Positions 1 through 64,000 of a stretch of DNA of 64,000 bases are shown piece by piece. The notes under the pieces were generated by a model. The model worked only from the letters and a program-made list of their open reading frames with translations, was not told the DNA's origin and searched no databases. Both the position numbers and the translations under genes were made by a program. The DNA is from Candidatus Giovannonibacteria bacterium (GTDB lineage Bacteria; Patescibacteriota; Minisyncoccia; UBA11713; 2-01-FULL-45-33), in NCBI GenBank assembly GCA_016176295.1, contig JACOXN010000004.1, forward strand, positions 6,655 through 70,654. Direction: 5' to 3'. Numbering within the stretch: the first letter of the stretch is position 1; the number at the start of each line of letters is the position of its first letter.

Positions 1-1477
<1,477 letters not shown>

Positions 1478-1574
1478 TCAAGAAGAAAACACAAACGCTT
1501 TCTCCCGGAGCGTTTAAAAAAAAGCCCCCAAATGGAGCTTCAATATTTGACAATTCATGCGAATCCCTTGATTT

Positions 1575-1865
1575 TTAAGCGCTAACACCTAGGGACGCCA
1601 CGAAAGTGTGGAATTTGGTTAAGCATTTTTCGTAATGCTTGCCAAACTCCAAAACAGGAACTCTTTTCATGCAAATTCCGCAAAGTTTTTTTTCTTCTCC
1701 TTCTTTCGCTTCCGCCGCTAACGCCGTAGATTCTCTATCCGTCATATGTAACCCTCCTAAAAAAAATTCGCAGAAATAACATGTTCCGCAAAGATCATAG
1801 CATACACCTGCATTAAGAATAAATGAAATACACAAGAAAATCCACTTTATCTGCGGATGGATCAC
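1575..1865 (-). CDS. small Cys-rich (CGTCYFC ... CGIC ... C) zinc-ribbon-like hypothetical protein, overlaps the argS stop by 4 nt
   Basis: ORF track. Paired CxxC-type motifs. The 4-nt overlap with the upstream argS suggests translational coupling. Confidence 0.35.
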   Translation of the reverse strand: MIHPQIKWIFLCISFILNAGVCYDLCGTCYFCEFFLGGLHMTDRESTALAAEAKEGEEKKLCGICMKRVPVLEFGKHYEKCLTKFHTFVASLGVSA

Positions 1866-3595
1866 ATCTTTTCCGGAGAGGATATGCCTAACAGACTAAG
1901 TCCTTTTGAAAGAGTTAAGGCCACGCCGTTAATTAAATTGACTCGAAACATCTTTTTTGACACGTTGTTTTCCTGCGTTACCGGATGTGAATGGTAAAAG
2001 TTGTTGGCTAACTGCGCTAATTGGTTTAAATAGTTGGCAAGAATATTAGGCATGAAATCATTCAGGGCATCTTCTATAACTTCCGGAAAACACAATACGG
2101 AAGCAATTAAATTCTTTTCCACCTGATCCAGCTCGACGTCTTCAACCATAAAGCCTGACTTTCCTTCCAGTTTACGCAATATACTCTTCAATCTCGCATA
2201 TGTGTACTGCAAATACGGACCGGAATTACCCGCAAAAGACAACGCTTCATCCCATTTAAAAACTATATCAGAATGCCGGTTATGAGAAAGATCAAAGTAT
2301 TTTAGGGCACCCAAACCGACCTGCTTCGCTATTTCTTCTTTATTTTCCAATTCAGGATTTTTTTCCTCAATTATCTGAAGAGCTCTTTTTTCTGACTCAT
2401 CCAAGACAGCATCCAAAGAAATGACAGTGCCTTTTCGCGTGCTGATTGTGCCTTCAGGTAAAGACATGAACCCATAAGAAATATGATCACTCTCGCCCAC
2501 TCCTTCAAACCCGAGCAGCTCGGCAACTTTAAAAACCTGTTTAAAATGATGTTCCTGTCTAACATCGACAACGTAGAGATTTTTATAAAAATCCCATTCT
2601 TTTTTTCTATATTTAATAGTTGCGAGGTCGCGCAAAAGATATGTTGATGCTCCGTCAGTCTTAATAAGTATGGCTTCGTCCAAATTATAACTAATCAGAT
2701 CTACTATTATTGCTCCGTCTTTATTTATTGCAATTCCTTTTTCAAGAGCCTCTTTAACAATAAGCGGCATCATATCGTTATATTCACTTTCACCTCTTTC
2801 TTCTTCAAACTGTAGAAGGTCAAAACGATTTATAATTCTTTGAATTTCATTTTCTGTTCCTACCTTAAGCCATTCCCAGATTACTCGGTTTTCTGAATCA
2901 CCGTTTTCGAGTTTAGCGAACTCTTCTTTAGCTTTTTCGCGTAAAATAGGTTCTTTTTCAATTCTTTCGTTTTCTTCAACATAAAGACGTTCGAGTAGCT
3001 TTATTGTCGGGTCCGCAGTAATCGCATATGACTTTGACGTTCGGGGCAGTTGTTTAGTTAAAGAAATTTCGTTTCTTTTAAATGCCTGAATCAAAATGCC
3101 AAACTGTGTTCCCCAATCTCCGATATGAGTATCAGAAATAGTTTTATATCCTTGTGTTTTTAAAATTCGTTTCAAGGCATCGCCAATAACTGCCGAACGC
3201 AGATGTCCCACATGAGACGGTTTTCCTACATTCAATTGAAAATATTCAACAATTATCTTTTTACCTATTCCTACAGGTCTATCACCCCATTTTTTCTGTT
3301 TTTTTAAAACTTCTCGAAGCCCCCCAATCAGCGATTCTTTTGAAATATAAAAATTCAAAAAACCGGGTCCGGCTATCTCAATCTTTTCCAGCCGCTTGGC
3401 AATCGGATTGCCAAGGAGTTTCTTCTTTATCTCCTCTGCCGTCTCTTTGGGATTCCGGCCTTCTTTCTTTTCCAGGATTAATGCGATATTTGTGGAATAG
3501 TCGCCGTACTCCGGCTTTTCGGTGGCAGAAACGGAAAAAACCGTCCCTGCCGGCGCCAATTTTTCAAGCTCTTTTTTTATAATTTGCCTGAACAC
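1862..3595 (-). CDS. argS: arginine--tRNA ligase
   Basis: 577 aa. HVGH class-I HIGH motif (PSHVGHLRSAV). C-terminal DALR anticodon-binding region (DALNDFMPNILANYLNQLAQ). Confidence 0.85.
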   Translation of the reverse strand: MFRQIIKKELEKLAPAGTVFSVSATEKPEYGDYSTNIALILEKKEGRNPKETAEEIKKKLLGNPIAKRLEKIEIAGPGFLNFYISKESLIGGLREVLKKQKKWGDRPVGIGKKIIVEYFQLNVGKPSHVGHLRSAVIGDALKRILKTQGYKTISDTHIGDWGTQFGILIQAFKRNEISLTKQLPRTSKSYAITADPTIKLLERLYVEENERIEKEPILREKAKEEFAKLENGDSENRVIWEWLKVGTENEIQRIINRFDLLQFEEERGESEYNDMMPLIVKEALEKGIAINKDGAIIVDLISYNLDEAILIKTDGASTYLLRDLATIKYRKKEWDFYKNLYVVDVRQEHHFKQVFKVAELLGFEGVGESDHISYGFMSLPEGTISTRKGTVISLDAVLDESEKRALQIIEEKNPELENKEEIAKQVGLGALKYFDLSHNRHSDIVFKWDEALSFAGNSGPYLQYTYARLKSILRKLEGKSGFMVEDVELDQVEKNLIASVLCFPEVIEDALNDFMPNILANYLNQLAQLANNFYHSHPVTQENNVSKKMFRVNLINGVALTLSKGLSLLGISSPEKM

Positions 3596-3645
3596 AATGA
3601 CTTATTTTATCGCAAAATTAGCATAAAAAAAAGCCCTTTGGACTT

Positions 3646-4308
3646 TTATATCGCGATCTTATGCCTGTCGTACCGTGCCGGGTCCATGCCCAGACTTCTC
3701 GGTCCGAAACCGCAGGGAAACAGATATTGAAGCGTAGTTATCAAAACTTCACCCGTGTCTCGCGCTATTATCACGAGGCATGGATTCGCTTCGAATTCAT
3801 TGGTAACCTGCCGGCAGGCGCCGCACGGAGTGATGTATTCTTTCTGCGCTGCCCTCCTTATATCTTTCGAAATGGAATCGTCGAATCCGCCCACAACGGC
3901 AAACGCGTGGAACTTGCGGAACCCCTCGCTTACCGCTTTAAAAGCCGCAACGCGCTCCGCGCATTTGGTTTCTCCGTAAGACGCGTTTTCCACATTGCAT
4001 CCGCCAATGCGGGCAAATAAGCCCGACTTATTCTCGGCAAAAATGGATGCGCCGACATTGAAGTGCGAATACGGAGCGTATGAAAACTCCCGGGCTTTTC
4101 TAGCACCTGCCACTAGCTCCGAAATTTCACCATAAGTGACGCGGTACGAATTTACCTCAAGAATTTTATCCGGCATTTTCCGCAGATGAGGAAGAGCTAT
4201 TTCCAAGCCTTTTCCCGCTCCGATAACGAGTTCCATCGCCGTTTTTGAAGCTTTGAGATCGGCCAAAATGTTATCAGTGGAAGCCATGTGGTCAAATCTG
4301 AAATCCAT
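3646..4308 (-). CDS. cdd: cytidine/deoxycytidylate deaminase family protein with ~90-aa N-terminal extension
   Basis: CAERVA ... PCGACRQ zinc-binding deaminase signature in the C-terminal 130 aa. Confidence 0.55.
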   Translation of the reverse strand: MDFRFDHMASTDNILADLKASKTAMELVIGAGKGLEIALPHLRKMPDKILEVNSYRVTYGEISELVAGARKAREFSYAPYSHFNVGASIFAENKSGLFARIGGCNVENASYGETKCAERVAAFKAVSEGFRKFHAFAVVGGFDDSISKDIRRAAQKEYITPCGACRQVTNEFEANPCLVIIARDTGEVLITTLQYLFPCGFGPRSLGMDPARYDRHKIAI

Positions 4309-4327
4309 ATTATTTCCTCCGTGTACT

Positions 4328-4780
4328 TTACCGGCTCATACGGCCTGAAACTTTTCCCAGCGAAAATATTTCTTGTGTCGTTTTCTCAACCGCTTCTTTG
4401 AACCAGGTTTCTTCCGCGTCCTTCACGACCCGGCGGCCTCTTTTTAACTGCTTTTTGTAGAGTCTGTGCGCCGGGGATAAAAAATGTCTATCGTACATTA
4501 TCGGGCCGCCGACCGCGGCAACCGGGTAGACATCGATTATTTTCCCGGAAGGCAGCGTGACCCAGCTGTGCTCGTAAGCGGTTAAAAAATGTCCATCGAC
4601 AAAATCAAGACCGAATACACGGGCTATCGCTCTCGCCAAAATGTGACACGAGAGCACGATGTCCTTGCCATCATCATCCTTTCCAAGATGAAGCCCCGGC
4701 ATCGCTTCGACAATTTTTTTTATCTGCAAATAAGTTTTCATTTCTTCCAAAGAAACGAATTCGGAAGCATAAGAAATCAT
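4328..4780 (-). CDS. hypothetical protein (conserved Cys...His pair, possible papain-like fold)
   Basis: ORF track. No recognisable family. Confidence 0.3.
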   Translation of the reverse strand: MISYASEFVSLEEMKTYLQIKKIVEAMPGLHLGKDDDGKDIVLSCHILARAIARVFGLDFVDGHFLTAYEHSWVTLPSGKIIDVYPVAAVGGPIMYDRHFLSPAHRLYKKQLKRGRRVVKDAEETWFKEAVEKTTQEIFSLGKVSGRMSR

Positions 4781-4942
4781 AAATGCTCCTTTTTTATTAT
4801 CAAGAAATAATAACCAGCTGAAATAAAACTAGCATTTATTTTAAAAAAAGACCAATAGCCCGGAAAAAATAGGATTGACTAATTTCAACAAATAATTTAT
4901 TGTAGGCAACAATAAGTAAAGTACGTTGAGAATAGAAAGGAC

Positions 4943-6331
4943 TTGAAAGTGAAGAAATTGACGTTTGACGGCAAAGGCGAAATCGGGGGTTCCAATTACT
5001 GTTACAACGGTACTATCGGCGTCGACCACGGTGCTATCCAAGGAAAGAAGAAAATTTCATATCCCGCGCCAAACGGAGTGTCCCCGCTCGTTGTCATAGC
5101 CTCCCATTCTCACATTGATCACATCGGAGGATTCGCGTGCCTAGCAAAGCATCGTCCGGAAGCCAAATTCTTCATGACACAGACGACTCTGGACGGAATG
5201 ATATTGTTACTCAACGATTCTCTGAAGATCGCGCGTAGCCAGGCCGAGTTCAATTCACTGAAAGGGCTCCCGTCGGAGCCGCCGGCATTCGAAGAAGAAG
5301 ATATCAGTCACGTTGAAAGCCAAACCGAAATAATAAAAAATATCGGTTGGTTCGAACCCGTGAAAGGATATCATCTTTCACTCCGCTCCGCCGGCCACAT
5401 GCGCGGAGCATCCATTGAGCTCATGGTTACGCCGGACGGAACGAGAGTGGTTCACGCGGCGGATATCTCGGTGGAAGAGAGGGCTTTGGTAAGAGGGGCC
5501 GCGGTCCCGAAAGATTTCCTTAACCCGGATGTCCTGGTCATCGAATCAACTTACGGCTCGAAAGAACTCCCGGACCTAAAAGGAGAAAAAGATAAGTTGA
5601 TCTCCGTCACAAAGGAAACGCTCAAAAAAGGCGGGAGCGTCCTCGTCGGACATTTTGCCTCGATGCTGGACAACATAGTGATCCCTTTAGCTGAAGCTAA
5701 AATACAAGTTTATGTTGACGGCATGGGCAGACAATTTCTGAGAATTTACGCGGCGGCAAAAAACTGGTGCCCCGAAGACAGGCCGTTCTCGCTTTCCGGT
5801 TACGATAATGTACATTTCATCGATCCTGACCGCGGTACAGCGACAGCGCAGAGAAAAAAGCTGTTGAGTGGTAAGCTAAAAGGGGCCATTGTGTGTCCTT
5901 CCGGAATGTACGAAGGAGGACATTCGGTCACATACATCAAGCAATTAATGGAATCCCGCAAAAATACAATCATCATGCCGGGATTCCAGGCTGACGAAAC
6001 TCAAGGTCGGGAGATTCAGGAAGCTGAGTCCGGAGACCTGATCGATTTCAAATGCGAGCGCGTGATGAAAATAAACGAGAAAAAAGAGGCGAAAGAATGG
6101 CATGAGTACCGAAGGCTAAACGCGCCTGTCGTACAAATAAAATACTCCGGCCATTCAGGCGGCGATAAAATGGCCAAGTGGGTCGCCGAGCTCAACCCCA
6201 AAAAAGTGGTAACTGTGCACGGCGATCCGGAGGGACATGAGGGGCTAAAAGACCGGATCCATCGCCTGAACAGAAATATCGATGTCGTGCGGGCAACCGG
6301 CGAGACAATCAAGTTCTCTTTTCGCAGTTAA
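4943..6331 (+). CDS. MBL-fold metallo-hydrolase, beta-CASP RNA-metabolising family (RNase J/CPSF-like), paralog 1
   Basis: HSHIDHIGG (HxHxDH) motif. 462 aa. A terminator hairpin follows. Confidence 0.6.
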   Translation: MKVKKLTFDGKGEIGGSNYCYNGTIGVDHGAIQGKKKISYPAPNGVSPLVVIASHSHIDHIGGFACLAKHRPEAKFFMTQTTLDGMILLLNDSLKIARSQAEFNSLKGLPSEPPAFEEEDISHVESQTEIIKNIGWFEPVKGYHLSLRSAGHMRGASIELMVTPDGTRVVHAADISVEERALVRGAAVPKDFLNPDVLVIESTYGSKELPDLKGEKDKLISVTKETLKKGGSVLVGHFASMLDNIVIPLAEAKIQVYVDGMGRQFLRIYAAAKNWCPEDRPFSLSGYDNVHFIDPDRGTATAQRKKLLSGKLKGAIVCPSGMYEGGHSVTYIKQLMESRKNTIIMPGFQADETQGREIQEAESGDLIDFKCERVMKINEKKEAKEWHEYRRLNAPVVQIKYSGHSGGDKMAKWVAELNPKKVVTVHGDPEGHEGLKDRIHRLNRNIDVVRATGETIKFSFRS

Positions 6332-6334
6332 AAA

Positions 6335-6362
6335 CCTCCCCTCAGAGGTTTTTTCTTTTGAT
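6335..6362 (+). terminator. rho-independent terminator (aacctc-cccctcag-gaggtt + T-run)
   Basis: Hairpin plus ttttctttt directly after the stop at 6331. Confidence 0.5.
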
Positions 6363-6417
6363 TAAAAATATAAACTCTGATTTAATGGAACAAGTTTGAA
6401 AACAAAAAGAGCCCCAA

Positions 6418-7607
6418 ATGGCAATAACAAAAATTGGGTTCTTGGGTCATTTCTACCAACCGCCGACACAGCCGTGGGAAATTATATTGCAAATCTATCG
6501 GGAGTGCTACAAAAAGGTTTTTGACTCTGCCTCGCGGCTGGATGGGTTTGCTTTCTCAATGGACCTCGCAAAAAGTCTCGGCGAAAGAATGCCGCCGGAA
6601 TGCATCGCGGCGATGTCCGAACTTTTTAAAAAAAGGCGGCTTGAGCTTGTAAACACCTCCGCTTATCATTATCTTCTCCCGCTAGTCCCGACTGCCGTTG
6701 CCGAACGCCAGCTAGAGCTCAACCGCGATTTTTACCGGAGCACTTTCGGGCCCGTAACCCACCCTGAAGGCTTTTTCCCTCCGGAACTTGCCACTTTTCA
6801 CTGGTTGTGGAATACAGTTTCCGATCAAAGGTACGACTGGTGCGTCGCCGACGACGAACTATTTAATTATACCCGCCCGCAATTCCCAGAGCACGAAAAG
6901 GTGCCGCAAAACTGGATACCGGAAATAGACTAATGCGGAATTCTTTTGAGATCGAGACACTGGTCCAACGTAATTTCGCGCATGCGGTACCCCGACGATC
7001 GGGAAGTTTCTTCCGGCGGAGAATTTCTCCGTGAAATGCTAGCCGGGCAAAGAGAATGGCGCGCGAAATGTGGAAACAACGGAAACAGCTATATTATTCT
7101 GGCTCTGGACATCGAAACCTTCGGCCACCACCACAAAGGAGCTGTGGAAAAATTTCTCATCCCCTTCTGGGAAGAAACTCGCCGTTTGAAAAACGAGTGC
7201 GAAATAGTCCCGCTTCGGTACATATTTGAGGAATTTTCCAAGATAGTTCTGGGCCGGGATGATATTTATCCTGGCTCGTAGTCGACTTCCAAAGAAGACC
7301 TGGCCCGCAACGATCTCTGGCCACTGTGGTGCAATCGGAAGAACACTTTCCACGGAGCCTGGAACGAATTCATCCGGCTCGTATATTTTCTCTCTCCAAA
7401 AAATCCACCCCAAGAACTTCAGAACCTGCTCGACAAAGCCTTTTACAGTTGTTCTCCCTGGTGGGCTATCCGCGAAAAAGGCGACCGTGGCTTCGCCGGG
7501 GCTTGTCTCCCAATGTTCAGGGAAATAATAAGGACACTCCACGACCATTCGCCGATAATGCGCCAGAATTTGGAGACCCTCGTACAAACGATGGAAAATT
7601 TTATCTA
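6418..7607 (+). pseudogene. GH57-family glycoside hydrolase gene interrupted by two in-frame stop codons (TAA 6931-6933, TAG 7279-7281)
   Basis: Same frame across the ORFs 6418-6933 and 6946-7281 and a further 108 sense codons to a TAA near 7605. GH57 conserved regions appear in order: HFYQP (region 1), LELVNTSAYHYLLPL (region 2), ALDIETFGHH (region 4), AFYSCSPWW (region 5-like). The minus ORF 7039-7587 is the antisense shadow. Confidence 0.55.
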
Positions 7608-7697
7608 ACCCTCGCCCACTATAAGCGGACCGAGGGCTTTTTTAACCTTAAATTTAAAACTAAACCATTCTACGATTCGCGCGAATTAGAGACAAAA

Positions 7698-7732
7698 AAA
7701 CGGCCGAGGCCGTTGGTTTTTTATTGTTTAGG
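7698..7732. terminator. bidirectional rho-independent terminator (aacggcc-gag-gccgtt flanked by A-run and T-run)
   Basis: Hairpin with a U-run on both strands, between convergent genes. Confidence 0.5.
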
Positions 7733-8069
7733 GCGCTGCTTCGGAATGCTCGTAGGAAATGCCGGAATTGGCGGCAATGTCGAAAATGTCCGGTCTTTCG
7801 ATGGTCCACGGCAGGAAAATTATCCGCCATTTGAGCCAGGGGTCCTTGATTAGTCTTTGCTCGAGACAGTAATTCCTGGAGAATTTGTCGTCCATGAAAA
7901 TCTGCACAGTCTTTACAAACCCCATTAAAAACAGGCGTTCACGATAAACATCATCGTGCTGATAATATTCCCACGCTGTGTAAAACTTCGCCAAGGTCCA
8001 GGGCCCGCATACAAATGCGCAGCACGCGGCCAGATAATTTAAAAAACGCGCTTTTATCCGACGATACAT
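7728..8069 (-). CDS. hypothetical protein
   Basis: ORF with AAGGAG Shine-Dalgarno 7 nt upstream of the ATG (revcomp of 8070-8085). Confidence 0.45.
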   Translation of the reverse strand: MYRRIKARFLNYLAACCAFVCGPWTLAKFYTAWEYYQHDDVYRERLFLMGFVKTVQIFMDDKFSRNYCLEQRLIKDPWLKWRIIFLPWTIERPDIFDIAANSGISYEHSEAAP

Positions 8070-8190
8070 ATTCGCTCCTTAAAGTGCTTTTGCTTATTAC
8101 AAAATGCCATAATCGGCACTGTTTTGTCAAGCCGTGCGTACGCAAGTTCAGCAAGTAAGTGTAAAGAAACCTGGAAACCTGAGGAAAATA

Positions 8191-8652
8191 ATGCCAAAAT
8201 GTCGTATGGAGAATTTCGCCGAAAACAGGAAAGCCCATTTTGATTTCGAGCTTTTGGAGACCTACGAAGCGGGAGTGGAGCTTTTGGGCATCGAGGTAAA
8301 AGCAATAAAAACCAACAAAATGAGCTTGGAGGGTTCTTATGTGTTCCCCAGATTGGGCGAGTTCTGGCTGGTGGGCGCTTATGTTGCTCCCTACCAGCCC
8401 AATAACACCCCGGGCGATTACAATCCTTACAGAGACAGGAAACTTCTGTTAAAAAAGGAGGAAATAGATTATCTTTTGGGCAAGGTCTCCACCAGAGGCT
8501 TGACAATCCTCCCGGTTAGGGTTTATAATAAAAAGAATCGGATAAAGCTTGAGATAGCGGTGGCAAGGCGCCGCAAGAAACACGATAAGCGCGAGAGGAT
8601 AAAAGAGCGAGAGAGTAAAAGAAAGATAGACAGATCATTGAAAGAAATCTAG
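8191..8652 (+). CDS. smpB: SsrA-binding protein SmpB
   Basis: ENRKAHFDFELLETYEAGVELLGIEVKAIK ... LLLKKEEI ... GLTILPVRVYNKKNRIKLEIAVARRRKKHDKRE matches SmpB throughout. GAGGA RBS before the ATG at 8191 (alternative start at 8206). Confidence 0.85.
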   Translation: MPKCRMENFAENRKAHFDFELLETYEAGVELLGIEVKAIKTNKMSLEGSYVFPRLGEFWLVGAYVAPYQPNNTPGDYNPYRDRKLLLKKEEIDYLLGKVSTRGLTILPVRVYNKKNRIKLEIAVARRRKKHDKRERIKERESKRKIDRSLKEI

Positions 8653-8777
8653 CCGTTCAAAATTGCGGATAAAAATTCCAGGTGGGGGCGCGCCGTCCCG
8701 CAATTCAATTCCGACTTTGTGCGGGATGGAGCTAAGGAATTTTTAGACGAAATTTTGGGCGGTTAGATCCAAATAAT

Positions 8778-9165
8778 GGGGATGATTGGCCTCGAGGAGA
8801 GACGAATTTCATGCGCTCAGGCAGAGGATGTACGGTCACCTCTTTAAACATCCATACAAATCAATAAGTGCAAACTTATTTTCAAAGGCTAGGAACGTTG
8901 TTGCTTCCCTCTTCGGAGGTGTAGGCACGGCTGCTCTTCAACCTTCTTACGCTTTGGCGTAAGCATCTGACTTTCCGATTCTCGCTGAGAGATGTTCAGG
9001 TGTAATATAGCGAGACAGCATTGAGGAAAAGCTTCCCGATTCAGTGCTCGCAAATAGGGAGCAAAATCCCCGCCAAAAGCTAATAAGCATTTAGGCGGGC
9101 AAGTAAGCTTGTCAACCGCATTTTAGGAACCTTTCCCACCCGGGTTCGATTCCCGGCATCTCCAC
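8778..9165 (+). ncRNA. ssrA: tmRNA (ssrA), CCA not encoded
   Basis: 5' GGGGATGATTGG... resembles the tmRNA 5' end. The 5' strand GGGGATG pairs with the 3' strand CATCTCC (one G-U) to close an acceptor stem. Tag reading frame begins GCA AAC 93 nt from the 5' end (8870) and ends ...CCT TCT TAC GCT TTG GCG TAA (tag ending PSYALA). The 3' tRNA-like T-arm is CCGGG-TTCGATT-CCCGG. Lies directly downstream of smpB. Confidence 0.75.
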
Positions 9166-9171
9166 AAATTA

Positions 9172-9204
9172 AAAATACCCAACATAAAGAGTCGGGTATT
9201 TTTA
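9172..9204 (+). terminator. terminator after tmRNA (aaataccc ... gggtattt + T-run)
   Basis: Hairpin plus ttttt. Confidence 0.45.
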
Positions 9205-9276
9205 ATTTGAATATTTACACAAACTTTTAGTATGCTATCCTGTCTTCAGGAAAATAGACGGAAAAAAGAAAAGGGG

Positions 9277-9927
9277 ATGAAAATGGCTCGGGTAGGAAAA
9301 AATGTTTTTGAAGTTGCCTCTTTGGAAAGCGCGCAAAAAATTATTTTAACCCCGGAAAAAGGTTACAAAACCGAAGAGAGATGGCAGGTAGAAACTCCGG
9401 AACACGCCGCATTAATCAAAGGTCTAACCGCTTCAGATGCCACGGTGCTTGATTTCGGAATCGGCATAGGCAGAATCGCCAAAGAACTTCTGCTCGGAAC
9501 AAGGAACTTAAACATTGTTGGAGTTGATGCCTCTAGAACCATGATCCGCCTTTGTCGGGAATATATGCCGCAGTATGTTCACAACAGGCTGACACTTTAT
9601 GCGTCCGACGAAATCAGCCGGATACCGGATAAATCGGTCGATCTCATTTACGCGATTTACGTGCTACAGCACGTTGAAGCCCGGATTCTTGAAAAAACTA
9701 TCGATGAGCTCTTCAGGATCCTGAAACCCTCCGGCAAATTTTACGTTTTTAATTTATTCAAAAGAAGCGCGATAGATAAAAACGGAAAGTTTTATGACGA
9801 TAAAATCGATCTGCTTTCTATTCTGGGAGTTCGCTTCGGGGAGGCGGAAGATCTGAATCTTAACTCACCGTACATGCAAAGTTTTTTGGAAGACCACTTC
9901 AGTAAGCTTTTTACAAAACAAGTTTAA
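9277..9927 (+). CDS. class I SAM-dependent methyltransferase
   Basis: VLDFGIGIGRIA (motif I) ... DLIYAIYVLQH ... LKPSGKFYVF. AAGGGG RBS before the ATG at 9277. Confidence 0.6.
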   Translation: MKMARVGKNVFEVASLESAQKIILTPEKGYKTEERWQVETPEHAALIKGLTASDATVLDFGIGIGRIAKELLLGTRNLNIVGVDASRTMIRLCREYMPQYVHNRLTLYASDEISRIPDKSVDLIYAIYVLQHVEARILEKTIDELFRILKPSGKFYVFNLFKRSAIDKNGKFYDDKIDLLSILGVRFGEAEDLNLNSPYMQSFLEDHFSKLFTKQV

Positions 9928-10605
9928 AGGCTGTTCATCAAAAACAGCTTTTTTTCTTGAGCTGCAAAAAGCTTTTTTTGCAGAGCGGTGCTTTTGCGAT
10001 AATACTCCCAAAACCGCGAGAGATAAGTCTTCATTAAGTTCAACTTTTTCCCAGCCATCTCCACAAGACGAGATTTTTCATCAAGAGAAGTCCCAAAAAA
10101 CGTTATAGGAAGCGAAAAAGCGGCGGTTTCAAAGCCGCTTTTTCTGTTGTAGACCAGATGCTGTGAGAAAACCATTCTTAATACTAATCTCTTGTCTTCA
10201 AAAATCCCATTTGTCCAGATTTCATAAGGGTTTTTTATGTATCCAACGGGAATATCTTTTTAAATCCGCGCGCAACCAGTGGTTATTCGTCGGAATTTAC
10301 TGTTTTACCTGTCTCAAAGCTGAGCGTAATAGCAGGCGAGAAGCCGGTGACGGCAAATGATATTGTGTCGGGCAACAATACATTCACCGAAAATAATTTT
10401 GTCCCGGAATTGCTCCTCTCCTATTGCCTTTGTCTTTTGCAGTAAACGGAGGGGGAAATATTTGCGGCGAACCTCAGGACAAACCATACCCGCTCAACTG
10501 CCAATAAACGTCTCAAGCTTTTATTGGTGGTTATAGTTCTGCCTATTCGGGGATGTTTAGTTCAAGACCGAGTGATGAGCTTCAGGATTAAATTTTAGAA
10601 TAGAA

Positions 10606-10803
10606 CTACACGCTCGCAGTTTCTTCCGTCATAAATTCTTCTATCTGTTTTCTAAATTCCGGTGTATCTTGATGACCGTGAGATCCGACAGCATGCTCAA
10701 CCGCGGCTTCAAGTACATGTTCTTTGCTGCCTGACATATAAACATCGCAGTTTTTTTCGCTGGGAAATTTGCGGCAGTCGGCCGCCATTCTTTTTTCCGC
10801 CAT
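10606..10803 (-). CDS. DUF1059-family small metal-binding protein
   Basis: 65 aa. AADCRKFPSEKNCDV ... HVLEAAVEHAVGSHGH resembles DUF1059. Confidence 0.5.
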   Translation of the reverse strand: MAEKRMAADCRKFPSEKNCDVYMSGSKEHVLEAAVEHAVGSHGHQDTPEFRKQIEEFMTEETASV

Positions 10804-11009
10804 AAATTGTTATATTATATTTTTTATTCTGTTAAAGACATCGACCAAGTATATATATGTACATCATAAATGCTACATCATTAAATCTTTGTGAATTAAA
10901 GGACAAGTGATTGTACGAGACGAAAAATATCAAAGTATTTTAGTGACCTACCGTCGCAAAATTAAAGCGCGAAGTGCACCACTCGTTTTAAACTAAACAT
11001 ACCCGCAGG

Positions 11010-11980
11010 CCTGCCTACCGGCAGGCAGGTACGCTAGAAGTATTAGCAGCTAACAGTACCAAACGGGTATGTACACACATCTTAAGCGCGATCAACGTAT
11101 CGCGCTAGCCGCTCTCCTGCGGTCCGGATATTCACGGCGGCAAGCGGCAAAAGAAATCGGCGTAGATCACACAACGGTCGGCAGAGAAGTTACGCGCAAC
11201 CCGATAACTCTCGGGCGGTACCATGCCGGACACGCCGACGTTCTGGCGCGAATGAGAAGGAAAAGGTCGAGAATGGCTTATCGGACCATAGAAAACAATC
11301 CTGAGCTTGTATTGCGTATCGAAAAGCGCCTTCATCCGCTGGTTTCTCCCGAGGTCATCGCGCATGATGAAAGCATCAGTCATGTCACTGTTTATGCCTG
11401 GATTTACCGTTCCCGCCCGGATTTGCTTTTGCGTCTCCCACAGAGAGGAAAGAAACGCAGGCGTTACGGGTCAAAAAGAGCCGGAAAACAGGGCTGGACA
11501 ACAAAAGTTCGCCCCATTGATGCACGGCCCGCAATCATCGATCAACGATTACGTGTGGGAGATTTTGAGGGTGATACCGTCAGAGGTAAGAACGGATCTT
11601 TGCTTACCCTCACGGACAGGAAAAGCCGTTTTGAAGTTGTCGTAAAAATGCCCGGCGACTATTGCGACCTGGTGCATGCCGCCATTGTGAAGATCCAGCG
11701 CAAGGTTTTTGCCAAATCTTATACTTTCGACAGGGGTTCTTGTTTTTCTCTTTGGCCTATGATTGAGCGGGATGCAGGAGTGCGAGTATATTTTGCTCAT
11801 CCGCGTTCACCTTGGGACCTGTCGTGGCATGGCCGCAATAATTATTACGCTCCCGATAGCGGCAGCTCCACGACCACATTTTCTGAAATACTAAAATCCT
11901 ATGCCTACGAAGGCAGCGGAAAAAATTATACTTTCCTGACAATTACCCGCGAGCTGAAGCCTGAGGAGGCACAAAAATGA
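11010..11980 (+). mobile_element. IS30-family insertion sequence, probably degenerate (no right inverted repeat found)
   Basis: Transposase gene plus an upstream 20-nt near-palindrome (11010-11029). The downstream ORF overlaps the transposase stop, and no inverted copy of the left-end sequence was seen within 450 bp downstream. Confidence 0.35.
11069..11980 (+). CDS. IS30-family transposase (DDE region partly diverged)
   Basis: N-terminal HTH (LKRDQRIALAALLRSGYSRRQAAKEIGVDHTTVGRE). IS30 signature VGDFEGDTVRGKNGSLLTLTDRKSRF. C-terminal YFAHPRSPW matches IS30 YFAxPYSPW, but the second D/E region reads FDRGSCF and the NENTNG region is degraded. Confidence 0.75.
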   Translation: MYTHLKRDQRIALAALLRSGYSRRQAAKEIGVDHTTVGREVTRNPITLGRYHAGHADVLARMRRKRSRMAYRTIENNPELVLRIEKRLHPLVSPEVIAHDESISHVTVYAWIYRSRPDLLLRLPQRGKKRRRYGSKRAGKQGWTTKVRPIDARPAIIDQRLRVGDFEGDTVRGKNGSLLTLTDRKSRFEVVVKMPGDYCDLVHAAIVKIQRKVFAKSYTFDRGSCFSLWPMIERDAGVRVYFAHPRSPWDLSWHGRNNYYAPDSGSSTTTFSEILKSYAYEGSGKNYTFLTITRELKPEEAQK

Positions 11981-12423
11981 ATAAACCGGCAATTGCAGGC
12001 TTAATCTGCCTTGCTGTGCTGGGCATATTCTATCTTGCCTGCGTCCATTATCTTGAGCCAAACCAAGTCGGGATTGTCCGGAACAGGTTCACCGGCGAAG
12101 TCCGATTAGATGATCAGGCCAGTTTTGATATTACGCCTCCGTGGATAGCGGTGTCGCGAATTGACATTCGTCCGATGCGAGTGTGCATAACATCGGCCAG
12201 CCGCGGATTTAACTGCAAACTGATCCAGTTCGCGCCTGCGCACTTCAAGGAATTTGTGCTAGTACAAGGGTTTCATTACTACTGGTGGGCCAACCGCATA
12301 TCCTTCAACTTTGGTTACAACGAAGAGTACCGCGGCATGAAAGATCTGCTCAGAGGTTATGCCTACGGCACAAAACAATATCCTTTCGTGAAAATTTTGC
12401 GTGACTACAAGGAAGAAGAATAA
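11977..12423 (+). CDS. hypothetical membrane-anchored protein, N-terminal region weakly SPFH/band-7-like
   Basis: N-terminal TM helix, then EPNQVGIVRNRFTGEV resembling the SPFH start. ATGA overlap with the transposase stop. Confidence 0.35.
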   Translation: MNKPAIAGLICLAVLGIFYLACVHYLEPNQVGIVRNRFTGEVRLDDQASFDITPPWIAVSRIDIRPMRVCITSASRGFNCKLIQFAPAHFKEFVLVQGFHYYWWANRISFNFGYNEEYRGMKDLLRGYAYGTKQYPFVKILRDYKEEE

Positions 12424-12434
12424 TACATTATCCG

Positions 12435-13925
12435 CTACAGCTCGGCTGGGGCGGATTTTTCTTTAGGCTGGTAATCCTTAAATTGTTCAAGCTCCCCCAT
12501 TTTTGGAAGGAGCATTTTAACGGCGCGCCGCCGCGCGATATTCCATGACTGCCATTTTGCGAATGATTCCGAACCGCCCCTCTGATAAAGTTCTTTTCCA
12601 AGATAATTCCTGAACTCCCGGTCATTTGTATTTAAAGCTCCAACGAGCTCCGGCATGGCGTCATCCGAGAGCCCGCTCAAATACCGGACATCGATTTTGC
12701 CGGTGGTTTCGAAACGCTCCAGATTACGCCGGGCAATGAAGGAGTCCGGATCCATCATGTTCATGCCAAAAACAAACAAGTTGAATGTAACGAAAACTCC
12801 GAGAGCAAAATAATTCTCTCTGCCATTCCGCAATGTCTTCCAAGCGAGGAGACAGAATATAATCCCCAGTAAAATAATGAAAGAATGGCTGAATAATCTC
12901 TGGACGGTAAATCCATATGCTTCTTCATAGAGCGAAAGCCTGGCATACGCCGAAAACATGATAACCAATACCTCTGCAATCAGCGCGGCACACAGGAATT
13001 TGAATTCCACAGCATGTCCGCCATTTTCTTTGTAAACCAGCTGATCCGCTGCAAGAAGCAGGAACAAAGAAATTAGCGCCACTACGATGAGTTCGAAAAA
13101 CCCGCGTCTTGCATATTCAGCGTAAGTGAACCCCGCTGAAATGATGTTGCTTTCGCCTCCGAAAAAGTAGGCAACCTGAATGATGATAAATATCAGAAAA
13201 AGAACGTCTACGGACCCGAACAGAATGTAACTTTCTATTCTGCCGAGAGGCCCGCCGGGCCTTACGTTTTCTCCTTCTTTTGCTTCCGCACTTTTTTTCT
13301 TTTCCCTTTCCCCTAAAATGTAGGAATAAGCGCCGGTAAACGCCAGGAAGACGGCGAGTATAAGTATCGTTCTTACGACTATTTCCCCATTTATCTCAAT
13401 GGAAACGAGGTTCGAAATGTATTTTTCAAAAACAAGATCTGCCGAGGAAAAAAGCAAAAGAAAAACAAAAAGAAAAGGGGCAGCAATAAGGATGCCTTTT
13501 AGTACGTGCGAAACGGTTTTTTCTTTTCGGGGGCGCGGGGCGGCAAGTTTCGAGAGAGTTTTCCAAAGCGGAGCCAAAAATTTAAAAGGGAGCAGCACTA
13601 TCTTAAGGTAATCAAGCATAAAAAAACTGCGGAGCCTGTCTCCGAAAGAAACCTCGGCGATAAGCAGCAGCAACCCCAATGAAGCGGCAATGTTCAAAAG
13701 CATAAGCTCCGGGCTCGCTCGTACTGACAGCATCGCGCTAAAGAAGAATAACGGAGCCATGAGCCACAATGCTTCGCGGCTAAGGGACCTGCCGAAAAAT
13801 TTTACGATAAGAAATAGCCCACCGACCACAAAAAGATTAAAGATTAAAAAAGAAAGACCGGGAATCTTATCGAAGAACAAATAGTTGAATAATATGCCCA
13901 AAAACAGGGAAAAACCCGGAATCAT
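12435..13925 (-). CDS. polytopic integral membrane protein (about 10 or more TM helices, family uncertain, DUF4173-like)
   Basis: 496 aa, many hydrophobic segments, cytoplasmic charged C-terminus. Same strand and directly downstream of the Cys-rich secreted protein. Confidence 0.5.
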   Translation of the reverse strand: MIPGFSLFLGILFNYLFFDKIPGLSFLIFNLFVVGGLFLIVKFFGRSLSREALWLMAPLFFFSAMLSVRASPELMLLNIAASLGLLLLIAEVSFGDRLRSFFMLDYLKIVLLPFKFLAPLWKTLSKLAAPRPRKEKTVSHVLKGILIAAPFLFVFLLLFSSADLVFEKYISNLVSIEINGEIVVRTILILAVFLAFTGAYSYILGEREKKKSAEAKEGENVRPGGPLGRIESYILFGSVDVLFLIFIIIQVAYFFGGESNIISAGFTYAEYARRGFFELIVVALISLFLLLAADQLVYKENGGHAVEFKFLCAALIAEVLVIMFSAYARLSLYEEAYGFTVQRLFSHSFIILLGIIFCLLAWKTLRNGRENYFALGVFVTFNLFVFGMNMMDPDSFIARRNLERFETTGKIDVRYLSGLSDDAMPELVGALNTNDREFRNYLGKELYQRGGSESFAKWQSWNIARRRAVKMLLPKMGELEQFKDYQPKEKSAPAEL

Positions 13926-13962
13926 ATACTTATTTAACGCGTCCGCCTTTCGGATGTTACTC

Positions 13963-15582
13963 TTACCGATTACCCCACCAATTGAGGATGGAGTGGTAGA
14001 CGGAGCTCAACAATAATTTGGGGTTTAAGAGGGAGATTGGGCTTGAAGTCTCGAACGGAAGCGGCGTTGGCTCGGTCGCGGGAGGCGGAGTTTGGTAATC
14101 TCCCTGTGGAGGCGTCTGAAAGTCCCCGGGAGGAGGAGCGTAACTTCCCGATGGCGGCTGCTGATAGCCAGCAGGAGGCTGCTGAAAGCCATCGGAAGGC
14201 GGCCTCTGAAAGTCGCCCGGAGGTGGAATTAACGAACCGCCGCCTGAAGGAGGGACTCCGCATTCATTGGGGTGAGAGCTGCAGTAAGCCTGACATTCTT
14301 CTGGAGTTGAACATCCTCCCGGACCGCTGAACTGACCGGAACCGGAAAAACCTCCCTCCGAATCGCCACGAGGAGGAGCAAATGAACCGCCACCTGAAGG
14401 AGGGGCTCCGCATTCATTGGGGTGAGAGCTGCAGTAGGCCTGGCATTCCTCAGGGCTAGTGCATCCGCCAGGACCACCAAATTGGCCAGAACCTCTAAAC
14501 TCGTCCGAGCCCGCTCCCGGTCCGCCAAATCCGCCGGGCCCACCGGAACCCGGACCGTCCTGCCCGCCCATCGAGCCGAATTTCTCAAAACAACTCTTCA
14601 TTTTTTCTCCGGCCTCGCGGGAAGGTTTCACTTGGGATAAATCGCCTAAGATTTCAACCAGGCAAGCCTTTACCGCTTCGGGAGCATTATTGATATTTTC
14701 CATAAACATCTTTGACCCTTCCTCCATTTTTTTTATTTCTTCTTCCGATATAAGCCCGTTCTCTTTTCCGAACTGGAAACAAGCTTCCTGGTTGTCCGGG
14801 TTTCCGCAGAACGCTTCGCATTCTTCTTTACCTTTGCAACCTCCGGGACCGCGCCCTTTCGTTTTTTTCATCATTTCAAATTGTTTTTGGTCAATGAACC
14901 CGGCCGCAACCGCGAAATTGGCGCACTCTTCGATATTTTTTTCATCGGAACAATAGGCATCGCATTCTTCTTTGCCGCGACAGTTCGGCGGTTTTACTCC
15001 GTTTCTCACAGCCGCCAGCATTTTTTCGGCGTCCGCGCGTTCCTGTTCGTCCATTAGGCCGGCTTTCAAGGCAAAATTCATACATTCCTCCATGTGCTCT
15101 CCCGCACCGCAATAGCTGTCGCAAGCGGCTTTGTTATTGCATGCCGGAGGCTTAATACCCTGCCTGATGGCAGCCGCCACTTTTTTTGCCTCGGCTAAGT
15201 CCTTTTGCGGCATAATATTATTTTCTTCGGCAAAGGCGACGCATTCTTCTATGTGACTGATGTCATTGCAGAAATTTTCGCATTTATCTTTCGTGGTACA
15301 CCCGCCGGGGCCCTTCATCTCTCCCGCCGTAATTTTCCGCGCGAGCGCGGCTTCTTCCCGCGACATCAAATTATTCTTTTCGGCGAAACTTATGCAGGCA
15401 GGCGCATTATCGGGAACATCACAGTAGGTTTTGCATGCTTCTTTATCGGCGCAATTTCCAAGCTCTGCAACAGGAAACTGAATATTGTCGGCCTGGGCTA
15501 GAGCATAACCTATCATAAGCAAAGACGCGGCCACACTTAAAGCCAATGCTAAAAAAGAAGAATATTTTTTCATGTTATTCAA
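13963..15582 (-). CDS. secreted modular Cys-rich repeat protein (seven C-x5-C-x3-C-x7/8-C modules, RGD, Pro/Gln-rich tail), putative surface adhesin
   Basis: Signal peptide MNNMKKYSSFLALALSVAASLLMIGYALAQA. Modules: CADKEACKTYCDVPDNAPAC, CTTKDKCENFCNDISHIEEC, CNNKAACDSYCGAGEHMEEC, CRGKEECDAYCSDEKNIEEC, CKGKEECEAFCGNPDNQEAC, CTSPEECQAYCSSHPNEC (x2), each followed by FA..G(L/F). Gly-rich linkers. APPRGDSEGG. PPxGD(F/Y)QxPP repeats. Confidence 0.7.
   Translation of the reverse strand: MNNMKKYSSFLALALSVAASLLMIGYALAQADNIQFPVAELGNCADKEACKTYCDVPDNAPACISFAEKNNLMSREEAALARKITAGEMKGPGGCTTKDKCENFCNDISHIEECVAFAEENNIMPQKDLAEAKKVAAAIRQGIKPPACNNKAACDSYCGAGEHMEECMNFALKAGLMDEQERADAEKMLAAVRNGVKPPNCRGKEECDAYCSDEKNIEECANFAVAAGFIDQKQFEMMKKTKGRGPGGCKGKEECEAFCGNPDNQEACFQFGKENGLISEEEIKKMEEGSKMFMENINNAPEAVKACLVEILGDLSQVKPSREAGEKMKSCFEKFGSMGGQDGPGSGGPGGFGGPGAGSDEFRGSGQFGGPGGCTSPEECQAYCSSHPNECGAPPSGGGSFAPPRGDSEGGFSGSGQFSGPGGCSTPEECQAYCSSHPNECGVPPSGGGSLIPPPGDFQRPPSDGFQQPPAGYQQPPSGSYAPPPGDFQTPPQGDYQTPPPATEPTPLPFETSSPISLLNPKLLLSSVYHSILNWWGNR
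14222..14469. repeat. ~148-bp tandem duplication inside the Cys-rich gene (near-identical ~70-bp cores at 14232-14301 and 14380-14449)
   Basis: gaaccgcc(g/a)cctgaaggagg..ctccgcattcattggggtgagagctgcagta(a/g)gcctg..cattc occurs twice, encoding the two GC(T/S)(S/T)PEECQAYCSSHPNECG modules. Confidence 0.6.
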
Positions 15583-15805
15583 AAGGGTTAGTTTTAACTG
15601 ATTTAAAAGGGTTGGCTTTGTTTACCGGATTCAAGTCCGGAGCATTTTCCAGAGGCTTATCATTTACGCTGGAACCCGCATTTTGCACGACTACGGTCTC
15701 CAGCGCGGGCGCCGGAATAGGCTTACTGGAATAAGTTAGATAAACGTAATAACCGGCTACTAAAATTATGACCGCGCCGAGCGCGATGGCTGCTTTTTTA
15801 TTCAT
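15575..15805 (-). CDS. small single-pass membrane protein (N-terminal TM, NPF-repeat tail), overlaps the Cys-rich gene start by 8 nt
   Basis: MNKKAAIALGAVIILVAGYYVYL ... NPFKSVKTNPFE. Confidence 0.4.
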   Translation of the reverse strand: MNKKAAIALGAVIILVAGYYVYLTYSSKPIPAPALETVVVQNAGSSVNDKPLENAPDLNPVNKANPFKSVKTNPFE

Positions 15806-15830
15806 AACTAAATTATGGCATCTGGAGAAA

Positions 15831-16394
15831 ATGTGTCGAGAGCCAAATGTGCACTGCTTGTTTTATGGCTTATTTTCTGATAACATATATTCGTTGCTGA
15901 AAATAAATAATTTCATACGGGCTTCTGAAGTGAGGGTCATCGACGAGGAAGGCAAGAACCTCGGAGTTTTGCCTTTGGAAAAAGCCCTGCAAGTAGCCCG
16001 CGAAGCCGGACTCGACCTCATTGAAGTTTCCTCCAATGTGGTTCCCCCCATCACTAAAATAATGGATAAAGGGAAATATCTTTACGAACAGGATAAAAAA
16101 AAGCGCCAAGCGGCCAAAAACCGTAAGGAAGTCGAAATAAAGAACGTCCGCATCGGCATCGGAACAGGCGCGCATGACCTCGAATTAAAAGCCCGCCAAA
16201 TAGATGAATTTCTGAAAGAAGGAAACCGCGCGCAGGTGGAACTCCGATTGAAAGGCAGGGAAAAATATCTGAAAAAAGAGTTTCTGGAAGAGCGTATCCA
16301 GCGGGTTCTCAATATGGTTTCACAGCCATTCTCGATCGAACCCGTCAAAAAAGGCCCGAGGGGTCTGATGCTCACTATCGCACCCAAAAAGTAG
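15831..16394 (+). CDS. infC: translation initiation factor IF-3 (start uncertain: ATG 15831, or non-AUG TTG 15894 / ATA 15903)
   Basis: INNFIRASEVRVIDEEGKNLGVLPLEKALQVAREAGLDLIEV ... NVRIGIGTGAHDLELKARQIDEFLKEGNRAQVELRLKGRE matches IF-3. infC classically uses an unusual start codon. Confidence 0.8.
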   Translation: MCREPNVHCLFYGLFSDNIYSLLKINNFIRASEVRVIDEEGKNLGVLPLEKALQVAREAGLDLIEVSSNVVPPITKIMDKGKYLYEQDKKKRQAAKNRKEVEIKNVRIGIGTGAHDLELKARQIDEFLKEGNRAQVELRLKGREKYLKKEFLEERIQRVLNMVSQPFSIEPVKKGPRGLMLTIAPKK

Positions 16395-16467
16395 CAAGAT
16401 AGATGAATTGTTTTTAAGCTCAATCTCTACCTTGCAAAATTATGAATAATAGATTAAACTTCGTAAA

Positions 16468-16668
16468 ATGAAGTCAAAAACGGCCAAATCCATACTGAAA
16501 AGAATACGCGTAACCAAGCACGGTAAAATGGTGCGCTCCGGCAGCGGGCTCAACCATTTTTTGTCCAAAAAAAAGAGCTCCAAGAAAATGGATAACCGCC
16601 GGTCCGTCAATATGGATAAAATAAGAAGCCGGATGTTAGCAACATATTTGCATCACACAAAGGTATGA
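16468..16668 (+). CDS. rpmI: 50S ribosomal protein L35
   Basis: MKSKTAKSILKRIRVTKHGKMVRSGSGLNHFLSKKKSSKK has the L35 pattern. Position between infC and rplT. Confidence 0.75.
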   Translation: MKSKTAKSILKRIRVTKHGKMVRSGSGLNHFLSKKKSSKKMDNRRSVNMDKIRSRMLATYLHHTKV

Positions 16669-17009
16669 CAAGAGTAAAAAGAGCGAAGATCGCCATCAAA
16701 CGAAGAAGGAAGATCCTGGGGCAAACCAAGGGTTTTAGGTGGCAGAGGAAATCAAAAGAGCGCGCCGCCCGCGAAGCTCTGCTTCACGCCGGAGTCCACG
16801 CCTTCCAGGATAGGCGAAAAAAGAAAAGGAATATGCGAAAGCTCTGGAATATAAAAATAAACGCCGCCGCCCGCGCCGGGGGAATTTCTTACAGCAAGCT
16901 CATCGGCCAGCTGAAAAAGACGAACATAGAACTCAACCGCAAAGTCCTCTCGGAACTCGCGGAACACCACCCGGAAGTTTTCGAAAAAGTACTTCAGACA
17001 GTAAAATAA
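16665..17009 (+). CDS. rplT: 50S ribosomal protein L20
   Basis: MTRVKRAKIAIKRRRKILGQTKGF ... FQDRRKKKRNMRKLWNIKINAAARAGGISYSKLI. Confidence 0.9.
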   Translation: MTRVKRAKIAIKRRRKILGQTKGFRWQRKSKERAAREALLHAGVHAFQDRRKKKRNMRKLWNIKINAAARAGGISYSKLIGQLKKTNIELNRKVLSELAEHHPEVFEKVLQTVK

Positions 17010-17025
17010 ACTTCAAACAAAAAAA

Positions 17026-17056
17026 CCCGTCCGCCAGTTGGCGGACGGGTTTTTTG
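17026..17056. terminator. bidirectional terminator (cccgtccgcca-gttg-gcggacggg with A/T runs)
   Basis: Perfect 11-bp stem between the convergent rplT and permease genes. Confidence 0.6.
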
Positions 17057-17068
17057 TTTTTAATCAGA

Positions 17069-17836
17069 TCATTTTTCTTTCAAAAAAACGGAAACGAAGA
17101 AAAATATCCCGGCAAAGATAACAAAGACCGGGCCCGGAGAAAGACCGTAATATTTTGCGGCCAGCATGCCGAAAACCGCTTCCAAAACTCCCAAAAACGC
17201 GGAGAGCCACAGATAGCTTTTCATACTACCGGCCAGATTCCTTGCCGTGGCGGCGGGTATTATTATCAAAGAACCCATAAGCAGCGCACCGGTAAATTTT
17301 ATACCCGCAGCTACTGCCAAAGCAAAGATGGTAAGGAACAAAAGTTCTAGGAGATGCGGCTTATATCCTATAGAAAGGGCGAGATCCGGAGACATCATTG
17401 TGAGGGAAAATTTCTTGTAATAAATTACTACCAACGAAATGATGAAAGCCGAGCTCAATATGGCGAGAACAAAATCCAATCGGCTAAGCTTTGTGATATC
17501 CCCGAAAAGCGCCTCCAATATTTCTTCCTGGGTGGCAAGCAGAGCCCCTACGGATAAAGCCAGGGTGAATACAACGCCAACCAGAGCTTCAACGGGGAGT
17601 TTGGTCTTGTGTTCCACGGCCCAAATTATCAGCACTCCGAGGAGCAAAAAAGCGAAAGCGCCGATAAAAGGATTAAAATGTAACAAAAGACCCAGCGCGA
17701 TGCCCGGGAGCGCCACATGGGAAAGAGCATCTCCCACCAGAGCCATACGGCGCAAAAGCGCGAAAGAGCCCACAAGCCCGCCTGCCGCAGCGATGGCGGA
17801 GCCGGCGATCAATGTATAGAGTAAACTGGTTTCCAT
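17069..17836 (-). CDS. metal (Zn/Mn) ABC transporter permease, ABC-3/ZnuB family
   Basis: 255 aa, multi-TM, ...MALVGDALSHVALPGIALG... typical of ZnuB/MntB. Confidence 0.75.
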   Translation of the reverse strand: METSLLYTLIAGSAIAAAGGLVGSFALLRRMALVGDALSHVALPGIALGLLLHFNPFIGAFAFLLLGVLIIWAVEHKTKLPVEALVGVVFTLALSVGALLATQEEILEALFGDITKLSRLDFVLAILSSAFIISLVVIYYKKFSLTMMSPDLALSIGYKPHLLELLFLTIFALAVAAGIKFTGALLMGSLIIIPAATARNLAGSMKSYLWLSAFLGVLEAVFGMLAAKYYGLSPGPVFVIFAGIFFFVSVFLKEK

Positions 17837-17845
17837 AAAATAAGA

Positions 17846-18562
17846 TTAATGCAGATGGTGATAAAGCTTCCTTTCCCCGCCATAAAGCTTCTGAAGCTCA
17901 TCGGGCGTCAAAACATCCAAAGGAGAACCGAAACAAATCTGCACTTTATTTAAGCAGAGTACTTTGTTCGCGTATTTGTAGACCACGGAGAGATCGTGCG
18001 AAATGAGGGCAAGGGTGAGACTGTATTCATCCTGCAGCTTGTGCAAAAGCTCGTAAACGGTTTCCTGACCGGCCACATCCACGCTAGCCGTTGGCTCGTC
18101 GAATAGCAACAAGTCCGGATGCCCGATTATCGCCCAGGCGATAAGTATCCTCTGAAGCTCCCCCGAAGAGAGTTCGCCGATCTTTTTTGAAAGATACTCC
18201 TCCCCCAACCCCACCATTTTAAGCACTTTCGCCGGCGAATGCTCATCATCCTCCGAAGGGTGGATTCTCAATTTCAAGAATTCTTCGGCCGTCATCGGAA
18301 TATCGCGCTCCAGATCTATTTTTTGCGGCACGTATCCTATCTTTATATTTTTTTCTTTTTTAAGCTCCCCCTCATGAGGAATAGAGCCCAATATAGCCCG
18401 GAAAAGCGTGGTCTTCCCGGAGCCGTTGGGGCCGATAACCGCAAGGGTATCCCCGCGGTCCAATGAGAACGAAACATCCGATACTCCCTCGAATGTTTTA
18501 TCCTTGCCGTATCCGGCTTTCAGGTCATTTAACTCTAAAATCGGCATAAGAAATTCTATCAC
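17846..18562 (-). CDS. metal ABC transporter ATP-binding protein (ZnuC-like)
   Basis: Walker A GPNGSGKTT. ABC signature LSSGELQR. Walker B LLLFDEPTASVD. Confidence 0.8.
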   Translation of the reverse strand: MIEFLMPILELNDLKAGYGKDKTFEGVSDVSFSLDRGDTLAVIGPNGSGKTTLFRAILGSIPHEGELKKEKNIKIGYVPQKIDLERDIPMTAEEFLKLRIHPSEDDEHSPAKVLKMVGLGEEYLSKKIGELSSGELQRILIAWAIIGHPDLLLFDEPTASVDVAGQETVYELLHKLQDEYSLTLALISHDLSVVYKYANKVLCLNKVQICFGSPLDVLTPDELQKLYGGERKLYHHLH

Positions 18563-20391
18563 TTTTTAAGACATTTAAGAAAATCTCCCAAAGGCAGCGT
18601 GTTTATTATGTCGCTTTTTTCGGCCCACCCGCGCCTCGCCTGGGCAATGCCGTATTCCAGGTAAGAAAGCTCATGCACCGAATGAGCATCTGTGTCTATA
18701 ACCATCTTAACTCCGGCTTCTTTTGCCATCCTGATATGCTCATCGGAAAGATCCAGCCGCCAGGGATGGCCGTCTATTTCCAAAATTGTCCCGGTACGCT
18801 TAGCCGCTTTTATTATGGCTTCGATATCCACGTCGTAAGGTTTGCGGCGGTTGATTATCCGGCCGGTCGGATGGAAAATAATATCCACGTTCCGATTTCC
18901 CATCGCCTTTATTATCCTTGCTGTCTGGTCCTCGCGAGAAAGATTAAAAAACGAATGCACGGCGGCCCCGACGACGTCAAGCTTGGCCAAAGTCTTATCG
19001 TCAATATCCAGAGAACCGTCCTTCAATATATTTACTTCGGCCCCTTTCAGTATCTTGAATTTTGACTTTTGTCCGCCGGATCGCGGATTAAATTTTAAAT
19101 TAAGTTTGTCTATCTCAGACATTTGGCGCAAAAGTTTTTTTTCATCAGCACCGCCCGTCATGGCAAGAGACCTCGTATGGTCCGTTACCGCCATGTATTC
19201 GTGCCCGAGTCTCATGGCTTCCTCCGCCATTTCCGAAATCGAGTTTGCGCCGTCCGTCCAATCTGTTTGCGTCTGCAAATCCCCCTTCAGATCTCCATAG
19301 CCCACGAGCTTTGGAAGCCGGTGTTTTAAAGCTGCTTCTATTTCCCCGCGGTTCAACCTCATTTCCGGAGGAGGGGTATCCATTCCCAATTTTTTGTAGA
19401 CCTCTTCTTCAGTATGCGCCGCAACCAATGTTTCTTTCTGCGTAGTTCTGCGTTTCTTTCCGCGTGTATCTGCGCTTTTGAAAAGCCCGTACTCGTTAAG
19501 TTTGTACCCTTTCTTGATAGCAATCTTCCGCACCTCGACATTGTGGTCTTTCGAACCGGTAAAATATTGGAGAGCCGCGCCGAATGAAACCTTGGGAAGA
19601 ACGCGCAGATCCGCGTCTAATCCCTGCTTCAGTCTGACAAGAACCTTGGTGGGGCCTTTCGCGAAAACATGACTCACTTCAGGCATTTTTGAAAAAAATT
19701 CGCAGATCATTTCCGGGTTTTCCGAAACAGCTAGAAAATCCAGGTCGCCGATAGTTTCCTGCCGTCTTCGCAACGATCCGGCTATTTCAATCGCTTCGAC
19801 GCCTTTTACTTTTTCAAGCCGCGACTTCATCGCGCGCGCCAAAGGAAGCAGCTTCCCTATTTCCACCCTTCCTCCGCCGCTTTTTTTATATTCGATACCT
19901 TTCAAAATTTTCTGCTCCATCTTTTCACGGATGTGCGGGATTGCGCGGAGTTCCCCGGAAGCGGCGGCCTTTTCAAGATCGGAAATATTTTTTATTTTTA
20001 GCTGATTGTAAAGCAGCTTTATCATTTTCGGACCCACCCCTTCAATCGAAGAAAGAGAAGCAATATCCACCGGAAATTTTTTCTTAAGACGATCGTACTC
20101 TTTAAAATGACCGTCGGAAAAAAGTTGCTTAAGATGCTCCGCAATCCCCCGGCCCACGCCGGGAATTTTCATGAGCCCCTTTATCCCGTCTTTTTTATAG
20201 ACACTCTCCACTTCCTCTTGCAGCCCGGCTACCCCGTCCGAGGCTCGCTCATACGCCCGGGGCTTGAACTCCACGCTCTCCATTTCGTAAAGCACAGCCA
20301 TCTCGGCCAAAATTTTTGATATCTCTTCATTGGTCATTATTCTTATATTATCATCCCCTAAAAGTGAAGTCGAAATTAGCATGCATAGCAT
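18559..20391 (-). CDS. polX: DNA polymerase X family protein with C-terminal PHP domain (PolX)
   Basis: HhH motifs (GVGPKMIKLL). Nucleotidyltransferase GSLRRRQETIGDLDFLAVS. PHP domain (MAVTDHT..., HSFFNLS..., IIFHPTGR). Confidence 0.8.
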   Translation of the reverse strand: MLCMLISTSLLGDDNIRIMTNEEISKILAEMAVLYEMESVEFKPRAYERASDGVAGLQEEVESVYKKDGIKGLMKIPGVGRGIAEHLKQLFSDGHFKEYDRLKKKFPVDIASLSSIEGVGPKMIKLLYNQLKIKNISDLEKAAASGELRAIPHIREKMEQKILKGIEYKKSGGGRVEIGKLLPLARAMKSRLEKVKGVEAIEIAGSLRRRQETIGDLDFLAVSENPEMICEFFSKMPEVSHVFAKGPTKVLVRLKQGLDADLRVLPKVSFGAALQYFTGSKDHNVEVRKIAIKKGYKLNEYGLFKSADTRGKKRRTTQKETLVAAHTEEEVYKKLGMDTPPPEMRLNRGEIEAALKHRLPKLVGYGDLKGDLQTQTDWTDGANSISEMAEEAMRLGHEYMAVTDHTRSLAMTGGADEKKLLRQMSEIDKLNLKFNPRSGGQKSKFKILKGAEVNILKDGSLDIDDKTLAKLDVVGAAVHSFFNLSREDQTARIIKAMGNRNVDIIFHPTGRIINRRKPYDVDIEAIIKAAKRTGTILEIDGHPWRLDLSDEHIRMAKEAGVKMVIDTDAHSVHELSYLEYGIAQARRGWAEKSDIINTLPLGDFLKCLKK

Positions 20392-20423
20392 TGACTATGC
20401 CTATTTTTTTCGTATAATTGAAT

Positions 20424-20638
20424 TTGGGAGAAGTGGACTATAAGGGTGCTCTACGCGTAAGAGCAGGATTCCAACCCTTACTCCGGAGCGTTTCCTCGAG
20501 GGCTTCCACGAAGCGCAAGCTTCCTCTGAGAAGCGGCTAACAACGTAATAAGACTAAGAGGAACAATGCCAAAGCAATGAACGCTGAGGCAAAAGCGGCC
20601 CCGGGATCATGATTCCGGCTGTCGGCGCTCCCTCCCAA
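20424..20638 (+). ncRNA. candidate structured ncRNA with RNase P RNA-like conserved blocks in canonical order (minimal rnpB-like?)
   Basis: GC-rich island in an AT-rich intergenic region. Terminal helix TTGGGAG (20424-20430) / CTCCCAA (20632-20638). Blocks in M1 order: GGAGAAGTGGACTATAAGGGTG ~ GGAAAGTCCGGGCTCCATAGGGCAG; GGGTGC...GTAAGAGC ~ CR-IV; CTCCGGAGCG ~ CCCGGAGCAAGG; GATTCCGGCTGTCGG ~ GAACCCGGCTTATCGG. Only ~215 nt, well short of a full type-A RNA. Confidence 0.4.
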
Positions 20639-20670
20639 CTATTCCTTGAAAAGTTATCCACATATATTAT

Positions 20671-20699
20671 TTGCAGGATAATAATATCTTGCATATACT
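20671..20699 (+). promoter_or_regulatory. sigma70-like promoter (TTGCAG - 17 bp - TATACT)
   Basis: Good -35/-10 spacing in the intergenic region. No downstream plus-strand CDS before a terminator at 20868-20898. Confidence 0.3.
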
Positions 20700-20867
20700 T
20701 AAAATAGGTTAGCAGTGTATGGATATTTTCCAAGTGAAAGCAAAGAGCGCATTTAATACCGGATTCAACAATCCACCGACTATCTAAGTCACCAACCCAC
20801 GCTCTTTACTCACACTTCCCACTGCCACCGCTCTTTTTACAACTCAATACCAACAACTCTTCTTAAG

Positions 20868-20898
20868 CCCCGGTCCTAGTACCGGGTGCTCTTTTTTT
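20868..20898 (+). terminator. plus-strand rho-independent terminator (cccggt-cctagt-accggg + TTTTTTT)
   Basis: Hairpin plus T-run oriented for the plus strand, abutting the stop of the convergent minus gene. Together with the promoter it bounds a ~190-nt non-coding transcript. Confidence 0.45.
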
Positions 20899-20900
20899 AT

Positions 20901-21749
20901 TTAACTCATCACCTGGGCGGCAGCGATCGAAAGAAGCACGACCAGAAACGCTATGGTTTTTTTCCAGTGAAAAGGCTCTTTTAATATCAGAACCGCCGAA
21001 GCGTAAACCAAAAAAGGCTGAAGAGAAAAGAGCAGAGCGGTGTGAACTATGCCCAGCCGTTGGTAACTGAAATAAAACAGCAGCCAGGCGACCGTCGTAA
21101 AAATATTCGTAAGGAAAAGCAATGAAAAATTCCGGATAGAAACCCTTTTGGCCGCCTTTGCGAACATAAGCCAAATGGCGAGAGCGGTAATCCCGGAGCG
21201 CACAACCTCAAGCGAAATGGGGTTCCAGGAGATAAGCAGCACTTTGGAGAGCGCGGCGGAAAGCGGCGCCGCCGAAAAAGCCCAGATAAAAAATGGCAGT
21301 GTTTTTTTAGCTATCTTAAAATGTCTTTTTTCCCAATGCGACCAGAGAATGGCCAAAGAAGAAACTAAAGCGGGTATGAGAATATAGTAATTCCTTTCAT
21401 CGGGAAAAATAAAGCTTGAAAAAATAATCGCCGGAATGGCTGTGAGAAGCCCCAAGGTTTCCATCTCGGAGAGATCCTCGAAAGAAAGCGCGCGGTAATA
21501 GAGAACGTTCGTGATAATCGTTATGGCGCAGGAAAGAAGTATCAGCCCCAGGCTCCAGCCGAAAAAAAGCTCGACCGATAACGGCGGACGGAAAAGTATA
21601 AAAATGAAAAGTGTGATGAAAAAAGACAGAGGAAAACTGACGCCGACATAGGTTCTAAAATCGAACTTCTTGAACGACAAAATGGTCTTGTCCAAAACCA
21701 CGGAACCGGTTTGCAGGAACGCCGCCAAAATTGGGAAAAGGAAATTCAT
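20901..21749 (-). CDS. EamA/DMT-superfamily-like membrane transporter (about 10 TM)
   Basis: 282 aa, two halves of five hydrophobic helices each. Confidence 0.45.
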   Translation of the reverse strand: MNFLFPILAAFLQTGSVVLDKTILSFKKFDFRTYVGVSFPLSFFITLFIFILFRPPLSVELFFGWSLGLILLSCAITIITNVLYYRALSFEDLSEMETLGLLTAIPAIIFSSFIFPDERNYYILIPALVSSLAILWSHWEKRHFKIAKKTLPFFIWAFSAAPLSAALSKVLLISWNPISLEVVRSGITALAIWLMFAKAAKRVSIRNFSLLFLTNIFTTVAWLLFYFSYQRLGIVHTALLFSLQPFLVYASAVLILKEPFHWKKTIAFLVVLLSIAAAQVMS

Positions 21750-22321
21750 GCTTTGGTCTTCAAATTAAGCAGCGCCGGCAATTTTTTAAAATCTTTTTCA
21801 AGCTCTTTTAATACATTAGTCGAACGGAGCGCGGCAGCCGGATGGTAAAGCGGCAGGATAAGCACGCTTTTTTCTTTGGTTTTTACGATTACGGGCTTTC
21901 CATGGTCCAGCGATATCTTTGCATTGGGCAAAAAATAGTTCATGGAAAAACGCCCAAGGGTGGCAATCACTTTCGGATCGATTATCTTTATCTGTTTCTT
22001 TAAATAAGGCTTATACGCCTCTATCTCTTCCGGCAGCGGATCGCGGTTTTCCGGGGGACGCCTTTTTACGATATTTGAAATATAAACCGATCCCCTCGGC
22101 CAGCCAATATCCGCCAAGAGCTTACCCAAAAGTTTTCCGGCGCGTCCGACGAACGGCCGTCCAACCTTATCTTCAAAAAAACCGGGCGCCTCGCCGATAA
22201 ACATAACACGAGCCTCGGGGTCTCCCTCTCCGAAAACCAGAGTGGCCGAGCCGAAGAGTGGCAAGCCTTCGTCGGTTTCCATGTTCTTTTTTAACTCATC
22301 CAAGAGGATTTTTTTATTCAT
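21746..22321 (-). CDS. uracil-DNA glycosylase, family 4
   Basis: [35 protein letters not shown] ... HPAA. Confidence 0.75.
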
Positions 22322-22322
22322 T

Positions 22323-22937
22323 TTATTTTTTAACTGAATTTCTGTTTTTTATTAAATGAATGACGGGCGGAATAAAAGAAACAACGACTATGCCGAGAAT
22401 TATGGGAATTATGTATTTATCAACTCCCGGAATAACACTCCCTAAAAAATAACCGAGCAAAGTCATCCCGAATGACCAAATAAGAGCACCCAAAATATTG
22501 TAATAAATAAACGTAGAATAGCTCATCCGGCCAATACCGGCCACTATCGGAGCAAAAGTTCTGATCACTGGAAGAAAACGCGCCAAGACGATTGTCATAG
22601 GCCCCTTTTTTTCGAAATAAGATCTTGCCCTTTCCAAATGATCTTTATGGAATAGAACAGAATCTTCTTTTTTAAAGAGCGCCGGTCCTACTTTGGCGCC
22701 AAAAGCATAGCCGAAATTATCCCCCAGCACGGCCGCAATGAACGTGATAAGGCACAATAGCCAGATGTTCAGGATGCCCTGCGAAGCCAGAAAACCTGCC
22801 GTAAAAAGCAAAGAGTCCCCGGGAAGAAAAAAACCGAGAAAAAGCCCGGATTCCGCGAATACAATAAAAAAAAGCCCGAAATACCCGGCCGTTCGGACCA
22901 GCAGCTCCAGATCTAACCCCAAAATCGAGTCCAACAT
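22323..22937 (-). CDS. DedA/VTT-domain membrane protein
   Basis: [13 protein letters not shown] ... [20 protein letters not shown]. Confidence 0.7.
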
Positions 22938-22943
22938 AATAAA

Positions 22944-24080
22944 TTAAAAAACTTGATAAAGCAATTCATATATTATGCTAGCCCCAAAAATGATTGAAAG
23001 CAAAATCTGGCTTACTAGGCCAAAAGAAAGAAATCTTTCGGTACGCCCGAACCGCTTTCTGAGGCTGCGCAAAATAAAGATAACAAAAAGACCGTCAAAA
23101 GCTATGAAGAGACCCCCGACTATGGAAATGAGTTTTACGAAATCATCGGCCCCCAGAAGAAACACGGCCAGAGGCACAAGCACGGTAAAAAGCCAAGCCA
23201 TAAGTTCTTTCATACCAATATCCAGCCGATATATCTCTTTTAGATCGAATCCGAGCGCCAAATAAGACGTGAACATAGCAAGAACACCGATAAAAGCTCC
23301 GAGTGATATGACCCACGCTCCGCCCATTTGGGAAGCAAGTCCTGCGAGTGACTCAATTGAAGGCATGCCTGACGCCATCAAAACAGAAACTATAAATATC
23401 AAATATAGCGCAGCGGGAACTACCGTCCCCAAAAGGATGGCTTTTTTAAAAAGACCATCCTTCTTGCCCGGAAACAAGTTTCTGGCGTCGGCGATTACCG
23501 AAAGCCCCGTTAAAGAGAATAAAAAAATACCGAAGACAAAAAACGGGTCTGAACCCAGAAAAATGACATCGTTTTTGCCAAAACCGCTCTTTGCAGCGAG
23601 ACCGGATATGACCAAAATCGCCAATATCAAAAATATGGTAAGGACCAAATTAAGAAAACCTATATTCTCAATGTTCCATGATAATAAAATAACGCCGCCC
23701 GCCGCGAAAAATACCACGGTCCAAAAGAGAGGCGAAAATCCGAAAAGCATTGAAAGGAAAGAGCCGCCCAGCGCGCCGTAAATAAGAAGTGCCGCGCTGA
23801 ACCCGAATATACCGGTGAATTTCTCAAAATGCCCAGCCCAATTCCCAAGATAGATGCGCGCATAACCGGGAAGCCTGTGGGAACCCGAGGTGTTGGAGAT
23901 TATTTCTCCGTACGCCAGATGTACGGATAGCACAGCGAAAAGCGCAAGAACCGCAGCGGCCAACGAACTCCAGAAACCTGAAACGCTGATTGCATAGGGC
24001 AGCGCGAACATTCCGGAGCCGATTATCATTCCGCCGATCAAGCCAACAGCTTCCCAGAATGACGATTTAAAAACGCGCAT
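22944..24080 (-). CDS. amino-acid permease-like transporter (HAAAP / Trp-Tyr permease-like)
   Basis: 378 aa, ~11 TM, N-terminal GSGMFALPYA similar to GAGxLxLP of aromatic amino-acid permeases. Confidence 0.45.
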   Translation of the reverse strand: MRVFKSSFWEAVGLIGGMIIGSGMFALPYAISVSGFWSSLAAAVLALFAVLSVHLAYGEIISNTSGSHRLPGYARIYLGNWAGHFEKFTGIFGFSAALLIYGALGGSFLSMLFGFSPLFWTVVFFAAGGVILLSWNIENIGFLNLVLTIFLILAILVISGLAAKSGFGKNDVIFLGSDPFFVFGIFLFSLTGLSVIADARNLFPGKKDGLFKKAILLGTVVPAALYLIFIVSVLMASGMPSIESLAGLASQMGGAWVISLGAFIGVLAMFTSYLALGFDLKEIYRLDIGMKELMAWLFTVLVPLAVFLLGADDFVKLISIVGGLFIAFDGLFVIFILRSLRKRFGRTERFLSFGLVSQILLSIIFGASIIYELLYQVF

Positions 24081-24083
24081 TGA

Positions 24084-24563
24084 TCATTTTTCCGCCCGTG
24101 GTATCTGTTTTTCCAGACGCCTTAAGGCCCAAAATACGAGAAGTACGAGCACCGTCGAAAAAATAGCGACAGAATTGAAACCCATGCCGGCGGCGATTCC
24201 TATAGCCGCGGTCACCCACATTCCTGCGGCGGTAGTGAGGCCCAGAACCTTGTTTTCTTTAAAAACAATGAGCCCCGCGCCCAAAAAACCGATACCGACC
24301 ACAATATTCGCGATCAAATGATAATCATAGCCCGGAACCCCGTTCACAGACGGATATGCGCTGTATGCTTGAATCGAAATAACGGTAAAAAGCGCTGCCC
24401 CCAAAGAGACCAGCGTATAGGTACGGAGTCCGGCAGCTTTTCCTTTGTGTTCCCTTTCCGCGCCGATCAACATACCCAATACTATGGCTAAAACAAGCCT
24501 CAACGACATTTCGAAAGTTTCGGACTGGATCAGAAAATGTTTTATGATAACGGGATCAATCAT
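24084..24563 (-). CDS. MgtC/SapB family membrane protein
   Basis: LRLVLAIVLGMLIGAEREHKGKAAGLRTYTLVSLGAALF ... GIGFLGAGLI ... GLTTAAGMWVTAAIGIAAG. Confidence 0.7.
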   Translation of the reverse strand: MIDPVIIKHFLIQSETFEMSLRLVLAIVLGMLIGAEREHKGKAAGLRTYTLVSLGAALFTVISIQAYSAYPSVNGVPGYDYHLIANIVVGIGFLGAGLIVFKENKVLGLTTAAGMWVTAAIGIAAGMGFNSVAIFSTVLVLLVFWALRRLEKQIPRAEK

Positions 24564-24578
24564 ATCTTTCCGATAAAA

Positions 24579-25172
24579 TTAATAATACCTGGAACTTTTT
24601 TCCTTTTTTATCAATTCCAAAACTTTAGCAACAAGCGACTTCGGATCGGCATCGTAAACAATATTTCCGGGGCCTCTATTGGATTTTTCGATAATATCCC
24701 GAACCACCTCGGTAGAGCCTCCCGCTCCATCCAAAACTCCGATGGGCTTTCCGTCTTCCAGAGCGATGGTAAATTCGTTCAAAGTGCCCCATCTTCCGCA
24801 GCCCACGATTATAGCATCCGCGGCACGGGTTAAAAGCAGATTCCTGCCGGAATAGCCGAAGCCGGTGTAGATAATGACATCCATGTAGTCCAGTGGAAGA
24901 TTGTATTTTTCTACATGATCCTTCTCCGAGGTGGCGGGAGAAAGACCGATAGAAAACCCGTTGGCTTCCTTAGCTCCCATGGCTGACCACATCGGAAACC
25001 CGGTGGTGGCGCCCGTAACTAAAACCGCGCCTTCCTCGACGATGGCCCGTCCGATAATCTTCGCTTTTTCCAGAGTATCCGGAGCGCAGTGGCCGGTCTC
25101 AGCCGCCCCAGACACACATATTTTGTATTTAAGATGTATATGCTTCTCATCCATTCCTGAATTATACCTCAC
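24579..25172 (-). CDS. TIGR00725/LOG-like Rossmann-fold protein
   Basis: VTGATTGFPMWSAMGA ... GCGRWGTLNEF pattern of the LOG/SLOG family. Confidence 0.55.
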   Translation of the reverse strand: MRYNSGMDEKHIHLKYKICVSGAAETGHCAPDTLEKAKIIGRAIVEEGAVLVTGATTGFPMWSAMGAKEANGFSIGLSPATSEKDHVEKYNLPLDYMDVIIYTGFGYSGRNLLLTRAADAIIVGCGRWGTLNEFTIALEDGKPIGVLDGAGGSTEVVRDIIEKSNRGPGNIVYDADPKSLVAKVLELIKKEKSSRYY

Positions 25173-25208
25173 CCGCTAAAATTTTCATCCACAACTTATA
25201 GCAAAAAA

Positions 25209-26564
25209 CTACAACTCAACACTCTCGCCGTATTTTGGCGCATAGGCTTCGATGCCCATATAATCGCGGATGGTTTGCACCAGATTGAACGAAGACCGCG
25301 GCTCGCCGTGCACCAGAAAAACTTTTTTTAAAGTGTCGGCTTTTCCCTGCACAAAATTGAAAAGATCTTCTTTGTCGGGGTGCGCCGAATATCCGTTTAT
25401 TTCTTCAATATGGCAATTGACCGGGACTTCATCTCCGAAAAGTGTTACAGTCTTTGCGCCGTCCCTGATGCGGCGGCCCAGAGTTCCCGGAGCCTGGTAA
25501 CCGACAAAAAGTATGGTATTTCTCGAGTCTTTCAGATACCGGCGCTCGTGGTGAAGTATCCTTCCGCCCGTAGACATCCCGGAACCGGCAATTATTATTT
25601 TGGGCGCGGAGACATTATTTATTTCCTTGGATTCTTCGGTGGTCAATGTGAATTTAACGTCGGGAACGCTAAAAAAAGAAAATGAGCCCGTCTGCCCGAA
25701 AGCTTTTTTCAGGTGGGTATCGTAATATTTTTGATAAATTTTTGTGGCTTTTATGGCAAGCGGACTATCGAGAAAAATGGGGATCTCTGGTATCTGTTTT
25801 TCTTTGAGCATGCCGGATATTTCCCAAAGCAGCTGCTGCGTCCTCTCTAGTGAAAAAGCCGGGATCATCAAAACTCCTCCCCGCCCGACACTTTTTTCTA
25901 TAACTCGCTCCAATTTGAGCCTCCTCTCCGCTTCGCCTTCGTGGTCGGTATCGCCATATGTCGATTCAGCCACCAAGAACTGCGGGCCAAGCGGAGTTTC
26001 TTTCACTTCTATCAATGGATTGCTAGGGTTCCCGAGGTCGCCCGTGAAAAGCGCCTTTGTCGCCCCTTCTTCGACAAGCAACATTGAAGAGCCCAGAATA
26101 TGCCCGGCATTGTAAAGCGTCACCGTAAAACTCCCCGCGGCTATTTTTTCCATGTAATTTTTCCCCTCCCACATACCGATCGCGCGCGACACATCCTCCT
26201 CGGAATAAAAGACCTCCTCCTTTTCGCGCGAGGCTTCTTTAGTCATTACGCCCAGGCTGTCGGAAAGCATCAGCTCGCCCAGATCTTTTGTGGGAAGCGA
26301 GGAATAAATTTTCCCCATGAAACCGTCTTTAACAAGCTTGGGGATCCTTCCGGTGTGGTCCAAATGCGCGTGAGTTATGAAAAGCGCTTCAATGCCCGCG
26401 GGGTCGAACGGAAACTTTTCACGGTTGCGGTCATCGCAAAATTTATGGCCGCCCTGGAAAAGACCGCAATCTATTAGTATTTTATCTTTCGCCGGAGATC
26501 CTGATTCAAGAAGAAAACAGCTTCCGGTCACTTCCTCCGCCGCGCCATAAAATGTAAGTTTCAT
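25209..26564 (-). CDS. MBL-fold metallo-hydrolase, beta-CASP RNA-metabolising family, paralog 2
   Basis: HAHLDHTGRIP HxHxDH motif, 451 aa. Same architecture as the gene at 4943-6331. Confidence 0.65.
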   Translation of the reverse strand: MKLTFYGAAEEVTGSCFLLESGSPAKDKILIDCGLFQGGHKFCDDRNREKFPFDPAGIEALFITHAHLDHTGRIPKLVKDGFMGKIYSSLPTKDLGELMLSDSLGVMTKEASREKEEVFYSEEDVSRAIGMWEGKNYMEKIAAGSFTVTLYNAGHILGSSMLLVEEGATKALFTGDLGNPSNPLIEVKETPLGPQFLVAESTYGDTDHEGEAERRLKLERVIEKSVGRGGVLMIPAFSLERTQQLLWEISGMLKEKQIPEIPIFLDSPLAIKATKIYQKYYDTHLKKAFGQTGSFSFFSVPDVKFTLTTEESKEINNVSAPKIIIAGSGMSTGGRILHHERRYLKDSRNTILFVGYQAPGTLGRRIRDGAKTVTLFGDEVPVNCHIEEINGYSAHPDKEDLFNFVQGKADTLKKVFLVHGEPRSSFNLVQTIRDYMGIEAYAPKYGESVEL

Positions 26565-26977
26565 AATTTAATTCGAATACATTTGTAATAAATAATACCA
26601 AACAGACCGCCCAAAAGATCCATGAGAAGGTCGGCCAAAGTATCTTCGTAGACTTTGGGCAGCTTGGTGTATCCGCTCATCAATATATACCTGTCTGAGA
26701 CGAATTCCCCCATTTCCCAGATGGCTCCCACCAAAACCACTATTCCAAGGAGCCCAAGCACAAGGGCCGTGGCCGAATGCCGGCCGGAAAGTTCCCAGTT
26801 GAAGTTCGCCTTTGCGGACCTCGCTAAAATAAGGACCCAAAAACCTCCGATAAAATGGAGCAATACGTCGTACCACCAAAAAACAAAGTATAAACGGTAA
26901 AAAAGCCCGACCGCCCAGAGAACAAAGAGAACGACCAGCACGAGCGCCACTAAACCGAACGAAGTATGCGGCTTCAT
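26561..26977 (-). CDS. hypothetical membrane protein (4 TM)
   Basis: ORF track, hydrophobic. Confidence 0.4.
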   Translation of the reverse strand: MKPHTSFGLVALVLVVLFVLWAVGLFYRLYFVFWWYDVLLHFIGGFWVLILARSAKANFNWELSGRHSATALVLGLLGIVVLVGAIWEMGEFVSDRYILMSGYTKLPKVYEDTLADLLMDLLGGLFGIIYYKCIRIKL

Positions 26978-26983
26978 GTAACT

Positions 26984-27574
26984 TTAGAACATTATATCCT
27001 CCTCCGCCCGTTTATAGTCGTGGATCTCTTCCGGCGAGAACCAGTGTTCGATTTCATGCGAAGATTCTTCCTGATTTCCGGAAGCATGCACAATATTTTT
27101 TACAACACGCTTCTCTACATTGGCTGCAGAGGGAGTATCTACTGAGTAATCTCCGCGAATCGTGCCTGGCAAAGCTTCAATTGGATAAGTATGTCCGACT
27201 ATTTTGCGCACGGTACTAATAGCATGCATTCCTTCAATAACCATAGCCACAACCGGACCGGCGGTTAGATAGTCTGCAAGCCAACTTTTAACCTGTTTTC
27301 CTATCTCAACTACATCGTCAGTGCCAAAATGTTCGTTAACGTTTATTTTTTTACCATCAAAAAATTCTTTGGTCCGGGAACCAACGGACTTAAACCATTC
27401 ATCGTGAGATGGGTAGTGCTTATTAATGTGTTCGGCAGTAGGCCAAACCATTTTTAATGCAATAATCTTGAGACCTCGTTTCTCAAAACGAGTTAATACT
27501 TCCCCTACTAAACCCCTCATTACTCCGTCAGGCTTTACTAAAACGAATGTTCTTTCTTCTTTAGGATGTGTCAT
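26984..27574 (-). CDS. ndk: nucleoside-diphosphate kinase with ~50-aa C-terminal extension
   Basis: ERTFVLVKPDGVMRGLVGEVLTRFEKRGLKIIALKM ... NIVHASG. Confidence 0.85.
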   Translation of the reverse strand: MTHPKEERTFVLVKPDGVMRGLVGEVLTRFEKRGLKIIALKMVWPTAEHINKHYPSHDEWFKSVGSRTKEFFDGKKINVNEHFGTDDVVEIGKQVKSWLADYLTAGPVVAMVIEGMHAISTVRKIVGHTYPIEALPGTIRGDYSVDTPSAANVEKRVVKNIVHASGNQEESSHEIEHWFSPEEIHDYKRAEEDIMF

Positions 27575-27596
27575 ATTTAATTATATTACTATTTTT

Positions 27597-28472
27597 TTAT
27601 TCGAAATACCAGGAGATAGCTCCGCCGGTAATTTCAAAAATAACCGTCCCGTCGCGGTCCGTGCGGAAAATTTTTGAGCCGACTGAAGCCAGGCGCGTCA
27701 TCGCTTCGCTTGTCGGATGACCATAATTATTTTTACCGACGGAGATAACGGAATATTCCGGCTTAACCTTCCGCAAAAACACGTCCGAGCTTGAATTCTT
27801 AGAGCCATGGTGCCCGACCTTGAGCACATCCACGTCGTCAATAAGCCCCCGCCACGATAAGGCGGCCTCAAGGCCTTTCTCGGCGTCTCCCATAAACATG
27901 ATCTTTTTGCTCTCGAAAATAAGTTCCGCGACCAACATTGCATCGTGAGCGTTCTTTAAGGATCTCCCTTCGAATGAAACATCCGGATAAAGGAATTTAA
28001 TTTCACCTCCGTTAAAGAAAGAAAGTTTGGTCGGCCCTTTCACGTCGATCTTTTTTACTCCTTTAGAAAAAATAAGTCTTTCAAATTCACCGGCTTCGGA
28101 GGTATTATATTCCATCCCGCTTTCAAAAACAGCGCCGACCTCATAACGCTTCAGAACTTCAATCAATCCGGAGACATGGTCTTTATGCGGATGAGTTAAG
28201 ATTACCGCGTCAATGGAACGGTCGTAATAAGGCATGACTGATCCAAGTTTCGAAAGCACCTGCGAATTGGGCCCGCCGTCTATCAAGACCTGAGTGCCGT
28301 CGCGCGCCTGGATAAAAATAGAATCCCCCTGTCCGACGTTCAGAAAATAAACGGCAAGGTCGGGTTCACTCTCTTTTTCAAATACCGCCTGCCAAATAAT
28401 AAGGTTCGACGCGGCCAAAACAAAAAATAATATCCAGAGCCCTTTTTTGTAATAACTTTTAAACACGCTCAT
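27597..28472 (-). CDS. ComEC C-terminal MBL-domain protein (separate ORF with its own TM anchor)
   Basis: LTHPHKDHVSGL, GDSIF, VGHHG. ATGA-type 4-nt overlap with the upstream ComEC membrane-domain ORF. Confidence 0.7.
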   Translation of the reverse strand: MSVFKSYYKKGLWILFFVLAASNLIIWQAVFEKESEPDLAVYFLNVGQGDSIFIQARDGTQVLIDGGPNSQVLSKLGSVMPYYDRSIDAVILTHPHKDHVSGLIEVLKRYEVGAVFESGMEYNTSEAGEFERLIFSKGVKKIDVKGPTKLSFFNGGEIKFLYPDVSFEGRSLKNAHDAMLVAELIFESKKIMFMGDAEKGLEAALSWRGLIDDVDVLKVGHHGSKNSSSDVFLRKVKPEYSVISVGKNNYGHPTSEAMTRLASVGSKIFRTDRDGTVIFEITGGAISWYFE

Positions 28473-30145
28473 GTTTGCAACCGGTTAGAACTCCTGAAAC
28501 GGATCCATGACCAATAAAAAAGCGCGGCATAAATAAAAAGAAGAAGGGATATGGGTAAAAAGCCGAACTTAATCATGCTGAATGAAAGACCCCCGAAAAA
28601 ATTAACCAGATATATCTGATAAGCAATCAGTATATACGCCGCGCCCGCAATTATTTTACCCAACCCGAGCGAGAAAAAAGAGAAAATACCCCCCAAAAAA
28701 CCAAAAAGCATTACCAAAGGCACGACACTGGCGATGAGTATATTCGCCAGGGGAGAAAGCCAAGAAATTTCCCCGCCCCAGGAAAGGAGAAGCGGCAAAA
28801 CGAATATCTGCGCCGCGAATGACGCGGCGGCGTTTTCCCTTAGCCCCAAAGTTTTTGGAATGAAAGAGAATATTTTTTGGAAAAAAGAAGAAGCGATAAT
28901 AAGCCCCAAAGTCGCCAGGAACGAAAGCTGGAAACCCCGGTCAAACCGCATGAGGAGCGGATTCCAAAGAACCATGAACATTGCGGCCCACATGAGCGCG
29001 AGAAGCGCGGTGTTTTTTCTGCCTGCGCGAAAAGCCAAAAGGCCGATAACAGCCATGAGGGCGGACCGCACCGCCGCGGCCTCGGCTCCCGACATCAATG
29101 TAAAAGCCGATATCGCGGCCACGGCCAAAAGCCAGGCAACGCTTTCCGGAAATATCATGCCGAAAAGCGCCATGGTGAAAATACCCACGATGGTTATGTT
29201 GTAGCCGGAAAGAACAAGTATGTGAATAGTTCCGCTTTTCCGGAAATTATCTACGAGCCCTTTTTCCAAAAAACCCTGATTTCCCAAAAGCATGCCGTCG
29301 GCCAAAGAGGCATGCGGTTCCGGCAAAATCAGGCGCAATTTTTTCTCAAAACCGTCTTTGACCATGAAAAGAAAACTGAAAAATTTGATTTTTAGAGAAG
29401 AAAACCTTGCAGTTGAATTTTCAGATGCGAGATTTTCTTTTTTCTCGATTTCCGGAAAGATCATTTCTGAATAAACTAAGTCTTTTGCGAGAAGTTTTTT
29501 ATTGTCTATAGCGCCGAAAACCTCGGGCTCTTCGATTTTGCCCGATATTTTGAGGGTGTCCCCGTATTTATACTGTGGATAGACCGCTTTCACCACCCGG
29601 AGCTTCCCCAGACCGGTTTCCACTATCAGTTGCTCGCTGTTCGGTTTGGGGATGCTTTTTAAAACTGCTCCGTCCAAAACCATTTCTTCTCCATAATGGA
29701 GATGAAGAAAATCATCTTGGATATTGTTTTCGTAAAGATCGAAGCGAAGAATGCCCAGGAAAAAAAGAAACACGACAAGCGACATTTTTTTTAGAAAAAA
29801 TTTTCCTGAAAATTCATTGCCCGCAACTTCCGTTTCGCTCGGTCTTAACCCTCCCTCGCCAGCTCGGGGGGCTCCGACCTGCCTACCGGCAGGCAGGCGC
29901 GCCTCGCACTCCGAAAGTTGCGGGCAATTTGTTAAATTTCCAGGAGAAATCGACGGTTGAGACTTGGCTCTTTCCAGAATAAATGAAAATAACAAAATAC
30001 CGCCGGTTAGTCCGATGCCAAGGTAAACCCATTCACTCGGAATGTTGAAAAAAGACCGGGAAAATACTCCGGCGAGAAAAGATATCAGAAATAATGCGAT
30101 GCGCGCCACGGGCGAATCGTAGCAAAGTCCTTCATTTAATTCCAC
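28469..30145 (-). CDS. comEC: DNA internalisation-related competence protein ComEC/Rec2 (membrane + competence domains)
   Basis: 558 aa, N-terminal DUF4131-like region and a polytopic competence domain. Contains a low-complexity in-frame insert ARLPAGRQVGAPRAGEGG encoded over the 20-nt repeat. Confidence 0.75.
   Translation of the reverse strand: MELNEGLCYDSPVARIALFLISFLAGVFSRSFFNIPSEWVYLGIGLTGGILLFSFILERAKSQPSISPGNLTNCPQLSECEARLPAGRQVGAPRAGEGGLRPSETEVAGNEFSGKFFLKKMSLVVFLFFLGILRFDLYENNIQDDFLHLHYGEEMVLDGAVLKSIPKPNSEQLIVETGLGKLRVVKAVYPQYKYGDTLKISGKIEEPEVFGAIDNKKLLAKDLVYSEMIFPEIEKKENLASENSTARFSSLKIKFFSFLFMVKDGFEKKLRLILPEPHASLADGMLLGNQGFLEKGLVDNFRKSGTIHILVLSGYNITIVGIFTMALFGMIFPESVAWLLAVAAISAFTLMSGAEAAAVRSALMAVIGLLAFRAGRKNTALLALMWAAMFMVLWNPLLMRFDRGFQLSFLATLGLIIASSFFQKIFSFIPKTLGLRENAAASFAAQIFVLPLLLSWGGEISWLSPLANILIASVVPLVMLFGFLGGIFSFFSLGLGKIIAGAAYILIAYQIYLVNFFGGLSFSMIKFGFLPISLLLFIYAALFYWSWIRFRSSNRLQT
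29878..29897. repeat. 20-nt near-palindrome CCTGCCTACCGGCAGGCAGG, second exact copy at 11010-11029
   Basis: Exact 20-mer occurs twice in the window: once ~40 bp upstream of the IS30 transposase gene and once in-frame inside comEC. Confidence 0.5.
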
Positions 30146-30155
30146 TGCCGCCTAT

Positions 30156-31154
30156 TCAGGCGTGTTCATTTAAATATTTAAGAAGATCGGGCAGAGCCTT
30201 CCGAGCCTGCTCTTCGGAACCGAAGGGCGCAGAGCCGACGTACGCATGCCCTCCGCCTCCGTAATTTTTTTCGAGGAACCAGCCGATCTCCGCCGGTTTT
30301 TTCGGGCTGTTCCACGGATTCACGCCGACAGCCAAGATAAAATTTTTCCCGTGGCGGACGAGCCTGACCGAGTAATTGGCTTTGGTATAAAAATAGTACG
30401 GCGCGAAGCGGATGCCTATCAATTTTCTTTCCAAATTTTCAATGAAAATAGTATTACCTCTGATTTCCAGTTTTTCTTTCATCTTCTGCAGAGATTCATC
30501 GAACTTTTTTTTGCATGTTAGAAAACCTTTTTTAACCCAGGGCAGGTCCACGGCATCCGCCAGCGATTTTTTGCTCAATGTATTGATAAGCTGTTTTTGC
30601 CGGCTGCGGGATATATTGTTTTCATTATCGAGAAAAAAGCCGATCTTTAAAGCCGGATATTTTAATTCAAGCAGATCCTTTACGGAAATTTGCTTCGGGT
30701 TGACGCGGTCCAGAATATCGCTCCACTTGGTCATTTCCCGAAGCCGAGCCGGTATCTTGGACCTTGCGGCCCCCGAAAGCGAGCTTAAGATAAGCCCCGC
30801 GCATGACGGCCTTGCCGGGTCGAACACATGCAGCTTTGCATCATCCAAATTTTTTCCGGCGGGTTTATATGAACCGGCCCATTCGCTGTCGATGAACGTA
30901 GTATCGTGATGGTCGAACCAGATCTTCGCCCCGGGATGATAAAGAATATCCACGATGGCAGATGTTTTTTTTAATTTCTCGCCTTTCCACCAGTTCTTAT
31001 CAACGGGGTGCTGGAGTGGAATGTAACGGGCGAAATCATCTCCCCGCAAATTTAAAAAATATTTAAGAACAGCCGCCGATACGGTCCCATCCAAGCAATT
31101 TTCATGATAATAAATGTCGTATTTCATATTAAGTAGCCGATCTGCCGCAGCCAA
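30156..31154 (-). CDS. DHH-DHHA1 family phosphoesterase (NrnA/RecJ-like)
   Basis: HENCLDGTVSAAVL (motif I), WFDHHDT (DHH), NYGGGGHAYVG (DHHA1 GGGH). Confidence 0.7.
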   Translation of the reverse strand: MAAADRLLNMKYDIYYHENCLDGTVSAAVLKYFLNLRGDDFARYIPLQHPVDKNWWKGEKLKKTSAIVDILYHPGAKIWFDHHDTTFIDSEWAGSYKPAGKNLDDAKLHVFDPARPSCAGLILSSLSGAARSKIPARLREMTKWSDILDRVNPKQISVKDLLELKYPALKIGFFLDNENNISRSRQKQLINTLSKKSLADAVDLPWVKKGFLTCKKKFDESLQKMKEKLEIRGNTIFIENLERKLIGIRFAPYYFYTKANYSVRLVRHGKNFILAVGVNPWNSPKKPAEIGWFLEKNYGGGGHAYVGSAPFGSEEQARKALPDLLKYLNEHA

Positions 31155-31936
31155 TAATCATTTTCCCATTCCCAGAGAGTTTTTGCCGCGAGAAAAGCCT
31201 TAATGTCGCGGTACGGGTAAGGAAACTCTCGAAGCTCAACCACGCCTTTCGTCGGGCCCCAGAAGTGGTCCCCGTGCGCCGACCCGCAATTTTTGGCCGG
31301 AGCCGCATTCCTTCCCTGCCAGGCCGTCCTCACCTTATTGCGGCCGCCTTTTTCCCGCAGAGTGGAGCCGCACCGCATACAATTTTTAACCTGGTCTACC
31401 CTCAAGATCCAGCGAGTCTGGATATCTTTGGGAAGAGCAAGAGAGTTTTTTACTTCGCGCTCCTGCAAAGCCAGAACGTAAGCCGCCGTCTGCAGATTGT
31501 AGTCGGAATAAAACCCCGTAGAGGTCTTGATATCCAGCACGCCGAACTTTCCGTCTATTGAAGCGAGAGCGTCCACCGTGCCGGAATATTTGTGGATACC
31601 TGACCAAATAGAGCGCTCCACGAATTCAGGATGAAAAAAAATATTCCTAGTTTTGTTAAATTCCTCGAAAGCCTCCACCACGGGCCGCATTTCTTCAGTA
31701 ACCATGTAGGGCTCCCCCACGGCGGTCTTCTGGATAGCTTCGTGGACTCTTGTCCCTTCTTCCGCCGAGCGCATTTTGACCTCTTCCGCGGCGGCGTAGG
31801 ACTCCATCTCTTTCATAAACATATCAATGGCCGGTTTTGATTTTATGGACAAAATTTTCGTGACACGCGGAAACCACTGGCCATTTACATTGTGCCCCGA
31901 TTCTTTCATAAATTGTTCAGCGTCCCTGTACCACAT
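31124..31936 (-). CDS. PD-(D/E)XK (RecB/Cas4-like) nuclease-fold protein with C-terminal Cys cluster
   Basis: GTVDALASIDGKFGVLDIKTS ... QTAAYVLAL ... CMRCGS ... NCGSAH. Confidence 0.5.
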   Translation of the reverse strand: MWYRDAEQFMKESGHNVNGQWFPRVTKILSIKSKPAIDMFMKEMESYAAAEEVKMRSAEEGTRVHEAIQKTAVGEPYMVTEEMRPVVEAFEEFNKTRNIFFHPEFVERSIWSGIHKYSGTVDALASIDGKFGVLDIKTSTGFYSDYNLQTAAYVLALQEREVKNSLALPKDIQTRWILRVDQVKNCMRCGSTLREKGGRNKVRTAWQGRNAAPAKNCGSAHGDHFWGPTKGVVELREFPYPYRDIKAFLAAKTLWEWENDYWLRQIGYLI

Positions 31937-32003
31937 GAAGAATATATTAGCTTAAAAATCTTCTATACACAAATAAAAAAGCGGCGATTATGCCGCTTGT
32001 GTT

Positions 32004-33011
32004 TCATGCGCCTGAATTATTTGACCGGATGCGTCTTTGTTCTTTCATGAGTTTGTTCTCGGCAATCGCCAAAGTCCAATAAAGTTTTGACTCTTCCGGC
32101 GAGAGCCTTTTTTCTTCCAAAAACAGTAAGGCGTCATCGACCCCGTAACAATTAAAAATATTCTCTGTGTCGAGCAACACGGAAATTTCATTTGGGAACA
32201 GATGACGCTCATGGCAAGCAGGGAAATTACCGACAAAAAACTTTTTTTTCTCCGCCTGGGCAGCGTGGATGACATAGTGCGGATATGGCGCTTCAGAACT
32301 GGCGAACTGCTCAGCACTAACGGCATATCGCCAGTGTGACGCTTCGGACCTGTTCACGAAGAACCTAAAGCCTTTTTGATATAAATCACTCAACTTATGC
32401 ATATCTCCATGGGTAAACCCAAAAACAGTTTCGTCCTCGGGTCTAAAAAGACTTACATGGGTTGCCCCAACTTCTGGCGCTCCTGAAACCTGAAATCTAT
32501 ATTTTTCGTCCGAATATTTGACCACAAAGAGCCCGGTTCCGGTATACGCATAGTCCGTTTTGGAACAATCCGCCAACCCGACATATTCGGTATTTCGGTC
32601 ATCGTCCAGTTTACGCAAAAGACCTTTGGTTTGGGTGTATTTTGAAGCCAGTATTGAAGTGGTTGTATTGAACAGTAAGATTTTTACTCCCAGCATTCCG
32701 GACAGTATATCGCGTTGCGCCATTATGCGGTGGATCACTTTTTCCTGGTTTTCAGAAAGCTCATTTACTGGAATATTGCGAGCCCCCGAATGGCCGCCTC
32801 TGCGACGAAGCGTATACCCCCAACTACCCGGCGCAAAAACTTCAAGCTCGACATCTCTTTTGTTGTTATCTCCGCCGTCCTCGAGCCTGTGGCCAAAAAT
32901 ATGACCATTGGAAGCAATAGTAAACACTAAAGTTCCTTTTTCCGTTTGTAGATATGGAATATTCTCCACTTCCACAACGGCTTTTGCCTGTAAAACTCCT
33001 GTAAACTCCAT
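32004..33011 (-). CDS. hypothetical protein, 335 aa, no recognisable family
   Basis: Long ORF with normal composition, co-directional with the nuclease/DHH/comEC block. No motif I can name. Confidence 0.5.
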   Translation of the reverse strand: MEFTGVLQAKAVVEVENIPYLQTEKGTLVFTIASNGHIFGHRLEDGGDNNKRDVELEVFAPGSWGYTLRRRGGHSGARNIPVNELSENQEKVIHRIMAQRDILSGMLGVKILLFNTTTSILASKYTQTKGLLRKLDDDRNTEYVGLADCSKTDYAYTGTGLFVVKYSDEKYRFQVSGAPEVGATHVSLFRPEDETVFGFTHGDMHKLSDLYQKGFRFFVNRSEASHWRYAVSAEQFASSEAPYPHYVIHAAQAEKKKFFVGNFPACHERHLFPNEISVLLDTENIFNCYGVDDALLFLEEKRLSPEESKLYWTLAIAENKLMKEQRRIRSNNSGA

Positions 33012-33313
33012 AAAACACCTCTTTCTACAGTAAGGTGGTTACTGTCGGTTGAGAGCCTGCGGTTACCCGCAAACTAACATATTCCTTTGCTTCTACAGAG
33101 AAAGGATTTATCTGTCAAACCCGCCCAAGATCACTGCACACAACTTTCTCGAAACGGGGTACTGCACATAAATTAGTAACAAAATAACATTGATTAGTCA
33201 ACGCCTTCACCTCACCCCTCGCTGAAGCGAGACCCTCTCCTTTGCAAGGAGAGGTTAGATTGTGTTGATATGTTCCCTTCTCCTTACGAAGGAGAAGAGA
33301 TAGGGAAGAGGTT

Positions 33314-34417
33314 TTATTTTCTTTTCCTCAACGCTTCGATGCCGGGAAGAGTGCCTTTGGCCAAAAATTCCAGCATCGCGCCCCCGCCCGTGGAAATAAA
33401 ATCAAAGTTTTTTTCGAGCCCAAGCCGGAAGAGCGCGGCCACGGTATCGCCGCCGCCGGCAATGCGATACGCGCGCGAGTTTCCCAGGGCTTTTGCGAAT
33501 TCTTTCGTACCAAAGTCAAAACCGCCCTCGCAGAAACCCAGCGTGCCGTTCCAGAGAATAAATTTAGCGGAAAGTGCTTTTTCGGCAAGTTTCTTTAGGG
33601 TTTCCGGCCCGGCGTCATATATCAGGTCGCCGTTCTTTACATACTCGAGCCGCGAAGAAAATTTATCTTTACCCCTCAAAACATAGACATCCATAGGAAG
33701 CAATGTTTTTTTATTGTTCAGGATGTTTTCAGGTATCTTAACGTTCTCGGTTTCGGAATTGCCCACGTAAAAACCCCTCTGCTTCAAAAAGGTGTTGGCC
33801 AAAGCCCCCCCCACAAAAACCGTATCGGCTTTTTTTAAAAATTTAACTATCAGCGGCTCTTTGGTCTCAAATTTTTTCCCGGCCAGAACAAAAAGGAAAG
33901 GCTTTGCGGGGCGGAACGATTTGGAAAGGTTCTTCACTTCCTTTTCCATCACAGGCCCCATGAAAGAAGGGAGAAATTTGGTAATGCCGACAATCGAAGC
34001 ATGGCTTCTGTGCGCGGCGGAAAAAGCGTCATTTACAAATACATCCCCCCATTCCGACAACTTTTTCGCAAAGCCCGAATCATTCTTCTCTTCCCCCTCG
34101 TTCAGCCTTATATTGTCGAATAAAATTATTTTTTCCTTATGCGAAAGTGACGGGCTGGCAAGCTCGCCTTTCAAAAATTTTACTTTTATTCCCAGCTCTT
34201 TTGTCAGTTTTTTATGCAAAACATCGAGATGGGGTACTTCGTCATCCTTTTGCAGATGCGATATCAAAAATATTTGAGCACGCGCTTTTAAAAGCGACTT
34301 TATAGTCGGAATATGCGCCCGCACGCGAAAATCATCGGCAATCTTTCCGTTCTTTAAGGGCACATTGAAATCAACTCTCAAGAGCACCCTCTTTCCTTTG
34401 AATCTGCGAAAGTCCAT
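33314..34417 (-). CDS. pgk: phosphoglycerate kinase
   Basis: RVDFNVP, NDAFSAAHR, GGGDT, STGGGAMLEFL. Confidence 0.9.
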   Translation of the reverse strand: MDFRRFKGKRVLLRVDFNVPLKNGKIADDFRVRAHIPTIKSLLKARAQIFLISHLQKDDEVPHLDVLHKKLTKELGIKVKFLKGELASPSLSHKEKIILFDNIRLNEGEEKNDSGFAKKLSEWGDVFVNDAFSAAHRSHASIVGITKFLPSFMGPVMEKEVKNLSKSFRPAKPFLFVLAGKKFETKEPLIVKFLKKADTVFVGGALANTFLKQRGFYVGNSETENVKIPENILNNKKTLLPMDVYVLRGKDKFSSRLEYVKNGDLIYDAGPETLKKLAEKALSAKFILWNGTLGFCEGGFDFGTKEFAKALGNSRAYRIAGGGDTVAALFRLGLEKNFDFISTGGGAMLEFLAKGTLPGIEALRKRK

Positions 34418-34418
34418 T

Positions 34419-35168
34419 TTATATATCGTTCACTTTTTTGATAATAGAGGCGAATTTAACCGTGTTCAGGCTTGCTCCGCCGACCAAAAGGCCGTCCACG
34501 CGTCCGTGGCTGACAAAATCAGCCGCGTTTTTTTCGTCCACCGATCCGCCGTAAAGGACCGGAATTTGCGATGATATTTTTTTCCCGAACATGCCGAAGA
34601 GTTCCCTCCTGATGAGCGTGGACATTTCAAATACGTTTTGCGGGCTCTCCGGTTTGCCTGTGCCTACTGCCCAGACAGGCTCATAAGCGATGACTACTTT
34701 CCCCAGCAATTTCCTGGAAATCCCTTTCAACGCCGAGCCAAGTTCCTCTCTCACGGAAGGAGGAAAAGCTACTTCTTTTGCGCGATCCTTTTCGCCGACG
34801 CAAAGCACCGCGCAAAGCCCCTCGGACAAAACGGATTTAAACTTTTTTCGAACTATTTCATTGGTATCCCCCAGCGCGCGCCTTTCGGAATGCCCGACAA
34901 TGACGTATTTCACTCCTATGGATTTTAATTGGACCGCGGATATCTCGCCGGTGCTCTTCCCGGCACGCTCCCAAAAAGCATCCTGCGCGCCGAGCTTCGC
35001 TTTTTCGATGAGGCGGTTTACGGAATCTAAAAACACGAATGGCGGAGTCAGCACAACTTCCACGTTTCTTGCGGTCGAAGCGCTTTTATCCTCTTCTTTT
35101 GTTATACGCACAGCCTCGCGAAACGAACCAGGATTCATTTTCCAATTGGCGATAATCAGCTTTTTCAT
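34419..35168 (-). CDS. tpiA: triose-phosphate isomerase
   Basis: IIANWKMN, VGHSERR, YEPVWAVGTGK. Confidence 0.9.
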   Translation of the reverse strand: MKKLIIANWKMNPGSFREAVRITKEEDKSASTARNVEVVLTPPFVFLDSVNRLIEKAKLGAQDAFWERAGKSTGEISAVQLKSIGVKYVIVGHSERRALGDTNEIVRKKFKSVLSEGLCAVLCVGEKDRAKEVAFPPSVREELGSALKGISRKLLGKVVIAYEPVWAVGTGKPESPQNVFEMSTLIRRELFGMFGKKISSQIPVLYGGSVDEKNAADFVSHGRVDGLLVGGASLNTVKFASIIKKVNDI

Positions 35169-35228
35169 GTGATTATTTTAGCACAAACAAAAAAGCCGAT
35201 GAAGCGGTATAGCTCCATCGGCTTTTTC

Positions 35229-36377
35229 TTATTGAACAGCTGCGAAAGCATTCATTAATCCCCAGCCGTAGAGGCTGTCGAACCCAGCGTCTCCCAAATC
35301 AAGAGCAGTTGATTGAATTTTAGTTTTCACTTCTTCCGGATCCCATTTGCCGTTCGCGTTGGCATCATTTACCCCCACGAGAGAACTCAAAACCAAAGCA
35401 ACAGAGCCTGTGACATGCGGGGTCGCCATGGACGTACCGGACAATGTCGCATAACCTGTTCCTTTGTAAGTGGAATAAATTCCGACACCGGGAGCGGCAA
35501 TATCTACTTCGGGCCCGCGGGAAGACCAGCCGGCCAAAATATTATTTTGGTCGGTTGCCGAAACCGCGATTACTTCCGGATAAGCGGCCGGATAAATTAC
35601 CGAACCGCCGGAGTTTCCGGCCGCAGCCACTATCACGACGCCGGCATTATACGCGTTCGTCACGGCGGTATGCATAGCCGAAATATCCGATGTTGAACCC
35701 AAACTTAGGTTTATGACATTCATCCCGTTGGTTCTCGCCCAATCAATGCCTTCAATTACGTCCGAAATATATCCGGAACCGTTCGCATTCAGAACTTTTA
35801 TAGCGTAAAGGTCCGCGAAGGGAGCGGCTCCCACCACTCCGTAAGCGTCATTTATCGCGGCAATGATCCCCGCGACATGCGAACCGTGGCCGTTGTCGTC
35901 ATTCCAGCTTTTTTTACGATTGATGGCGTTGTATCCTCCTTTGATATTGGCTTTAAGTTCCGGATGCGATGAAGAGATGCCCGTGTCTATAACTCCGACT
36001 TTGACCGTGTCGCCGGTGTTCCCCAGGGACCAGACATTTTCAGCGTCCACGCGGTCAATACCCCAAGGCAAAACCTGCAGAGCGGCAGCGCGCAACGCCT
36101 GCGTCGTAACTATGGCATCATCCTCAACGCTCAAAACTCCCGGTTCATTTTTTAAAGCCTCCGCGTCTTTCTTTGAAAGATTCGCGACCTTCCCGTTTAC
36201 AATATTTAGATCTTTAACTGAAACACCATTATGCATCCGCAATATTTTTTCAGATTGGGAATAATGGCCTTTATCAAAAACGACTATTTTTCTCTCGGAC
36301 TTGTCCGAAGCGACGGCCGTAAAAGCGGCCAAAGCCACTAAACTTGCGAGCACCACTGTCCATGTATTTTTTTTCAT
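35229..36377 (-). CDS. secreted subtilisin-like serine peptidase (S8) with N-terminal propeptide
   Basis: Signal peptide. VIDTGI (Asp), GHGSHVAGIIAA (His), GTSMATPHVTG (Ser). Confidence 0.8.
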   Translation of the reverse strand: MKKNTWTVVLASLVALAAFTAVASDKSERKIVVFDKGHYSQSEKILRMHNGVSVKDLNIVNGKVANLSKKDAEALKNEPGVLSVEDDAIVTTQALRAAALQVLPWGIDRVDAENVWSLGNTGDTVKVGVIDTGISSSHPELKANIKGGYNAINRKKSWNDDNGHGSHVAGIIAAINDAYGVVGAAPFADLYAIKVLNANGSGYISDVIEGIDWARTNGMNVINLSLGSTSDISAMHTAVTNAYNAGVVIVAAAGNSGGSVIYPAAYPEVIAVSATDQNNILAGWSSRGPEVDIAAPGVGIYSTYKGTGYATLSGTSMATPHVTGSVALVLSSLVGVNDANANGKWDPEEVKTKIQSTALDLGDAGFDSLYGWGLMNAFAAVQ

Positions 36378-36441
36378 ACTTACTTTTTTTATTTTATTAA
36401 TAATTATTTTTAAACCTTATTTCATTAAAATACAGTGAAAC

Positions 36442-37293
36442 CTATACCTTTGTCAATACCTCCGAACCATTTTTTGTTACCACCAGTGTGTGCTCGAAAT
36501 GCGCGGCAATTGAACCGTCGAAAGTAAGCCAAGTCCAACCGTCGGGGGCAAGCTTCACTCTGTAATGTCCCTGGGCGGCCATTGGCTCAATGGCTATCAC
36601 AAGACCCTCCTGAAGCTTAACACCGCTTCCGCGGTTCCCCCAATTCGGGATTTCAGGCTCTTCATGCACAGCTTTCCCTACACCATGACCCACAAGCTCC
36701 CGTACCACACCGAAACCTTCCTTTTCCAGATGACTCTGCACCGCAAAACCGATATCGCCGGTTTTAACTCCGGCTTTAACTTCGCGAATGCCGAGTTCGA
36801 GAGCTTTTTTGGTGGCAGCAACAAGTCTGAGAGCGGAATCTTTTGGATGAAAATTCTGGGTGGGGGCGGCCGCCGCGGAATTCAATTCAGACTTATTCCG
36901 CGGTGGGGCTAAAGAATTTTCAGACAAAAGATTCCATTCTCCAACAATCACGGTTTTAGCCGTATCCGTACAATATCCGTCGAACCACATGCCGATATCC
37001 AAACCAACAACGTCCCCTTTGCCTAAAATTCTTACGGAAGGAATACCGTGGACCACTTCGTCGTTCACTGAAACGCACAAAGAGGCGGGATATTTGGAAG
37101 AAGCCATATAAGCTTTGTATCCTTTGAAAGATGGCGTGCCGCCGGAGCGCAAGATAAGACACTCGGCCAGCTCGTCCAGTTCCATGGTTCTGACACCGGG
37201 CTTCACCGTCTTCACCACATCATTCAAAACGGCGGCCAGTTTTCTGCCGCCCTCCCGTAAAATATGGAGTTCTTTGTCGTTCTTTATTATCAC
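36442..37293 (-). CDS. map: type I methionyl aminopeptidase with internal insertion
   Basis: DIGMWFDGYCTDTAKT, HGVGK, HEEPEIP, EPM. Confidence 0.85.
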   Translation of the reverse strand: MIIKNDKELHILREGGRKLAAVLNDVVKTVKPGVRTMELDELAECLILRSGGTPSFKGYKAYMASSKYPASLCVSVNDEVVHGIPSVRILGKGDVVGLDIGMWFDGYCTDTAKTVIVGEWNLLSENSLAPPRNKSELNSAAAAPTQNFHPKDSALRLVAATKKALELGIREVKAGVKTGDIGFAVQSHLEKEGFGVVRELVGHGVGKAVHEEPEIPNWGNRGSGVKLQEGLVIAIEPMAAQGHYRVKLAPDGWTWLTFDGSIAAHFEHTLVVTKNGSEVLTKV

Positions 37294-37961
37294 AAACCCA
37301 AAGCTTTTATGATGTCTTTGTGGACATCTTCGATCGGCTGCTCTCCGTTGATTGTAACAATATTGTGCAGCCCCTCGATAAATTTAACAGCCGGCATTGT
37401 TTTATTGGCGTATTCATCGGTCCTCATTTGAAGCACTTCTTTATTGTCGAGATCCCGCGGCTCCAAAACACCGTCGCCCTCGGGGCAAGGGGTTCCGGGC
37501 ATAAAAGATTCGGAGCGCACATAAATATGTCTGCTGTCAAAATTGCAGGTGAGCCGTTTTTCGACTCTTTTTTTGAACTCGCCTTCGCTGATATCTATTA
37601 AAAATACGTAAATATTTTCTTTACCCAAAAATTTGACGACTTCGGGGAAAACAGCCTGGGCTTCGCACAACGTTCGCGGCGTGCCGTCGTATATAATACC
37701 TTTGGCTGTTTTGATGATTTCTCCGGTCTTTTCCAAAACCATGTGCGACGTCCATTCGGCTTCAAAAAGTTTTCCGGACTTGTAAAGCTCCACTTGCCGC
37801 TTCGTATCTGCGTCGTCGTGTGTTTTTATGTACTCCTTGCCTTCCCGGCTCGTGGTGAAATGATAAAAGCCGACCTTATCCGCCAAAAGCTTGGCCTGCG
37901 TTCCTTTGCCTGAAGCCGGCCGCCCAAAAAGAAAAATAGCGACTTTTTTATCCGTAGTCAT
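37290..37961 (-). CDS. adk: adenylate kinase
   Basis: GRPASGKGTQA P-loop, LID region with Cys. Confidence 0.85.
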   Translation of the reverse strand: MTTDKKVAIFLFGRPASGKGTQAKLLADKVGFYHFTTSREGKEYIKTHDDADTKRQVELYKSGKLFEAEWTSHMVLEKTGEIIKTAKGIIYDGTPRTLCEAQAVFPEVVKFLGKENIYVFLIDISEGEFKKRVEKRLTCNFDSRHIYVRSESFMPGTPCPEGDGVLEPRDLDNKEVLQMRTDEYANKTMPAVKFIEGLHNIVTINGEQPIEDVHKDIIKALGL

Positions 37962-37995
37962 ACTTTATTATACTCAGGCAGAAAAATTTTTCAAA

Positions 37996-39258
37996 TTAGC
38001 TGTAGGTGCGGAGGGAAAGCTGGGCTTCCACTTGTTTCGCGGTTTCCAAAACTACGGATACGACGATGAGGAGCGCGGTGCCTCCGATGGTCAGAGCAGA
38101 GAGACCGCTCAACGCCTGAATTATGAGCGGCAAGACGGCGATGATGCCGAGAAAAATAGCTCCGATGAGGACAATATGGCTTACTATTTTGTGGAGATAC
38201 ATCGAAGTAGAAGGGCCCGGACGAACACCGGGGATGAATGCGCCTGATTTTTGCAGATTATTCGAAATAGCTTCCGGATCGAAAGTAACCGCAGTATAAA
38301 AATACGTAAAAAGCACGACAAGAATGAAATACGCCGAAGCATACGCCCAGGAGTTGCCGAGGAAATTAAGTACAATAGAAGAAACCCCCTGCAAAAATGT
38401 GTTCGCAGAAGTGGCAAAATAACTCGCTATCATCTGCGGAAACAACAAAATGGAAAGCGCGAAAATTATAGGGATAACGCCAGCCTGGTTGACCCTCAAA
38501 GGAAGATACGTGGATGAACCGCCGTACATGCGCATCCCCCGCACGCGCTTGGCGTAATAGACCGGAATGGGACGCTCTCCTTCGCTGATTATTACCACCG
38601 CCGCAACCGTAATAAGCGCCACCACCACGAAGGAAATGATGCTTGGAAGCTGTGAAGGGTCGTAGGAAATGATTGTTTGTCGGACTGTCGTCGGAAACCG
38701 GGAAACTATACCTGCGAATATCATGACGGATACGCCATTGCCTATGCCATATTCGGAAATAAGCTCACCAAGCCACATGAGAAAGACAGAGCCTGCCGCC
38801 ACAATAATGACGTCCCCTATTTTCTCCGAAAAAGTAAGACTCAAAATACCCTGCCTTTCCAAAATGGTAAGCAGACCGAAACCCTGAAGAAGCGCGAGAG
38901 GCACCGTAAGCAATCGGGAAAACTGGTTAAATTTCTGCCGTCCCGCTTCGCCCTCCTCTTGATACATTTCTTTAAGCGCCGGGAAAATCATGGTCAAAAG
39001 CTGCATGATAATAGAGCCCGTAATGTACGGCCCCACTCCCAACATAACAATAGAAAGATTGTCCAAAACTCCTCCCGAAAACAGGTTGAGCAATCCGAAA
39101 ATCTGGTTTTGCGCGAAAAATTCGCGAAGTTTGGCGGCATCTATGCCCGGAACCGGAATTGCGGCGGTCAATCTGAAAATCGCAAGGAACGCAAAAAGGA
39201 ACAGAACTTTTTTTCTCAAATCCGGGTCGCTATAGAAAAGTTTTATTTTCCCCCACAT
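37996..39258 (-). CDS. secY: preprotein translocase subunit SecY
   Basis: 420 aa, 10 TM, position after rplO. Confidence 0.9.
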   Translation of the reverse strand: MWGKIKLFYSDPDLRKKVLFLFAFLAIFRLTAAIPVPGIDAAKLREFFAQNQIFGLLNLFSGGVLDNLSIVMLGVGPYITGSIIMQLLTMIFPALKEMYQEEGEAGRQKFNQFSRLLTVPLALLQGFGLLTILERQGILSLTFSEKIGDVIIVAAGSVFLMWLGELISEYGIGNGVSVMIFAGIVSRFPTTVRQTIISYDPSQLPSIISFVVVALITVAAVVIISEGERPIPVYYAKRVRGMRMYGGSSTYLPLRVNQAGVIPIIFALSILLFPQMIASYFATSANTFLQGVSSIVLNFLGNSWAYASAYFILVVLFTYFYTAVTFDPEAISNNLQKSGAFIPGVRPGPSTSMYLHKIVSHIVLIGAIFLGIIAVLPLIIQALSGLSALTIGGTALLIVVSVVLETAKQVEAQLSLRTYS

Positions 39259-39696
39259 TTATTTTGTTTTTTCTATTTTACTTTTGGCAGTCTGAGAAAC
39301 AAGAAAATCTTTATCGAAAGAAAGTTTTTTCGTAAGCTCGCCTCCGCCTAATATCTTAACTTTGATGTTCTTTCCCTTGGGAACCACGATGAGGCCGGCT
39401 CGGCCCAGACTTTCGGGCGTAACTTTCTCGCCCGCGTTGAATTTTTTCTCTATATCCGCAAGATTAACCACCAATGGCTTTACGCGGTATGCGGCCGAGG
39501 AAGCGCTCACGTTCCTTCCATGCCCCCTTCTCTTGTGTATCTTTTTGATGATATCACGGATCTGCGGGCGAATCCTGTGCCCGGAGCGCGCCTTCTGCCC
39601 TTTAATGCCGTGCCCCGAATAAGAGCCGCGTTTGCCTCCCCGGCCGACGCGCCTTTTTGTTCTTCCTATTGATTTCGGTAGATCGTGAACCTGCAT
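39259..39696 (-). CDS. rplO: 50S ribosomal protein L15
   Basis: RRVGRGGKRGSYSGHGIKGQKARSG. Confidence 0.85.
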   Translation of the reverse strand: MQVHDLPKSIGRTKRRVGRGGKRGSYSGHGIKGQKARSGHRIRPQIRDIIKKIHKRRGHGRNVSASSAAYRVKPLVVNLADIEKKFNAGEKVTPESLGRAGLIVVPKGKNIKVKILGGGELTKKLSFDKDFLVSQTAKSKIEKTK

Positions 39697-39701
39697 ATTT
39701 T

Positions 39702-40184
39702 TTATTTATTAGTTTCTACGCGCTTAAGGGTAAGTTTTTTTAAAGCGTCCATGGTAGCCCTGGCATTGTTTACTTTGTTCTTGGTCCTCGAAAGCGCTTT
39801 GGCGCTCGCATTCTCTACTCCGGCCAGCATCAGAACCGACCTGGAAGCTCCCCCGGCCACGAGACCTTTTCCCGCCTTGGCCGGCTTTAAAATAATGGAA
39901 GCGCTGCCGAATTTCGCGCTGACCTCATGCGGAATGGATTTGAATTTGTTCAAAGGAACCATGATGGCTTCTTTGCGCGCCGCGCGAAAAGCCTTCTCGA
40001 TGGACTGGGCTGTATCGGAAGCTTTGCCCAAACCCACACCCACTTCCCCCTTCCTGTTGCCCACGACCAAAGTCGCACGGAATGAAAAGCGCCTGCCTCC
40101 CGCCACTACTCTCGCTACGCGCCTAAGATCGATCAGTTTCTGGTCGTACTCGCTTTTTGGTCTAGGTTGTCTTTGTGGTCTCAT
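39702..40184 (-). CDS. rpsE: 30S ribosomal protein S5 (followed directly by rplO, no L30 gene)
   Basis: LIDLRRVARVVAGGRRFSFRATLVVGNRKGEVGVGLGKA. Confidence 0.9.
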   Translation of the reverse strand: MRPQRQPRPKSEYDQKLIDLRRVARVVAGGRRFSFRATLVVGNRKGEVGVGLGKASDTAQSIEKAFRAARKEAIMVPLNKFKSIPHEVSAKFGSASIILKPAKAGKGLVAGGASRSVLMLAGVENASAKALSRTKNKVNNARATMDALKKLTLKRVETNK

Positions 40185-40201
40185 AAAATATTTTTATAAA
40201 A

Positions 40202-40552
40202 TTAAAACTCTAGCCCTCCCTCCCTGGCTCCATCGGCCGCTTTTTTGATCCGGCCGTGATATTTGTATCCTCCGCGGTCAAAAACGACTTTCTTGATGCC
40301 TTTTTCTTTTGAAACGCCGGCTATAAGCTTACCGACCTCGAATGCGCGGTCGCTTTTCGTAAGCTTGTCCTTTTTTACTGCTTTATCGGAAAGACCTATC
40401 ACTGTTTTCCCGGAAACATCATCTATAACCTGCAAAAAAACATGTTTCGAGGACCGATAAACCGAAAGCCGCGGACGGGCCACCGTGCCCGTTATCTTCG
40501 CTCTTACGCGGTTATGCCTGATTTTACGTTTTATTCTTTTTATTTTTGCCAT
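40202..40552 (-). CDS. rplR: 50S ribosomal protein L18
   Basis: Pattern and position. Confidence 0.85.
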   Translation of the reverse strand: MAKIKRIKRKIRHNRVRAKITGTVARPRLSVYRSSKHVFLQVIDDVSGKTVIGLSDKAVKKDKLTKSDRAFEVGKLIAGVSKEKGIKKVVFDRGGYKYHGRIKKAADGAREGGLEF

Positions 40553-40557
40553 ATTGT

Positions 40558-41124
40558 TTACGCTGTGGCTACGGCTTTCTTGCCCGCCTTTCTTCTGATA
40601 ACTTCCCCCTGGTAGAAAATTCCTTTCCCTTTGTAAGGCTCAACCGGTTTTTTGGAACGTATCCTCGCGGCCAGCAAACCCACCATTTCTTTGTCCGCTC
40701 CGCTCACCAAAATCGAGTTCTTCTCAACTTTAAATGTTACTCCGCCCTCCGCTTTTATCTTGACCGGATGGGTAAAACCGAGAGATAGCGTGAGGTCTGC
40801 TCCGTCAAGCGCAGCTTTGAAACCCACTCCTTCGATCATAAGCTTTTTTTCGTAACCTTTCGTTACTCCGAGTACCGCCCCTCTTACTAAAGAGGCTCCC
40901 GTTCCCAAAATGGCCGACGAATTCTTCAGCCCGCGAACGTCTTTTTTCAGCGAAACGAAAACTCCTTTGGCTCCGGCATCCAGTTCCTTTTCTTCAATTG
41001 AAATGGCCGCCGGCAGACGCTTTTTTACCTCGCCCATCGGGCCTTTGAATATAAAAAGCTCGCCGTCTATCCGGACAGTCACGTCTTTCCCCAAAATTAT
41101 CGGTTTTTTTGCTAATCTGCTCAT
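40558..41124 (-). CDS. rplF: 50S ribosomal protein L6
   Basis: Pattern and position. Confidence 0.85.
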   Translation of the reverse strand: MSRLAKKPIILGKDVTVRIDGELFIFKGPMGEVKKRLPAAISIEEKELDAGAKGVFVSLKKDVRGLKNSSAILGTGASLVRGAVLGVTKGYEKKLMIEGVGFKAALDGADLTLSLGFTHPVKIKAEGGVTFKVEKNSILVSGADKEMVGLLAARIRSKKPVEPYKGKGIFYQGEVIRRKAGKKAVATA

Positions 41125-41133
41125 TTTATAAAA

Positions 41134-41523
41134 TTACCAAATCTCAAATAATAATTCTCCTCCGACTTTGTTTTTTCTCGCCGCTTCATCGGTAAGCAAT
41201 CCGCTGGGAGTGGAATAAACGCCTGTGCCGTACTTGTTCTTGACCGGAAATATTTCACGGTATCCCTTGTACACCCTTTTGGACGGCTTCGAAACCCGCT
41301 TCGCCCCGGAAATTCTGGGAGCCCCGTCGGTGTAATTGAGTTTTATCTCGATGAACTTTTTGCTCTTTTTTCCTTTTTTCGCGAGCACGCCGACATACCT
41401 GGATTCCTCCAGTATCTTTGCGATATCCCATTTCAAATTGGAATAGGGAATAGAAACGGTTTCTTTTTTCACCGCCTGCGCATTCCTTAGCCTTATTAAC
41501 ATGTCTGCTATTGGGTCAGTCAT
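41134..41523 (-). CDS. rpsH: 30S ribosomal protein S8
   Basis: MTDPIADMLIRLRNAQ. Confidence 0.9.
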   Translation of the reverse strand: MTDPIADMLIRLRNAQAVKKETVSIPYSNLKWDIAKILEESRYVGVLAKKGKKSKKFIEIKLNYTDGAPRISGAKRVSKPSKRVYKGYREIFPVKNKYGTGVYSTPSGLLTDEAARKNKVGGELLFEIW

Positions 41524-41547
41524 ATTGGTTGAATAGTTAAATTACGA

Positions 41548-41733
41548 TTACCAGCTTGATTTTCTTATCCCCGGTATTAATCCCTCATTTGCGAGCTCCC
41601 GGAAGCAGATGCGGCAAAGATCGAAATCCCTCATGTATCCGCGTTTTCTTCCGCAGCGAAAACAGCGGCGCACAACGCGGCTTTTGAATTTCGGCGGTTT
41701 TAATGATCTGACGTATGTTGATGTTTTTGACAT
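41548..41733 (-). CDS. rpsN: 30S ribosomal protein S14 type Z (zinc-binding)
   Basis: 61 aa, [25 protein letters not shown]. Confidence 0.9.
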
Positions 41734-41736
41734 AAA

Positions 41737-42285
41737 TTAGTTATTTGTTTTTTGCAACGGAAAACCCATTCTTCTAAAAAGTTCCACCGCCTCATCCCGG
41801 CTTTTAGAATTGGAGACAACGGTGATCTCAAAGCCAAAAATATCCTTGATGTTCTCCGACATGACTTCAGGAAATACAATATGTTCGCGAATGCCCAAAG
41901 TCAAGCTGCCGCCCTGGTCCACAGACTTCAATCCTATACCGCGAAAGTCGCGCATACGCGGGATAGCGAGGTTTATCAGCCTGTCCAAAAAGTCATACAT
42001 TCTTTTCCCGCGCAAAGTGACTTTGTATCCGACTATCATGCCTTCCCTCGTTTTGAACGACGAAATAGCTTTTTTGGTGGGCCGGGGCGATAATTTCTGT
42101 CCGGTTATCATGGTCAAATGTTTTTGAGCCGCTTCCACGGATTCTTTCTTCTCGCGGAGGCGCCCCGTGCCGATGTTCACCACAACCTTGGTAACTTTGG
42201 GGACGGCCATTACCGAAGAATACTTGCCGTGCTTCTGCAGTTCGGGAACTATCTCTTTATTATATTTTTCTTTTAGTCCTTTCAT
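41737..42285 (-). CDS. rplE: 50S ribosomal protein L5
   Basis: Pattern and position. Confidence 0.9.
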   Translation of the reverse strand: MKGLKEKYNKEIVPELQKHGKYSSVMAVPKVTKVVVNIGTGRLREKKESVEAAQKHLTMITGQKLSPRPTKKAISSFKTREGMIVGYKVTLRGKRMYDFLDRLINLAIPRMRDFRGIGLKSVDQGGSLTLGIREHIVFPEVMSENIKDIFGFEITVVSNSKSRDEAVELFRRMGFPLQKTNN

Positions 42286-42287
42286 AT

Positions 42288-42593
42288 TTAAATTTCATTT
42301 TTACATTTTTTGCAGACCCTGGTTTTCTTTCCTTCCGTAAGTTCGTATCCCACACTCACACCTTTGCCGCAATTCTTGCAAAAAAGCATGGCGTTGGACG
42401 CATCAATCGGAGCCGGCATAGAAATTACCTGGCCCTTCTGACCTTCCTTTCTCGGCCGCTGATGTTTTTTTCTGAGAGCCACGCCTTCCACCACTATCTT
42501 CCCGATGCGGGGGAACGAATCCAAAACTTTCCCGCTCTTTCCGCGGTCTTTCCCTGCTATCACCACTACATTGTCATTTTTTTTGATCTTCAT
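42288..42593 (-). CDS. rplX: 50S ribosomal protein L24 with CxxC...CxxC in the C-terminal region
   Basis: [26 protein letters not shown] motif. C-terminus [28 protein letters not shown]. Confidence 0.85.
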
Positions 42594-42955
42594 ATGATTT
42601 CCTCAGCCAGGGAGGTTATTTCAGTAAAACCTTTCTCTTTGATCTCTCTCGGTATCGGGCCGAATATGCGCCCTCCTTTCGGGGACTCGCCGTCTAAAAT
42701 AACCACCGAATTGTCATCAAAACGAATATAGGAACCGTCGGGCCTCCGCAGAGGATATTTCTGCCGCACTACCAAAGCTTTGTGGACTTCTTTTCTCTTC
42801 ACGGCTTTCCTGGGCTCGGCCGCTTTTACGGCCACGACGATAATATCGCCTATAGAAGCATATCTCCTTCTCGTGCCTCCCAATACCTTAATACATTGGA
42901 CCAGTTTCGCTCCGCTGTTGTCGGCCACGTTTAACATTGTGCGATGCTGTATCAT
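42590..42955 (-). CDS. rplN: 50S ribosomal protein L14
   Basis: [17 protein letters not shown]. Confidence 0.9.
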
Positions 42956-43173
42956 AAAATTTCCTTAATTTTCCATCTCTTATCCTTCGACAAAGGACGG
43001 ACCGACTCGATAACCACGGTTTTTCCTTCTTCCACAGGCTCTTCGGAATGCGCTTTGTAGCGGTTGGAAATTTTCATATATTTTCCGTAAAGGGCGTGTT
43101 TTTTCAGCCTTGTCACTTCCACGACAACCGTTTTGGCCAGCTTATTCGATACTATTTTTCCTTTAAGTTCCAT
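42952..43173 (-). CDS. rpsQ: 30S ribosomal protein S17
   Basis: Pattern and position. Confidence 0.85.
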
Positions 43174-43175
43174 AT

Positions 43176-43376
43176 TTATTTATTAGCTCTGTAAACTGTC
43201 AATATCCGCGCGATGGTTTTTCGGATCTCCTTCTGTTCTTTCACGTTCTTTAATGACGTACCCTCCCTTCTCATGCGGATTCCCAAAAGCTTTTCGCGCT
43301 CGTCCGAAAGCATAGACAAAAGCTCGGCTTCGCTCTTTTCCTTTATTTCCTTTGATTTTGTCTTTGCCTTCGACAT
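43176..43376 (-). CDS. rpmC: 50S ribosomal protein L29
   Basis: Pattern and position. Confidence 0.8.
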   Translation of the reverse strand: MSKAKTKSKEIKEKSEAELLSMLSDEREKLLGIRMRREGTSLKNVKEQKEIRKTIARILTVYRANK

Positions 43377-43393
43377 GATATTTTATTAAATAA

Positions 43394-43807
43394 TTAATCC
43401 CTGAAAACAAATTTTGTCCTTATGGATAATTTCGCTCCGGCGCGGCGCAAAGCCTCTTCGGCGATGCTGCGCTCGATGCCGTCCATTTCAAAAACTATCC
43501 TGCCCGGCTTTGTCGGAAAAACATATCCCACCGGCTCTCCTTTTCCTCCACCCATCGTAACTTCCGGCGGTTTGTGGGTAATGGGCTTATCGGGAAACAC
43601 GCGTATCCAGAGCTTGCCCCCTCTTTGAATATAGCGCACCATGGCTTTTCTGGCGGCTTCCAGCTGTTTGGAATTGATGAGACCCGCTTCTTCGGCTTTC
43701 AAACCAAAGGCCCCGAAAGCGAGGGTATAGCCTCTCGTCTCTTTCAGTTTCCTTTTGGTAGACAATCTCTGCCACTTTCTGTGTTTTACTTTCTTGGGAA
43801 ACAGCAT
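43394..43807 (-). CDS. rplP: 50S ribosomal protein L16
   Basis: MLFPKKVKHRKWQR. Confidence 0.9.
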   Translation of the reverse strand: MLFPKKVKHRKWQRLSTKRKLKETRGYTLAFGAFGLKAEEAGLINSKQLEAARKAMVRYIQRGGKLWIRVFPDKPITHKPPEVTMGGGKGEPVGYVFPTKPGRIVFEMDGIERSIAEEALRRAGAKLSIRTKFVFRD

Positions 43808-44484
43808 TATTGTTCGTTCTTATTTTTGTTAAACACTTCTCCCCTATAAATCCATACCTTAATACCAATATCACCGTATGGCAAATGGGCCCGGAAACGC
43901 GCAAAATCTATATCCGCGCGAAGCGTCTGCAAAGGAATTCGTCCGCCGCGCAGCCATTCATAGCGCGCCATCTCGGCGCCGTCCAACCGGCCGGACAAAG
44001 CAACCTTGGCTCCCTTAACTTCGCGGGATGCCATCATTTTTGCGAGATTCAATTTCATCACCCTTCTGAAAGGAAGCCTTTTTTCAAGGTCGAGAGCGAT
44101 TTGCTCCACCATCACGCGCGCGTGAGCCTCCGGGTTCTTTACTTCCTCGACGGTAAGCTTGATATTTTTTGTCCCTACTTTGGAACCGACATCCAATTTC
44201 TTGATGTGAGCGGTCAAAAGAGCCTTAAGCTTTTCAATACCCTCCCCTCCGCGGCCGATTATCAAACCGGGCCTCGTGGTCTTAATTATTATCGTAAGCG
44301 AGTCCGGCGAGCGCTCGATGTCGATGGCGTCTACGAACATGCCTCTTAATTTTTCATCCAAAAATTCGCGCAAATTCAAGTCTTCGCGCAAAAGGTATCT
44401 GAATTTGCGCAAATTGAACCAGCGGGATTTCCACGGACGGATCACGCTTATTCTCATTGAATATGGATGCGAAGAATGCGACAT
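43807..44484 (-). CDS. rpsC: 30S ribosomal protein S3
   Basis: KH domain pattern, position. Confidence 0.9.
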   Translation of the reverse strand: MSHSSHPYSMRISVIRPWKSRWFNLRKFRYLLREDLNLREFLDEKLRGMFVDAIDIERSPDSLTIIIKTTRPGLIIGRGGEGIEKLKALLTAHIKKLDVGSKVGTKNIKLTVEEVKNPEAHARVMVEQIALDLEKRLPFRRVMKLNLAKMMASREVKGAKVALSGRLDGAEMARYEWLRGGRIPLQTLRADIDFARFRAHLPYGDIGIKVWIYRGEVFNKNKNEQ

Positions 44485-44485
44485 A

Positions 44486-44818
44486 TTATTTGATATCTAA
44501 AATAATGGTAATGTGGCTGGTTCTCTTGTTGATGGGGGAAGCGGAACCGCGGGCGCGCGGCATAAAACGCTTTAAAGTGGGGCCTTTGTCCACGCGAATG
44601 CTTTTTACGAAAAGTTTATCCCGCTCCGCGCTGAAATTGTGGCGCGCGTTGGCCACAGCTGAATTTAAAAGCTTTTTTATCGGAGTTTTGGCGCCCCGCT
44701 CAAGGAACTTCAAAGCGGTTTCGGCTTCACCCACCATTTTACCTCTGATGGTATCGGCCACAACCCTGACCTTCCTGGGAGCTATGCGCAAATAATTCAG
44801 TTGTGCTTTTATCTCCAT
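44486..44818 (-). CDS. rplV: 50S ribosomal protein L22
   Basis: Pattern and position. Confidence 0.85.
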   Translation of the reverse strand: MEIKAQLNYLRIAPRKVRVVADTIRGKMVGEAETALKFLERGAKTPIKKLLNSAVANARHNFSAERDKLFVKSIRVDKGPTLKRFMPRARGSASPINKRTSHITIILDIK

Positions 44819-44822
44819 ATTT

Positions 44823-45152
44823 TTATTTCTTAGGTGCGGGGGCCGCCTCTTTGGCTTTAGCTGCTTCGGCGGCTTTCTGCTCTATCTCTTTCTGCATCTT
44901 GCCGCCGTGCCTGATAAATTTCCTGGTCGGGGAAAATTCACCCAATTTGTGCCCCACCATTTCCTCCGAGACACTTACTTTGATAAAATCCCTCCCATTG
45001 TGCACGCCGAAAGTATAACCCACCATTTCCGGGCTGATGGTCGAGCGCCTGGACCAAGTTTTAATGATCGTGCCGGAATTAGCCCTGACCTTGGTCATTT
45101 TCTTCAGCAGTCTTTCTTCTATATATGGGCCTTTTTTTAAACTTCTTGGCAT
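44823..45152 (-). CDS. rpsS: 30S ribosomal protein S19 with A/K/E-rich C-terminal tail
   Basis: [19 protein letters not shown] ... [10 protein letters not shown]. Confidence 0.9.
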
Positions 45153-45165
45153 AAATAGTTATACT

Positions 45166-45996
45166 TTAGTTCTTAGTGCGGCGGCTGATAATCAATTTGT
45201 TGGAATATTTCTTCGGATTTCTGGTTTTGACGCCGCGGGTGCCTCGCCCCCACTTGTTCTTGGGACGGCGGGTTCCTCGAAGCTGTCTTCCTTCTCCTCC
45301 TCCGTACGGGTGGTCAACCGGATTCATCGCCGAACCTCTTACCGTGGGGCGTATACCCATCAGACGCGAGCGGCCGGCTTTGCCGATAACTACAAGATTG
45401 TTCTCATCATTTGAAACCTGTCCGATGCTGGCCCAGGCTGCGGCCAGAACTTTTCTGACCTCTCCGGAGGGAAGCTTTATCAAAGCGTACCCGCTGTCAT
45501 GTGCCAAAAGCTCGGCAAAGGAACCGGCAGAGCGTACCAAAGCGGCTTTTCCTTCGGGGGCCAAAGCGATGTTGTATATAAAAGTTCCGACGGGGATGTT
45601 TTTCAAAGGAAGCCTGTTCCCGGCAAGAAGCGGAGCGGATTCGGAAACAATGATTTCCCGGCCCGGAGCCACGTCTTTCGGTATCACAATGTAGCGCTTT
45701 TCGCCGTCTTTATACATAAGAAGCCCCAGAAAAGCAGTCCTCCCAGGATCATATTCCACGGCAAGCAGCCTGGCCGGAATATTTTTTTTATCAAAGCGAA
45801 AATCCACCAGGCGTATCAGCCTTTTTGCTCCTCCTCCTTTGTGGCGGGTAGTGATGCGGCCGCGGTTGTTCCTGCCCACCGCGCGATGCAAGCCCAAAAC
45901 CAGGGATTTTTCCGGGTCTTTCTTCGTGATGAAATCCCGGTACTTGATACCGCTCATTTGGCGCCTGGATGGTGATGTGGGTCTGTACGTTTTCAT
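45166..45996 (-). CDS. rplB: 50S ribosomal protein L2
   Basis: 276 aa, GRNNRGRITTRHKGGGAKR ... HPYGGGEG. Confidence 0.9.
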   Translation of the reverse strand: MKTYRPTSPSRRQMSGIKYRDFITKKDPEKSLVLGLHRAVGRNNRGRITTRHKGGGAKRLIRLVDFRFDKKNIPARLLAVEYDPGRTAFLGLLMYKDGEKRYIVIPKDVAPGREIIVSESAPLLAGNRLPLKNIPVGTFIYNIALAPEGKAALVRSAGSFAELLAHDSGYALIKLPSGEVRKVLAAAWASIGQVSNDENNLVVIGKAGRSRLMGIRPTVRGSAMNPVDHPYGGGEGRQLRGTRRPKNKWGRGTRGVKTRNPKKYSNKLIISRRTKN

Positions 45997-46001
45997 ATTA
46001 T

Positions 46002-46424
46002 TTAAAACGCGTCTATTACGCCTCCTTCTTTCAGCGTTACGATAGCCTTTTTAAAACCGGACTTTGTTCCTTCAATCCTGCCGACGCGTCTTTTTTTCTC
46101 AGGCATGTTCATAACATGCACGGAGCCGACTTTGACATGATATCTGTCTTCAACGGCTTTTTTTACCATTATTTTGTTGGCTTTCGGCATTACTTTAAAT
46201 ATATATTTGGTTTCCCCTTCCGACGACATCATTCCGCCGGCTTTTTCCGAAATATGCGGGGCCAAAAAAACACGCGGGCCCATTTCGCTTTTCCCTCTTG
46301 CCTTCAGATCGGCTTTCTTTTCCTCAACCGGAGTTTCCGAAGGTTTCTCGGCCTTCAAAGCCCGCTTTTGGGCGGTTTTCTCAGCTTCCTTTTTTTGAAA
46401 TCTTTGTAGAAAATCAAATGCCAT
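46002..46424 (-). CDS. rplW: 50S ribosomal protein L23 (with ~47-aa basic N-terminal extension, or internal start at MGPRV)
   Basis: C-terminal 90 aa matches L23. N-terminal K/A/E-rich extension overlaps the rplD stop. Confidence 0.8.
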   Translation of the reverse strand: MAFDFLQRFQKKEAEKTAQKRALKAEKPSETPVEEKKADLKARGKSEMGPRVFLAPHISEKAGGMMSSEGETKYIFKVMPKANKIMVKKAVEDRYHVKVGSVHVMNMPEKKRRVGRIEGTKSGFKKAIVTLKEGGVIDAF

Positions 46425-47067
46425 ATGTTTTTTTGAGTTCGTCTATCGAAGCTTCGTCTAATACCAAATATTTGTGGTTCAATATCAAATTTGTGTTCAA
46501 ATTCCTGGGCTCTTTGGCCTGAACGAAAGGCAAGTTTTTTATGGAACGCACAATATCGTTCTCTTTGGGGATAGCCACAAGAGATTTTCCTCCGACAACG
46601 CCCAAATATTTAAATCCTCCTTTTTCACGTAAATTCTTGAAGATCCGGAACGCTTCTTTGGTTTTGGGCGCCGGTACGCTGAACTTGTCCAAAAGGACGA
46701 TTTCATTGTCCTTTAATTTTTTTGAAAGAAGGGAAAACAAGGCTCCGCGCTTCATTTTTTTGTTTATCTTCACCTGATAATTCCGTTCTTTGAGCGGCCC
46801 GTGCGTAACTCCTCCGCCTCTCCATATCGGAGAACGGATGGAACCGTGCCTCGCTCTTCCCAAATGTTTCTGTTTCCAGGGCTTCTTGCCTCCTCCTCTG
46901 ACCTGGCTACGGTCTTTGGAGTCAGCCCAGGGCATACGGGCGTTCGCCCTTTCCCCGTCGTAGACCTGCTTTACCAATGCGGGCCGCCAGTCAACGCCAA
47001 AAATACCTTCCGGTACTTCCGCCGCCCCGACTTTCTGCCCTTTTACATTATAAGTATCGATTTTCAT
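46414..47067 (-). CDS. rplD: 50S ribosomal protein L4
   Basis: Pattern and position. Confidence 0.9.
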   Translation of the reverse strand: MKIDTYNVKGQKVGAAEVPEGIFGVDWRPALVKQVYDGERANARMPWADSKDRSQVRGGGKKPWKQKHLGRARHGSIRSPIWRGGGVTHGPLKERNYQVKINKKMKRGALFSLLSKKLKDNEIVLLDKFSVPAPKTKEAFRIFKNLREKGGFKYLGVVGGKSLVAIPKENDIVRSIKNLPFVQAKEPRNLNTNLILNHKYLVLDEASIDELKKTYGI

Positions 47068-47252
47068 TTGGTTCTTTAAAACAAAACGAGCGGGTCAACC
47101 CCGCCCGGTAATACAACCAAAAATACGGAATTTAAACCTTTACCCGCCTAATTTTGCTCCGCAATATTGGCGGGTCCTTTTATGGATTTTTCGTTCATTT
47201 CTCACAAGTAATAAGATACTAGCACATTGATTTTCGGAGCGCAAGAGTGCGC

Positions 47253-47489
47253 TTATTTATAGGTATTATCGTTTCTGCGTTCGATTGCCAGCAAGAATAT
47301 CTTTTTATTAGCGATGCGATAAATAATCCGAATATTTCCTTTACGAATCCGAAAAATATCATTTCTACCCTTAAGTTTTTTAATATCCAGATCATCCAGC
47401 CGATCTTTTTTGATCCGCATCAAAATATCTCTTACCCATTCCCTCTCCTTGGGTGACAACCGAGCGAGAGCTTTATCGATGCGGTCCAT
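47253..47489 (-). CDS. RelE/ParE-superfamily type II toxin
   Basis: 78 aa, C-terminal GNIRIIYRIANKKIFLLAIERRNDNTYK (RIIY...IL.I.HR..Y signature). 3-nt gap after the upstream antitoxin. Confidence 0.65.
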   Translation of the reverse strand: MDRIDKALARLSPKEREWVRDILMRIKKDRLDDLDIKKLKGRNDIFRIRKGNIRIIYRIANKKIFLLAIERRNDNTYK

Positions 47490-47492
47490 AAT

Positions 47493-47735
47493 TTAGAGGC
47501 GTGACAAAATTTGGCTCAATTCCACACCTCCTTTTTTAAATTTAGTGAAATCAACGGCGGTCTCCCACACACCTTCCCCTTCATCAACCGGAGTGATATT
47601 AAACACCGGCTCCGAACGACGAATCACGGTAAATGATTTGCCTTTGTTGATTTCGGAAATATAACTCTCCATGTGTTCTCTTAACTCTTTTAGCCCAACA
47701 AACTTATCTTTGGTATTGATTTTGTTCATACGCAT
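47493..47735 (-). CDS. Phd/YefM-like antitoxin (true start possibly the second ATG at 47729)
   Basis: 80 aa, VGLKELREHMESYISEINKGKSFTVIRRSEPVFNITPVDE pattern. Sits immediately upstream of the toxin. Confidence 0.5.
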   Translation of the reverse strand: MRMNKINTKDKFVGLKELREHMESYISEINKGKSFTVIRRSEPVFNITPVDEGEGVWETAVDFTKFKKGGVELSQILSRL

Positions 47736-47765
47736 AAGTTTATCTTAAGATAAACTTCGTGTCAA
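47736..47765 (-). promoter_or_regulatory. perfect 22-bp palindrome AAGTTTATCTT|AAGATAAACTT (47736-47757) overlapping a TTGACA-17-TAAACT promoter: putative TA operator, leaderless start
   Basis: The palindrome abuts the antitoxin ATG. On the minus strand -35 TTGACA is at 47760-47765 and -10 TAAACT at 47737-47742, which puts the transcription start at the second ATG (47729). Confidence 0.5.
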
Positions 47766-47782
47766 ATTTATGAAAACTTTTT

Positions 47783-48373
47783 TTACCCCCTCACTTCGAG
47801 CAGGGTTCCGCGGTTGCCGGGAACGGCACCTTCAACGGCCATCATGTTCCGGTCGGGAATGATTTTTATTACCTTGAGATTTTTTACCGTTATCCTGTCG
47901 CCTCCCATTCTTCCCGCCATGCGCTTCCCTTTCAAAACCCTCTGCGGCCAGACTGCTCCGATAGAACCCGGCTCACGCTCCGAGTGCTTTTGGCCGTGAG
48001 TGCGTCGGCCTCCTTTAAATCCGTGCCTTTTTACCACACCCTGAAATCCTTTTCCCTTGGTTATGCCGGAAATATTTACCTTCTCTCCTTCCTTGAAAGT
48101 TTCAACTGTAATTTTGTCCCCCACATTGAGGTCGGAAACATCCCGGGCTTCCCTGAAATATCTGTAATTTCCAAGCTTTTTCTGGGGCTTTTTGGCTCTC
48201 TTATCTTTTTTGGAGCCAAACCCAATCTGCACGGCGATATATCCGTCCTTTTCCTTAGTTTTAGGCTGTGTCACAAATATCGGACCGGCCTCAAGCCAGG
48301 TAACGGGGTGTATCTTCCCGACATCGTCGAATATCTGGGACATTTCTATTTTTTTAGCGAGAATGAATTTCAT
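47783..48373 (-). CDS. rplC: 50S ribosomal protein L3
   Basis: MKFILAKKIEMSQIFDDVGKIHPVTWLEAGP. Confidence 0.9.
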   Translation of the reverse strand: MKFILAKKIEMSQIFDDVGKIHPVTWLEAGPIFVTQPKTKEKDGYIAVQIGFGSKKDKRAKKPQKKLGNYRYFREARDVSDLNVGDKITVETFKEGEKVNISGITKGKGFQGVVKRHGFKGGRRTHGQKHSEREPGSIGAVWPQRVLKGKRMAGRMGGDRITVKNLKVIKIIPDRNMMAVEGAVPGNRGTLLEVRG

Positions 48374-48497
48374 AGCAATTGAAGAATATCATATTATAAA
48401 CCTTGCAAAAAAGCAAACAATACGCTAATAAAAGTGAGGCGGAGCAGGAAGCACATTAACAACCCACATGCTGCCCAGGCGGCAGCTAGGAGGAAAT

Positions 48498-49676
48498 ATG
48501 GAACATTCCCAGGCGGAATTGTTGAGAAAGTTAAGCAAAATATACGACGAGCCGGAATTGATTTCAATTGTAAATCTTTGCGGCACCCCGTCATTAGCTG
48601 AGGAGATAGCGGAAAGGCTTGAATACCCGACCTCGCTGCTTCGAGAAACACGCTACGCCGGCATTCTAAAGAAAGACTTTCCAGAAATTTACGCGAAGAC
48701 AGTCCAAAAGATCATGCCACTCTGCTTTAATATGAACAAAAAAGACAGGACAAAAACCAAACATTTTTCCTGTAATTGGACCTCTCGTGAAAAAACTAAC
48801 GAATTTGAACTGGCAGGCACCATGCTAATAACTCCACATGCATTTCTCCCGCCGGTTTTTTGGGATTATGAATTGTTTTTTGAAAAAAACAACGAACTTG
48901 TTTTTTCGTCTAAAACCGCAATTCCGGCACACAAGAGAACAGACGTAAGATGCATCTTTACCGAAGGTTCTCGATCAATTCCTGTCGGCCTGCTGCTGGT
49001 CTGCAACAAACACAGTAACGAATTCACATTTCGCAGAACAATAAAAGACGACGAAACGTACTGGTGGAGCAGAACTAATCCGGTGGGCAATAGGCTTACG
49101 CTTGGGCTAAAGGGCGAAATATTTGGGGCAGGAATTGAAAAAAAGTCCTATAACAATGTGCATCGGCAAGTTACGCTTCGTACCCTTGGCGACACTGAGA
49201 AAAAGTTACTTGAACCGTGGGACACTACATACTTACCAAGATGTGTTATCTATCATCTTGTTCTGGAGGAACAGCTATGGTATCCGGACGGCCAGGGTGG
49301 AAGCCTACGGTATTCGCTAGAAATGAGATATAAGCCGCATGCAGACAACTTGCAAGAAAAAAAAGATACACTGGCCTCTCGAGTAATATTCCATATGCCT
49401 TTTAATCACTATGCGTATAATACCGGGCCAGACTACAAAATCTTAACTTCCGTATTCCAAATAGACCGCGCACCGGAGCCTACAAGCAATAGGGAGAAGT
49501 TTGCCGACCGCGTGGCAAAAATGCTCAAAGGCACGCCAGAACAAATAGAATTCCTGCCAACTCTCCAAAATTTTTTTTCTTTTAAACGAAATAGTGATTT
49601 TTTTGAAATTTATAACGAGGGAGCACATTGGGATCCTCTTGTGCTTCCTAAAACAAAAGAAGCTAAAGCCGAATAA
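48498..49676 (+). CDS. hypothetical protein (~392 aa), opposite strand, inserted between rpsJ and rplC
   Basis: AGGAGG RBS 4 nt before the ATG at 48498. Lower-GC coding sequence. Bounded downstream by stacked hairpin terminators. No family recognised. Confidence 0.55.
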   Translation: MEHSQAELLRKLSKIYDEPELISIVNLCGTPSLAEEIAERLEYPTSLLRETRYAGILKKDFPEIYAKTVQKIMPLCFNMNKKDRTKTKHFSCNWTSREKTNEFELAGTMLITPHAFLPPVFWDYELFFEKNNELVFSSKTAIPAHKRTDVRCIFTEGSRSIPVGLLLVCNKHSNEFTFRRTIKDDETYWWSRTNPVGNRLTLGLKGEIFGAGIEKKSYNNVHRQVTLRTLGDTEKKLLEPWDTTYLPRCVIYHLVLEEQLWYPDGQGGSLRYSLEMRYKPHADNLQEKKDTLASRVIFHMPFNHYAYNTGPDYKILTSVFQIDRAPEPTSNREKFADRVAKMLKGTPEQIEFLPTLQNFFSFKRNSDFFEIYNEGAHWDPLVLPKTKEAKAE

Positions 49677-49774
49677 TCAAAAGCCACCCCGACAAATCGG
49701 GACGGCTTTTTTTGTTTGTTCCAGTTCTTTAGGTAATCCCGACGTAAAGTCGGGATGAAGGTTTGACCGTCAAA

Positions 49775-49807
49775 AAACCAACCTGCATCCGCAGGTTGGT
49801 TTTTTGA
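49775..49807. terminator. bidirectional terminator (ccaacctgc-atcc-gcaggttgg with A-run/T-run), preceded by further hairpins at 49737-49760
   Basis: Perfect 9-bp stem flanked by aaaaaa and tttttt. Confidence 0.6.
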
Positions 49808-49817
49808 GTCAATTCCT

Positions 49818-50225
49818 TCACATCTTCACCTCAATGTCCACTCCGGCGGGGAGGCTGAGGTTAGTCAGCGCGTCCACTATTTTGGGAACCGGGTTTAAAA
49901 TATCGATAACGCGCTTGTGAACCCGCATTTCGAACTGTTCTCTCGCGTTTTTGTGGACGAAAGAGGAGCGATTGACGGTATATTTCTTTATCTCTGTAGG
50001 CAGAGGTATGGGGCCCACGATGACGGCGCCGTACCGCAAGGCGGTATCCACAATCTGCTTGATGGATGCATCCAGTATTTTGTGATCATAAGCCCGCACA
50101 CGTATCCGCAGCTTCGCTTCAGCGCCTGCTTCTTGCTTTTCCACCTTTTTGGAATGGGCCTGCCTTGAATCTGGGCGGGTTTTTGAAACTTTCGGCGCTG
50201 ATTTAGTTTTTGGTTTGGTTGCCAT
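49818..50225 (-). CDS. rpsJ: 30S ribosomal protein S10 with ~38-aa basic N-terminal extension
   Basis: [70 protein letters not shown]. Confidence 0.85.
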
Positions 50226-50232
50226 ATAGACG

Positions 50233-50299
50233 ATGCTAATTATGCTAATTTCATGCTTATAATGCTAATTGCAAATATTCGCAATTCGAAGATTAGCAT
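50233..50299. repeat. short repeat array in the tuf–rpsJ intergenic region: ATGCTAATT x3 direct (50233, 50242, 50262) + 1 inverted (50291-50299), plus ATTCGCAA x2
   Basis: Seen directly in the sequence: gatgctaattatgctaatttcatgcttataatgctaattgcaaatattcgcaattcgaagattagcattaaattcgcaaatttgcat. Confidence 0.45.
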
Positions 50300-50319
50300 T
50301 AAATTCGCAAATTTGCATC

Positions 50320-51513
50320 TTATTTAAGAATTTTGGTTACCACTCCCGCGCCAACGGTCTTTCCTCCTTCGCGGATGGCAAAGCGCTGCTTTTCTTCCAA
50401 CGCCACCGGTGCTATCAACTTAACGTTGAATTTGACGGTGTCTCCCGGCATAACCATTTCGGTGCCCTCCGGAAGAGTTACTTCACCGGTCACATCCGTC
50501 GTCCTGATGTAGAACTGGGGCTTGTAGCCTGCGAAGAACGGCGTGTGCCGGCCTCCTTCTTCTTTTGTCAAAACGTATATTTCCGACTCGAATTCAGTGT
50601 GGGGAGTGACGGAATTGGGCTTGGACAAAACCTGCCCGCGCTCAACATCCTCTTTTTTCAATCCGCGGAGCAAGATTCCCGCATTGTCTCCCGCCATGCC
50701 TTTGTCCAGTTGCTTGTTGAACATTTCGATGCCGGTAACGGTAGTCTTTTGGGTATCTTTCAAGCCGACAACACTTACTTCCTCTCCGACTTTGACCTCA
50801 CCTCTCTCGATCCTTCCGGTCACGACCGTTCCTCTGCCTTCAATGGAGAATATGTCCTCGATGGGCATGAGGAAAGGCTTTTCAATGTCTCTTACGGGTT
50901 CGGGGATGTATTCGTCCAGGGTTTTTGCCAGTTCCAATATAGACTTTACCCACTCATCATCTTTGGAAGTAGCTGCCAGCGCTTTTAACGCCGAGCCCTT
51001 GATTATCGGAGTTGTGTCGCCCGGATAGTGGTATTTGGAAAGAAGCTCCCTTACTTCGGTTTCGACAAGGTCAATCAACTCTTTGTCGTCCACCATATCA
51101 ACCTTGTTCAAAAAAACGATTATGTTGGGCACTCCAACCTGGTGAGCGAGCAAAATGTGCTCTCTCGTTTGAGGCATTGGGCCGTCTGCAGCGGACACGA
51201 CCAAAATTGCGCCATCCATCTGAGCGGCTCCGGTGATCATGTTCTTGATGTAGTCAGCGTGCCCCGGAGCATCGATGTGCGCATAGTGGCGCTTTTCGGT
51301 TTCATACTCGGAGTGGTGAAGAGCGATAGTGATACCGCGCTGTCTTTCTTCCGGAGCTTTGTCTATATCATCAACTTTTTCAAGCTTTACTTTGAAACCC
51401 GCCAAATTTAGAGAATGCAAAATAGCGGCTGTTAAAGTAGTCTTGCCGTGGTCTACGTGACCAATAGTGCCCACGTTGAGGTGCGGCTTTGTCCGTTCAA
51501 ATTTCTCTGCCAT
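50320..51513 (-). CDS. tuf: elongation factor Tu
   Basis: [31 protein letters not shown] ... full-length EF-Tu. Confidence 0.95.
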
Positions 51514-51653
51514 ATATTTACAATATAAAATTGCCAATAAAAGACGCCCGAAAGCGTATGGCTATATATTACAGGCTGTAAAAATACTGTCAACCCCAGA
51601 GAAAGCAAAACATGGGAATAAAAAAAGCGGCATAGATACCGCCTGCAACTCGC

Positions 51654-52016
51654 TTATTTTGTCTGCAAAATGTCGCAAATCCCTCCGCCTATTCCCAATA
51701 CTGGGTACTTTGCCGTAAAGGCCCGGATATTCTCGAAATAGTTATTTTTGTCGATTTTACCGTCCAATTTCGGGATAAACCAAAACTTCATTTCTTCCTT
51801 GTCGGCGATGAGAGCCCATTTGCCGTTTATTGTCCAAATGTCCCAACGCTCATAGGCATAAAGGACCAGCTCGCCGCAAAGAACCTCATTAGTTTCAATT
51901 TGGCCCGCAGTTTCTCCGACTGGAAGCCGGGGCATTGGAACGGGTCCGGCCAGAGCGAGTCTTGTAAGAACCAGCAGTAAAAACATTCCGACCAAAATTA
52001 GAACTGCCTTTTTCAT
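51654..52016 (-). CDS. small secreted hypothetical protein (signal peptide)
   Basis: MKKAVLILVGMFLLLVLTRLALA signal. Confidence 0.4.
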   Translation of the reverse strand: MKKAVLILVGMFLLLVLTRLALAGPVPMPRLPVGETAGQIETNEVLCGELVLYAYERWDIWTINGKWALIADKEEMKFWFIPKLDGKIDKNNYFENIRAFTAKYPVLGIGGGICDILQTK

Positions 52017-52116
52017 TTTTTTCTCCTCCTTCGTCTAAACAAAGTAAAGCGTATAAACAGGTCTTTGACAAGTCCAGCCGACTTAAACATAAAAAATAAC
52101 CCCGTTCGCATTTTTT

Positions 52117-52752
52117 TTAATTTGCGCCGGGGTCTATGCCTAAAAAATCGGCAATACGTTTAAGGTGCCAGTTGTAATCGTCGTTCACAAACTTTTTTTG
52201 CTCTCTGGAAACAGGGTTCCATTGGCCTTTCGTGGATTCCCAATCCCCATCCGTGTAATACTCGATTACGCCAAATCCGGGATCATCGCGCTGGGCGCGG
52301 GTGAACGGCTCAAGACTGGTAAGGCCGGGTTTCATAAACTTCTGGTATTTGTTGAACTCGGCGTCGACGGAGTCATCCGAAATATGCTGTTCGAGCAGAG
52401 TCAAAAAATTTTGGCCGAAAGGATCGTGCGCATTTTCCGGTTTGGAAAAGTCACGGTTCGTGTAGAAAAAATCTATTGTGAGGGTTTTCTTCCCCCTGTT
52501 GTAGACTTCCACGCCAACCTCATAGAGGTCAAAATGACTGACAAAGCGATATAGATACCTTTTTCTTTCATAAGACGTGCCCGCGCCCAACACACTTACC
52601 ACATCGGCTTTTTTGACCGCCTCATTAGCAACCTTTTGCGCAATATTATGAGGCGTCGGAAAAGGCGCGCGCCGAAAGAGTGGAGAACCCATCGCATAAC
52701 TGCAACCGGACAAAATAAAAAAGAGAAACGGGGCCAAAAAGAGTTTTTTCAC
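52117..52752 (-). CDS. hypothetical lipoprotein (lipobox LSGC)
   Basis: MKKLFLAPFLFFILSGCS. Confidence 0.45.
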   Translation of the reverse strand: MKKLFLAPFLFFILSGCSYAMGSPLFRRAPFPTPHNIAQKVANEAVKKADVVSVLGAGTSYERKRYLYRFVSHFDLYEVGVEVYNRGKKTLTIDFFYTNRDFSKPENAHDPFGQNFLTLLEQHISDDSVDAEFNKYQKFMKPGLTSLEPFTRAQRDDPGFGVIEYYTDGDWESTKGQWNPVSREQKKFVNDDYNWHLKRIADFLGIDPGAN

Positions 52753-52827
52753 AGTACCTCCTCAAAAGACGTAAATCTTTTATTTTTATACGCCTTTTTT
52801 AGCAAAAGTCAAGTTTTTGCTGCGCAC

Positions 52828-53190
52828 CTACTCTTTATCGTGCGCAACGCATGTTCTGGCCGCGGGGTTCGCCCTAAGCCTGGCCTCGCCTATTTCCTCT
52901 CCGCCGGCCGCGCATGTGCCGAATTTACCGTGATTCGCACGTTCCAAGGCCTCATTTATTTCCCGGAGCCGCGACTCAAGACCCAGTTCAACCGGGGCGC
53001 GATTCTCATACTCCGCTTCTTGGTCAGCTATTTCTTCTTTCGCCGCGTTCATTACGTTCAAGTTCGGATATTTTACGTTCCAATCCTCCGGAGCTTCCGG
53101 ATTCCTTTCCGCAATAGATTTCAAGTCCTCTTCTATCTCAAGTTTTTCTTCCTCTAATTTTTTTCTGTAGTAGTCTAAATCTAAGGTCAT
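52828..53190 (-). CDS. DksA/TraR-family protein (only two of the four zinc-finger Cys retained)
   Basis: Coiled-coil N-terminus. C-terminal ERANHGKFGTCAAGGEEIGEARLRANPAARTCVAHDKE. Confidence 0.6.
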   Translation of the reverse strand: MTLDLDYYRKKLEEEKLEIEEDLKSIAERNPEAPEDWNVKYPNLNVMNAAKEEIADQEAEYENRAPVELGLESRLREINEALERANHGKFGTCAAGGEEIGEARLRANPAARTCVAHDKE

Positions 53191-53231
53191 AAAAAAATTT
53201 TACTAAACTATATCTTTGCGGTCAATGGATG

Positions 53232-54143
53232 CTATTGGCGCGGCGGAATCAGGATCAAAAGCTCCAAAATGCGTCCTAGCGCGTTCTCTGAATTTGAAAC
53301 AACCACGAACTGTTTAGAAAAAATACTGTAACCCATAACTATACCCCCGTCTTTGTTTCTTAAAACTCTTGCGTCGTTATTTTTTATTACAAAATCTTCA
53401 AAAGGCCTGTCCTGGAGATACGCGTAATCCTGATTGCCCAAAAACGGCTTCCAATCCGACCACATTGTTTTTTCCCAGCCCAGCATGGCTTCAAAAGCGC
53501 GCGAAAAATCATTTACTTTGAATGCCGCCGCGAAATCGCTCGAACGCTCACCGTAAACTATGTAAGCGTTGAACTCTGGGTAAAGCGAAGCGGTGAGCAG
53601 CGGCGGAGGCACCCAGCTCATCAGCTTTATGAACTCTACGGAATCGGTGTATTTCGCCGTTCCCGAACTTTCCGTCTTGATGGGAAAATAGATAACTGTG
53701 TTATAGCGGAGGCTTTTCCCAAGCTCGCTTTGGATAGCCCTTAAAAGCTCTCCGGAATTGAAATTCGCGGAATAAGGAAGAACGGAAATTTCTTTTTCTC
53801 CGTCCACGGCCACGAAATTCTTAAAAGCCTGCGGGGGCTTTTCAATGCTATTTTTTATGGCAAGCCTGGGCAGAATAATATACTCAACGGACACATACCC
53901 CAAGCCGCCGATAACGGCTGCGGCCGCGAGGGTTATCATCGCGTATTTTAAAATGTGGCTGTTAACAATAGATGAAGCAAGGGATTTTTTCTCCCCCGCC
54001 ATGTAAGATTTCGTCGCGATGTCCAAAGTCGAGAGCCCTTTGTCGCGCATATAGATCTCGGCATCAGTCTTGAAGGTCCTGATATTGGGAAGCTTATCCT
54101 TATCCGCGGCATCGGCTGTTTTTTTCTCATCCTCCATAACCAC
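53232..54143 (-). CDS. hypothetical membrane-anchored protein
   Basis: N-terminal TM, ORF track. Confidence 0.4.
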   Translation of the reverse strand: MVMEDEKKTADAADKDKLPNIRTFKTDAEIYMRDKGLSTLDIATKSYMAGEKKSLASSIVNSHILKYAMITLAAAAVIGGLGYVSVEYIILPRLAIKNSIEKPPQAFKNFVAVDGEKEISVLPYSANFNSGELLRAIQSELGKSLRYNTVIYFPIKTESSGTAKYTDSVEFIKLMSWVPPPLLTASLYPEFNAYIVYGERSSDFAAAFKVNDFSRAFEAMLGWEKTMWSDWKPFLGNQDYAYLQDRPFEDFVIKNNDARVLRNKDGGIVMGYSIFSKQFVVVSNSENALGRILELLILIPPRQ

Positions 54144-54263
54144 ATCTTAGCACGAAAAAATTGTAATTTTGGCCAAACAAAAAAACCGCAGGCAATGCCT
54201 TGCGATTAATGTTGATATGAATAATCCGGTGGTATTTTGTCAATGATTTTCGAAGAGAATACT

Positions 54264-54665
54264 TTAACCCTGAACCGCTATTTCGACGCCGAATTTTTCT
54301 TTGATGAAAGATTTTATTTTATCTACTTCGCTTTTGAGAATAATAAATTCCTCCTCGCGGTCGGTCAGACGTTTAAGAAATTTATCCAGCGTGACAGTTA
54401 AAGATTGGATTTGTTCTCTTAAACCATTTAAATCTTGTTTGATTTCTGTAATATCTTGCCTGACTAAAGCCATATCAACCTTAAGATTACCGACATCCTT
54501 CTTGACCAAGACCATATCAGACTTAAGTTCGCTGACATCTTTCTTCACCAGGGACATATCACCCTTAAGTTCGCTGACGTCTTTAACTAAAGGTGCCACT
54601 CGCGCATCTAAAGTTTCATCAACAATTTGCTTTATGCCATCTAAATCCTTCTTGGTTAATACCAT
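54264..54665 (-). CDS. coiled-coil protein with 4 x 14-aa tandem repeats (LVKKDVSELKxDMx), paralog of 58161-58460
   Basis: 42-bp DNA tandem repeat at ~54471-54600. C-terminus similar to the ORF at 58161. Confidence 0.45.
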   Translation of the reverse strand: MVLTKKDLDGIKQIVDETLDARVAPLVKDVSELKGDMSLVKKDVSELKSDMVLVKKDVGNLKVDMALVRQDITEIKQDLNGLREQIQSLTVTLDKFLKRLTDREEEFIILKSEVDKIKSFIKEKFGVEIAVQG

Positions 54666-54705
54666 AAATTAATGATACTACACTGAAACTGCAAGTAAAT
54701 TGGAA

Positions 54706-56919
54706 TCATCTGCGTCCGCCGCCTCCTCTGCGTGGCGGCCCGCCTCGGCCTCTTTCCTGGCGTTCTCTTTCTTCCATTTGTCTCCGCGCTACGGCCTCGC
54801 CGCTCCTCCTGTCGTCTTCGGACTTAAGTTCTAAGCTGGTCACCGCTTTAATGGACAAATTGAGCCTTCCTTTTTCGTCCACACCGATTATTTTGACCGG
54901 CACTTCGTCGCCAGGGGAAACCACATCCGTCACCTGGTTGACCCTGAAATTAGCCAGTTCCGAAACGTGTACCAGCCCCTCCTGATGCGGAGCGATCTCA
55001 ACCATTGCTCCGAACGGGAAAATTCTGGTCACGATGCCTCGCGTCTCTTCTCCAGGCACAAATTCTTTAGTCAGTGAAATTATCTGCTCTTCCGCGGCTT
55101 TCAGATTCTCCACGCGCGGCGCCGTAATAAACACGGTACCGTCCTGCTCGATATCTATTTCACATCCAGTGCTTTCAATTATCGAATTAATGACTTTGCC
55201 TCCCGCTCCGATAACGTCGCGAATTTTATCGGGGTTTATCTGCATCTTCAAAATGCGCGGAGCGAATTCTGAAAGTTCGGGCCGAGGAGCCGCAAGTTCA
55301 CTTTTTATGACTTCCAATATCTCAAGACGGGCTTCTTTGGCCTGAATAAATGCTTCTTTCATTATCTTCAAGGGAATACCTGCTACTTTAACGTCCATCT
55401 GCACCGCGGTAATGCCGTTCTTCGTACCGGCAACTTTGAAATCCATATCGCCGTGGTGGTCTTCCGGGCCCTGGATATCGGTGAGAACTTTGTAATGCTT
55501 TTCATCGTGCATCATAAGACCCATGGCGATACCGGCCGCGATATCCTTTATCGGAACACCCGCATCCATAAGCGCGAGAGAAGAAGCGCAAACCGAACCC
55601 ATCGAAGAAGAACCGTTGGAAGACAGTGTCTCCGACACGACTCTTATCGTGTATGGAAAACTTTCCGGATCGGGAATGATAGCGGAAAGCGCGCGCTCGG
55701 CAAGATGCCCATGGCCGATATCGCGCCTAGCAGGCCCCCTCATCGGTTTTATTTCTCCCACCGAAAAAGGAGGAAAATTGTAGTGGTGCATGAAACGCTT
55801 TTTTGCGCGTATTTCCATCCCTTCTATCAGCTGCACGTCTCGCGGCGCTCCCAAAGTAGCGGCGGAAAGAATATGGGTTTCTCCTCTGTAAAACACGGCC
55901 GAGCCGTGCACGCGCGGCAAAATGTGAGCCTTGGCGGAAAGCGGCCTGATTTGTTTTGATCCTCTGCCGTCCGGACGTTTTTCGGATTCGATTATGTTCT
56001 TATGGACTATCTCATCTATCGTGTCCTCAAAAAGCGTGGCCGCGACATGCGGCGAAAAATCCGGAAATTCTTCCACGCAGATGCCGAGCCATTCGGTTTT
56101 CAGCTCGTTCATCGCTTCGTAACGGTTTAATTTTTCTTTGATATAAATCGATTCCTCGAGTTTCGCCATGATCCGCTTTCTGAAAACCTGCGCAATGTCG
56201 GACGGAACCGACACGATGTGCGGCTCGACTTTTTTTTGTCCCATTTTTTTTATAATGTCTGCCTGCCACGCGGTAAGCTTGTCTATTTCTGAAACGGCGA
56301 GCTCCAATGCCTCCTGCATATCGGCCTCGGTTATTTCCTTGGCGCCCGCCTCAATCATATTAACTTTTCCGTCCTTGCCGCAGATTATGGTATCGAGCTC
56401 AGCTTCTTCTATTTCTTTGTAAGTGGGATTTATAATATATTTCTGGCCGATCTTTGAAACCCGCACGGCGCCGATGGGACCATCCCATAAAATATCGGAA
56501 GTTCCCAAAGAAAGCGACGTTGCAATGATAGCCGGGATATCGGGCTCGTTTTCTTCATCCACGGAAAGTGCCAGTACTATCACTTGCACTTCGTTTCTGG
56601 TTTTGGAATTAAAAAGCGGACGTATAGAACGGTCGATAAGACGCGATGTAAGAACAGCTTCGTCCGAAGCTTTTCCTTCTCTCCTCACGAAACGGGAACC
56701 CAAAATTCTTCCGGCAGCATAGAACTTTTCCTCAAAATCCACCGTAAGCGGAAAAAAATCAATCCCCTCGCGCGCGCTTTTGGCCTGCACTGCCGTCGCC
56801 AAAACTATCGTCCCGCCGTAAGTAACAAGGCAAGAGCCGTTGGCTTGATGGGCCAGGTCAGTAAACTCGGCGGTTAATGTGCGGCCGCCGACTTCCGTAG
56901 TAAATTTTTTACTGGTCAT
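54706..56919 (-). CDS. pnp: polyribonucleotide nucleotidyltransferase (PNPase) with RG-rich C-terminal tail
   Basis: 737 aa, two RNase PH domains, KH and S1. Tail RRQMEERERQERGRGGPPRRGGGGRR. Confidence 0.9.
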   Translation of the reverse strand: MTSKKFTTEVGGRTLTAEFTDLAHQANGSCLVTYGGTIVLATAVQAKSAREGIDFFPLTVDFEEKFYAAGRILGSRFVRREGKASDEAVLTSRLIDRSIRPLFNSKTRNEVQVIVLALSVDEENEPDIPAIIATSLSLGTSDILWDGPIGAVRVSKIGQKYIINPTYKEIEEAELDTIICGKDGKVNMIEAGAKEITEADMQEALELAVSEIDKLTAWQADIIKKMGQKKVEPHIVSVPSDIAQVFRKRIMAKLEESIYIKEKLNRYEAMNELKTEWLGICVEEFPDFSPHVAATLFEDTIDEIVHKNIIESEKRPDGRGSKQIRPLSAKAHILPRVHGSAVFYRGETHILSAATLGAPRDVQLIEGMEIRAKKRFMHHYNFPPFSVGEIKPMRGPARRDIGHGHLAERALSAIIPDPESFPYTIRVVSETLSSNGSSSMGSVCASSLALMDAGVPIKDIAAGIAMGLMMHDEKHYKVLTDIQGPEDHHGDMDFKVAGTKNGITAVQMDVKVAGIPLKIMKEAFIQAKEARLEILEVIKSELAAPRPELSEFAPRILKMQINPDKIRDVIGAGGKVINSIIESTGCEIDIEQDGTVFITAPRVENLKAAEEQIISLTKEFVPGEETRGIVTRIFPFGAMVEIAPHQEGLVHVSELANFRVNQVTDVVSPGDEVPVKIIGVDEKGRLNLSIKAVTSLELKSEDDRRSGEAVARRQMEERERQERGRGGPPRRGGGGRR

Positions 56920-57236
56920 TCTTTTTTATTTTTTAAGCCCGCCTTTGCCCGAAGACTTTGGCGCGGCGAAGTGATCTTCAGATTTTAGGGCCTTCCTTCG
57001 ACAGAGGCTCTACCTATCCAAAGACCACTTACCATTAATTTCTAATATTCCCAAAATAGCGCGAACCGCGGAAAAAGTCAAAATTTTGCTTGACATAATA
57101 ATGATTTCGTGCTTTTCTGTTGAAAGACGAAAGGTTTTGATAACTGAAGTCGTTATAACGCAAGGGATAATAAAAATCGGCCCGAATATGATTGTGATTG
57201 CGGGTAGGAAAAAAACCAACCCAGAAAGGAAAAAAA

Positions 57237-57497
57237 ATGGACAGAGAGGGAAAAAATTACTTCATTGCCCAAGTGACGTTTATCAATCAGTTGGTCGAGC
57301 TTGAAATTGTACATTCAAGCGGAAAGCCGGAAGAAGTGCTGGAGAAATTCGCCAACGCCAAAGGATACAGCATCAAGAAATTTATCTTTAAGAGCGACAT
57401 TTTGGCCTCAGCTGGAGCACACGTTGTCCAATTATCCGAACCGGGAAAGATGCTGCTACTGAGCGTAAATTATAGACAACTTACCGAATTGGAATAA
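57237..57497 (+). CDS. small hypothetical protein
   Basis: AAAGGA RBS before the ATG at 57237. ~140-nt leader after a TTGACA box. Confidence 0.35.
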   Translation: MDREGKNYFIAQVTFINQLVELEIVHSSGKPEEVLEKFANAKGYSIKKFIFKSDILASAGAHVVQLSEPGKMLLLSVNYRQLTELE

Positions 57498-57576
57498 AGA
57501 ATAATCCGGGGAGGAAAAAAATAATGTCTAGTTGGAATCGACGTAATCGAATCATAAAAACCACCTCGCGGGGTGG

Positions 57577-58035
57577 TTATTTTTTTTGTTTCCAGCCGAT
57601 GACGGAATACCACAGGGCTGCCGGTTCGAAATAGAATCCTCTCAAAAAATACATGAACAACGGATTCAGCCTGTTTTTTTCGTCGAAATCTATATGGCCG
57701 GCTGCAATATGATAGAGTTCGTGCCGGATGCAAATGTCGGTCACAAAATATTTGGATAGCTCTACTAAGTAGCGTCCGGGTTCGATCAAAGCCGAGCGGC
57801 AATAGAGTGGCTTATCTTCGTAAGGAATTTCGTTATCGTCCACGTCGATAATGTTAAGCACGACAGTAGAGTTTATTTTGAGGCGTTTCATCTCTGCGAC
57901 AGTAAAATTTTTCAAATCTGATTCTAGAACGTCTGCGGCAAGAAATTCCTGAATAAACGTTCCGATTACCGGCAGTATTAAGAAAAGCCAAAGCGCGATT
58001 CCGGCTGACAAAAGAACAATAATTTTATTCTTCAA
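57577..58035 (-). CDS. membrane-anchored putative zinc metallopeptidase (HExxH: IRHELYHIAAGH)
   Basis: N-terminal TM. HELYH motif. Confidence 0.45.
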   Translation of the reverse strand: MKNKIIVLLSAGIALWLFLILPVIGTFIQEFLAADVLESDLKNFTVAEMKRLKINSTVVLNIIDVDDNEIPYEDKPLYCRSALIEPGRYLVELSKYFVTDICIRHELYHIAAGHIDFDEKNRLNPLFMYFLRGFYFEPAALWYSVIGWKQKK

Positions 58036-58160
58036 TTTCCTGCCCTCCTACGCCATGTTAAAGGACGAAAATGTATTTCGTATGAGTTGAAAAAAACCGC
58101 CTGGGGCGGTTTTTTTACCTCTTTATGATATATTTTGTTCTAGTAGTTACCAAGCAATTA

Positions 58161-58460
58161 TTATGCCCGCCTCTCAAGCAAAAGCACCCTTTTTTCCAAG
58201 GCGCTAAATTCATCAACGCTGACTTTTTGTTTCAATTCCTGTTTTATGAATTGAATGTCGGACTTCATGATAGTTATGTCCTCGGAATTTTGCGCTACCA
58301 TTTCCTGAATACTTTTCAATGTTTGACTGAGAGTTATCAATGGTTCAAATCCGGTCGCCAGCTTGGATTGGAAATCTTCGGCAAGGGCGGTTATATGCGT
58401 TTGGTAATCCTCTCTCTGTTCTTTAAGGATTTCTTTAAGTTTCGCCTCCGTGATTTCCAT
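58161..58460 (-). CDS. coiled-coil protein, paralog of 54264-54665
   Basis: SEDITIMKSDIQFIKQELKQK resembles IILKSEVDKIKSFIKEK. Confidence 0.4.
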   Translation of the reverse strand: MEITEAKLKEILKEQREDYQTHITALAEDFQSKLATGFEPLITLSQTLKSIQEMVAQNSEDITIMKSDIQFIKQELKQKVSVDEFSALEKRVLLLERRA

Positions 58461-58499
58461 ATATAAAGTTTAATTTATTAACTATATTCGGTAAACCGC

Positions 58500-59036
58500 T
58501 TACCTCTTTATGATGTATTTTCCGGGTTCTTCGCCCAAGTCTATAAATTCGTCCACGATCTCTTTCAGTTTGCCGGAGCTGGAACGTCCGAAAGCAATGA
58601 CTTCCACGCGGCGGCCCTGGTTTTTCAAATATTCTACCAGTGGAATAAAATCCCCGTCCCCGGAGCCGATGACAATGGTATCCACGATCTCTGCCGTGCG
58701 GATGGCGTCCACCGCCATGCCGACATCCCAGTCGGCTTTTTTGGCGCCGCCGAAAAATTCCTGAAGTTCTTTTTCGCGTGTCTCGATGCCGAGCTTGGTC
58801 AAAGCCTCAAAGAAAGGTTTTTCCTCGCCCGTTTTTGTGCTGATGACATACCCGAATGCGCGGATCAGCTGCCGCCCGGCCACAGCCGACTGGAGTAAAC
58901 TCTTGAAGTTCACCCTCCCGCCAAAAAGGCTTCTGGCGGAATGATAAAGATTCTGCGCGTCTATAAAAATCGCCACACGCTGGTTCTTGTGCTTGAGTAT
59001 TTGGGTATTAATATTACCAGGTTTTGCTTCGCTCAT
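58500..59036 (-). CDS. NYN-domain (LabA-like) protein
   Basis: [15 protein letters not shown] ... [12 protein letters not shown] ... [29 protein letters not shown]. Confidence 0.65.
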
Positions 59037-59299
59037 TTTCTTAATCCTAATTTTTTGATTGTTTTTTCATACTTTTCAGGATCTTTTTTTGAAAAGTAGG
59101 AAAGAAGCTTCCTTCTCTTGGAAACCATCCGCAAAAGGCCGGTCCTTGAATGGTTGTCTTTCGGGTGCTTTTTTAGATGCGAGGTCAGAGTATTTATCTG
59201 TTCGGAAAGCAAAGCCACCTGCACCGGAGACGATCCCGTATCTTTATCGTGAACTTTATGTTCACCCACTATTTTTTGTTTTATTTTTGTTTTTAACAT
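59033..59299 (-). CDS. rpsO: 30S ribosomal protein S15
   Basis: [37 protein letters not shown]. Confidence 0.8.
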
Positions 59300-59500
59300 C
59301 GTAAATGAAGTTTAACACATTAGTTGATAAAAAGCAATTTTCCAGAAACCAATGCAGCTCCTTCACTCATTCTCGCTCGCCCAGCGGCTCGCTCCGAGGA
59401 TCGCTAGTCTTTTTGCTCTTGATTCGCAAGAGACCATGCCAAAAAGACAGCGAAATCCGTTCAGGAGCCAATTGGTTTCTGATTAATGCTAAAATGAAGC

Positions 59501-60436
59501 ATGGCAAGCTTGGAAAAATTAAAACGCGAATTCCTGGAATATCTTGAGATAGAAAAAGGAAGGTCGCTAAAAACAATTGAGAATTATGACCGCTATTTAA
59601 AGCGTTTTTTTGAGTTTTCAAAAGTTTCTTCCCCCTCTCAAATTTCAGAGGACCTGGTGCGAGAATATCGAATGTTTCTAAACCGAACCAAATCCGCCCA
59701 AGGCGGATCGGTTTTGAGCCGACAAACGCAAAATTTTTATATAATAGCCCTCCGGATGTTCCTCAAATTCCTGGCAAAGCGCGATATCGATTCTCTTGAA
59801 GCAGAAAAAATAGAACTCGCCAAGCTTCCTGCGCGCGACCTCGATCTACTGGATACAGCCGACTTGGAAAGACTCCTTGCCGCCCCCCTCGACTCTCCAA
59901 CTCGGACCAAGCCTTTGAAAAACTCCGTCACGGTTCTCCGCGATAAAGCTATCCTTGAACTTTTTTTCTCGACTGGTCTCCGTATTTCAGAGCTCTGTTC
60001 GCTCAACACCGACCACGTAAATTTAAAGCGGGATGAATTTTCCGTCCGCGGAAAAGGCGGAAAGATACGCGTTGTATTTCTTTCCGAATCCGCAAAAAAA
60101 GCCATAAGTAACTATCTGGACAAGGCAACCGGGGTTGAAATCCGCCCAAGGCGGACCAGCCTCGGGCTGGAAAAATTATTTCCTGTAACGCCCCGTTCAA
60201 TACAAAGAATGATAAAAAAATACGCCATCAAGGCCGGAATTTCAAAAAAAGTGACGCCGCATGTTTTACGGCATGCCTTCGCGACCGACCTTCTGCAAAA
60301 CGGCGCGGACCTCCGCTCCGTTCAGGCCATGCTCGGCCACGCCAACATTTCAACTACTCAAATTTATACGCACTTTACCGATAGACAGCTAGGCGAAGTG
60401 CACAAAGCTTTTCATGGACGAAAAAGACCGAACTGA
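59501..60436 (+). CDS. xerD: tyrosine site-specific recombinase, XerC/XerD family
   Basis: C-terminal HVLRHAFATDLLQNGADLRSVQAMLGHANISTTQIYTH. Confidence 0.8.
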   Translation: MASLEKLKREFLEYLEIEKGRSLKTIENYDRYLKRFFEFSKVSSPSQISEDLVREYRMFLNRTKSAQGGSVLSRQTQNFYIIALRMFLKFLAKRDIDSLEAEKIELAKLPARDLDLLDTADLERLLAAPLDSPTRTKPLKNSVTVLRDKAILELFFSTGLRISELCSLNTDHVNLKRDEFSVRGKGGKIRVVFLSESAKKAISNYLDKATGVEIRPRRTSLGLEKLFPVTPRSIQRMIKKYAIKAGISKKVTPHVLRHAFATDLLQNGADLRSVQAMLGHANISTTQIYTHFTDRQLGEVHKAFHGRKRPN

Positions 60437-60635
60437 AAGAAAGCTGATGATTTTCTGAACGGATTTTTCGCCATTTTTGGCCGGTCCTGAACGAAGTGAG
60501 GGCAAAAATGAGCGAAACCCTCGGAGCCCGCGCTGGCGGGCGAGAATGAGTGAAGAAATTCATCAGCTTTCTCCAAGAGACAGAAACCCCACCAGTGTGA
60601 TGGTGGGGCCGGCTTGTCGCCGTTAAACAGGAGGG

Positions 60636-60860
60636 TTACGAGTTTGTGGCTGGTTTTTTGACCGGCCATACCGGCGGATCCAAGTAAAACTCTGTCGCCG
60701 TTTCATCGCGGTCGCCAGACCCGACGACCAGCGCATCAAACTTGCGGGCTACATACATCGCCCGCCGCTGCCGATCCTCCCGCTTGCGGTCATCCTTCAA
60801 CTTTTTCTTGGCCATCCTTTTTCTCCTCGTCCGATTGCGCCCGTTTATTTTTTTAACCAA
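60636..60860 (-). CDS. small basic hypothetical protein
   Basis: ORF track. Followed by hairpin ccccacca-gtgtga-tggtgggg at 60587-60611. Confidence 0.3.
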   Translation of the reverse strand: MVKKINGRNRTRRKRMAKKKLKDDRKREDRQRRAMYVARKFDALVVGSGDRDETATEFYLDPPVWPVKKPATNS

Positions 60861-61043
60861 CTACTCCTGTACGATCTCGTGCGGAAAAAGATATTCTTCT
60901 CCCGCCGAACCGAAACTTACAAGAATGAGCTCGCGGCCCATGTTTTCGATGGCACGTACGAACGTGCCTTCGCGGGGGAGCATCATCCCCGTCTTTTGGG
61001 ACCGGATGGGCTTCGAGGTTTTCAAAGTATCGCCGATTTTCAT
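60861..61043 (-). CDS. small hypothetical protein
   Basis: ORF abutting the previous one. Confidence 0.3.
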   Translation of the reverse strand: MKIGDTLKTSKPIRSQKTGMMLPREGTFVRAIENMGRELILVSFGSAGEEYLFPHEIVQE

Positions 61044-61067
61044 AGTTAAGCCCTCCTTTCATGGACT

Positions 61068-61340
61068 TTAATTCCAGGCCGTAGACAAAATGTTTACATC
61101 TTCCGGCCATTGCTGGCCAGTGTCTTCTTGAGCCATTATAACAATGTTGTCCGCCTCCATAGTAAAGACTACGGAGTGGTTTCCTTCTCCAACACGCACC
61201 ACAACCCGCTCCTCCTCGGCGAGCTCACCCATGAACTCAACAAGAGTGTTCGCAGGAACAAAAAAAGTTCTGCGCAAATCCTCAATGCCCAAAGGAGATA
61301 CCCTTGGGCATTGAGCGCCAGCCAATGTTTTAAAATACAT
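61068..61340 (-). CDS. small hypothetical protein
   Basis: ORF with AGGAGG-like RBS (revcomp of 61341-61352). Confidence 0.35.
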   Translation of the reverse strand: MYFKTLAGAQCPRVSPLGIEDLRRTFFVPANTLVEFMGELAEEERVVVRVGEGNHSVVFTMEADNIVIMAQEDTGQQWPEDVNILSTAWN

Positions 61341-61449
61341 AGATACCTCCTTTATCCTTCATTTTTTTATCAAGAAAACTTGCCTTTATTTCTTCATACA
61401 ACCAAGACACATGAATGTCAAGATTTTATGAAGTTTGAGCATACCGCTC

Positions 61450-61530
61450 CCATTAGGGCGCAGGTGCCGATGTGAGTGCTATGTCTTTAAAAAATGACTA
61501 AATGCACTCTGGCGCCCACTGCCCTAATGG
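61450..61530. promoter_or_regulatory. nested inverted repeat: outer CCATTAGGGC...GCCCTAATGG (10 bp perfect, extendable), inner GAGTGC...GCACTC
   Basis: Read directly from the sequence. Intergenic between two minus-strand genes. Confidence 0.4.
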
Positions 61531-61600
61531 AAGCAGTACTTTTTATGAATCCTTTGCTATTATACTACTTTATAGCTCTGTTGTCAATAGCAAGCAAAAT

Positions 61601-62872
61601 TTAGCTGCCCGAAAGCATGTGAAGAATGGACGCCGCAGACCAGGCCTGGGTTCTGCATGAGGTTTGTCCCGAGGGGGATCTGTATTCCATATAACTATCG
61701 CTGTTCCTCAGATAGAGTTCTATGGGAGAGCCGAAGTACTTTATCGGCTTTAAAGAGGCTTTTTTAAGCTTAAAAGCTTCCAATACATATCCGAAATTGA
61801 GCAAGCCTTCATAGACGAGCCCGTTCAACATCGGCCAGAAACTGCCGTTGTGGTATGAATCCGCTCCGGAATTGTAGGTTTTGGATCTATTGCTCATGGT
61901 GCGAATGCCCGCTTCTTCATCAAAAAAATCTTCTTTGAATACGCGGAGAACCACGTCGTTCACCGTTTCGTCGCTAAAGATGCATTCAATCTTCCCGTTC
62001 TTTCTCCGATGGGCGGACCAAAGGGCCAGCAGAGGGTTTGCGGTAAGGGTATTTATCCGGATTTTGTTTCCATCTAAAGCTTGGGCTGCGAAACACAGGC
62101 CGTCGTCTTCGATCAAAAATTTTTCATTAAAAGCGCTCTTCATTTCGTCAGCCTTTTTTCCGATCATTTCGGCGAATGCGGGTTTTTTATTCTTGAAATA
62201 ACCCGCCCATTCCGTGAGTGCGAGCCATGCGAAAGCTTGTGTTTCCACGGGGGCTATCGGGTATTTTGGGAAAACCCCGTCTTGGTTTCTTAAAGATTCG
62301 TTGGAATCGGTCCATGACTGTACAGCAAGCCCGCCGAAAGTCCTTTTCGGGTCGAGTTCATACTCGACGATCCCGTCATGGTCCATGTCTCCGTAGGTCG
62401 TTATCCAGCTGATGCCTTTTTCCACAGCGGGCTCCGCGAGACGCATAAACTCTTCGTCTTTGGTGAGATTCCAGTACGTCCAGATGGCGTTCAAGGCGAG
62501 AGGTGTCGAATCCACGGAGTCGTAGTTTCTTAAAATATTGTCCGGATAGACGAACCATGGTTTTTCAAGTTTTACTAGGCGTTCGTAGCCGTCTTTCCGC
62601 AGTTCATGAATGAATTTTCCCGGCTGCTCGCCAGACTCGATATTGAATTCCTGTCCTTGGCACGAAACGAGGGCTTTCAATCCTTTTTTTGAAATATCAA
62701 AAAGTTTCGGGTCGCCGGATCTTTCGGCAACCTTCAAAAGCTTGAGAACGGTTATGGCGGTGTCCCTTCCAAAGAGACACCCGTAGACCTCTTCTTTGCC
62801 GGACGCATATATCCCTTCATCGTTGGAAAGAGAGAGGAGTGATTCGTACATTTTTGTTTTCAGTTCGTTCAT
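61601..62872 (-). CDS. six-hairpin (alpha/alpha)6 glycosidase, amylo-alpha-1,6-glucosidase / GDE C-terminal-like
   Basis: 423 aa. GRDTAI, DSTPLAL, YGDMDHDGIVEY, QSWTDSNE motifs reminiscent of GH15/GDE_C enzymes. Confidence 0.45.
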   Translation of the reverse strand: MNELKTKMYESLLSLSNDEGIYASGKEEVYGCLFGRDTAITVLKLLKVAERSGDPKLFDISKKGLKALVSCQGQEFNIESGEQPGKFIHELRKDGYERLVKLEKPWFVYPDNILRNYDSVDSTPLALNAIWTYWNLTKDEEFMRLAEPAVEKGISWITTYGDMDHDGIVEYELDPKRTFGGLAVQSWTDSNESLRNQDGVFPKYPIAPVETQAFAWLALTEWAGYFKNKKPAFAEMIGKKADEMKSAFNEKFLIEDDGLCFAAQALDGNKIRINTLTANPLLALWSAHRRKNGKIECIFSDETVNDVVLRVFKEDFFDEEAGIRTMSNRSKTYNSGADSYHNGSFWPMLNGLVYEGLLNFGYVLEAFKLKKASLKPIKYFGSPIELYLRNSDSYMEYRSPSGQTSCRTQAWSAASILHMLSGS

Positions 62873-62911
62873 TTATTTTTCATTATTATTTTACCATACT
62901 TTCATAAACAA

Positions 62912-63997
62912 TCAAGTGCCGTTCCTTAATTTAAGCATTTGATAGTATATCTTTTCATATTTGTCAGCCATTTTTTGTGCGCTGAAGTTTTCTAAAGCGT
63001 GTCTTCGGCACTCTGACCGGCTTATTCTATCAACTTTCCCGACGGCGTCAATCATCCCGTCAACATCGCTGACGAGAAATCCGGTTTTTCCGTTCACTAT
63101 GAGTTCGGGCGCGGAACCGTTGGCGAACGCGATGACCGGGCAGCCACAGGCCTGAGCTTCTATCATCGTGAGTCCGAACGGTTCTCTCCAGATTATGGGG
63201 TTTAAAAGGCACTTTGCTCTCATCATCAGGCGGTTCCGCTCCTCCTCACTCACTTCGCCGACCCATTTTATCAGATTGTCCGACAATTTCGGCCCGACGT
63301 ATTCCTGAAAGTATTTTAAATCCGCCTCATCCAGCTTGGCCGCGATAATTAGCGGCATGTTTAGGTATTGTGCAACCTCGATGGCGAGGTGCGTACCTTT
63401 TTCCATTGATATTCTGCCGACCCACAAGAGATAGCCGTCGTGCCTTGCGGCGAACGGGTAGGATTCCATGAGGAGCCCGTTGTGGACTATGCCCGCATAA
63501 TTCAAATTAGGCGCGGAATTGTATTGTGAATAAGAAATTGCCGCCAGTTTCGGACGGTTCAGCGCGGAAAAAAGTTTTTTAACGTATGTAGTGAACGGCC
63601 CGTGCAGAGTGATGAGAGCCGGTTTGCTTGCGAGATTTGCGGTAGGCAAACTGATATGGGAGTTGTGGTCGTGAATTATGTCGAACTCGTTTTGGTTATT
63701 GTATGCCAGGCCGATGTTTAGAAGTGTGAGTTCGCCGGTTTCGAAAAGCGTCGTCAATTTCGCTTCCCGCAAAGCTCTCGGATAGACCGAGACAAGTTTT
63801 GCCGAAGTGATTGAATCGCCGGAGGCGAAGAGCGTGACTTCATGGCCTTTTCTTACCAATTCTTCCGTTAAAGCATAAACCACCCTTTCGGTGCCGCCGT
63901 AATTTTTCGGAGGGACCCTTTCAGTTATAGGAGCCACCTGTGCAATCCGTAGCTTCGGGCGCTTAAGAACTGCCCGCTTATTGGGGATTTTCTGCAT
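62912..63997 (-). CDS. GT4-family (GT-B) glycosyltransferase
   Basis: N-terminal GGTERVVYALTEELVRKGHEVTLFASG, 361 aa. Confidence 0.7.
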   Translation of the reverse strand: MQKIPNKRAVLKRPKLRIAQVAPITERVPPKNYGGTERVVYALTEELVRKGHEVTLFASGDSITSAKLVSVYPRALREAKLTTLFETGELTLLNIGLAYNNQNEFDIIHDHNSHISLPTANLASKPALITLHGPFTTYVKKLFSALNRPKLAAISYSQYNSAPNLNYAGIVHNGLLMESYPFAARHDGYLLWVGRISMEKGTHLAIEVAQYLNMPLIIAAKLDEADLKYFQEYVGPKLSDNLIKWVGEVSEEERNRLMMRAKCLLNPIIWREPFGLTMIEAQACGCPVIAFANGSAPELIVNGKTGFLVSDVDGMIDAVGKVDRISRSECRRHALENFSAQKMADKYEKIYYQMLKLRNGT

Positions 63998-64000
63998 AAG

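What the first reader, a model, noticed from the sequence alone, without database searches (positions are those of the whole stretch)
13963..15805. Secreted modular Cys-rich repeat protein with RGD and Pro-rich tail, plus small TM partner: candidate surface adhesin
The 539-aa protein has a signal peptide, then seven modules with the fixed pattern C-x5-C-x3-C-x7/8-C followed by FA..G(L/I/F). That is four Cys per module, so two disulfides in a knottin-like mini-domain. Modules are separated by charged helical linkers, then Gly-rich low-complexity segments, an RGD tripeptide and PPxGD(F/Y)QxPP repeats. I cannot match the Cys spacing to a named domain. It is co-oriented and overlapping with a 76-aa single-pass membrane protein upstream and followed by a 496-aa polytopic membrane protein, suggesting a surface-structure operon. 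For an episymbiotic lifestyle such a protein is a plausible host-attachment factor.
Basis: partly seen in the sequence, partly recalled or inferred. Interest (0 to 1): 0.7.

Follow-up and report, generated by a model that had tools for sequence, protein, structure and literature searches.

The report
Parcubacterial secreted cysteine-repeat protein pair
This is a real exported protein built from small four-cysteine helical repeats, always encoded directly behind a tiny membrane protein; the pair is conserved across Parcubacteria (candidate phyla radiation) and matches no described family, so it is an uncharacterised cell-envelope component, not a demonstrated adhesin.

Summary
Window 13963..15582 (-) encodes a protein with a Sec-type signal peptide, five 48-53-aa C-x5-C-x3-C-x8-C modules, two short C-x5-C-x3-C-x6-C modules, a Gly/Pro/Gln-rich tail and a C-terminal amphipathic helix. 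The 76-aa membrane protein lies directly upstream.

The small upstream gene sits directly upstream on the same strand in 84 of 84 relatives' loci that have room for it. It ends in a near-invariant NPLxNKPDxNPxxKxNPFKxxKTNPF(E/K) peptide.

The downstream DUF4153 gene is not conserved with the pair, and the RGD occurs in 1 of 120 homologues.

In the one genome pair compared, the helical domain is 74% identical, against 35-60% for IF3, L35, L20 and PolX. Modules keep their order and identity between species. This argues against a fast-evolving host-specific adhesin.

Best reading: a conserved extracytoplasmic two-protein envelope scaffold, probably disulfide-stapled. The function is untested. Partner binding, disulfide versus metal chemistry and partner topology are unresolved.

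The parts
13963..15582 (-). Gene for the Cys-repeat protein (539 aa from the annotated TTG; probably 536 aa from the ATG at 15573)
   Evidence: ORF. It is 100% identical to NCBI HYT01_00765. More than 2,373 homologous clusters were found.
15496..15582 (-). Sec-type signal peptide, residues 1-29 (MNNMKKYSS / FLALALSVAASLLMIGY / ALA|Q)
   Evidence: The n-h-c layout and the -3/-1 Ala residues can be read directly from the sequence. The same layout occurs in 118 of 120 homologues. There is no twin-arginine motif and no lipobox Cys. SignalP could not be run.
14695..15474 (-). Five long modules (residues 37-296; boundaries 15316-15474, 15157-15315, 14998-15156, 14854-14997, 14695-14853). Each is C-x5-C-x3-C-x8-C followed by F(A/G)xxx(G/N)(L/I/F) and a charged helix.
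   Evidence: AF2 pLDDT is above 90, with three helices per module. Most relatives have six such modules.
14563..14694 (-). Helical cap region (residues 297-340) with a conserved lone Cys pair, C307 and C331
   Evidence: Helices 302-312 and 322-336 have pLDDT above 90. Both Cys are at least 90% conserved.
14248..14562 (-). Gly-rich disordered region carrying two short modules, C-x5-C-x3-C-x6-C (residues 374-391 = 14410-14463; residues 424-441 = 14260-14313). The RGD lies at 14362-14370.
   Evidence: The two short modules are a tandem duplication (14213-14343 and 14363-14493, 80% nucleotide identity). Homologues carry 0-4 short modules.
14038..14247 (-). Pro/Gln/Gly-rich low-complexity spacer (residues 446-515) with PPPGDFQxPP and G(F/Y)QQPP units
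   Evidence: pLDDT is below 50. There is a 21-24-nt periodicity in the DNA.
13966..14022 (-). C-terminal amphipathic/hydrophobic helix (residues 521-539, LLNPKLLLSSVYHSILNWWGNR)
   Evidence: AF2 predicts helix 521-538. A similar ~15-residue helix follows the last Pro in most relatives, and the last three residues include K or R in 152 of 265.
15575..15805 (-). Gene for the 76-aa partner: an N-terminal membrane helix (residues 5-25, 15731-15793) and a conserved C-terminal NP-rich peptide (residues 50-76, 15578-15658, KPLENAPDLNPVNKANPFKSVKTNPFE)
   Evidence: The partner family has at least 422 clusters. It lies directly upstream on the same strand in 84 of 86 loci, and the other two have no room upstream.
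15812..15839 (-). Promoter-like site TCGACA-16 nt-(TG)CATAAT, ending 7 nt before the partner's ATG
   Evidence: 10 of 12 positions match, with an extended -10 TG. This is a consensus match only; the number of such sites in the region equals the shuffle expectation.

Best explanation
The two genes encode a Parcubacteria-wide extracytoplasmic protein pair.

Shown:
- The large protein has a Sec-type signal peptide.
- Its mature part starts with a conserved IQ(Y/F)PVxELGNC.
- It then forms an elongated all-helical array of five (usually six) three-helix modules, each with four invariant cysteines.
- The array is followed by a helical cap with one more Cys pair, a disordered Gly/Pro/Gln-rich spacer and a short amphipathic C-terminal helix.
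- The small protein is a single-pass membrane protein whose last ~27 residues are nearly invariant.
- The two genes are separated by 1-5 nt in every locus examined.

Inferred:
- The cysteines form two disulfides per module after export. CPR bacteria carry MdbA-like and VKOR proteins that could do this.
- The helical array is a rigid protein-binding scaffold held at the cell surface through the spacer and C-terminal helix.
- The partner's NP-rich tail, or its membrane helix, is the array's tether or ligand.
- The complex serves a conserved envelope function (spacer, scaffold or organiser of the wall or surface layer) rather than recognising a particular host.
For: - Export signal in the window protein and in 118 of 120 homologues.
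- Module cysteines are invariant. Cysteine counts are even in 112 of 120 homologues, and there is a conserved lone Cys pair, which would fit a disulfide more readily than a metal site.
- The signal has no twin arginine, so the chain crosses the membrane unfolded.
- Méheust 2019 (PMC6744442) reports MdbA-like oxidoreductase and VKOR families enriched in CPR.
- AF2 gives pLDDT 90 over residues 30-340, all helical.
- The partner gene lies directly upstream in 84 of 84 informative loci, from genomes named for at least a dozen Parcubacteria-type candidate phyla. The gap is 1-5 nt. No other neighbour is conserved.
- The helical domain is 74% identical between the Giovannonibacteria and Liptonbacteria genomes, against 35-60% for IF3, L35, L20 and PolX.
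- Same-position modules are 67% identical between species. Different modules within one protein are 35% identical.
- 3 of 9 long relatives carry a C-terminal Laminin_G_3 domain, which I take as typically extracellular (my knowledge). All 9 have a hydrophobic, signal-like N-terminus on reading.
Against: - No experiment or direct computation shows that the two proteins bind. A complex could not be modelled.
- The partner's topology is undecided. Net flank charges are +2.0 (N side) and +1.7 (C side), and there are more K+R on the C side, so its conserved tail could be cytoplasmic.
Four Cys per module could instead bind a metal.
- pTM of the trimmed model is only 0.63, so the relative orientation of modules, and hence rigidity, is uncertain.
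- The C-terminal helix is too short and too polar for a standard membrane span in most members, and some members lack it.
- The conservation comparison rests on one genome pair.
Confidence: 0.5

Rival explanations
1. Host-attachment adhesin. The helical Cys array is displayed on a Pro-rich stalk and binds a host-cell surface molecule, and the small protein helps to anchor or present it.
For: Exported, modular architecture with a long spacer. Some relatives add a Laminin_G_3 binding domain. Many CPR bacteria are thought to live attached to hosts (general knowledge; Méheust 2019, links CPR-enriched families to cell-cell interaction).
Against: The presumed binding domain is more conserved than the ribosomal proteins compared. 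Modules are position-specific orthologues across candidate phyla, not a shuffled or expanding array. The RGD is unique to this one protein. Hosts of Parcubacteria are presumably diverse (my assumption), so a common ligand would have to be universal. No adhesin family matched.
Confidence: 0.2
2. Extracellular metal-binding or redox protein. Each four-Cys module binds Zn, Cu(I) or an Fe-S cluster, so the array stores or sequesters metal or relays electrons.
For: There are four invariant Cys per module, including a C-x3-C on one helix. The C-x5-C-x3-C spacing also occurs inside SPASM and some ferredoxin motifs (papers listed). His is conserved before the fourth Cys in half of the modules. The organisms come from anoxic groundwater.
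Against: The Sec-type signal has no twin arginine, so an Fe-S cluster could not be exported pre-assembled. The modules are all-helical, unlike ferredoxin or SPASM folds. The His position alternates with Asn, as expected for a helix cap rather than a ligand. The lone conserved Cys pair in the cap and the even Cys counts fit disulfides. No metal-binding family matched in Pfam, NCBIfam or the PDB.
Confidence: 0.12
3. Peptide-receptor pair. The small protein is a precursor whose conserved C-terminal peptide is released and sensed by the helical-repeat protein, as a signalling system.
For: A helical-repeat protein is encoded next to a small ORF that has an N-terminal hydrophobic segment and a conserved extreme C-terminus. 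The weak, non-significant fold hits are to Rgg, AimR and PlcR-type repeat receptors.
Against: Those fold hits have E > 1 and TM < 0.2. The large protein has no DNA-binding or signalling output domain and is itself exported. The peptide is almost identical across candidate phyla, the opposite of pheromone diversification. No processing site or protease is conserved nearby.
Confidence: 0.06
4. Three-gene surface operon that includes the DUF4153 polytopic membrane protein (12435..13925 -).
For: The gene is co-oriented, with a 37-nt gap and no strong terminator between it and the Cys-repeat gene in this window.
Against: DUF4153 is absent downstream in all four contigs read in full. No downstream family is shared by more than 7-10 of about 70-80 loci. 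An IS30-like gene lies next to it here.
Confidence: 0.03

Closest known systems
Helicobacter cysteine-rich proteins (Hcp) and other disulfide-bridged Sel1-like repeat proteins such as COA7
   Same: Exported or oxidising-compartment proteins made of tandem short helical repeats, each stapled by conserved cysteines, that act as protein-binding scaffolds (my knowledge). COA7 (7mqz) appears among the Foldseek hits.
   Different: Sel1-like repeats have two helices, about 36 aa and one disulfide per repeat. This family has three helices, 48-53 aa and four Cys per module. There is no Pfam Sel1 hit. The COA7 hit has E = 8.2 and probability 0.07.
Gram-positive wall-spanning surface proteins (sortase substrates)
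   Same: N-terminal signal peptide, a functional ectodomain, a Pro/Gly-rich spacer, and a C-terminal hydrophobic segment that often ends in a basic residue.
   Different: No LPXTG-like motif was seen on reading the displayed C-termini. The terminal helix is about 15 residues and amphipathic. No sortase was found in window positions 1-42,285.
RRNPP-type receptor/propeptide gene pairs (Rgg/SHP, PlcR/PapR, AimR/AimP)
   Same: A helical-repeat protein is encoded beside a small gene with a hydrophobic N-terminus and a conserved C-terminal peptide.
   Different: RRNPP receptors are cytoplasmic transcription factors with an HTH domain, and their peptides diversify. Here the repeat protein is exported, has no HTH, and the peptide is near-invariant. 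Fold hits are not significant.
Secretoglobin / Fel d 1 fold
SPASM / ferredoxin-type Cys motifs
   Same: They contain a C-x5-C-x3-C spacing (papers listed).
   Different: Those are cytoplasmic Fe-S domains with other folds and further Cys. Here there is a Sec signal and an all-helical module, and no profile hit.

Membership tests
Knottin / cystine-knot mini-proteins | At least three disulfides forming a knot on a small beta-rich core | tested here: not met
   There are only four Cys per module. The AF2 modules are three helices with no beta-sheet.
Sec-exported proteins with a cleavable type I signal peptide | Basic n-region, hydrophobic h-region of about 15-20 residues, and small residues at -3/-1 | tested here: met
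   MNNMKKYSS-FLALALSVAASLLMIGY-ALA|Q. The same layout occurs in 118 of 120 homologues. SignalP itself was not available.
Tat-exported cofactor proteins | Twin-arginine motif (S/T-R-R-x-F-L-K) in the n-region | tested here: not met
   There is no RR in the n-region here, and none was seen in the 45 homologue N-termini displayed.
Sel1-like repeat proteins (Pfam PF08238) | Profile match to the Sel1 repeat; repeats of 36-44 aa with two helices | tested here: not met
   No Pfam hit at E <= 1 other than SHOCT at 0.22. The module is 48-53 aa with three helices.
SHOCT domain (PF09851) | Score above the Pfam gathering threshold (27 bits) | tested here: not met
   11.8 bits, E = 0.22, residues 226-240 only.
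LPXTG sortase substrates | LPXTG-like motif, followed by a hydrophobic span of about 20 residues and a basic tail | tested here: not met
   The C-terminus is ...PISLLNPKLLLSSVYHSILNWWGNR. No LPXTG-like motif was seen on reading the displayed C-termini of this protein and relatives; the helix is about 15 residues.
Fe-S / SPASM-type Cys-cluster domains | Profile match to a known Fe-S domain; cytoplasmic or Tat location | tested here: not met
   No Pfam, NCBIfam or PDB match. Sec signal present. Actual metal content cannot be tested with these tools.
Disulfide-stabilised extracytoplasmic protein | Cys pairs within bonding distance in the fold, and oxidised in vivo | not testable with these tools
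Indirect support only: even Cys counts in 112 of 120 and a lone conserved pair, and CPR MdbA/VKOR families (PMC6744442).
Conserved two-gene cassette (Cys-repeat protein + NP-tail membrane protein) | Partner gene immediately upstream on the same strand | tested here: met
   Found in 84 of 86 loci; the other two have fewer than 135 nt upstream. Adjacent NCBI locus tags agree.
Operon with DUF4153 (PF13687) | DUF4153 gene conserved next to the pair | tested here: not met
   DUF4153 is present here but not in other loci.

The most novel reading that the evidence does not exclude
The pair is a previously undescribed, lineage-defining envelope complex of Parcubacteria. A new type of disulfide-stapled three-helix repeat ectodomain captures the invariant NP-rich C-terminal peptide of its co-translated membrane partner. 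The resulting surface scaffold would be as conserved as core housekeeping machinery and required for envelope integrity or for the cell-cell contact that these ultra-small bacteria depend on.
Probability: 0.3. Interest if true: 0.75.

Novelty: new variant of a known kind. Interest (0 to 1): 0.55.

Why it matters
Parcubacteria are a very large, uncultivated part of bacterial diversity, and their envelope and way of life are poorly understood. Most CPR-enriched protein families have no annotation (PMC6744442).

This gene pair is found in genomes named for at least a dozen Parcubacteria-type candidate phyla. In the one genome pair compared, it is under stronger constraint than the ribosomal proteins compared, and it is predicted with high confidence to adopt a fold with no solved relative.

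That makes it three things: a concrete target for structural and localisation studies, a possible lineage marker, and a candidate domain family for Pfam/InterPro. It also corrects the easy assumption that any secreted repeat protein in an episymbiont is a host adhesin.

Tried and rejected
1. Pfam, NCBIfam and PDB sequence searches found nothing. These used the protein, the five-module profile, the 118-sequence profile and the partner profile.
3. I looked for a larger operon by clustering all flanking ORFs from 80 loci, including small downstream ORFs. Only the partner gene is conserved.
4. I tested whether the number of NP motifs in the partner's tail tracks the number of modules. There is only a weak trend, confounded by phylogeny, so I did not use it.
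5. I looked for natural fusions of the partner's motif to the large protein. There were none among about 270 relatives.
6. I tried to assign the partner's topology by the positive-inside rule. The result was inconclusive.
7. I looked for Dsb/MdbA, VKOR or sortase genes in window positions 1-42,285. None was found.
8. Literature searches found no description of this family. Terms used: Patescibacteria or Parcubacteria with cysteine-rich, disulfide or signal peptide, and CX5CX3C. The 2026 CPR pilus preprint concerns unrelated Ig-like pilins.
9. TRF did not detect the 150-nt duplication in the tail. The repeat finder did.

Full report
**What is there**

Window 13963..15582 (- strand) holds a 539-aa ORF from a TTG start. 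It is identical to NCBI hypothetical protein HYT01_00765 of a Candidatus Giovannonibacteria bacterium.

The pattern C-x5-C-x3-C-x(5-9)-C occurs seven times, at residues 44, 95, 148, 201, 249, 374 and 424. In 20,000 shuffles of the protein, 98% gave no match and none gave more than two. The first five matches have x8 as the last spacing and are followed by F(A/G)xxx(G/N)(L/I/F) and a charged helix. The last two have x6 and sit in Gly-rich low-complexity sequence. Two further cysteines, C307 and C331, form a conserved lone pair.

The RGD (residues 405-407) and two PPPGDFQxPP units are present. The two short modules are a 150-nt tandem duplication with 80% nucleotide identity.

Homologues begin MKKY..., so the real start is probably the ATG at 15573. 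That is one base after the TAA of the upstream 76-aa gene, 15575..15805. The genes therefore abut rather than overlap.

**Export**

I could not run SignalP. The N-terminus is nevertheless a textbook Sec signal: MNNMKKYSS, then a 17-residue hydrophobic core, then A-L-A|Q. 118 of 120 homologues have the same layout, followed by a conserved mature N-terminus IQ(Y/F)PVxELGNC. There is no twin arginine and no lipobox.

**Family**

The protein search found more than 2,373 clusters, all unnamed or 'hypothetical' and none with a precomputed Pfam domain. A five-module profile searched against 1.84 billion representatives found 1,770 proteins at E <= 1e-3 and 1,462 at E <= 1e-10. The module is therefore essentially confined to this multi-module family.

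A scan of GTDB species genomes found 291 loci. Their records name Lipton-, Nealson-, Jorgensen-, Yanofsky-, Wolfe-, Kaiser-, Staskawicz-, Azam-, Gribaldo-, Brenner- and Magasanikbacteria, including a complete Wolfebacteria genome. Divergent long relatives that carry names are also Parcubacteria. A few records labelled Saccharibacteria, Gammaproteobacteria or Omnitrophica are probably mislabelled bins; I did not verify this.

Most relatives have six long modules and one or two short ones. Modules at the same position in different species are 67% identical, whereas different modules within one protein are 35% identical. This is an old, fixed array, not an expanding repeat.

**Structure**

AlphaFold2 with 118 sequences gives pLDDT above 90 for residues 30-335. 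The region is all helical, with three helices per module. Residues 346-520 are predicted disordered apart from the two short modules, and there is a terminal helix at 521-538. A trimmed model of residues 30-340 has mean pLDDT 90.3 and pTM 0.63, so inter-module geometry is less certain.

The 'knottin-like' description is therefore wrong. The module is a small helical unit with no described relative.

**Partner and context**

In four contigs read in full, a gene of 86-93 aa lies 1-5 nt upstream on the same strand, and nothing else is shared. An HMM of the partner finds it directly upstream in 84 of 86 loci. The two exceptions have no room upstream.

The partner family has at least 422 clusters. 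It consists of a membrane helix, a variable linker and a near-invariant C-terminus, NPLENKPDINPADKANPFKNIKTNPF(E/K). Its topology cannot be decided from flank charges.

Clustering of flanking ORFs shows no other conserved neighbour. The best family appears in 10 of 80 loci, and downstream in 7 of 67. The DUF4153 gene is thus a local neighbour only. An IS30-like gene lies beside it. The surrounding window is housekeeping: IF3, L35, L20, an ABC-3 transporter, PolX, SmpB, ArgRS, ComEC, glycolysis genes, SecY and ribosomal proteins.

**Function**

The following facts are shown:
- an export signal;
- invariant Cys quartets, and even Cys counts in 112 of 120 homologues;
- a long disordered Pro/Gly/Gln spacer;
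- a C-terminal amphipathic helix in most members;
- a strictly linked membrane partner;
- Laminin_G_3 domains on 3 of 9 long relatives;
- very strong constraint on the helical domain.

On the last point, the helical domain is 74% identical between the Giovannonibacteria and Liptonbacteria genomes. The same genome pair shows 39% for IF3, 35% for L35, 60% for L20 and 57% for PolX.

From these I infer a conserved extracytoplasmic scaffold. It is probably disulfide-stapled; CPR genomes are enriched in MdbA-like and VKOR proteins (PMC6744442). I infer that it is held at the surface and works together with the small membrane protein. I put this at about 0.5.

A host-specific adhesin is less likely (0.2), because the putative binding domain is too conserved and the RGD is unique to this protein. 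Metal binding remains possible (0.12), because the oxidation state of the Cys could not be examined. A pheromone-like peptide/receptor pair (0.06) and a DUF4153 operon (0.03) are unlikely.

**Novelty**

I found no description of either family in the searched literature or in the domain libraries. The general kind, an exported helical repeat protein stapled by cysteines (for example Sel1-like Hcp proteins), is known. The module, its fixed array and the obligatory partner are new. I rate it a new variant of a known kind, with interest 0.55.

Noticed in passing
window 11069-11980 (+): A 303-aa ORF with an HTH_38 domain and a weak integrase-core (rve) match, consistent with an IS30-like transposase. 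It lies next to the unannotated 148-aa ORF (11977-12423) and the DUF4153 gene, which suggests a local rearrangement.
   Followed up: partly
window 14213-14343 and 14363-14493: A 131-nt direct repeat at 150-nt spacing with 80% identity: a recent tandem duplication of the short Cys module. Relatives carry 0-4 such modules, so the tail evolves by duplication while the N-terminal array is fixed.
   Followed up: yes
window 15571-15582: The database annotation starts the large gene at a TTG that overlaps the partner gene. Homologues start MKKY..., which favours the ATG at 15573, one base after the partner's stop codon.
   Followed up: partly
window 15812-15839 (-): A promoter-like site with an extended -10 (TG-CATAAT) ends only 7 nt before the partner's ATG. 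The transcript could therefore be leaderless or nearly so. This is a consensus match only.
   Followed up: no
window 30156-33011 (-): Three consecutive ORFs (332, 270 and 335 aa) directly downstream of the ComEC-like competence gene (28469-30145) have no Pfam match.
   Followed up: no
window 4943-6331 (+) and 25209-26564 (-): Two separate metallo-beta-lactamase/beta-CASP/RMMBL genes (RNase J/CPSF-like) lie within 20 kb of each other.
   Followed up: no
window 6418-6933 (+): A 171-aa ORF matches only positions 52-174 of the 291-position Glyco_hydro_57 profile. It may be a truncated or split gene.
   Followed up: no
relatives P0258, P0345, P0341 (and P0355, P0268): Longer family members carry an extra N-terminal segment of about 130-170 residues before the first module (P0258, P0345, P0341, P0355), and three of them (P0258, P0345, P0341) have a C-terminal Laminin_G_3 domain. 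Two (P0355, P0268) give marginal Kazal matches. P0278 has CPxDQYWNGTSC repeats in its tail, and P0268 one similar unit.
   Followed up: partly
loci L063, L072, L016 and others; P0014/P0194: Contigs carrying the pair are labelled Gammaproteobacteria, Saccharibacteria or Omnitrophica in their records. Their sequences are typical of the Parcubacteria family, so the bins are probably mislabelled.
   Followed up: no

Follow-up and report, generated by a model that had tools for sequence, protein, structure and literature searches.

We tentatively read positions 26984-33011 of the window (the whole 64,000-nucleotide stretch analysed here, from a chromosome of Candidatus Giovannonibacteria, Parcubacteria, CPR), with a probability of roughly 40%, as part of a conserved housekeeping backbone that contains a two-gene ComEC and whose conserved core feeds a DNA-salvage route. 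This reduced core, consisting of an ssDNA exonuclease slot, rnhA, comEC, the MBL gene and ndk, is conserved across Parcubacteria. It fits the existing idea that CPR bacteria feed on imported DNA, but does not prove it, and inherited housekeeping synteny is a near-equal rival explanation.

ORF analysis of the window placed six minus-strand genes within 26984-33011. They are given here with an insert inside comEC and with the gene that follows ndk beyond this range:

33011-32004, minus strand, unk335, 335 aa
31936-31124, minus strand, PD-(D/E)XK gene, RecB/Cas4-type, MGME1-like nuclease
31127-30156, minus strand, DHH/DHHA1 gene, 323 aa from the homologue-supported ATG
30145-28469, minus strand, comEC channel gene
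29812..29930, minus strand, GC-rich palindromic insert inside comEC
28472-27597, minus strand, MBL gene
27574-26984, minus strand, ndk, 196 aa
26977-26561, minus strand, TM138 gene, 138 aa, two hydrophobic segments

The original prediction described seven tightly packed, co-directional genes, with the small membrane protein ahead of ndk. The minus strand and the tight packing from the PD-(D/E)XK gene to ndk held; the range contains six genes, unk335 is spaced off, and the membrane protein gene, TM138, lies after ndk and outside the range. Gaps are -4 to 36 nt for all genes from PD-(D/E)XK to an amino-acid permease at 22944, and these genes may be co-transcribed. Overlaps of 4 nt join the DHH start to the PD-(D/E)XK stop (the longest DHH ORF begins at 31154, and homologues back the ATG at 31127) and the MBL start to the comEC stop. 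This close spacing runs 4 kb beyond 26984, so the lower edge of the block is arbitrary. Similarly, the shared strand carries little weight because almost every long ORF between ~17069 and 47067 is minus-strand. The block is part of a housekeeping run of 30 kb on one strand (secY-adk-map … tpi-pgk … β-CASP RNase-SLOG-MgtC-permease), with adk six genes upstream, and all of these genes are included in the collinearity seen in the window's clade. The proposed discrete seven-gene module thus dissolved, as collinearity spans secY to the permease and neither unk335 nor TM138 belongs to the core.

We examined conservation in two samples. Set 1 comprised PD-(D/E)XK-anchored loci from 80 species genomes, with counts taken over loci with enough flank. 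Set 2 was an independent, ComEC-anchored sample of 78 metagenome loci with a median pairwise ComEC identity of 36% and at most 43% identity to the window's ComEC. Unk335 is probably a sporadic, lineage-specific insert outside the conserved set: it had no match in Pfam, NCBIfam or PADLOC, just five homologues (43-47% identity) and an unusable AF2 model (pLDDT 35.6), and was found in 2/80 PD-(D/E)XK-anchored loci. It is flanked by spacers of 302 nt upstream and 67 nt downstream, the latter holding a terminator-like hairpin (31998-31979). In 33 of 53 related loci pgk and the PD-(D/E)XK gene adjoin directly; their junction is a variable slot with several unrelated inserts across loci, unk335 being one of them. 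TM138, without a family match in a Pfam search, is conserved within the close clade only (16/80 set-1 loci, 0/42 set-2 loci) and lies outside the conserved core.

ComEC is a genuine two-gene protein here, made of an OB-like/channel polypeptide and a translationally coupled, anchored MBL nuclease, and the predicted split into two ORFs was fully borne out. The channel ORF matched PF03772 (4.1e-42) and, under the cut-off, DUF4131, the OB-like region (6e-4). It has N-terminal TM helices, the OB-like region, the Competence domain and multiple hydrophobic segments, aligns collinearly with its relatives, and is without an MBL domain. The MBL protein matched Lactamase_B (2e-14), and its best NCBIfam match was the C-terminal part of TIGR00361 ComEC_Rec2 (positions 432-663, 3.2e-29); the two halves scored 49 and 102 against this equivalog, both below 190. 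It carries one N-terminal TM anchor (11-32) and an HxHxDH motif at 94 (HPHKDH). Its domain is predicted to face outward, and its products would therefore be extracellular. MBL was its own ORF in 25/25 relatives of set 1 and no comEC-MBL fusion occurred in the 78 further, ComEC-anchored loci, so that all 103 related Parcubacterial loci examined have a split channel and membrane-anchored MBL. In 48/61 set-2 loci the MBL gene follows comEC within 3 kb, and a distance of 1.3-2.3 kb separates the pair in three relatives.

Separately, we observed that the window's comEC carries a GC-rich palindromic insert of ~115 nt that preserves the reading frame; it lies in the TM2-TM3 loop and is absent from relatives' ComEC in the alignment. 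Its 17-nt arms have one mismatch, its RNA fold reaches -67.2 kcal/mol (z = -6.2), and copies of its inner hairpin occur at window positions 11010-11029 as well as in several loci.

The protein family labels first assigned proved essentially right, being supported by PF03772, the ComEC_Rec2 C-terminal part, PF00334, the MGME1 fold and the PggH profile. In Pfam the PD-(D/E)XK protein is a borderline case, scoring 21.4 bits where 22 are required, and its family identity was confirmed by its D…DxK and QxxxY motifs and its fold. Across 27 sequences D122, D135-x-K137, Q149…Y153, C186, C189, C217 and H224 are invariant, the last four forming a CxxC…C…H zinc-ribbon-like insertion. Foldseek with the AF2 model (pLDDT 88.5) ranked human MGME1 first (E 9e-8, TM 0.56/0.67), then Dna2, Cas4 and RecE, and MGME1 was the sole match of the sequence profile in the PDB (E 0.04). 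We predict a cytoplasmic ssDNA exonuclease. The DHH protein fell under every Pfam DHH/DHHA1 threshold, with no match even at E=10, and matched PggH (PDB 7d62) at 9e-7 as a single sequence and at 6.8e-21, over the full length, as a family profile (1626 representatives). Invariant residues include H17, D22, D69, D81-H82-H83, D149 and G301-G302-H303. It is a stand-alone PggH/NrnA-like DHH/DHHA1 enzyme, predicted to act on dinucleotides or short oligonucleotides. NDK matched PF00334 (1.6e-39) in two stretches, being a long form of 196 aa with an insertion of ~35 aa, and contains the catalytic motif NIVHAS.

Within set 1, comEC lies downstream of PD-(D/E)XK in 24/57 loci, a proportion that falls with PD-(D/E)XK identity (17/23, 6/14, 2/14). 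The most constant partners of PD-(D/E)XK are instead pgk, which precedes it in 52/72 loci (49/50 at ≥55% identity), and rnhA (RNase HI), which follows it in 38/57, 14 of these without comEC. All 24 comEC-bearing loci have rnhA, and 17 of them a DHH-type gene in the same slot. The RNase HI gene is not at this position in the window's block and has been lost from it in the Giovannonibacteria genome. Downstream of comEC-MBL, ndk was found in 21/57 set-1 and 17/42 set-2 loci. Near comEC in set 2 we also found rnhA in 24/63 loci, β-CASP in 0/42 and SLOG in 1/42; together with the absence of TM138 there, these counts show that ndk and rnhA outlast the other local neighbours. The expectation that the gene order would recur with comEC in relatives thus held for set 1, above all for the closest relatives, but not outside the clade, where PD-(D/E)XK and the small DHH were next to comEC in 0/50 set-2 loci. 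There, RecJ takes their slot in 19/50. Across 160 loci no pgk-rnhA slot combines the two alternatives: it is filled by PD-(D/E)XK, alone or with DHH, or else by RecJ together with HIT. RecJ was found neither in the window nor in any PD-(D/E)XK-anchored locus.

In the salvage reading, this upstream slot would supply a cytoplasmic ssDNA exonuclease, namely the MGME1-like PD-(D/E)XK protein with the PggH/NrnA-like DHH enzyme here and RecJ in other clades. The MBL subunit would destroy one DNA strand extracellularly while the ComEC channel takes in the other; the PD-(D/E)XK exonuclease would trim unrecombined imported ssDNA to short oligonucleotides, which the DHH enzyme may turn into (d)NMPs; NMP kinases encoded elsewhere would then act, and NDK would yield (d)NTPs. 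The complete import-to-NTP route once envisaged within the block did not survive, since the block has no NMP kinase gene, and ComEA, ComFC, DprA and pilus genes were not found among the window genes scanned; this also weakens the salvage reading itself. Its scavenging premise is published (PMC6744442) and suits the reduced core, while the complete module is not borne out. The reading is favoured by the universality of the split ComEC in both samples, and by the precedents of MGME1-ssDNA complexes and of NrnB, a DHH enzyme equally fast on 5-mer DNA and on RNA (PMC10570053).

Almost as probable is that the block is inherited synteny with no common pathway, an ancestral Parcubacterial order left unscrambled in this clade. 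PD-(D/E)XK, DHH and the relatives' RNase HI would then serve replication and repair (RNA-primer and flap removal, short-oligonucleotide clean-up), the split ComEC natural transformation, and NDK general nucleotide metabolism. RNase H1 and MGME1 remove RNA primers and flaps on mitochondrial DNA. The long collinear run, which covers unrelated genes equally, argues for this explanation and against salvage, as do the drop of PD-(D/E)XK-comEC linkage with divergence, the survival of the PD-(D/E)XK-rnhA and pgk-PD-(D/E)XK pairs without comEC, and locus L018, where PD-(D/E)XK-DHH-rnhA-ndk is kept and comEC and MBL are gone. Set-2 loci fall mostly into two groups, with RecJ-rnhA upstream or ndk downstream (both in three only), a pattern suggestive of an ancestral order in decay. 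The genes kept beside comEC in set 2 are simply the physically closest, and its neighbours often include ribosomal, division and SOD genes too. PD-(D/E)XK is more conserved (57-72% identity for the best 120 of 985 homologues) than pgk or tpi in the same loci (37-60%), which fits a core DNA-maintenance enzyme. In Saccharibacteria comEC is required for transformation but dispensable for growth by Tn-seq (PMC10633639), which counts for synteny and against salvage. Synteny alone sits less well with the 40% of highly divergent loci that keep ndk beside comEC-MBL when the well-conserved β-CASP gene, two genes on, is absent, or with a slot holding two unrelated ssDNA exonuclease types by clade, which hints at selection for function there. 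Further nucleotide genes turn up repeatedly beside comEC as well: in set 2, 8-10 loci carry NrdD/NrdG, 17 carry HIT and 7/42 have an Adk-like kinase, and locus L073 has a PRTase gene. All three observations, the kept ndk, the slot and these genes, favour salvage.

It is unlikely, though less so than a defence role, that the DHH protein is a signalling-nucleotide phosphodiesterase (pGpG, pApA or c-di-AMP) without a role in DNA breakdown and only incidentally placed. PggH, its only solved close relative, is strictly pGpG-specific (PMC8861645; PMC10570053), and DHH substrate choice cannot be inferred from homology, which tempers the salvage reading too; moreover, the window's DHH type occupies this position in 5/80 loci and its family extends outside CPR, e.g. 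to Terriglobales. Yet a second, distant type (hhalign probability 89%, E 2e-6) sits in the same slot in 15 relatives, so that two highly divergent subfamilies share the place between PD-(D/E)XK and rnhA in 20 loci, and 17/18 DHH loci with enough flank also have comEC. Some family members are fused to PGK or to a MazG-like NTP pyrophosphatase, which points the same way, the latter fusion also favouring salvage. The alternative first raised, a nuclease system beside comEC in which PD-(D/E)XK (Cas4-like), DHH and MBL act against phage or foreign DNA, is very improbable. The variable pgk/PD-(D/E)XK slot and PADLOC matches of PD-(D/E)XK to Cas4 (weak, 6.6e-7) and of MBL to LmuA, DRT-MBL and Avs1a (1.9e-24 and weaker) speak for it. 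MBL scores 101.6 bits against the ComEC C-terminal domain, however, versus 84.5 for the best defence model, and is beside comEC in most of the diverse loci; the Cas4 equivalog score is 23.9, far under the cut-off of 65, and DHH and unk335 had no PADLOC match. Pfam, NCBIfam and PADLOC revealed no Lamassu, DRT, AVAST or CRISPR-Cas partner genes, and no nuclease matched a defence effector family together with its partners. Unlike patchy defence genes, PD-(D/E)XK is a core gene, highly conserved and at a single locus beside pgk (417 relatives when one genome per species was scanned). Taken together, the ComEC-type MBL, the missing partners and the core-gene PD-(D/E)XK largely refute a defence role.

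Among known systems, ComEC/Rec2 (e.g. Bacillus subtilis ComEC) resembles the window's pair in its Competence TM domain, N-terminal OB-like region and MBL with an intact HxHxDH, but the window's MBL is a separate anchored polypeptide, translationally coupled to the channel gene. Passages of PMC8579336 and PMC12455585 place the ComEC CTD outside the cell, where it degrades the non-transported strand. The idea behind the original prediction, that CPR com systems scavenge DNA for nucleotides, is that of Méheust et al. 2019 (PMC6744442), whose relevant passages describe an enrichment of ComEC in CPR, at 86% of genomes, and call its fusion to MBL 'essentially absent'; those passages contain no adjacent stand-alone MBL, ndk/rnhA/exonuclease neighbourhood or gene-order evidence. 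Vibrio cholerae PggH and NrnA/NrnB share the DHH and GGGH motifs and a size of ~320 aa with the window's protein, and differ between themselves, PggH being pGpG-specific and NrnB acting on RNA and short DNA (PMC8861645, PMC10570053). RecJ, also a DHH-family 5'-3' ssDNA exonuclease, sits at this chromosomal location (pgk … rnhA-comEC) in other Parcubacteria, but, at 566-578 aa, it is a multidomain protein that shares no homology with the PD-(D/E)XK nuclease. Human MGME1, an exonuclease acting on ssDNA and flaps, is not known to carry a CxxC…C…H insertion like that of the bacterial protein. Among structures, it matches the PD-(D/E)XK protein best (PDB 5ZYU, 5ZYT, 8XA9, entries titled as ssDNA complexes; TM up to 0.71 on target), with a common D…DxK and QxxxY arrangement at only 14-15% identity. 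Finally, the Bacillus subtilis comE operon (comEA-comEB-comEC, where comEB encodes dCMP deaminase) offers an earlier example of comEC in one operon with a gene of nucleotide metabolism; it differs from the window in its set of partner enzymes, its fused ComEC and the presence of ComEA.

Between window positions 26984 and 33011 we found six ORFs, all on the minus strand, not the seven of the original prediction. The small membrane protein, which had been placed inside this range ahead of ndk, follows ndk and lies beyond the range.

Genes of the block and its next neighbour, in gene order (window positions)
33011-32004, minus strand, unk335, a 335-aa protein without family (NCBI entry HYT01_00870, 100% identity, Candidatus Giovannonibacteria MAG)
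31936-31124, minus strand, PD-(D/E)XK protein, 270 aa (NCBI entry HYT01_00865, 100% identity)
ATG start at 31127, minus strand, DHH-like protein, 323 aa (NCBI entry HYT01_00860, 100% identity)
30145-28469, minus strand, ComEC channel protein, 558 aa
28472-27597, minus strand, MBL protein, 291 aa
27574-26984, minus strand, nucleoside-diphosphate kinase (NDK), 196 aa
26977-26561, TM138, small membrane protein of 138 aa, outside the block

The three matches at 100% identity place the sequence in a CPR/Parcubacteria genome, as originally presumed. The longest ORF of the DHH-like gene opens at 31154; its homologues and the NCBI model start from the ATG at 31127. From the PD-(D/E)XK gene onward the spacers measure -4, 10, -4, 22, 6, -4, 36, 15 and 3 nt, and the tightly spaced run extends through a β-CASP RNase, a SLOG/LOG-like protein, MgtC and an amino-acid permease. 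Since the close packing continues past the end of the block, the proposed boundary is arbitrary. Spacers of -4 to 22 nt suggest that the genes from PD-(D/E)XK to ndk may be co-transcribed. unk335 is flanked by spacers of 302 nt upstream and 67 nt downstream, the latter containing a terminator-like hairpin (31998-31979). A promoter and terminator scan gave counts of 14 vs 15.0 and 21 vs 17.4 in shuffles, and transcription units were not definable from it. Upstream of the block lie pgk, tpi and a subtilase gene, then map, adk and secY, which places it just 3' of the end of the ribosomal spc operon and within a minus-strand run of ~30 kb. Because of this run, the co-directionality originally counted as evidence for a module is uninformative.

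Other features of the surroundings were recorded alongside. The minus-strand run includes, a few genes 3' of the block, further DNA-maintenance genes, for a PHP-domain PolX-type polymerase and a uracil-DNA glycosylase (18559-20391 and 21746-22321). β-CASP MBL ribonucleases occur in the window as two paralogues (25209-26564 and 4943-6331). For the copy 3' of TM138 the scores were 393.7 bits with the NCBIfam model 'type VII CRISPR-associated Cas14', whose cut-off is 800, and 292.5 bits with aCPSF1; its most likely identity is an RNase J/CPSF-like enzyme with a housekeeping role. An Rfam scan of the whole window returned tmRNA as its sole match.

Profile, motif and fold searches showed the predicted family labels to be essentially right. 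NDK matched PF00334 (1.6e-39) and carries the catalytic NxxHAS motif as NIVHAS at 160. At 196 aa it belongs to a long form, in which ~35 inserted residues separate the two stretches matched by Pfam; because of this insertion it narrowly missed the NCBIfam equivalog (144.6 vs 155). In the PD-(D/E)XK protein, the catalytic residues D122, D135-x-K137 and Q149…Y153 were invariant across 27 sequences, as was the insertion C186-x-x-C189…C217…H224; the predicted C-terminal Cys cluster comprises three Cys and one His. Its AF2 model was confident (pLDDT 88.5), with human MGME1 as the top fold match (E 9e-8, TM 0.56/0.67), followed by Dna2, Cas4 and RecE. The sequence profile of the family also found MGME1 in the PDB (E 0.04); a single-sequence PDB search gave noise only. 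The protein narrowly missed the PF12705 gathering score (21.4 bits vs 22), and several close homologues have a precomputed match to this family. We rejected Cas4 (TIGR00372, 23.9 bits vs 65), as the protein has three Cys and one His within 40 residues, not four Cys; family scans found no cas genes among the neighbours of the block. There were 985 homologues, the best 120 of these at 57-72% identity, and identity was 50-72% across Giovannoni-, Sungii-, Ryan-, Wolfe- and Liptonbacteria. The protein surpasses the pgk and tpi products of these loci in conservation and is among the most conserved of the region. It represents an MGME1-like nuclease family that is uncharacterised, highly conserved and nearly universal beside pgk in many Parcubacteria.

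The label of a DHH-DHHA1 phosphoesterase was likewise confirmed. All catalytic motifs were invariant, including D81-H82-H83 and G301-G302-H303 (the DHH and DHHA1 GGGH motifs), and the protein matched PggH (7d62) end to end (E 9e-7 as a single sequence; 6.8e-21 with the family profile, profile positions 12-311). This identity was recovered solely by PDB sequence and profile searches: neither Pfam DHH (PF01368) nor DHHA1 (PF02272) matched the window protein at E ≤ 10, and its relatives scored below threshold. At 323 aa it is not RecJ, whose architecture spans about 570 aa with a DHH-DHHA1 core and C-terminal domains, and tblastn with a Parcubacterial RecJ query found no RecJ in the window. An exhaustive profile search gathered 1626 representatives of the family, non-CPR members included. 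PggH is pGpG-specific (PMC8861645; PMC10570053), whereas NrnB degrades RNA and 5-mer DNA (PMC10570053), so specificity is not readable from homology; with relatives ranging from pGpG-specific to general, an oligonucleotide (nanoRNase-type) substrate is a candidate only. Two predicted proteins of the family, P0180 (729 aa) and P0290 (700 aa), join the DHH region to an N-terminal phosphoglycerate kinase or to a MazG-like NTP pyrophosphatase region, the latter seen as a weak Pfam match and in the JGI name as well. Either genuine fusion or gene calls that ran through could explain them.

ComEC is encoded as two proteins, as predicted. The channel ORF contains the competence transmembrane domain (PF03772, 4.1e-42; 144.8 bits, cut-off 23) and a weak match to DUF4131 in the N-terminal OB-fold region (PF13567, 20 bits, under the cut-off of 31.6), which is alignable with relatives. 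The locus departs from the three-domain form of ComEC in that the MBL domain has an ORF of its own, which overlaps the channel ORF by 4 nt, and both proteins fell below the TIGR00361 equivalog cut-off of 190 bits (channel 49.3, MBL 101.6). The best family match of the MBL protein was the C-terminal part of the ComEC_Rec2 model (positions 432-663, 101.6 bits); it has an intact HPHKDH motif and, behind a few lysines, a single hydrophobic anchor near the N-terminus (residues 11-32). Taken together, these features identify it, by its sequence, as the ComEC nuclease domain in the form of its own membrane-anchored polypeptide. According to PMC8579336, this domain of ComEC lies outside the membrane and is a nuclease important for transformation. 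comEC and MBL were separate ORFs in 25/25 relatives holding both, mostly with overlaps of a few bases, and in three of these loci the two were 1.3-2.3 kb apart with other genes between them. None of 78 further ComEC loci had an MBL domain inside the ComEC ORF. As the split is conserved in every relative, we discarded a frameshift or pseudogene origin; the split is real, ancestral and the norm for the lineage. Passages of Méheust et al. 2019 (PMC6744442) call the ComEC-MBL fusion 'essentially absent in CPR' and make no mention there of an adjacent stand-alone MBL gene; neither split nor neighbouring MBL genes come up in Pimentel and Zhang 2018. DNA import is the predicted function of the window's ComEC, and uptake by a CPR comEC has been shown for Saccharibacteria only (PMC10633639).

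The comEC gene also carries a GC-rich palindromic insert of ~115 nt (29812-29930, minus strand), in frame in the TM2-TM3 loop (peptide …NCPQLSECEARLPAGRQVGAPRAGEGGLRPSETEVAGNEF…), with 17-nt outer arms containing one mismatch and an RNA fold of -67.2 kcal/mol (z = -6.2). The ComEC proteins of relatives lack it or carry different inserts in this loop. It recalls palindromic repeats that insert in frame, such as the RPEs of Rickettsia. Neither the window nor 160 loci contained a second full copy; the inner hairpin alone recurs. One occurrence, CCTGCCTGCCGGTAGGCAGG on the other strand at 11009-11030, lies ~40 nt 5' of a gene for an IS30-like transposase (11069-11980, with HTH_38 and rve); near-identical stretches of 18-22 nt are found in six of the related loci (L035, L026, L078, L065, L045 and L038). 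The hairpin may belong to a small REP- or MITE-like repeat family.

We then examined gene order around the PD-(D/E)XK gene in a scan of one genome per species, which yielded 417 relatives; the best 80 loci were taken with 10-kb flanks (set 1). Order was read from tblastn with 17 window proteins and counted only where the flank was adequate. Giovannonibacteria-like genomes share a single long collinear order, secY-adk-map … tpi-pgk-PD-(D/E)XK-(variable)-comEC-MBL-ndk-TM138-β-CASP-SLOG-MgtC-permease. pgk lay upstream of PD-(D/E)XK in 52/72 loci; down to 55% identity it was beside it in 49/50, nearly always immediately upstream. The two genes directly adjoin in 33/53 loci, and other loci have unrelated inserts there. 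The predicted recurrence of the order with comEC held in part: comEC followed PD-(D/E)XK in 24/57 loci and ndk in 21/57, but unk335 was present in only 2/80 and comEC linkage dropped with divergence (17/23, 6/14 and 2/14 over PD-(D/E)XK identity bands). unk335 had no Pfam, NCBIfam or PADLOC match even at E=10, five homologues in all and an AF2 model with pLDDT 35.6; both it and TM138 are clade-level or sporadic.

A gene for RNase HI (rnhA, ~148 aa) stood directly 5' of comEC in 24/24 comEC-bearing relatives of set 1, and after PD-(D/E)XK in 38/57 loci, of which 14 lacked comEC. The most faithful partners of the PD-(D/E)XK gene are thus pgk and rnhA. RNase HI is absent from the whole 64-kb window, where a 10-nt spacer forms the DHH/comEC junction (30145-30156), so in this lineage the gene has been deleted or has moved elsewhere. 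The slot after PD-(D/E)XK held the window's type of DHH gene in 5 loci and a distant DHH/DHHA1 homologue of ~290 aa in 15. This second type passes Pfam DHHA1 (29.6 vs 25.9) and aligned to the window type by hhalign (probability 89%, E 2e-6). A DHH gene filled the slot in 17/24 comEC-bearing relatives, and no set-1 locus contained RecJ. One locus, L018, keeps PD-(D/E)XK-DHH-rnhA-ndk and has lost comEC and MBL. In two others, a phosphoribosyltransferase-like gene (L073, 14322-16534) or TatD (L026, 11690-14729) lies beside comEC.

To separate function from shared ancestry, we anchored a further search on a Wolfebacteria-like ComEC and obtained 78 usable metagenome loci (set 2), in which neighbours were counted with HMMs built from set-1 orthologues. 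These ComEC proteins had a median mutual identity of 36% and at most 43% identity to that of the window.

Neighbours of comEC in set 2
MBL, ≤3 kb downstream: 48/61 loci
ndk, ≤6 kb downstream: 17/42
Adk-like kinase, near comEC: 7/42
RNase HI, just upstream: 24/63
pgk, near comEC: 9/36
β-CASP, near comEC: 0/42
TM138, near comEC: 0/42
SLOG, near comEC: 1/42
PD-(D/E)XK, near comEC: 0/50
small DHH, near comEC: 0/50

By these counts, linkage of MBL, ndk and rnhA with comEC appears to outlast that of β-CASP, SLOG and TM138 beyond close relatives; the linkage does not extend to PD-(D/E)XK or DHH, nor, by the set-1 count, to unk335. The comEC-linked ndk genes of set 2 encode the same long form as the window (~197 aa). 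In 19/50 loci, the stretch from pgk to rnhA held a HIT protein and a RecJ of 566-578 aa. Unbiased clustering of neighbours recovered MBL (51), rnhA (25), RecJ (23), ndk (21), HIT (17), NrdG (10) and NrdD (8), together with an M50-like protease (16), rpsL (16), rpsG (13), SOD (12) and FtsZ (12). Most loci had RecJ-rnhA upstream or ndk downstream, and three only had both. In L110 (4832-7478), L125 (4420-6580) and L147 (4321-6522), RecJ and a HIT-family gene on the opposite strand take the place of PD-(D/E)XK (plus DHH) in the pgk-to-rnhA slot; L110 has an additional small, toxin-antitoxin-like gene pair. Anaerobic ribonucleotide reductase genes NrdD/NrdG lie directly 5' of comEC in 8-10 loci (neighbour clusters 13 and 15).

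The seven-gene module is accordingly not a unit: its boundaries are arbitrary, two of its proteins are sporadic or clade-level and its nuclease gene is tied to pgk and rnhA. A smaller neighbourhood recurs across divergent Parcubacteria, consisting of an ssDNA-exonuclease slot, rnhA, comEC, MBL and ndk, with the slot occupied by two unrelated enzyme types. Such a neighbourhood is expected if a cytoplasmic exonuclease received the imported ssDNA and its products were then phosphorylated again, and a trimmed form of the original model draws its main support from it. The complete import-to-NTP route was not borne out, as the block has no NMP kinase (adk is in its universal secY-adk-map position) and the products of the MBL nuclease would end up outside the cell. 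No ComEA, ComFC, DprA or pilus genes were found among the window genes scanned. The suggested alternative of a defence-type nuclease system found no support; PADLOC returned only generic MBL and Cas4-like matches, with no signature effector or partner genes of Lamassu, DRT, AVAST, CBASS or Thoeris, and those of the MBL protein were weaker than its ComEC match.

The same data fit a slow decay of ancestral gene order, with the nucleases acting in replication and repair. The genes kept are those physically nearest comEC, and the PD-(D/E)XK-rnhA pair survives without comEC. In mitochondria, MGME1 acts with RNase H1 in primer and flap processing, which this pair recalls. In the sole genetic test in CPR, in Saccharibacteria, comEC was dispensable for growth and required for transformation (PMC10633639), a result that weakens a scavenging idea so far derived mainly from gene presence. 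The gene-order signal around comEC appears partly to outlast general synteny. As both readings fit, we put salvage coupling of ComEC, the exonuclease slot and NDK at a probability of about 0.42, and regard order decay, with the nucleases in replication and repair, as a near-equal rival.

CPR bacteria are unable to make nucleotides, and how these are obtained is the question on which the locus bears. The DNA-scavenging hypothesis and the unfused CPR ComEC are already published. In the literature searched we found no description of comEC-ndk linkage, of an anchored stand-alone MBL gene glued to comEC, of recurrent ndk and rnhA neighbours of comEC-MBL, or of RecJ alternating with an MGME1-like nuclease and small DHH in one slot. 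These observations turn a vague hypothesis into a specific, testable gene set (anchored MBL, MGME1-like exonuclease or RecJ, PggH-like DHH, RNase HI and NDK) and a testable gene-order prediction. If the coupling is true, the cytoplasmic half of the salvage route would be identified; if false, the locus is a well-preserved housekeeping string whose nucleases are replication and repair enzymes.

Joined into one proposal, which we consider unlikely as a whole, these elements would form a dedicated Parcubacteria 'DNA-to-dNTP' locus that functionally couples the two-piece ComEC to the cytoplasmic ssDNA-exonuclease slot and NDK. RecJ would have been displaced in the Giovannonibacteria lineage by a non-homologous MGME1-like PD-(D/E)XK enzyme together with a nanoRNase-like DHH enzyme. 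Bacteria would then have a counterpart of the mitochondrial MGME1 system that has been put to use in feeding on imported DNA.

Follow-up and report, generated by a model that had tools for sequence, protein, structure and literature searches.

Antitoxins of the Phd and YefM families bind palindromic operators that overlap their own promoters, and E. coli RelB has a ribbon-helix-helix fold and is translated from an mRNA with a leader. The systems to which these proteins belong are among the closest described relatives of a toxin-antitoxin (TA) gene pair that lies on the minus strand between rplC and rplD in a 64-kb stretch of a Giovannonibacteria genome (hereafter the window). The top profile and fold matches of the toxin are archaeal RelE proteins, M. 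jannaschii RelBE3 (3bpq) and P. horikoshii aRelE (1wmi), with which it shares a small alpha-alpha-beta4 fold and the basic motif (F/Y)R(I/A)R-G-(I/Y)R(I/V)IY. However, the toxin is only ~27% identical to these proteins and its host is a bacterium of the Candidate Phyla Radiation (CPR). The partner antitoxin has a Phd/YefM fold and is therefore not an archaeal RelB. Both partners match M. tuberculosis RelBE1 and RelBE2 (toxin, 9g12_B and 3g5o_B; antitoxin, 9g12_C and 3g5o_A), which also combine an antitoxin of Phd/YefM fold with a toxin of RelE fold, although identity is 9-22% and the operator sequence and genomic context differ. E. coli RelBE is likewise an antitoxin-first operon, autoregulated as we propose here, and its RelE aligns to the toxin with an hhalign probability of 76%. 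In phage P1 Phd-Doc and in YefM-YoeB it is the N-terminal DNA-binding fold of the antitoxin that matches, but the toxins Doc and YoeB differ from the RelE-type toxin of this pair, which also has a single 22-bp palindrome over the promoter spacer and -10 and a predicted leaderless transcript. A search for TA modules within S10 or other ribosomal-protein operons found nothing relevant in the literature covered.

The original prediction described two small minus-strand ORFs between the L3 and L4 genes in a close three-gene arrangement. Both ORFs and their spacing were recovered, and the features of the locus are these:

47783-48373, minus strand, rplC (ribosomal protein L3, 196 aa; Pfam PF00297, E = 1.7e-16)
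47760-47765, minus strand, -35 element TTGACA, with a 17-nt spacer to the -10 (promoter scan 10/12)
47736-47757, either strand, perfect 22-bp palindrome AAGTTTATCTTAAGATAAACTT, the putative antitoxin operator, which fills the promoter spacer and includes the -10
47737-47742, minus strand, -10 element TAAACT, its end 7 nt upstream of the second ATG (47729) and 1 nt upstream of the first (47735)
47493-47729, minus strand, antitoxin gene of the Phd/YefM family, 78 aa (47493-47735, 80 aa, from the first ATG)
47253-47489, minus strand, toxin gene of the RelE family, 78 aa
47238-47253, minus strand, short hairpin AGCGCA-CUCU-UGCGCU without a U-tract, directly 3' of the toxin stop and overlapping the rplD -35
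47216-47244, minus strand, putative rplD promoter (TTGCGC, 17 nt, TAGTAT) with an extended -10 (TGc)
47068-47209, minus strand, rplD leader of ~140 nt with a 5' motif and a terminator-like hairpin
46414-47067, minus strand, rplD (ribosomal protein L4, 217 aa; Pfam PF00573, E = 6e-56)

The cassette begins 17 nt past the rplC stop codon, which is 53 nt from the second ATG of the antitoxin gene. Only 3 nt separate the antitoxin stop from the toxin ATG, and 185 nt lie between the toxin stop and the rplD ATG. An identical TA pair was recovered in six independent Logan assemblies, with the same flanks in those long enough, and an assembly artefact is therefore unlikely. PADLOC reported nothing for either protein. 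The gene pair is a textbook type II module and adds a member to a family rather than a mechanism.

The downstream protein appears, from both profile and model comparisons, to be a RelE-type toxin belonging to the RelE branch of the RelE/ParE superfamily. It matches PHROG 1213, “RelE-like toxin”, over nearly its full length (E = 1.3e-9, 39.5 bits), and a profile of 35 homologues searched against the PDB retrieved RelE3 (3bpq, 1e-6), aRelE (1wmi, 8e-5) and E. coli RelE (9e-4); an NCBIfam search with the toxin gave nothing significant. The AF2 model (pLDDT 88.7) comprises helices at residues 2-9 and 13-27 followed by four strands, the two N-terminal helices packing on a four-stranded antiparallel sheet as in the RelE superfamily fold, and its best Foldseek matches are RelE proteins (M. 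jannaschii RelE3, 3bpq_B, TM 0.78, rmsd 1.6 Å). Residues R47, R49, R54 and Y77 are invariant among the 35 homologues and R72 is at least 90% conserved. Compared with the E. coli RelE catalytic set (K52, K54, R61, R81, Y87), hhalign pairs R47 with K52, R54 with R61 and R72 with R81, and places Y77 one residue off Y87, so that counterparts of four of the named residues are conserved; the counterpart of K54 is ambiguous, being either R49 or K50. The RelE/ParE toxin originally proposed at 47253-47489 is thus upheld and can be described more precisely as RelE-like.

The upstream protein is predicted to have the Phd/YefM DNA-binding fold. Its own scores against Pfam PF02604 (18.7 bits, cutoff 29.8) and TIGR01552 (14.3 bits, cutoff 20.8) fall below threshold, but each of the 30 homologues in the alignment reaches E < 0.01 against PF02604 (best 1.4e-7), and a precomputed match to this family is present for most of them. 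The Phd/YefM assignment that had been put forward is therefore sustained by the family, although the HMM check is sub-cutoff for the window protein itself. The AF2 model contains the N-terminal beta-alpha-alpha-beta-beta DNA-binding and dimerisation domain (strand 9-12, helices 13-18 and 20-28, strands 33-37 and 40-45), and residues 9-45 superpose on the N-terminal domains of Phd, VapB46, RelB1 and YefM with an rmsd of 0.9-1.5 Å. Nearly all of the top 36 Foldseek matches are Phd/YefM-type antitoxins, including 6jqy (rmsd 0.9), 4zlx (rmsd 1.5), 9g12_C and 2a6q_B. In the antitoxin modelled alone, residues 46-78, where a flexible toxin-binding segment would be expected, have pLDDT 59-70 and include a short terminal helix. 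The motif W-E-x-x-x-D-F-T-K-x-K-K-G-G is conserved, and dN/dS for the antitoxin is 0.03-0.13.

The arms of the palindrome next to the antitoxin start, AAGTTTATCTT and AAGATAAACTT, match perfectly, and this is the sole perfect palindrome with arms of at least 9 nt in the window (chance expectation at arm 11, 0.025 per window in Markov-1 simulations); a search for a second copy within 3 mismatches found none. The palindrome overlapping the TTGACA-17-TAAACT promoter was thus confirmed, as was the promoter itself. In the five lineages with the pair in a ribosomal context the palindrome is unchanged except for its last base in L172 and the -35 is kept as TTGAC[AG], although the flanking genes of these lineages have drifted apart to ~65-80% identity at the amino acid level. 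Across the CPR-wide family, 62 of 66 distinct upstream regions match the operator at 16 or more of 22 positions, and 44 of these 62 operators end 5-8 nt before the ATG with TTGAC 16-18 nt from the -10. Positions G3, T5 and A7 and positions T16 and C20 are invariant family-wide, A18 has changed in only one of 62 loci, and the pair 6/17 has undergone 10 symmetric double changes. The right half of the operator doubles as the -10, and part of its conservation could therefore be promoter-driven. However, G3, T5 and A7 lie in the promoter spacer, where promoter function alone cannot account for their invariance. An antitoxin gene directly upstream of its toxin gene (also in 79 of 80 metagenome loci of the family) and a palindrome overlapping the promoter are the hallmarks of an autoregulated type II TA operon, and the conserved promoter-operator-ATG layout supports the autoregulation that had been suggested. 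A single operator-promoter architecture with a predicted leaderless start across a CPR-wide TA family also provides a testable consensus, nnGnTnA...TnAnCnn.

The first in-frame ATG, at 47735, occurs only in the window lineage and not in relatives, and both NCBI and Logan gene calls give an antitoxin of 78 aa. On these grounds the true start is taken to be the second ATG, at 47729. The -10 ends 7 nt upstream of this ATG in the window; the distance is 6 nt in each of four relatives and ranges over 6-9 nt among 44 loci of the family, a promoter geometry that supports the leaderless mRNA originally envisaged at this codon, which is retained here as a prediction. Shine-Dalgarno motifs occur at background frequency in the genome, and the absence of one therefore says nothing about whether the mRNA is leaderless, for which the evidence is the promoter geometry alone. 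Nothing relevant on leaderless mRNAs in CPR bacteria was found in the literature covered.

The reading we favor, with a probability of about 0.8, is that the pair is a functional Phd/YefM-RelE type II TA operon, autorepressed and leaderless, which entered the rplC-rplD junction once in an ancestor and then descended vertically. An antitoxin dimer, alone or toxin-bound, would bind the 22-bp palindrome in the spacer and -10 and so repress its own promoter. Transcripts from this promoter would start on the A of the 47729 ATG, or no more than ~2 nt away from it, and would therefore be leaderless. Since the toxin ATG is 3 nt past the antitoxin stop, the toxin is probably translated by termination-reinitiation. 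On depletion of the antitoxin, free RelE would enter the ribosomal A site and cleave mRNA, leading to translation arrest. No terminator was found between rplC and the cassette in a terminator scan and comparison with relatives. The cassette lies between the rplC stop and the end of the rplC transcription unit in relatives, so RNA polymerase reading through from rplC would be expected to transcribe it too. The genes from rplD onwards would be served by their own promoter and terminator-bearing leader.

How unusual is this location? The junction had been described as normally tight, and outside the clade it is: the L3-L4 gap is ~9-134 bp in 80 other genomes (~20 Patescibacteria, the rest mostly Nitrospirota, Clostridia and others, among the matches listed) versus ~719 bp here, as measured from tblastn HSP ends. 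These genomes come from an L4 scan of genome contigs in which the matches listed were only distant relatives (at most 52% identity), and they serve only as a baseline for junction size. Within Giovannonibacteria the description fails. Even where the junction is empty, it spans 150-171 nt and includes an rplD promoter and a leader as well as a terminator; the majority of junctions hold other cargo, including HicAB, a HigB-like gene and others; partial duplications of the rplC 3' end are also present at the junction in relatives. The sequence CTTGCR-N14-TGCTAnnAT upstream of rplD is conserved in 10 Giovannonibacteria lineages, TA-less ones included. The junction in this clade therefore looks like an operon boundary and a gene-swapping hotspot, which repeatedly captures TA modules (Phd-RelE, HicAB, the HigB-like gene) and at which rplD has apparently acquired its own promoter and terminator-bearing leader. 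Bacteria have no more highly conserved gene cluster than this one, and a TA module seems to have persisted within it over a long period.

A more far-reaching version would have the S10 cluster split into rpsJ, cargo, rplC-phd-relE, cargo and rplD onwards, with RelE an inherited, rplC-fused passenger that couples mRNase activity to operon transcription and with the rplD promoter and leader acting as an undescribed L4-type attenuator; taken as a whole, this is doubtful. A more specific proposal is domestication: the pair, fused to rplC transcription, would regulate the ribosomal-protein cluster, with the operator-bound complex serving as a roadblock or valve between rplC and rplD, and RelE activity or the expression of ribosomal proteins downstream would thereby be linked to transcription of the operon. 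Long retention directly after rplC under purifying selection and the terminator-free interval between rplC and the cassette are consistent with such a role, as is the state of the hairpin after the toxin gene. In the window this hairpin occupies the place of a strong intrinsic terminator in relatives but folds at only -8.2 kcal/mol (RNAfold), compared with -15 to -16 kcal/mol and a T-run in L001, L172, L173 and L092. The U-tract has been lost in the window, and transcripts could therefore run on into the rplD leader. However, a strong terminator insulates the cassette from rplD in four of the five lineages, the cassette is dispensable, being lost or absent in at least six related lineages (L179 shows a clean loss), and the same promoter-operator-gene architecture occurs in dozens of unrelated contexts. 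Domestication is accordingly judged improbable.

The original prediction regarded the pair as an acquired insert, and a recently acquired mobile cassette in an otherwise tight junction has some evidence on its side. The GC content of the TA genes is 38-40% versus a window mean of 46% (6-9 GC points lower), 75 of 80 metagenome loci of the same family lie in unrelated contexts, and the tight junctions outside the clade, the cargo hotspot and the rplC 3'-end duplications described above point the same way. Comparison with relatives argues strongly against it. The same pair is found directly after rplC in four further Giovannonibacteria lineages (L001, L092, L172 and L173), giving a presence/absence polymorphism in which 5 of 12 sampled lineages carry it at this point despite ribosomal-protein identity of 67-83% (rplC orthologues, 73-78% within Giovannonibacteria); it is absent from six (L176 to L181) and was not seen in the short stretch covering L182. 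The TA pairs found in a ribosomal context form a single clade (93.5% bootstrap), and the TA tree has the topology of the L3+L4+L23+L2 ribosomal-protein tree, both trees being neighbor-joining with few taxa. The dN of the TA genes relative to the window (0.12-0.24) is comparable to that of L3 (0.18-0.20), and dN/dS is 0.03-0.2. No integrase, transposase or flanking repeats were found near the cassette within the window, and tblastn against phage and plasmid collections gave no match to the toxin. The synteny comparison had been proposed on the understanding that relatives sharing the pair in place would make it ancestral, and they do share it. The cassette thus appears to be old and vertically inherited under purifying selection rather than a recent insertion, a possibility that is unlikely and largely refuted by these comparisons. 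In the favored scenario of a TA operon of long standing, one entry in an ancestor of the sampled Giovannonibacteria would have been followed by vertical inheritance, purifying selection and loss in some lineages, while other small cargo accumulated at the same junction in relatives. The distribution is patchy, so that single ancestry needs at least three losses; L179, whose ribosomal proteins are 93% identical to those of L001, lacks exactly the cassette. The pair could also have moved between Giovannonibacteria by homologous recombination.

That the toxin is a ParE-type gyrase poison rather than a RelE-type mRNA endonuclease is very unlikely. Its sole Pfam match, PF05016, carries the name ParE_toxin, but we take this model to span the entire RelE/ParE superfamily; 27 of the 35 toxin homologues match it, and the window protein itself does so below cutoff (20.4 bits versus 23). 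In the HMM check it is therefore PHROG 1213, labeled RelE-like, that bears out the family significantly. ParE structures are present in the Foldseek list, but below all RelE matches and at E > 0.5, and the top sequence and fold matches are all RelE (3bpq, 1wmi, 4v7k, 2khe, 9g12 and 3g5o). The basic residues and C-terminal Tyr that match the RelE catalytic set are invariant or nearly so, and at 78 aa the toxin is shorter than the matched ParE chains (88-96 residues). ParE was rejected. It is scarcely credible, and was likewise rejected, that the palindrome is an RNA hairpin marking an rplC terminator or processing site instead of a protein-binding operator, for although it lies 25 nt past the rplC stop codon and its RNA would fold as an 11-bp stem, that stem is A/U-rich, loop-less and followed by no U-tract, was not called in the terminator scan, accompanies the antitoxin gene in family members far from rplC, and would be excluded from transcripts starting at the cassette's own promoter.

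Beside the cassette, the rplD leader begins with a conserved 5' motif, ACTTGTGAGAA, at 47209-47199 and carries a terminator-like hairpin at 47107-47087 (8 pairs, 7 of them G-C, in the terminator scan) with a T-tract that runs to 47077 and leaves 9 nt to the rplD ATG. Rfam at the gathering threshold returned tmRNA only, and around the locus at E <= 10 gave only chance-level matches, e.g., L20_leader at 19.7 bits versus a cutoff of 58.7, and no leader family. For eight rplD leaders aligned with MAFFT, RNAalifold gave no consensus pairs because their variable middle parts do not align, and conservation of the terminator was therefore judged from per-sequence folds, in which a hairpin and T-run occupy this position in every lineage with differing stem sequences. 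A 16-codon leader ORF read by eye in the window is not conserved in relatives, and a leader-peptide mechanism was therefore dropped. The E. coli S10-operon leader, which mediates attenuation by L4, is comparable to this flanking rplD leader alone, in its length of ~140 nt and in its terminator hairpin before an rplD-containing cluster. However, the leader here stands directly before rplD instead of rpsJ and shows neither sequence nor Rfam similarity to the E. coli leader, and a role for L4 would be by analogy only. The rplD leader is nevertheless a candidate for a new RNA of ribosomal-protein autoregulation, in a phylum that is uncultivated and whose regulation is almost unknown.

The antitoxin and toxin genes occupy the junction between rplC (L3) and rplD (L4), where ORF, palindrome and promoter scans confirmed the two small ORFs, perfect palindrome and TTGACA-17-TAAACT promoter originally read by eye. 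The local gene order is as follows.

Genes and features around the rplC-rplD junction of the window
50320-51537, minus strand: tuf
49818-50225, minus strand: rpsJ
48468-49676, plus strand (opposite to the ribosomal genes): 402-aa ORF between rpsJ and rplC
47783-48373, minus strand: rplC
47493-47735, minus strand: small ORF 1, antitoxin (80 aa; 78 aa if read from the second ATG, 47729)
47253-47489, minus strand: small ORF 2, toxin (78 aa)
47244-47239 (-35) and 47221-47216 (-10), minus strand: inferred rplD promoter, from a conserved pattern
46414-47067, minus strand: rplD
after rplD, minus strand, in this order: rplW, rplB, rpsS, rplV, rpsC

The toxin ORF starts 3 nt past the end of the antitoxin ORF, and the identical pair was recovered in six independent public assemblies, with the same flanks in those of sufficient length. 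The original prediction took the rplC-rplD junction to be normally tight. This holds in 80 other genomes, where the gap is about 9-134 bp, so that the arrangement is unusual for bacteria generally, but not in Giovannonibacteria, where the junction is either empty at 150-171 nt or laden with cargo.

The closest homologues of the toxin (64-72% identity) are all found immediately downstream of rplC, ahead of rplD, and come from four more lineages: L001 (GCA_030688645.1), L092, L172 and L173 (with L174 and L175). No L3 or L4 gene was found nearby at the other 75 of 80 metagenome loci holding family members. Could the pair be a domesticated regulator of the ribosomal-protein cluster? This reading, though conceivable, is weakened by clean losses of the cassette and by the terminator that insulates it in most lineages. 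L179, whose ribosomal proteins share 93% identity with those of L001, is missing exactly the cassette, its rplC stop codon leading directly into the terminator that in L001 comes after the toxin. Four TA-bearing relatives have a strong terminator after the toxin; the window has just a 6-bp hairpin lacking a U-tract, which overlaps the rplD -35. The terminator placement thus puts the cassette downstream of the rplC stop but still inside the rplC transcription unit.

From rplD onwards the genes look like a separate unit behind an apparent attenuator. In all ten lineages with sequence upstream of rplD (the window, L001, L172, L173 and L176-L181) there is a promoter-like CTTGCR-N14-TGCTAnnAT, a conserved 5' motif ACTTGTG(G/A)GAA and, just before the rplD ATG, a G+C-rich hairpin with a T-run (47107-47077 in the window). 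The hairpin stems vary in sequence by lineage, with folding energies of -8 to -18 kcal/mol. Promoter and leader together (47068-47244, minus strand) are a candidate L4-type attenuator leader, and no Rfam family matches the leader. In L001 (about 5600-5725) and L179 (about 5735-5859) the leader T-tract is separated from the rplD ATG by an extra inverted-repeat-rich segment of ~110 nt, which may be a miniature inverted-repeat element.

A recent mobile insertion, the acquired insert of the original prediction, is contradicted by the shared position in relatives, which by that prediction's own reasoning would make the pair ancestral. A neighbour-joining tree of L3+L4+L23+L2 places the window at the base of the sampled Giovannonibacteria (100% bootstrap), with the remaining TA-bearing lineages in the clade (L173,(L172,(L001,L179))). 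In a second neighbour-joining tree, of antitoxin+toxin from 71 pairs, those adjoining rplC are monophyletic (93.5% bootstrap), with the topology (window,((L001,L172),(L173,L092))), in agreement with the species tree. Both TA genes are under purifying selection (dN/dS = 0.03-0.2) and evolve at rates comparable to L3, with dN against the window of 0.12-0.13 for the antitoxin, 0.22-0.24 for the toxin and 0.18-0.20 for L3. The pair therefore appears ancestral to a clade, although its patchy distribution (5/12 sampled lineages) means that one has to assume several losses or else transfer by recombination inside the clade. Between L092 (3893-4129) and L173 (2246-2482) the L3 proteins are identical and the antitoxins 99% identical, whereas the toxins are just 87% identical. 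The toxin differences are limited to the 3' half and the terminator after the toxin differs, which looks like a recombination breakpoint within the toxin gene.

The junction itself is, in Giovannonibacteria, both a boundary and a hotspot, as its contents in related lineages, some of them TA-like, illustrate.

Contents of the rplC-rplD junction in other Giovannonibacteria lineages
L173: HicAB (2917-3390) besides Phd-RelE
L176: empty, 150 nt
L177: empty, 171 nt
L178: 4622-6564, a weak HigB-like gene, then DUF7718 and DUF5647 genes; two unannotated ORFs (68 and 203 aa)
L179: 217-aa and 51-aa genes, reverse strand
L180: two small ORFs between direct repeats of the rplC 3' end (4571-4633 and 5204-5266; 63 nt, 81% identical)
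L181: HicAB (3043-3515) and two small ORFs
L182: small ORFs after rplC; contig ends short of rplD

The cargo of L178 (5093-5128), L179 (5368-5394) and L001 (4995-5017) contains shorter remnants of the rplC 3' end. Such partial direct repeats, found within the cargo or at its far end, suggest repeated integration at the rplC 3' end.

In single-sequence Pfam searches both proteins fell under the cutoffs (ParE_toxin 20.4 bits, cutoff 23; PhdYeFM_antitox 18.7 bits, cutoff 29.8), and NCBIfam gave nothing significant for either. The RelE/ParE-superfamily toxin proposed at first nevertheless stands, narrowed to a RelE-like one. The toxin matches PHROG 1213 "RelE-like toxin" over nearly its full length (E = 1.3e-9), and its 99 homologues, nearly all of 77-83 aa and mostly from Patescibacteria, include some annotated RelE/ParE. 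A profile of 35 homologues, 27 of which match PF05016, finds Methanocaldococcus jannaschii RelE3 (3bpq, 1e-6), Pyrococcus horikoshii aRelE (1wmi, 8e-5) and Escherichia coli RelE (9e-4). The AlphaFold model (pLDDT 88.7; two helices, then four strands) is closest in the PDB to 3bpq_B (TM 0.78, rmsd 1.6 Å), followed by bacterial RelE proteins, with ParE structures ranking far lower. Residues R47, R49, R54 and Y77 show no variation among the homologues, and conservation of R72 is 90% or more; in hhalign R47, R54 and R72 align with K52, R61 and R81 of E. coli RelE, and Y77 lies one residue off Y87. Because of these PHROG, profile and fold matches and the conserved catalytic-type residues, the toxin is predicted to be RelE-like, and a ParE-type gyrase poison is contradicted.

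The antitoxin was correctly assigned to the Phd type: PF02604 is matched by 30/30 aligned homologues and has a precomputed match in most of >260. Residues 9-45 of the model form a beta-alpha-alpha-beta-beta unit that superposes on the N-terminal domains of Phd, VapB46, RelB1 and YefM at 0.9-1.5 Å, and the low model confidence of the C-terminal third is in line with a toxin-binding tail. Among solved pairs with a match to both proteins, Mycobacterium tuberculosis RelBE1/RelBE2 is the closest. Homology and modelling thus point to a Phd/YefM-RelE type II system of an already known kind. Its points of interest are the long-held site adjoining rplC, the junction's hotspot behaviour and the flanking rplD leader; a literature search of incomplete coverage found no paper describing a TA system inside the S10 cluster.

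The 22-bp palindrome (AAGTTTATCTT/AAGATAAACTT, 47736-47757) is the sole perfect one with arms of at least 9 nt in the 64-kb window; simulation gives an expectation of 0.025 per window at its own arm length of 11 nt, and no second copy occurs in the window at up to 3 mismatches. The promoter (47765-47737) scores 10/12. In the four other ribosomal-context lineages the rplC-antitoxin spacer reads TTGAC[AG]-N2-AAGTTTATCTTAAGATAAACT[TA]-N5-6-ATG; the palindrome is unchanged except for the last base in L172, and the flanking proteins are only 64-81% identical. Across the family (83 loci, 66 distinct upstream regions) a match of at least 16/22 is kept in 62/66. In 44 of those 62, 5-8 nt separate the palindrome from the ATG, and TTGAC stands 16-18 nt away from the embedded -10. 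Positions G3, T5 and A7 do not vary, nor do the mirror positions T16 and C20, and A18 is retained in 61/62. At pair 6/17 both positions are changed symmetrically in ten operators, and some loci have tandem copies. Since the left half-site sits in the promoter spacer, its invariance goes beyond promoter function, and the overall pattern is what would be expected of a binding site for a dimeric protein. An RNA terminator is dismissed, the palindrome having neither loop nor U-tract and accompanying the antitoxin gene in unrelated contexts.

The predicted start at the second ATG (47729) is borne out by relatives, all four of which lack the first ATG (47735), by the -10 to ATG spacing (6 nt in relatives vs 7 nt in the window) and by NCBI and Logan gene calls of 78 aa; this is probably the true start. 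Just 1 nt separates the ATG at 47735 from the -10, so that this codon cannot be part of a transcript from the TA promoter. Shine-Dalgarno-like 4-mers precede 14.5% of window ORFs of at least 120 aa (starts called crudely), vs a 15.8% background, and SD-independent initiation seems widespread in the host. The inference of a leaderless TA mRNA therefore rests on promoter geometry and not on SD absence.

By extension from what is established for Phd/YefM and RelE systems, transcription from the TA promoter would start at the ATG, the antitoxin dimer, toxin-bound or not, would bind the palindrome and occlude the -10, the toxin would be translated by ribosomes reinitiating 3 nt past the antitoxin stop, and free RelE would cleave A-site mRNA. 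Read-through from rplC would also transcribe the cassette because no terminator lies between.

Searches of Pfam, NCBIfam, PADLOC and PHROG gave no match for the neighbouring 402-aa ORF, which has just 25 relatives in a set of 1.8 billion representative proteins. At the same rpsJ-rplC junction, L001 and L181 carry a bAvd and reverse-transcriptase pair (diversity-generating retroelement), and L173 a HATPase_c_2/DUF4325 gene. The S10 cluster is also interrupted outside Giovannonibacteria, as rpsJ and rplC are ~2.5 kb apart in L026 (519-3319), a distant Patescibacteria genome of the Saccharibacteria. Elsewhere in the window, a tmRNA gene lies at 8778-9167 on the plus strand (Rfam RF00023, 85.6 bits).
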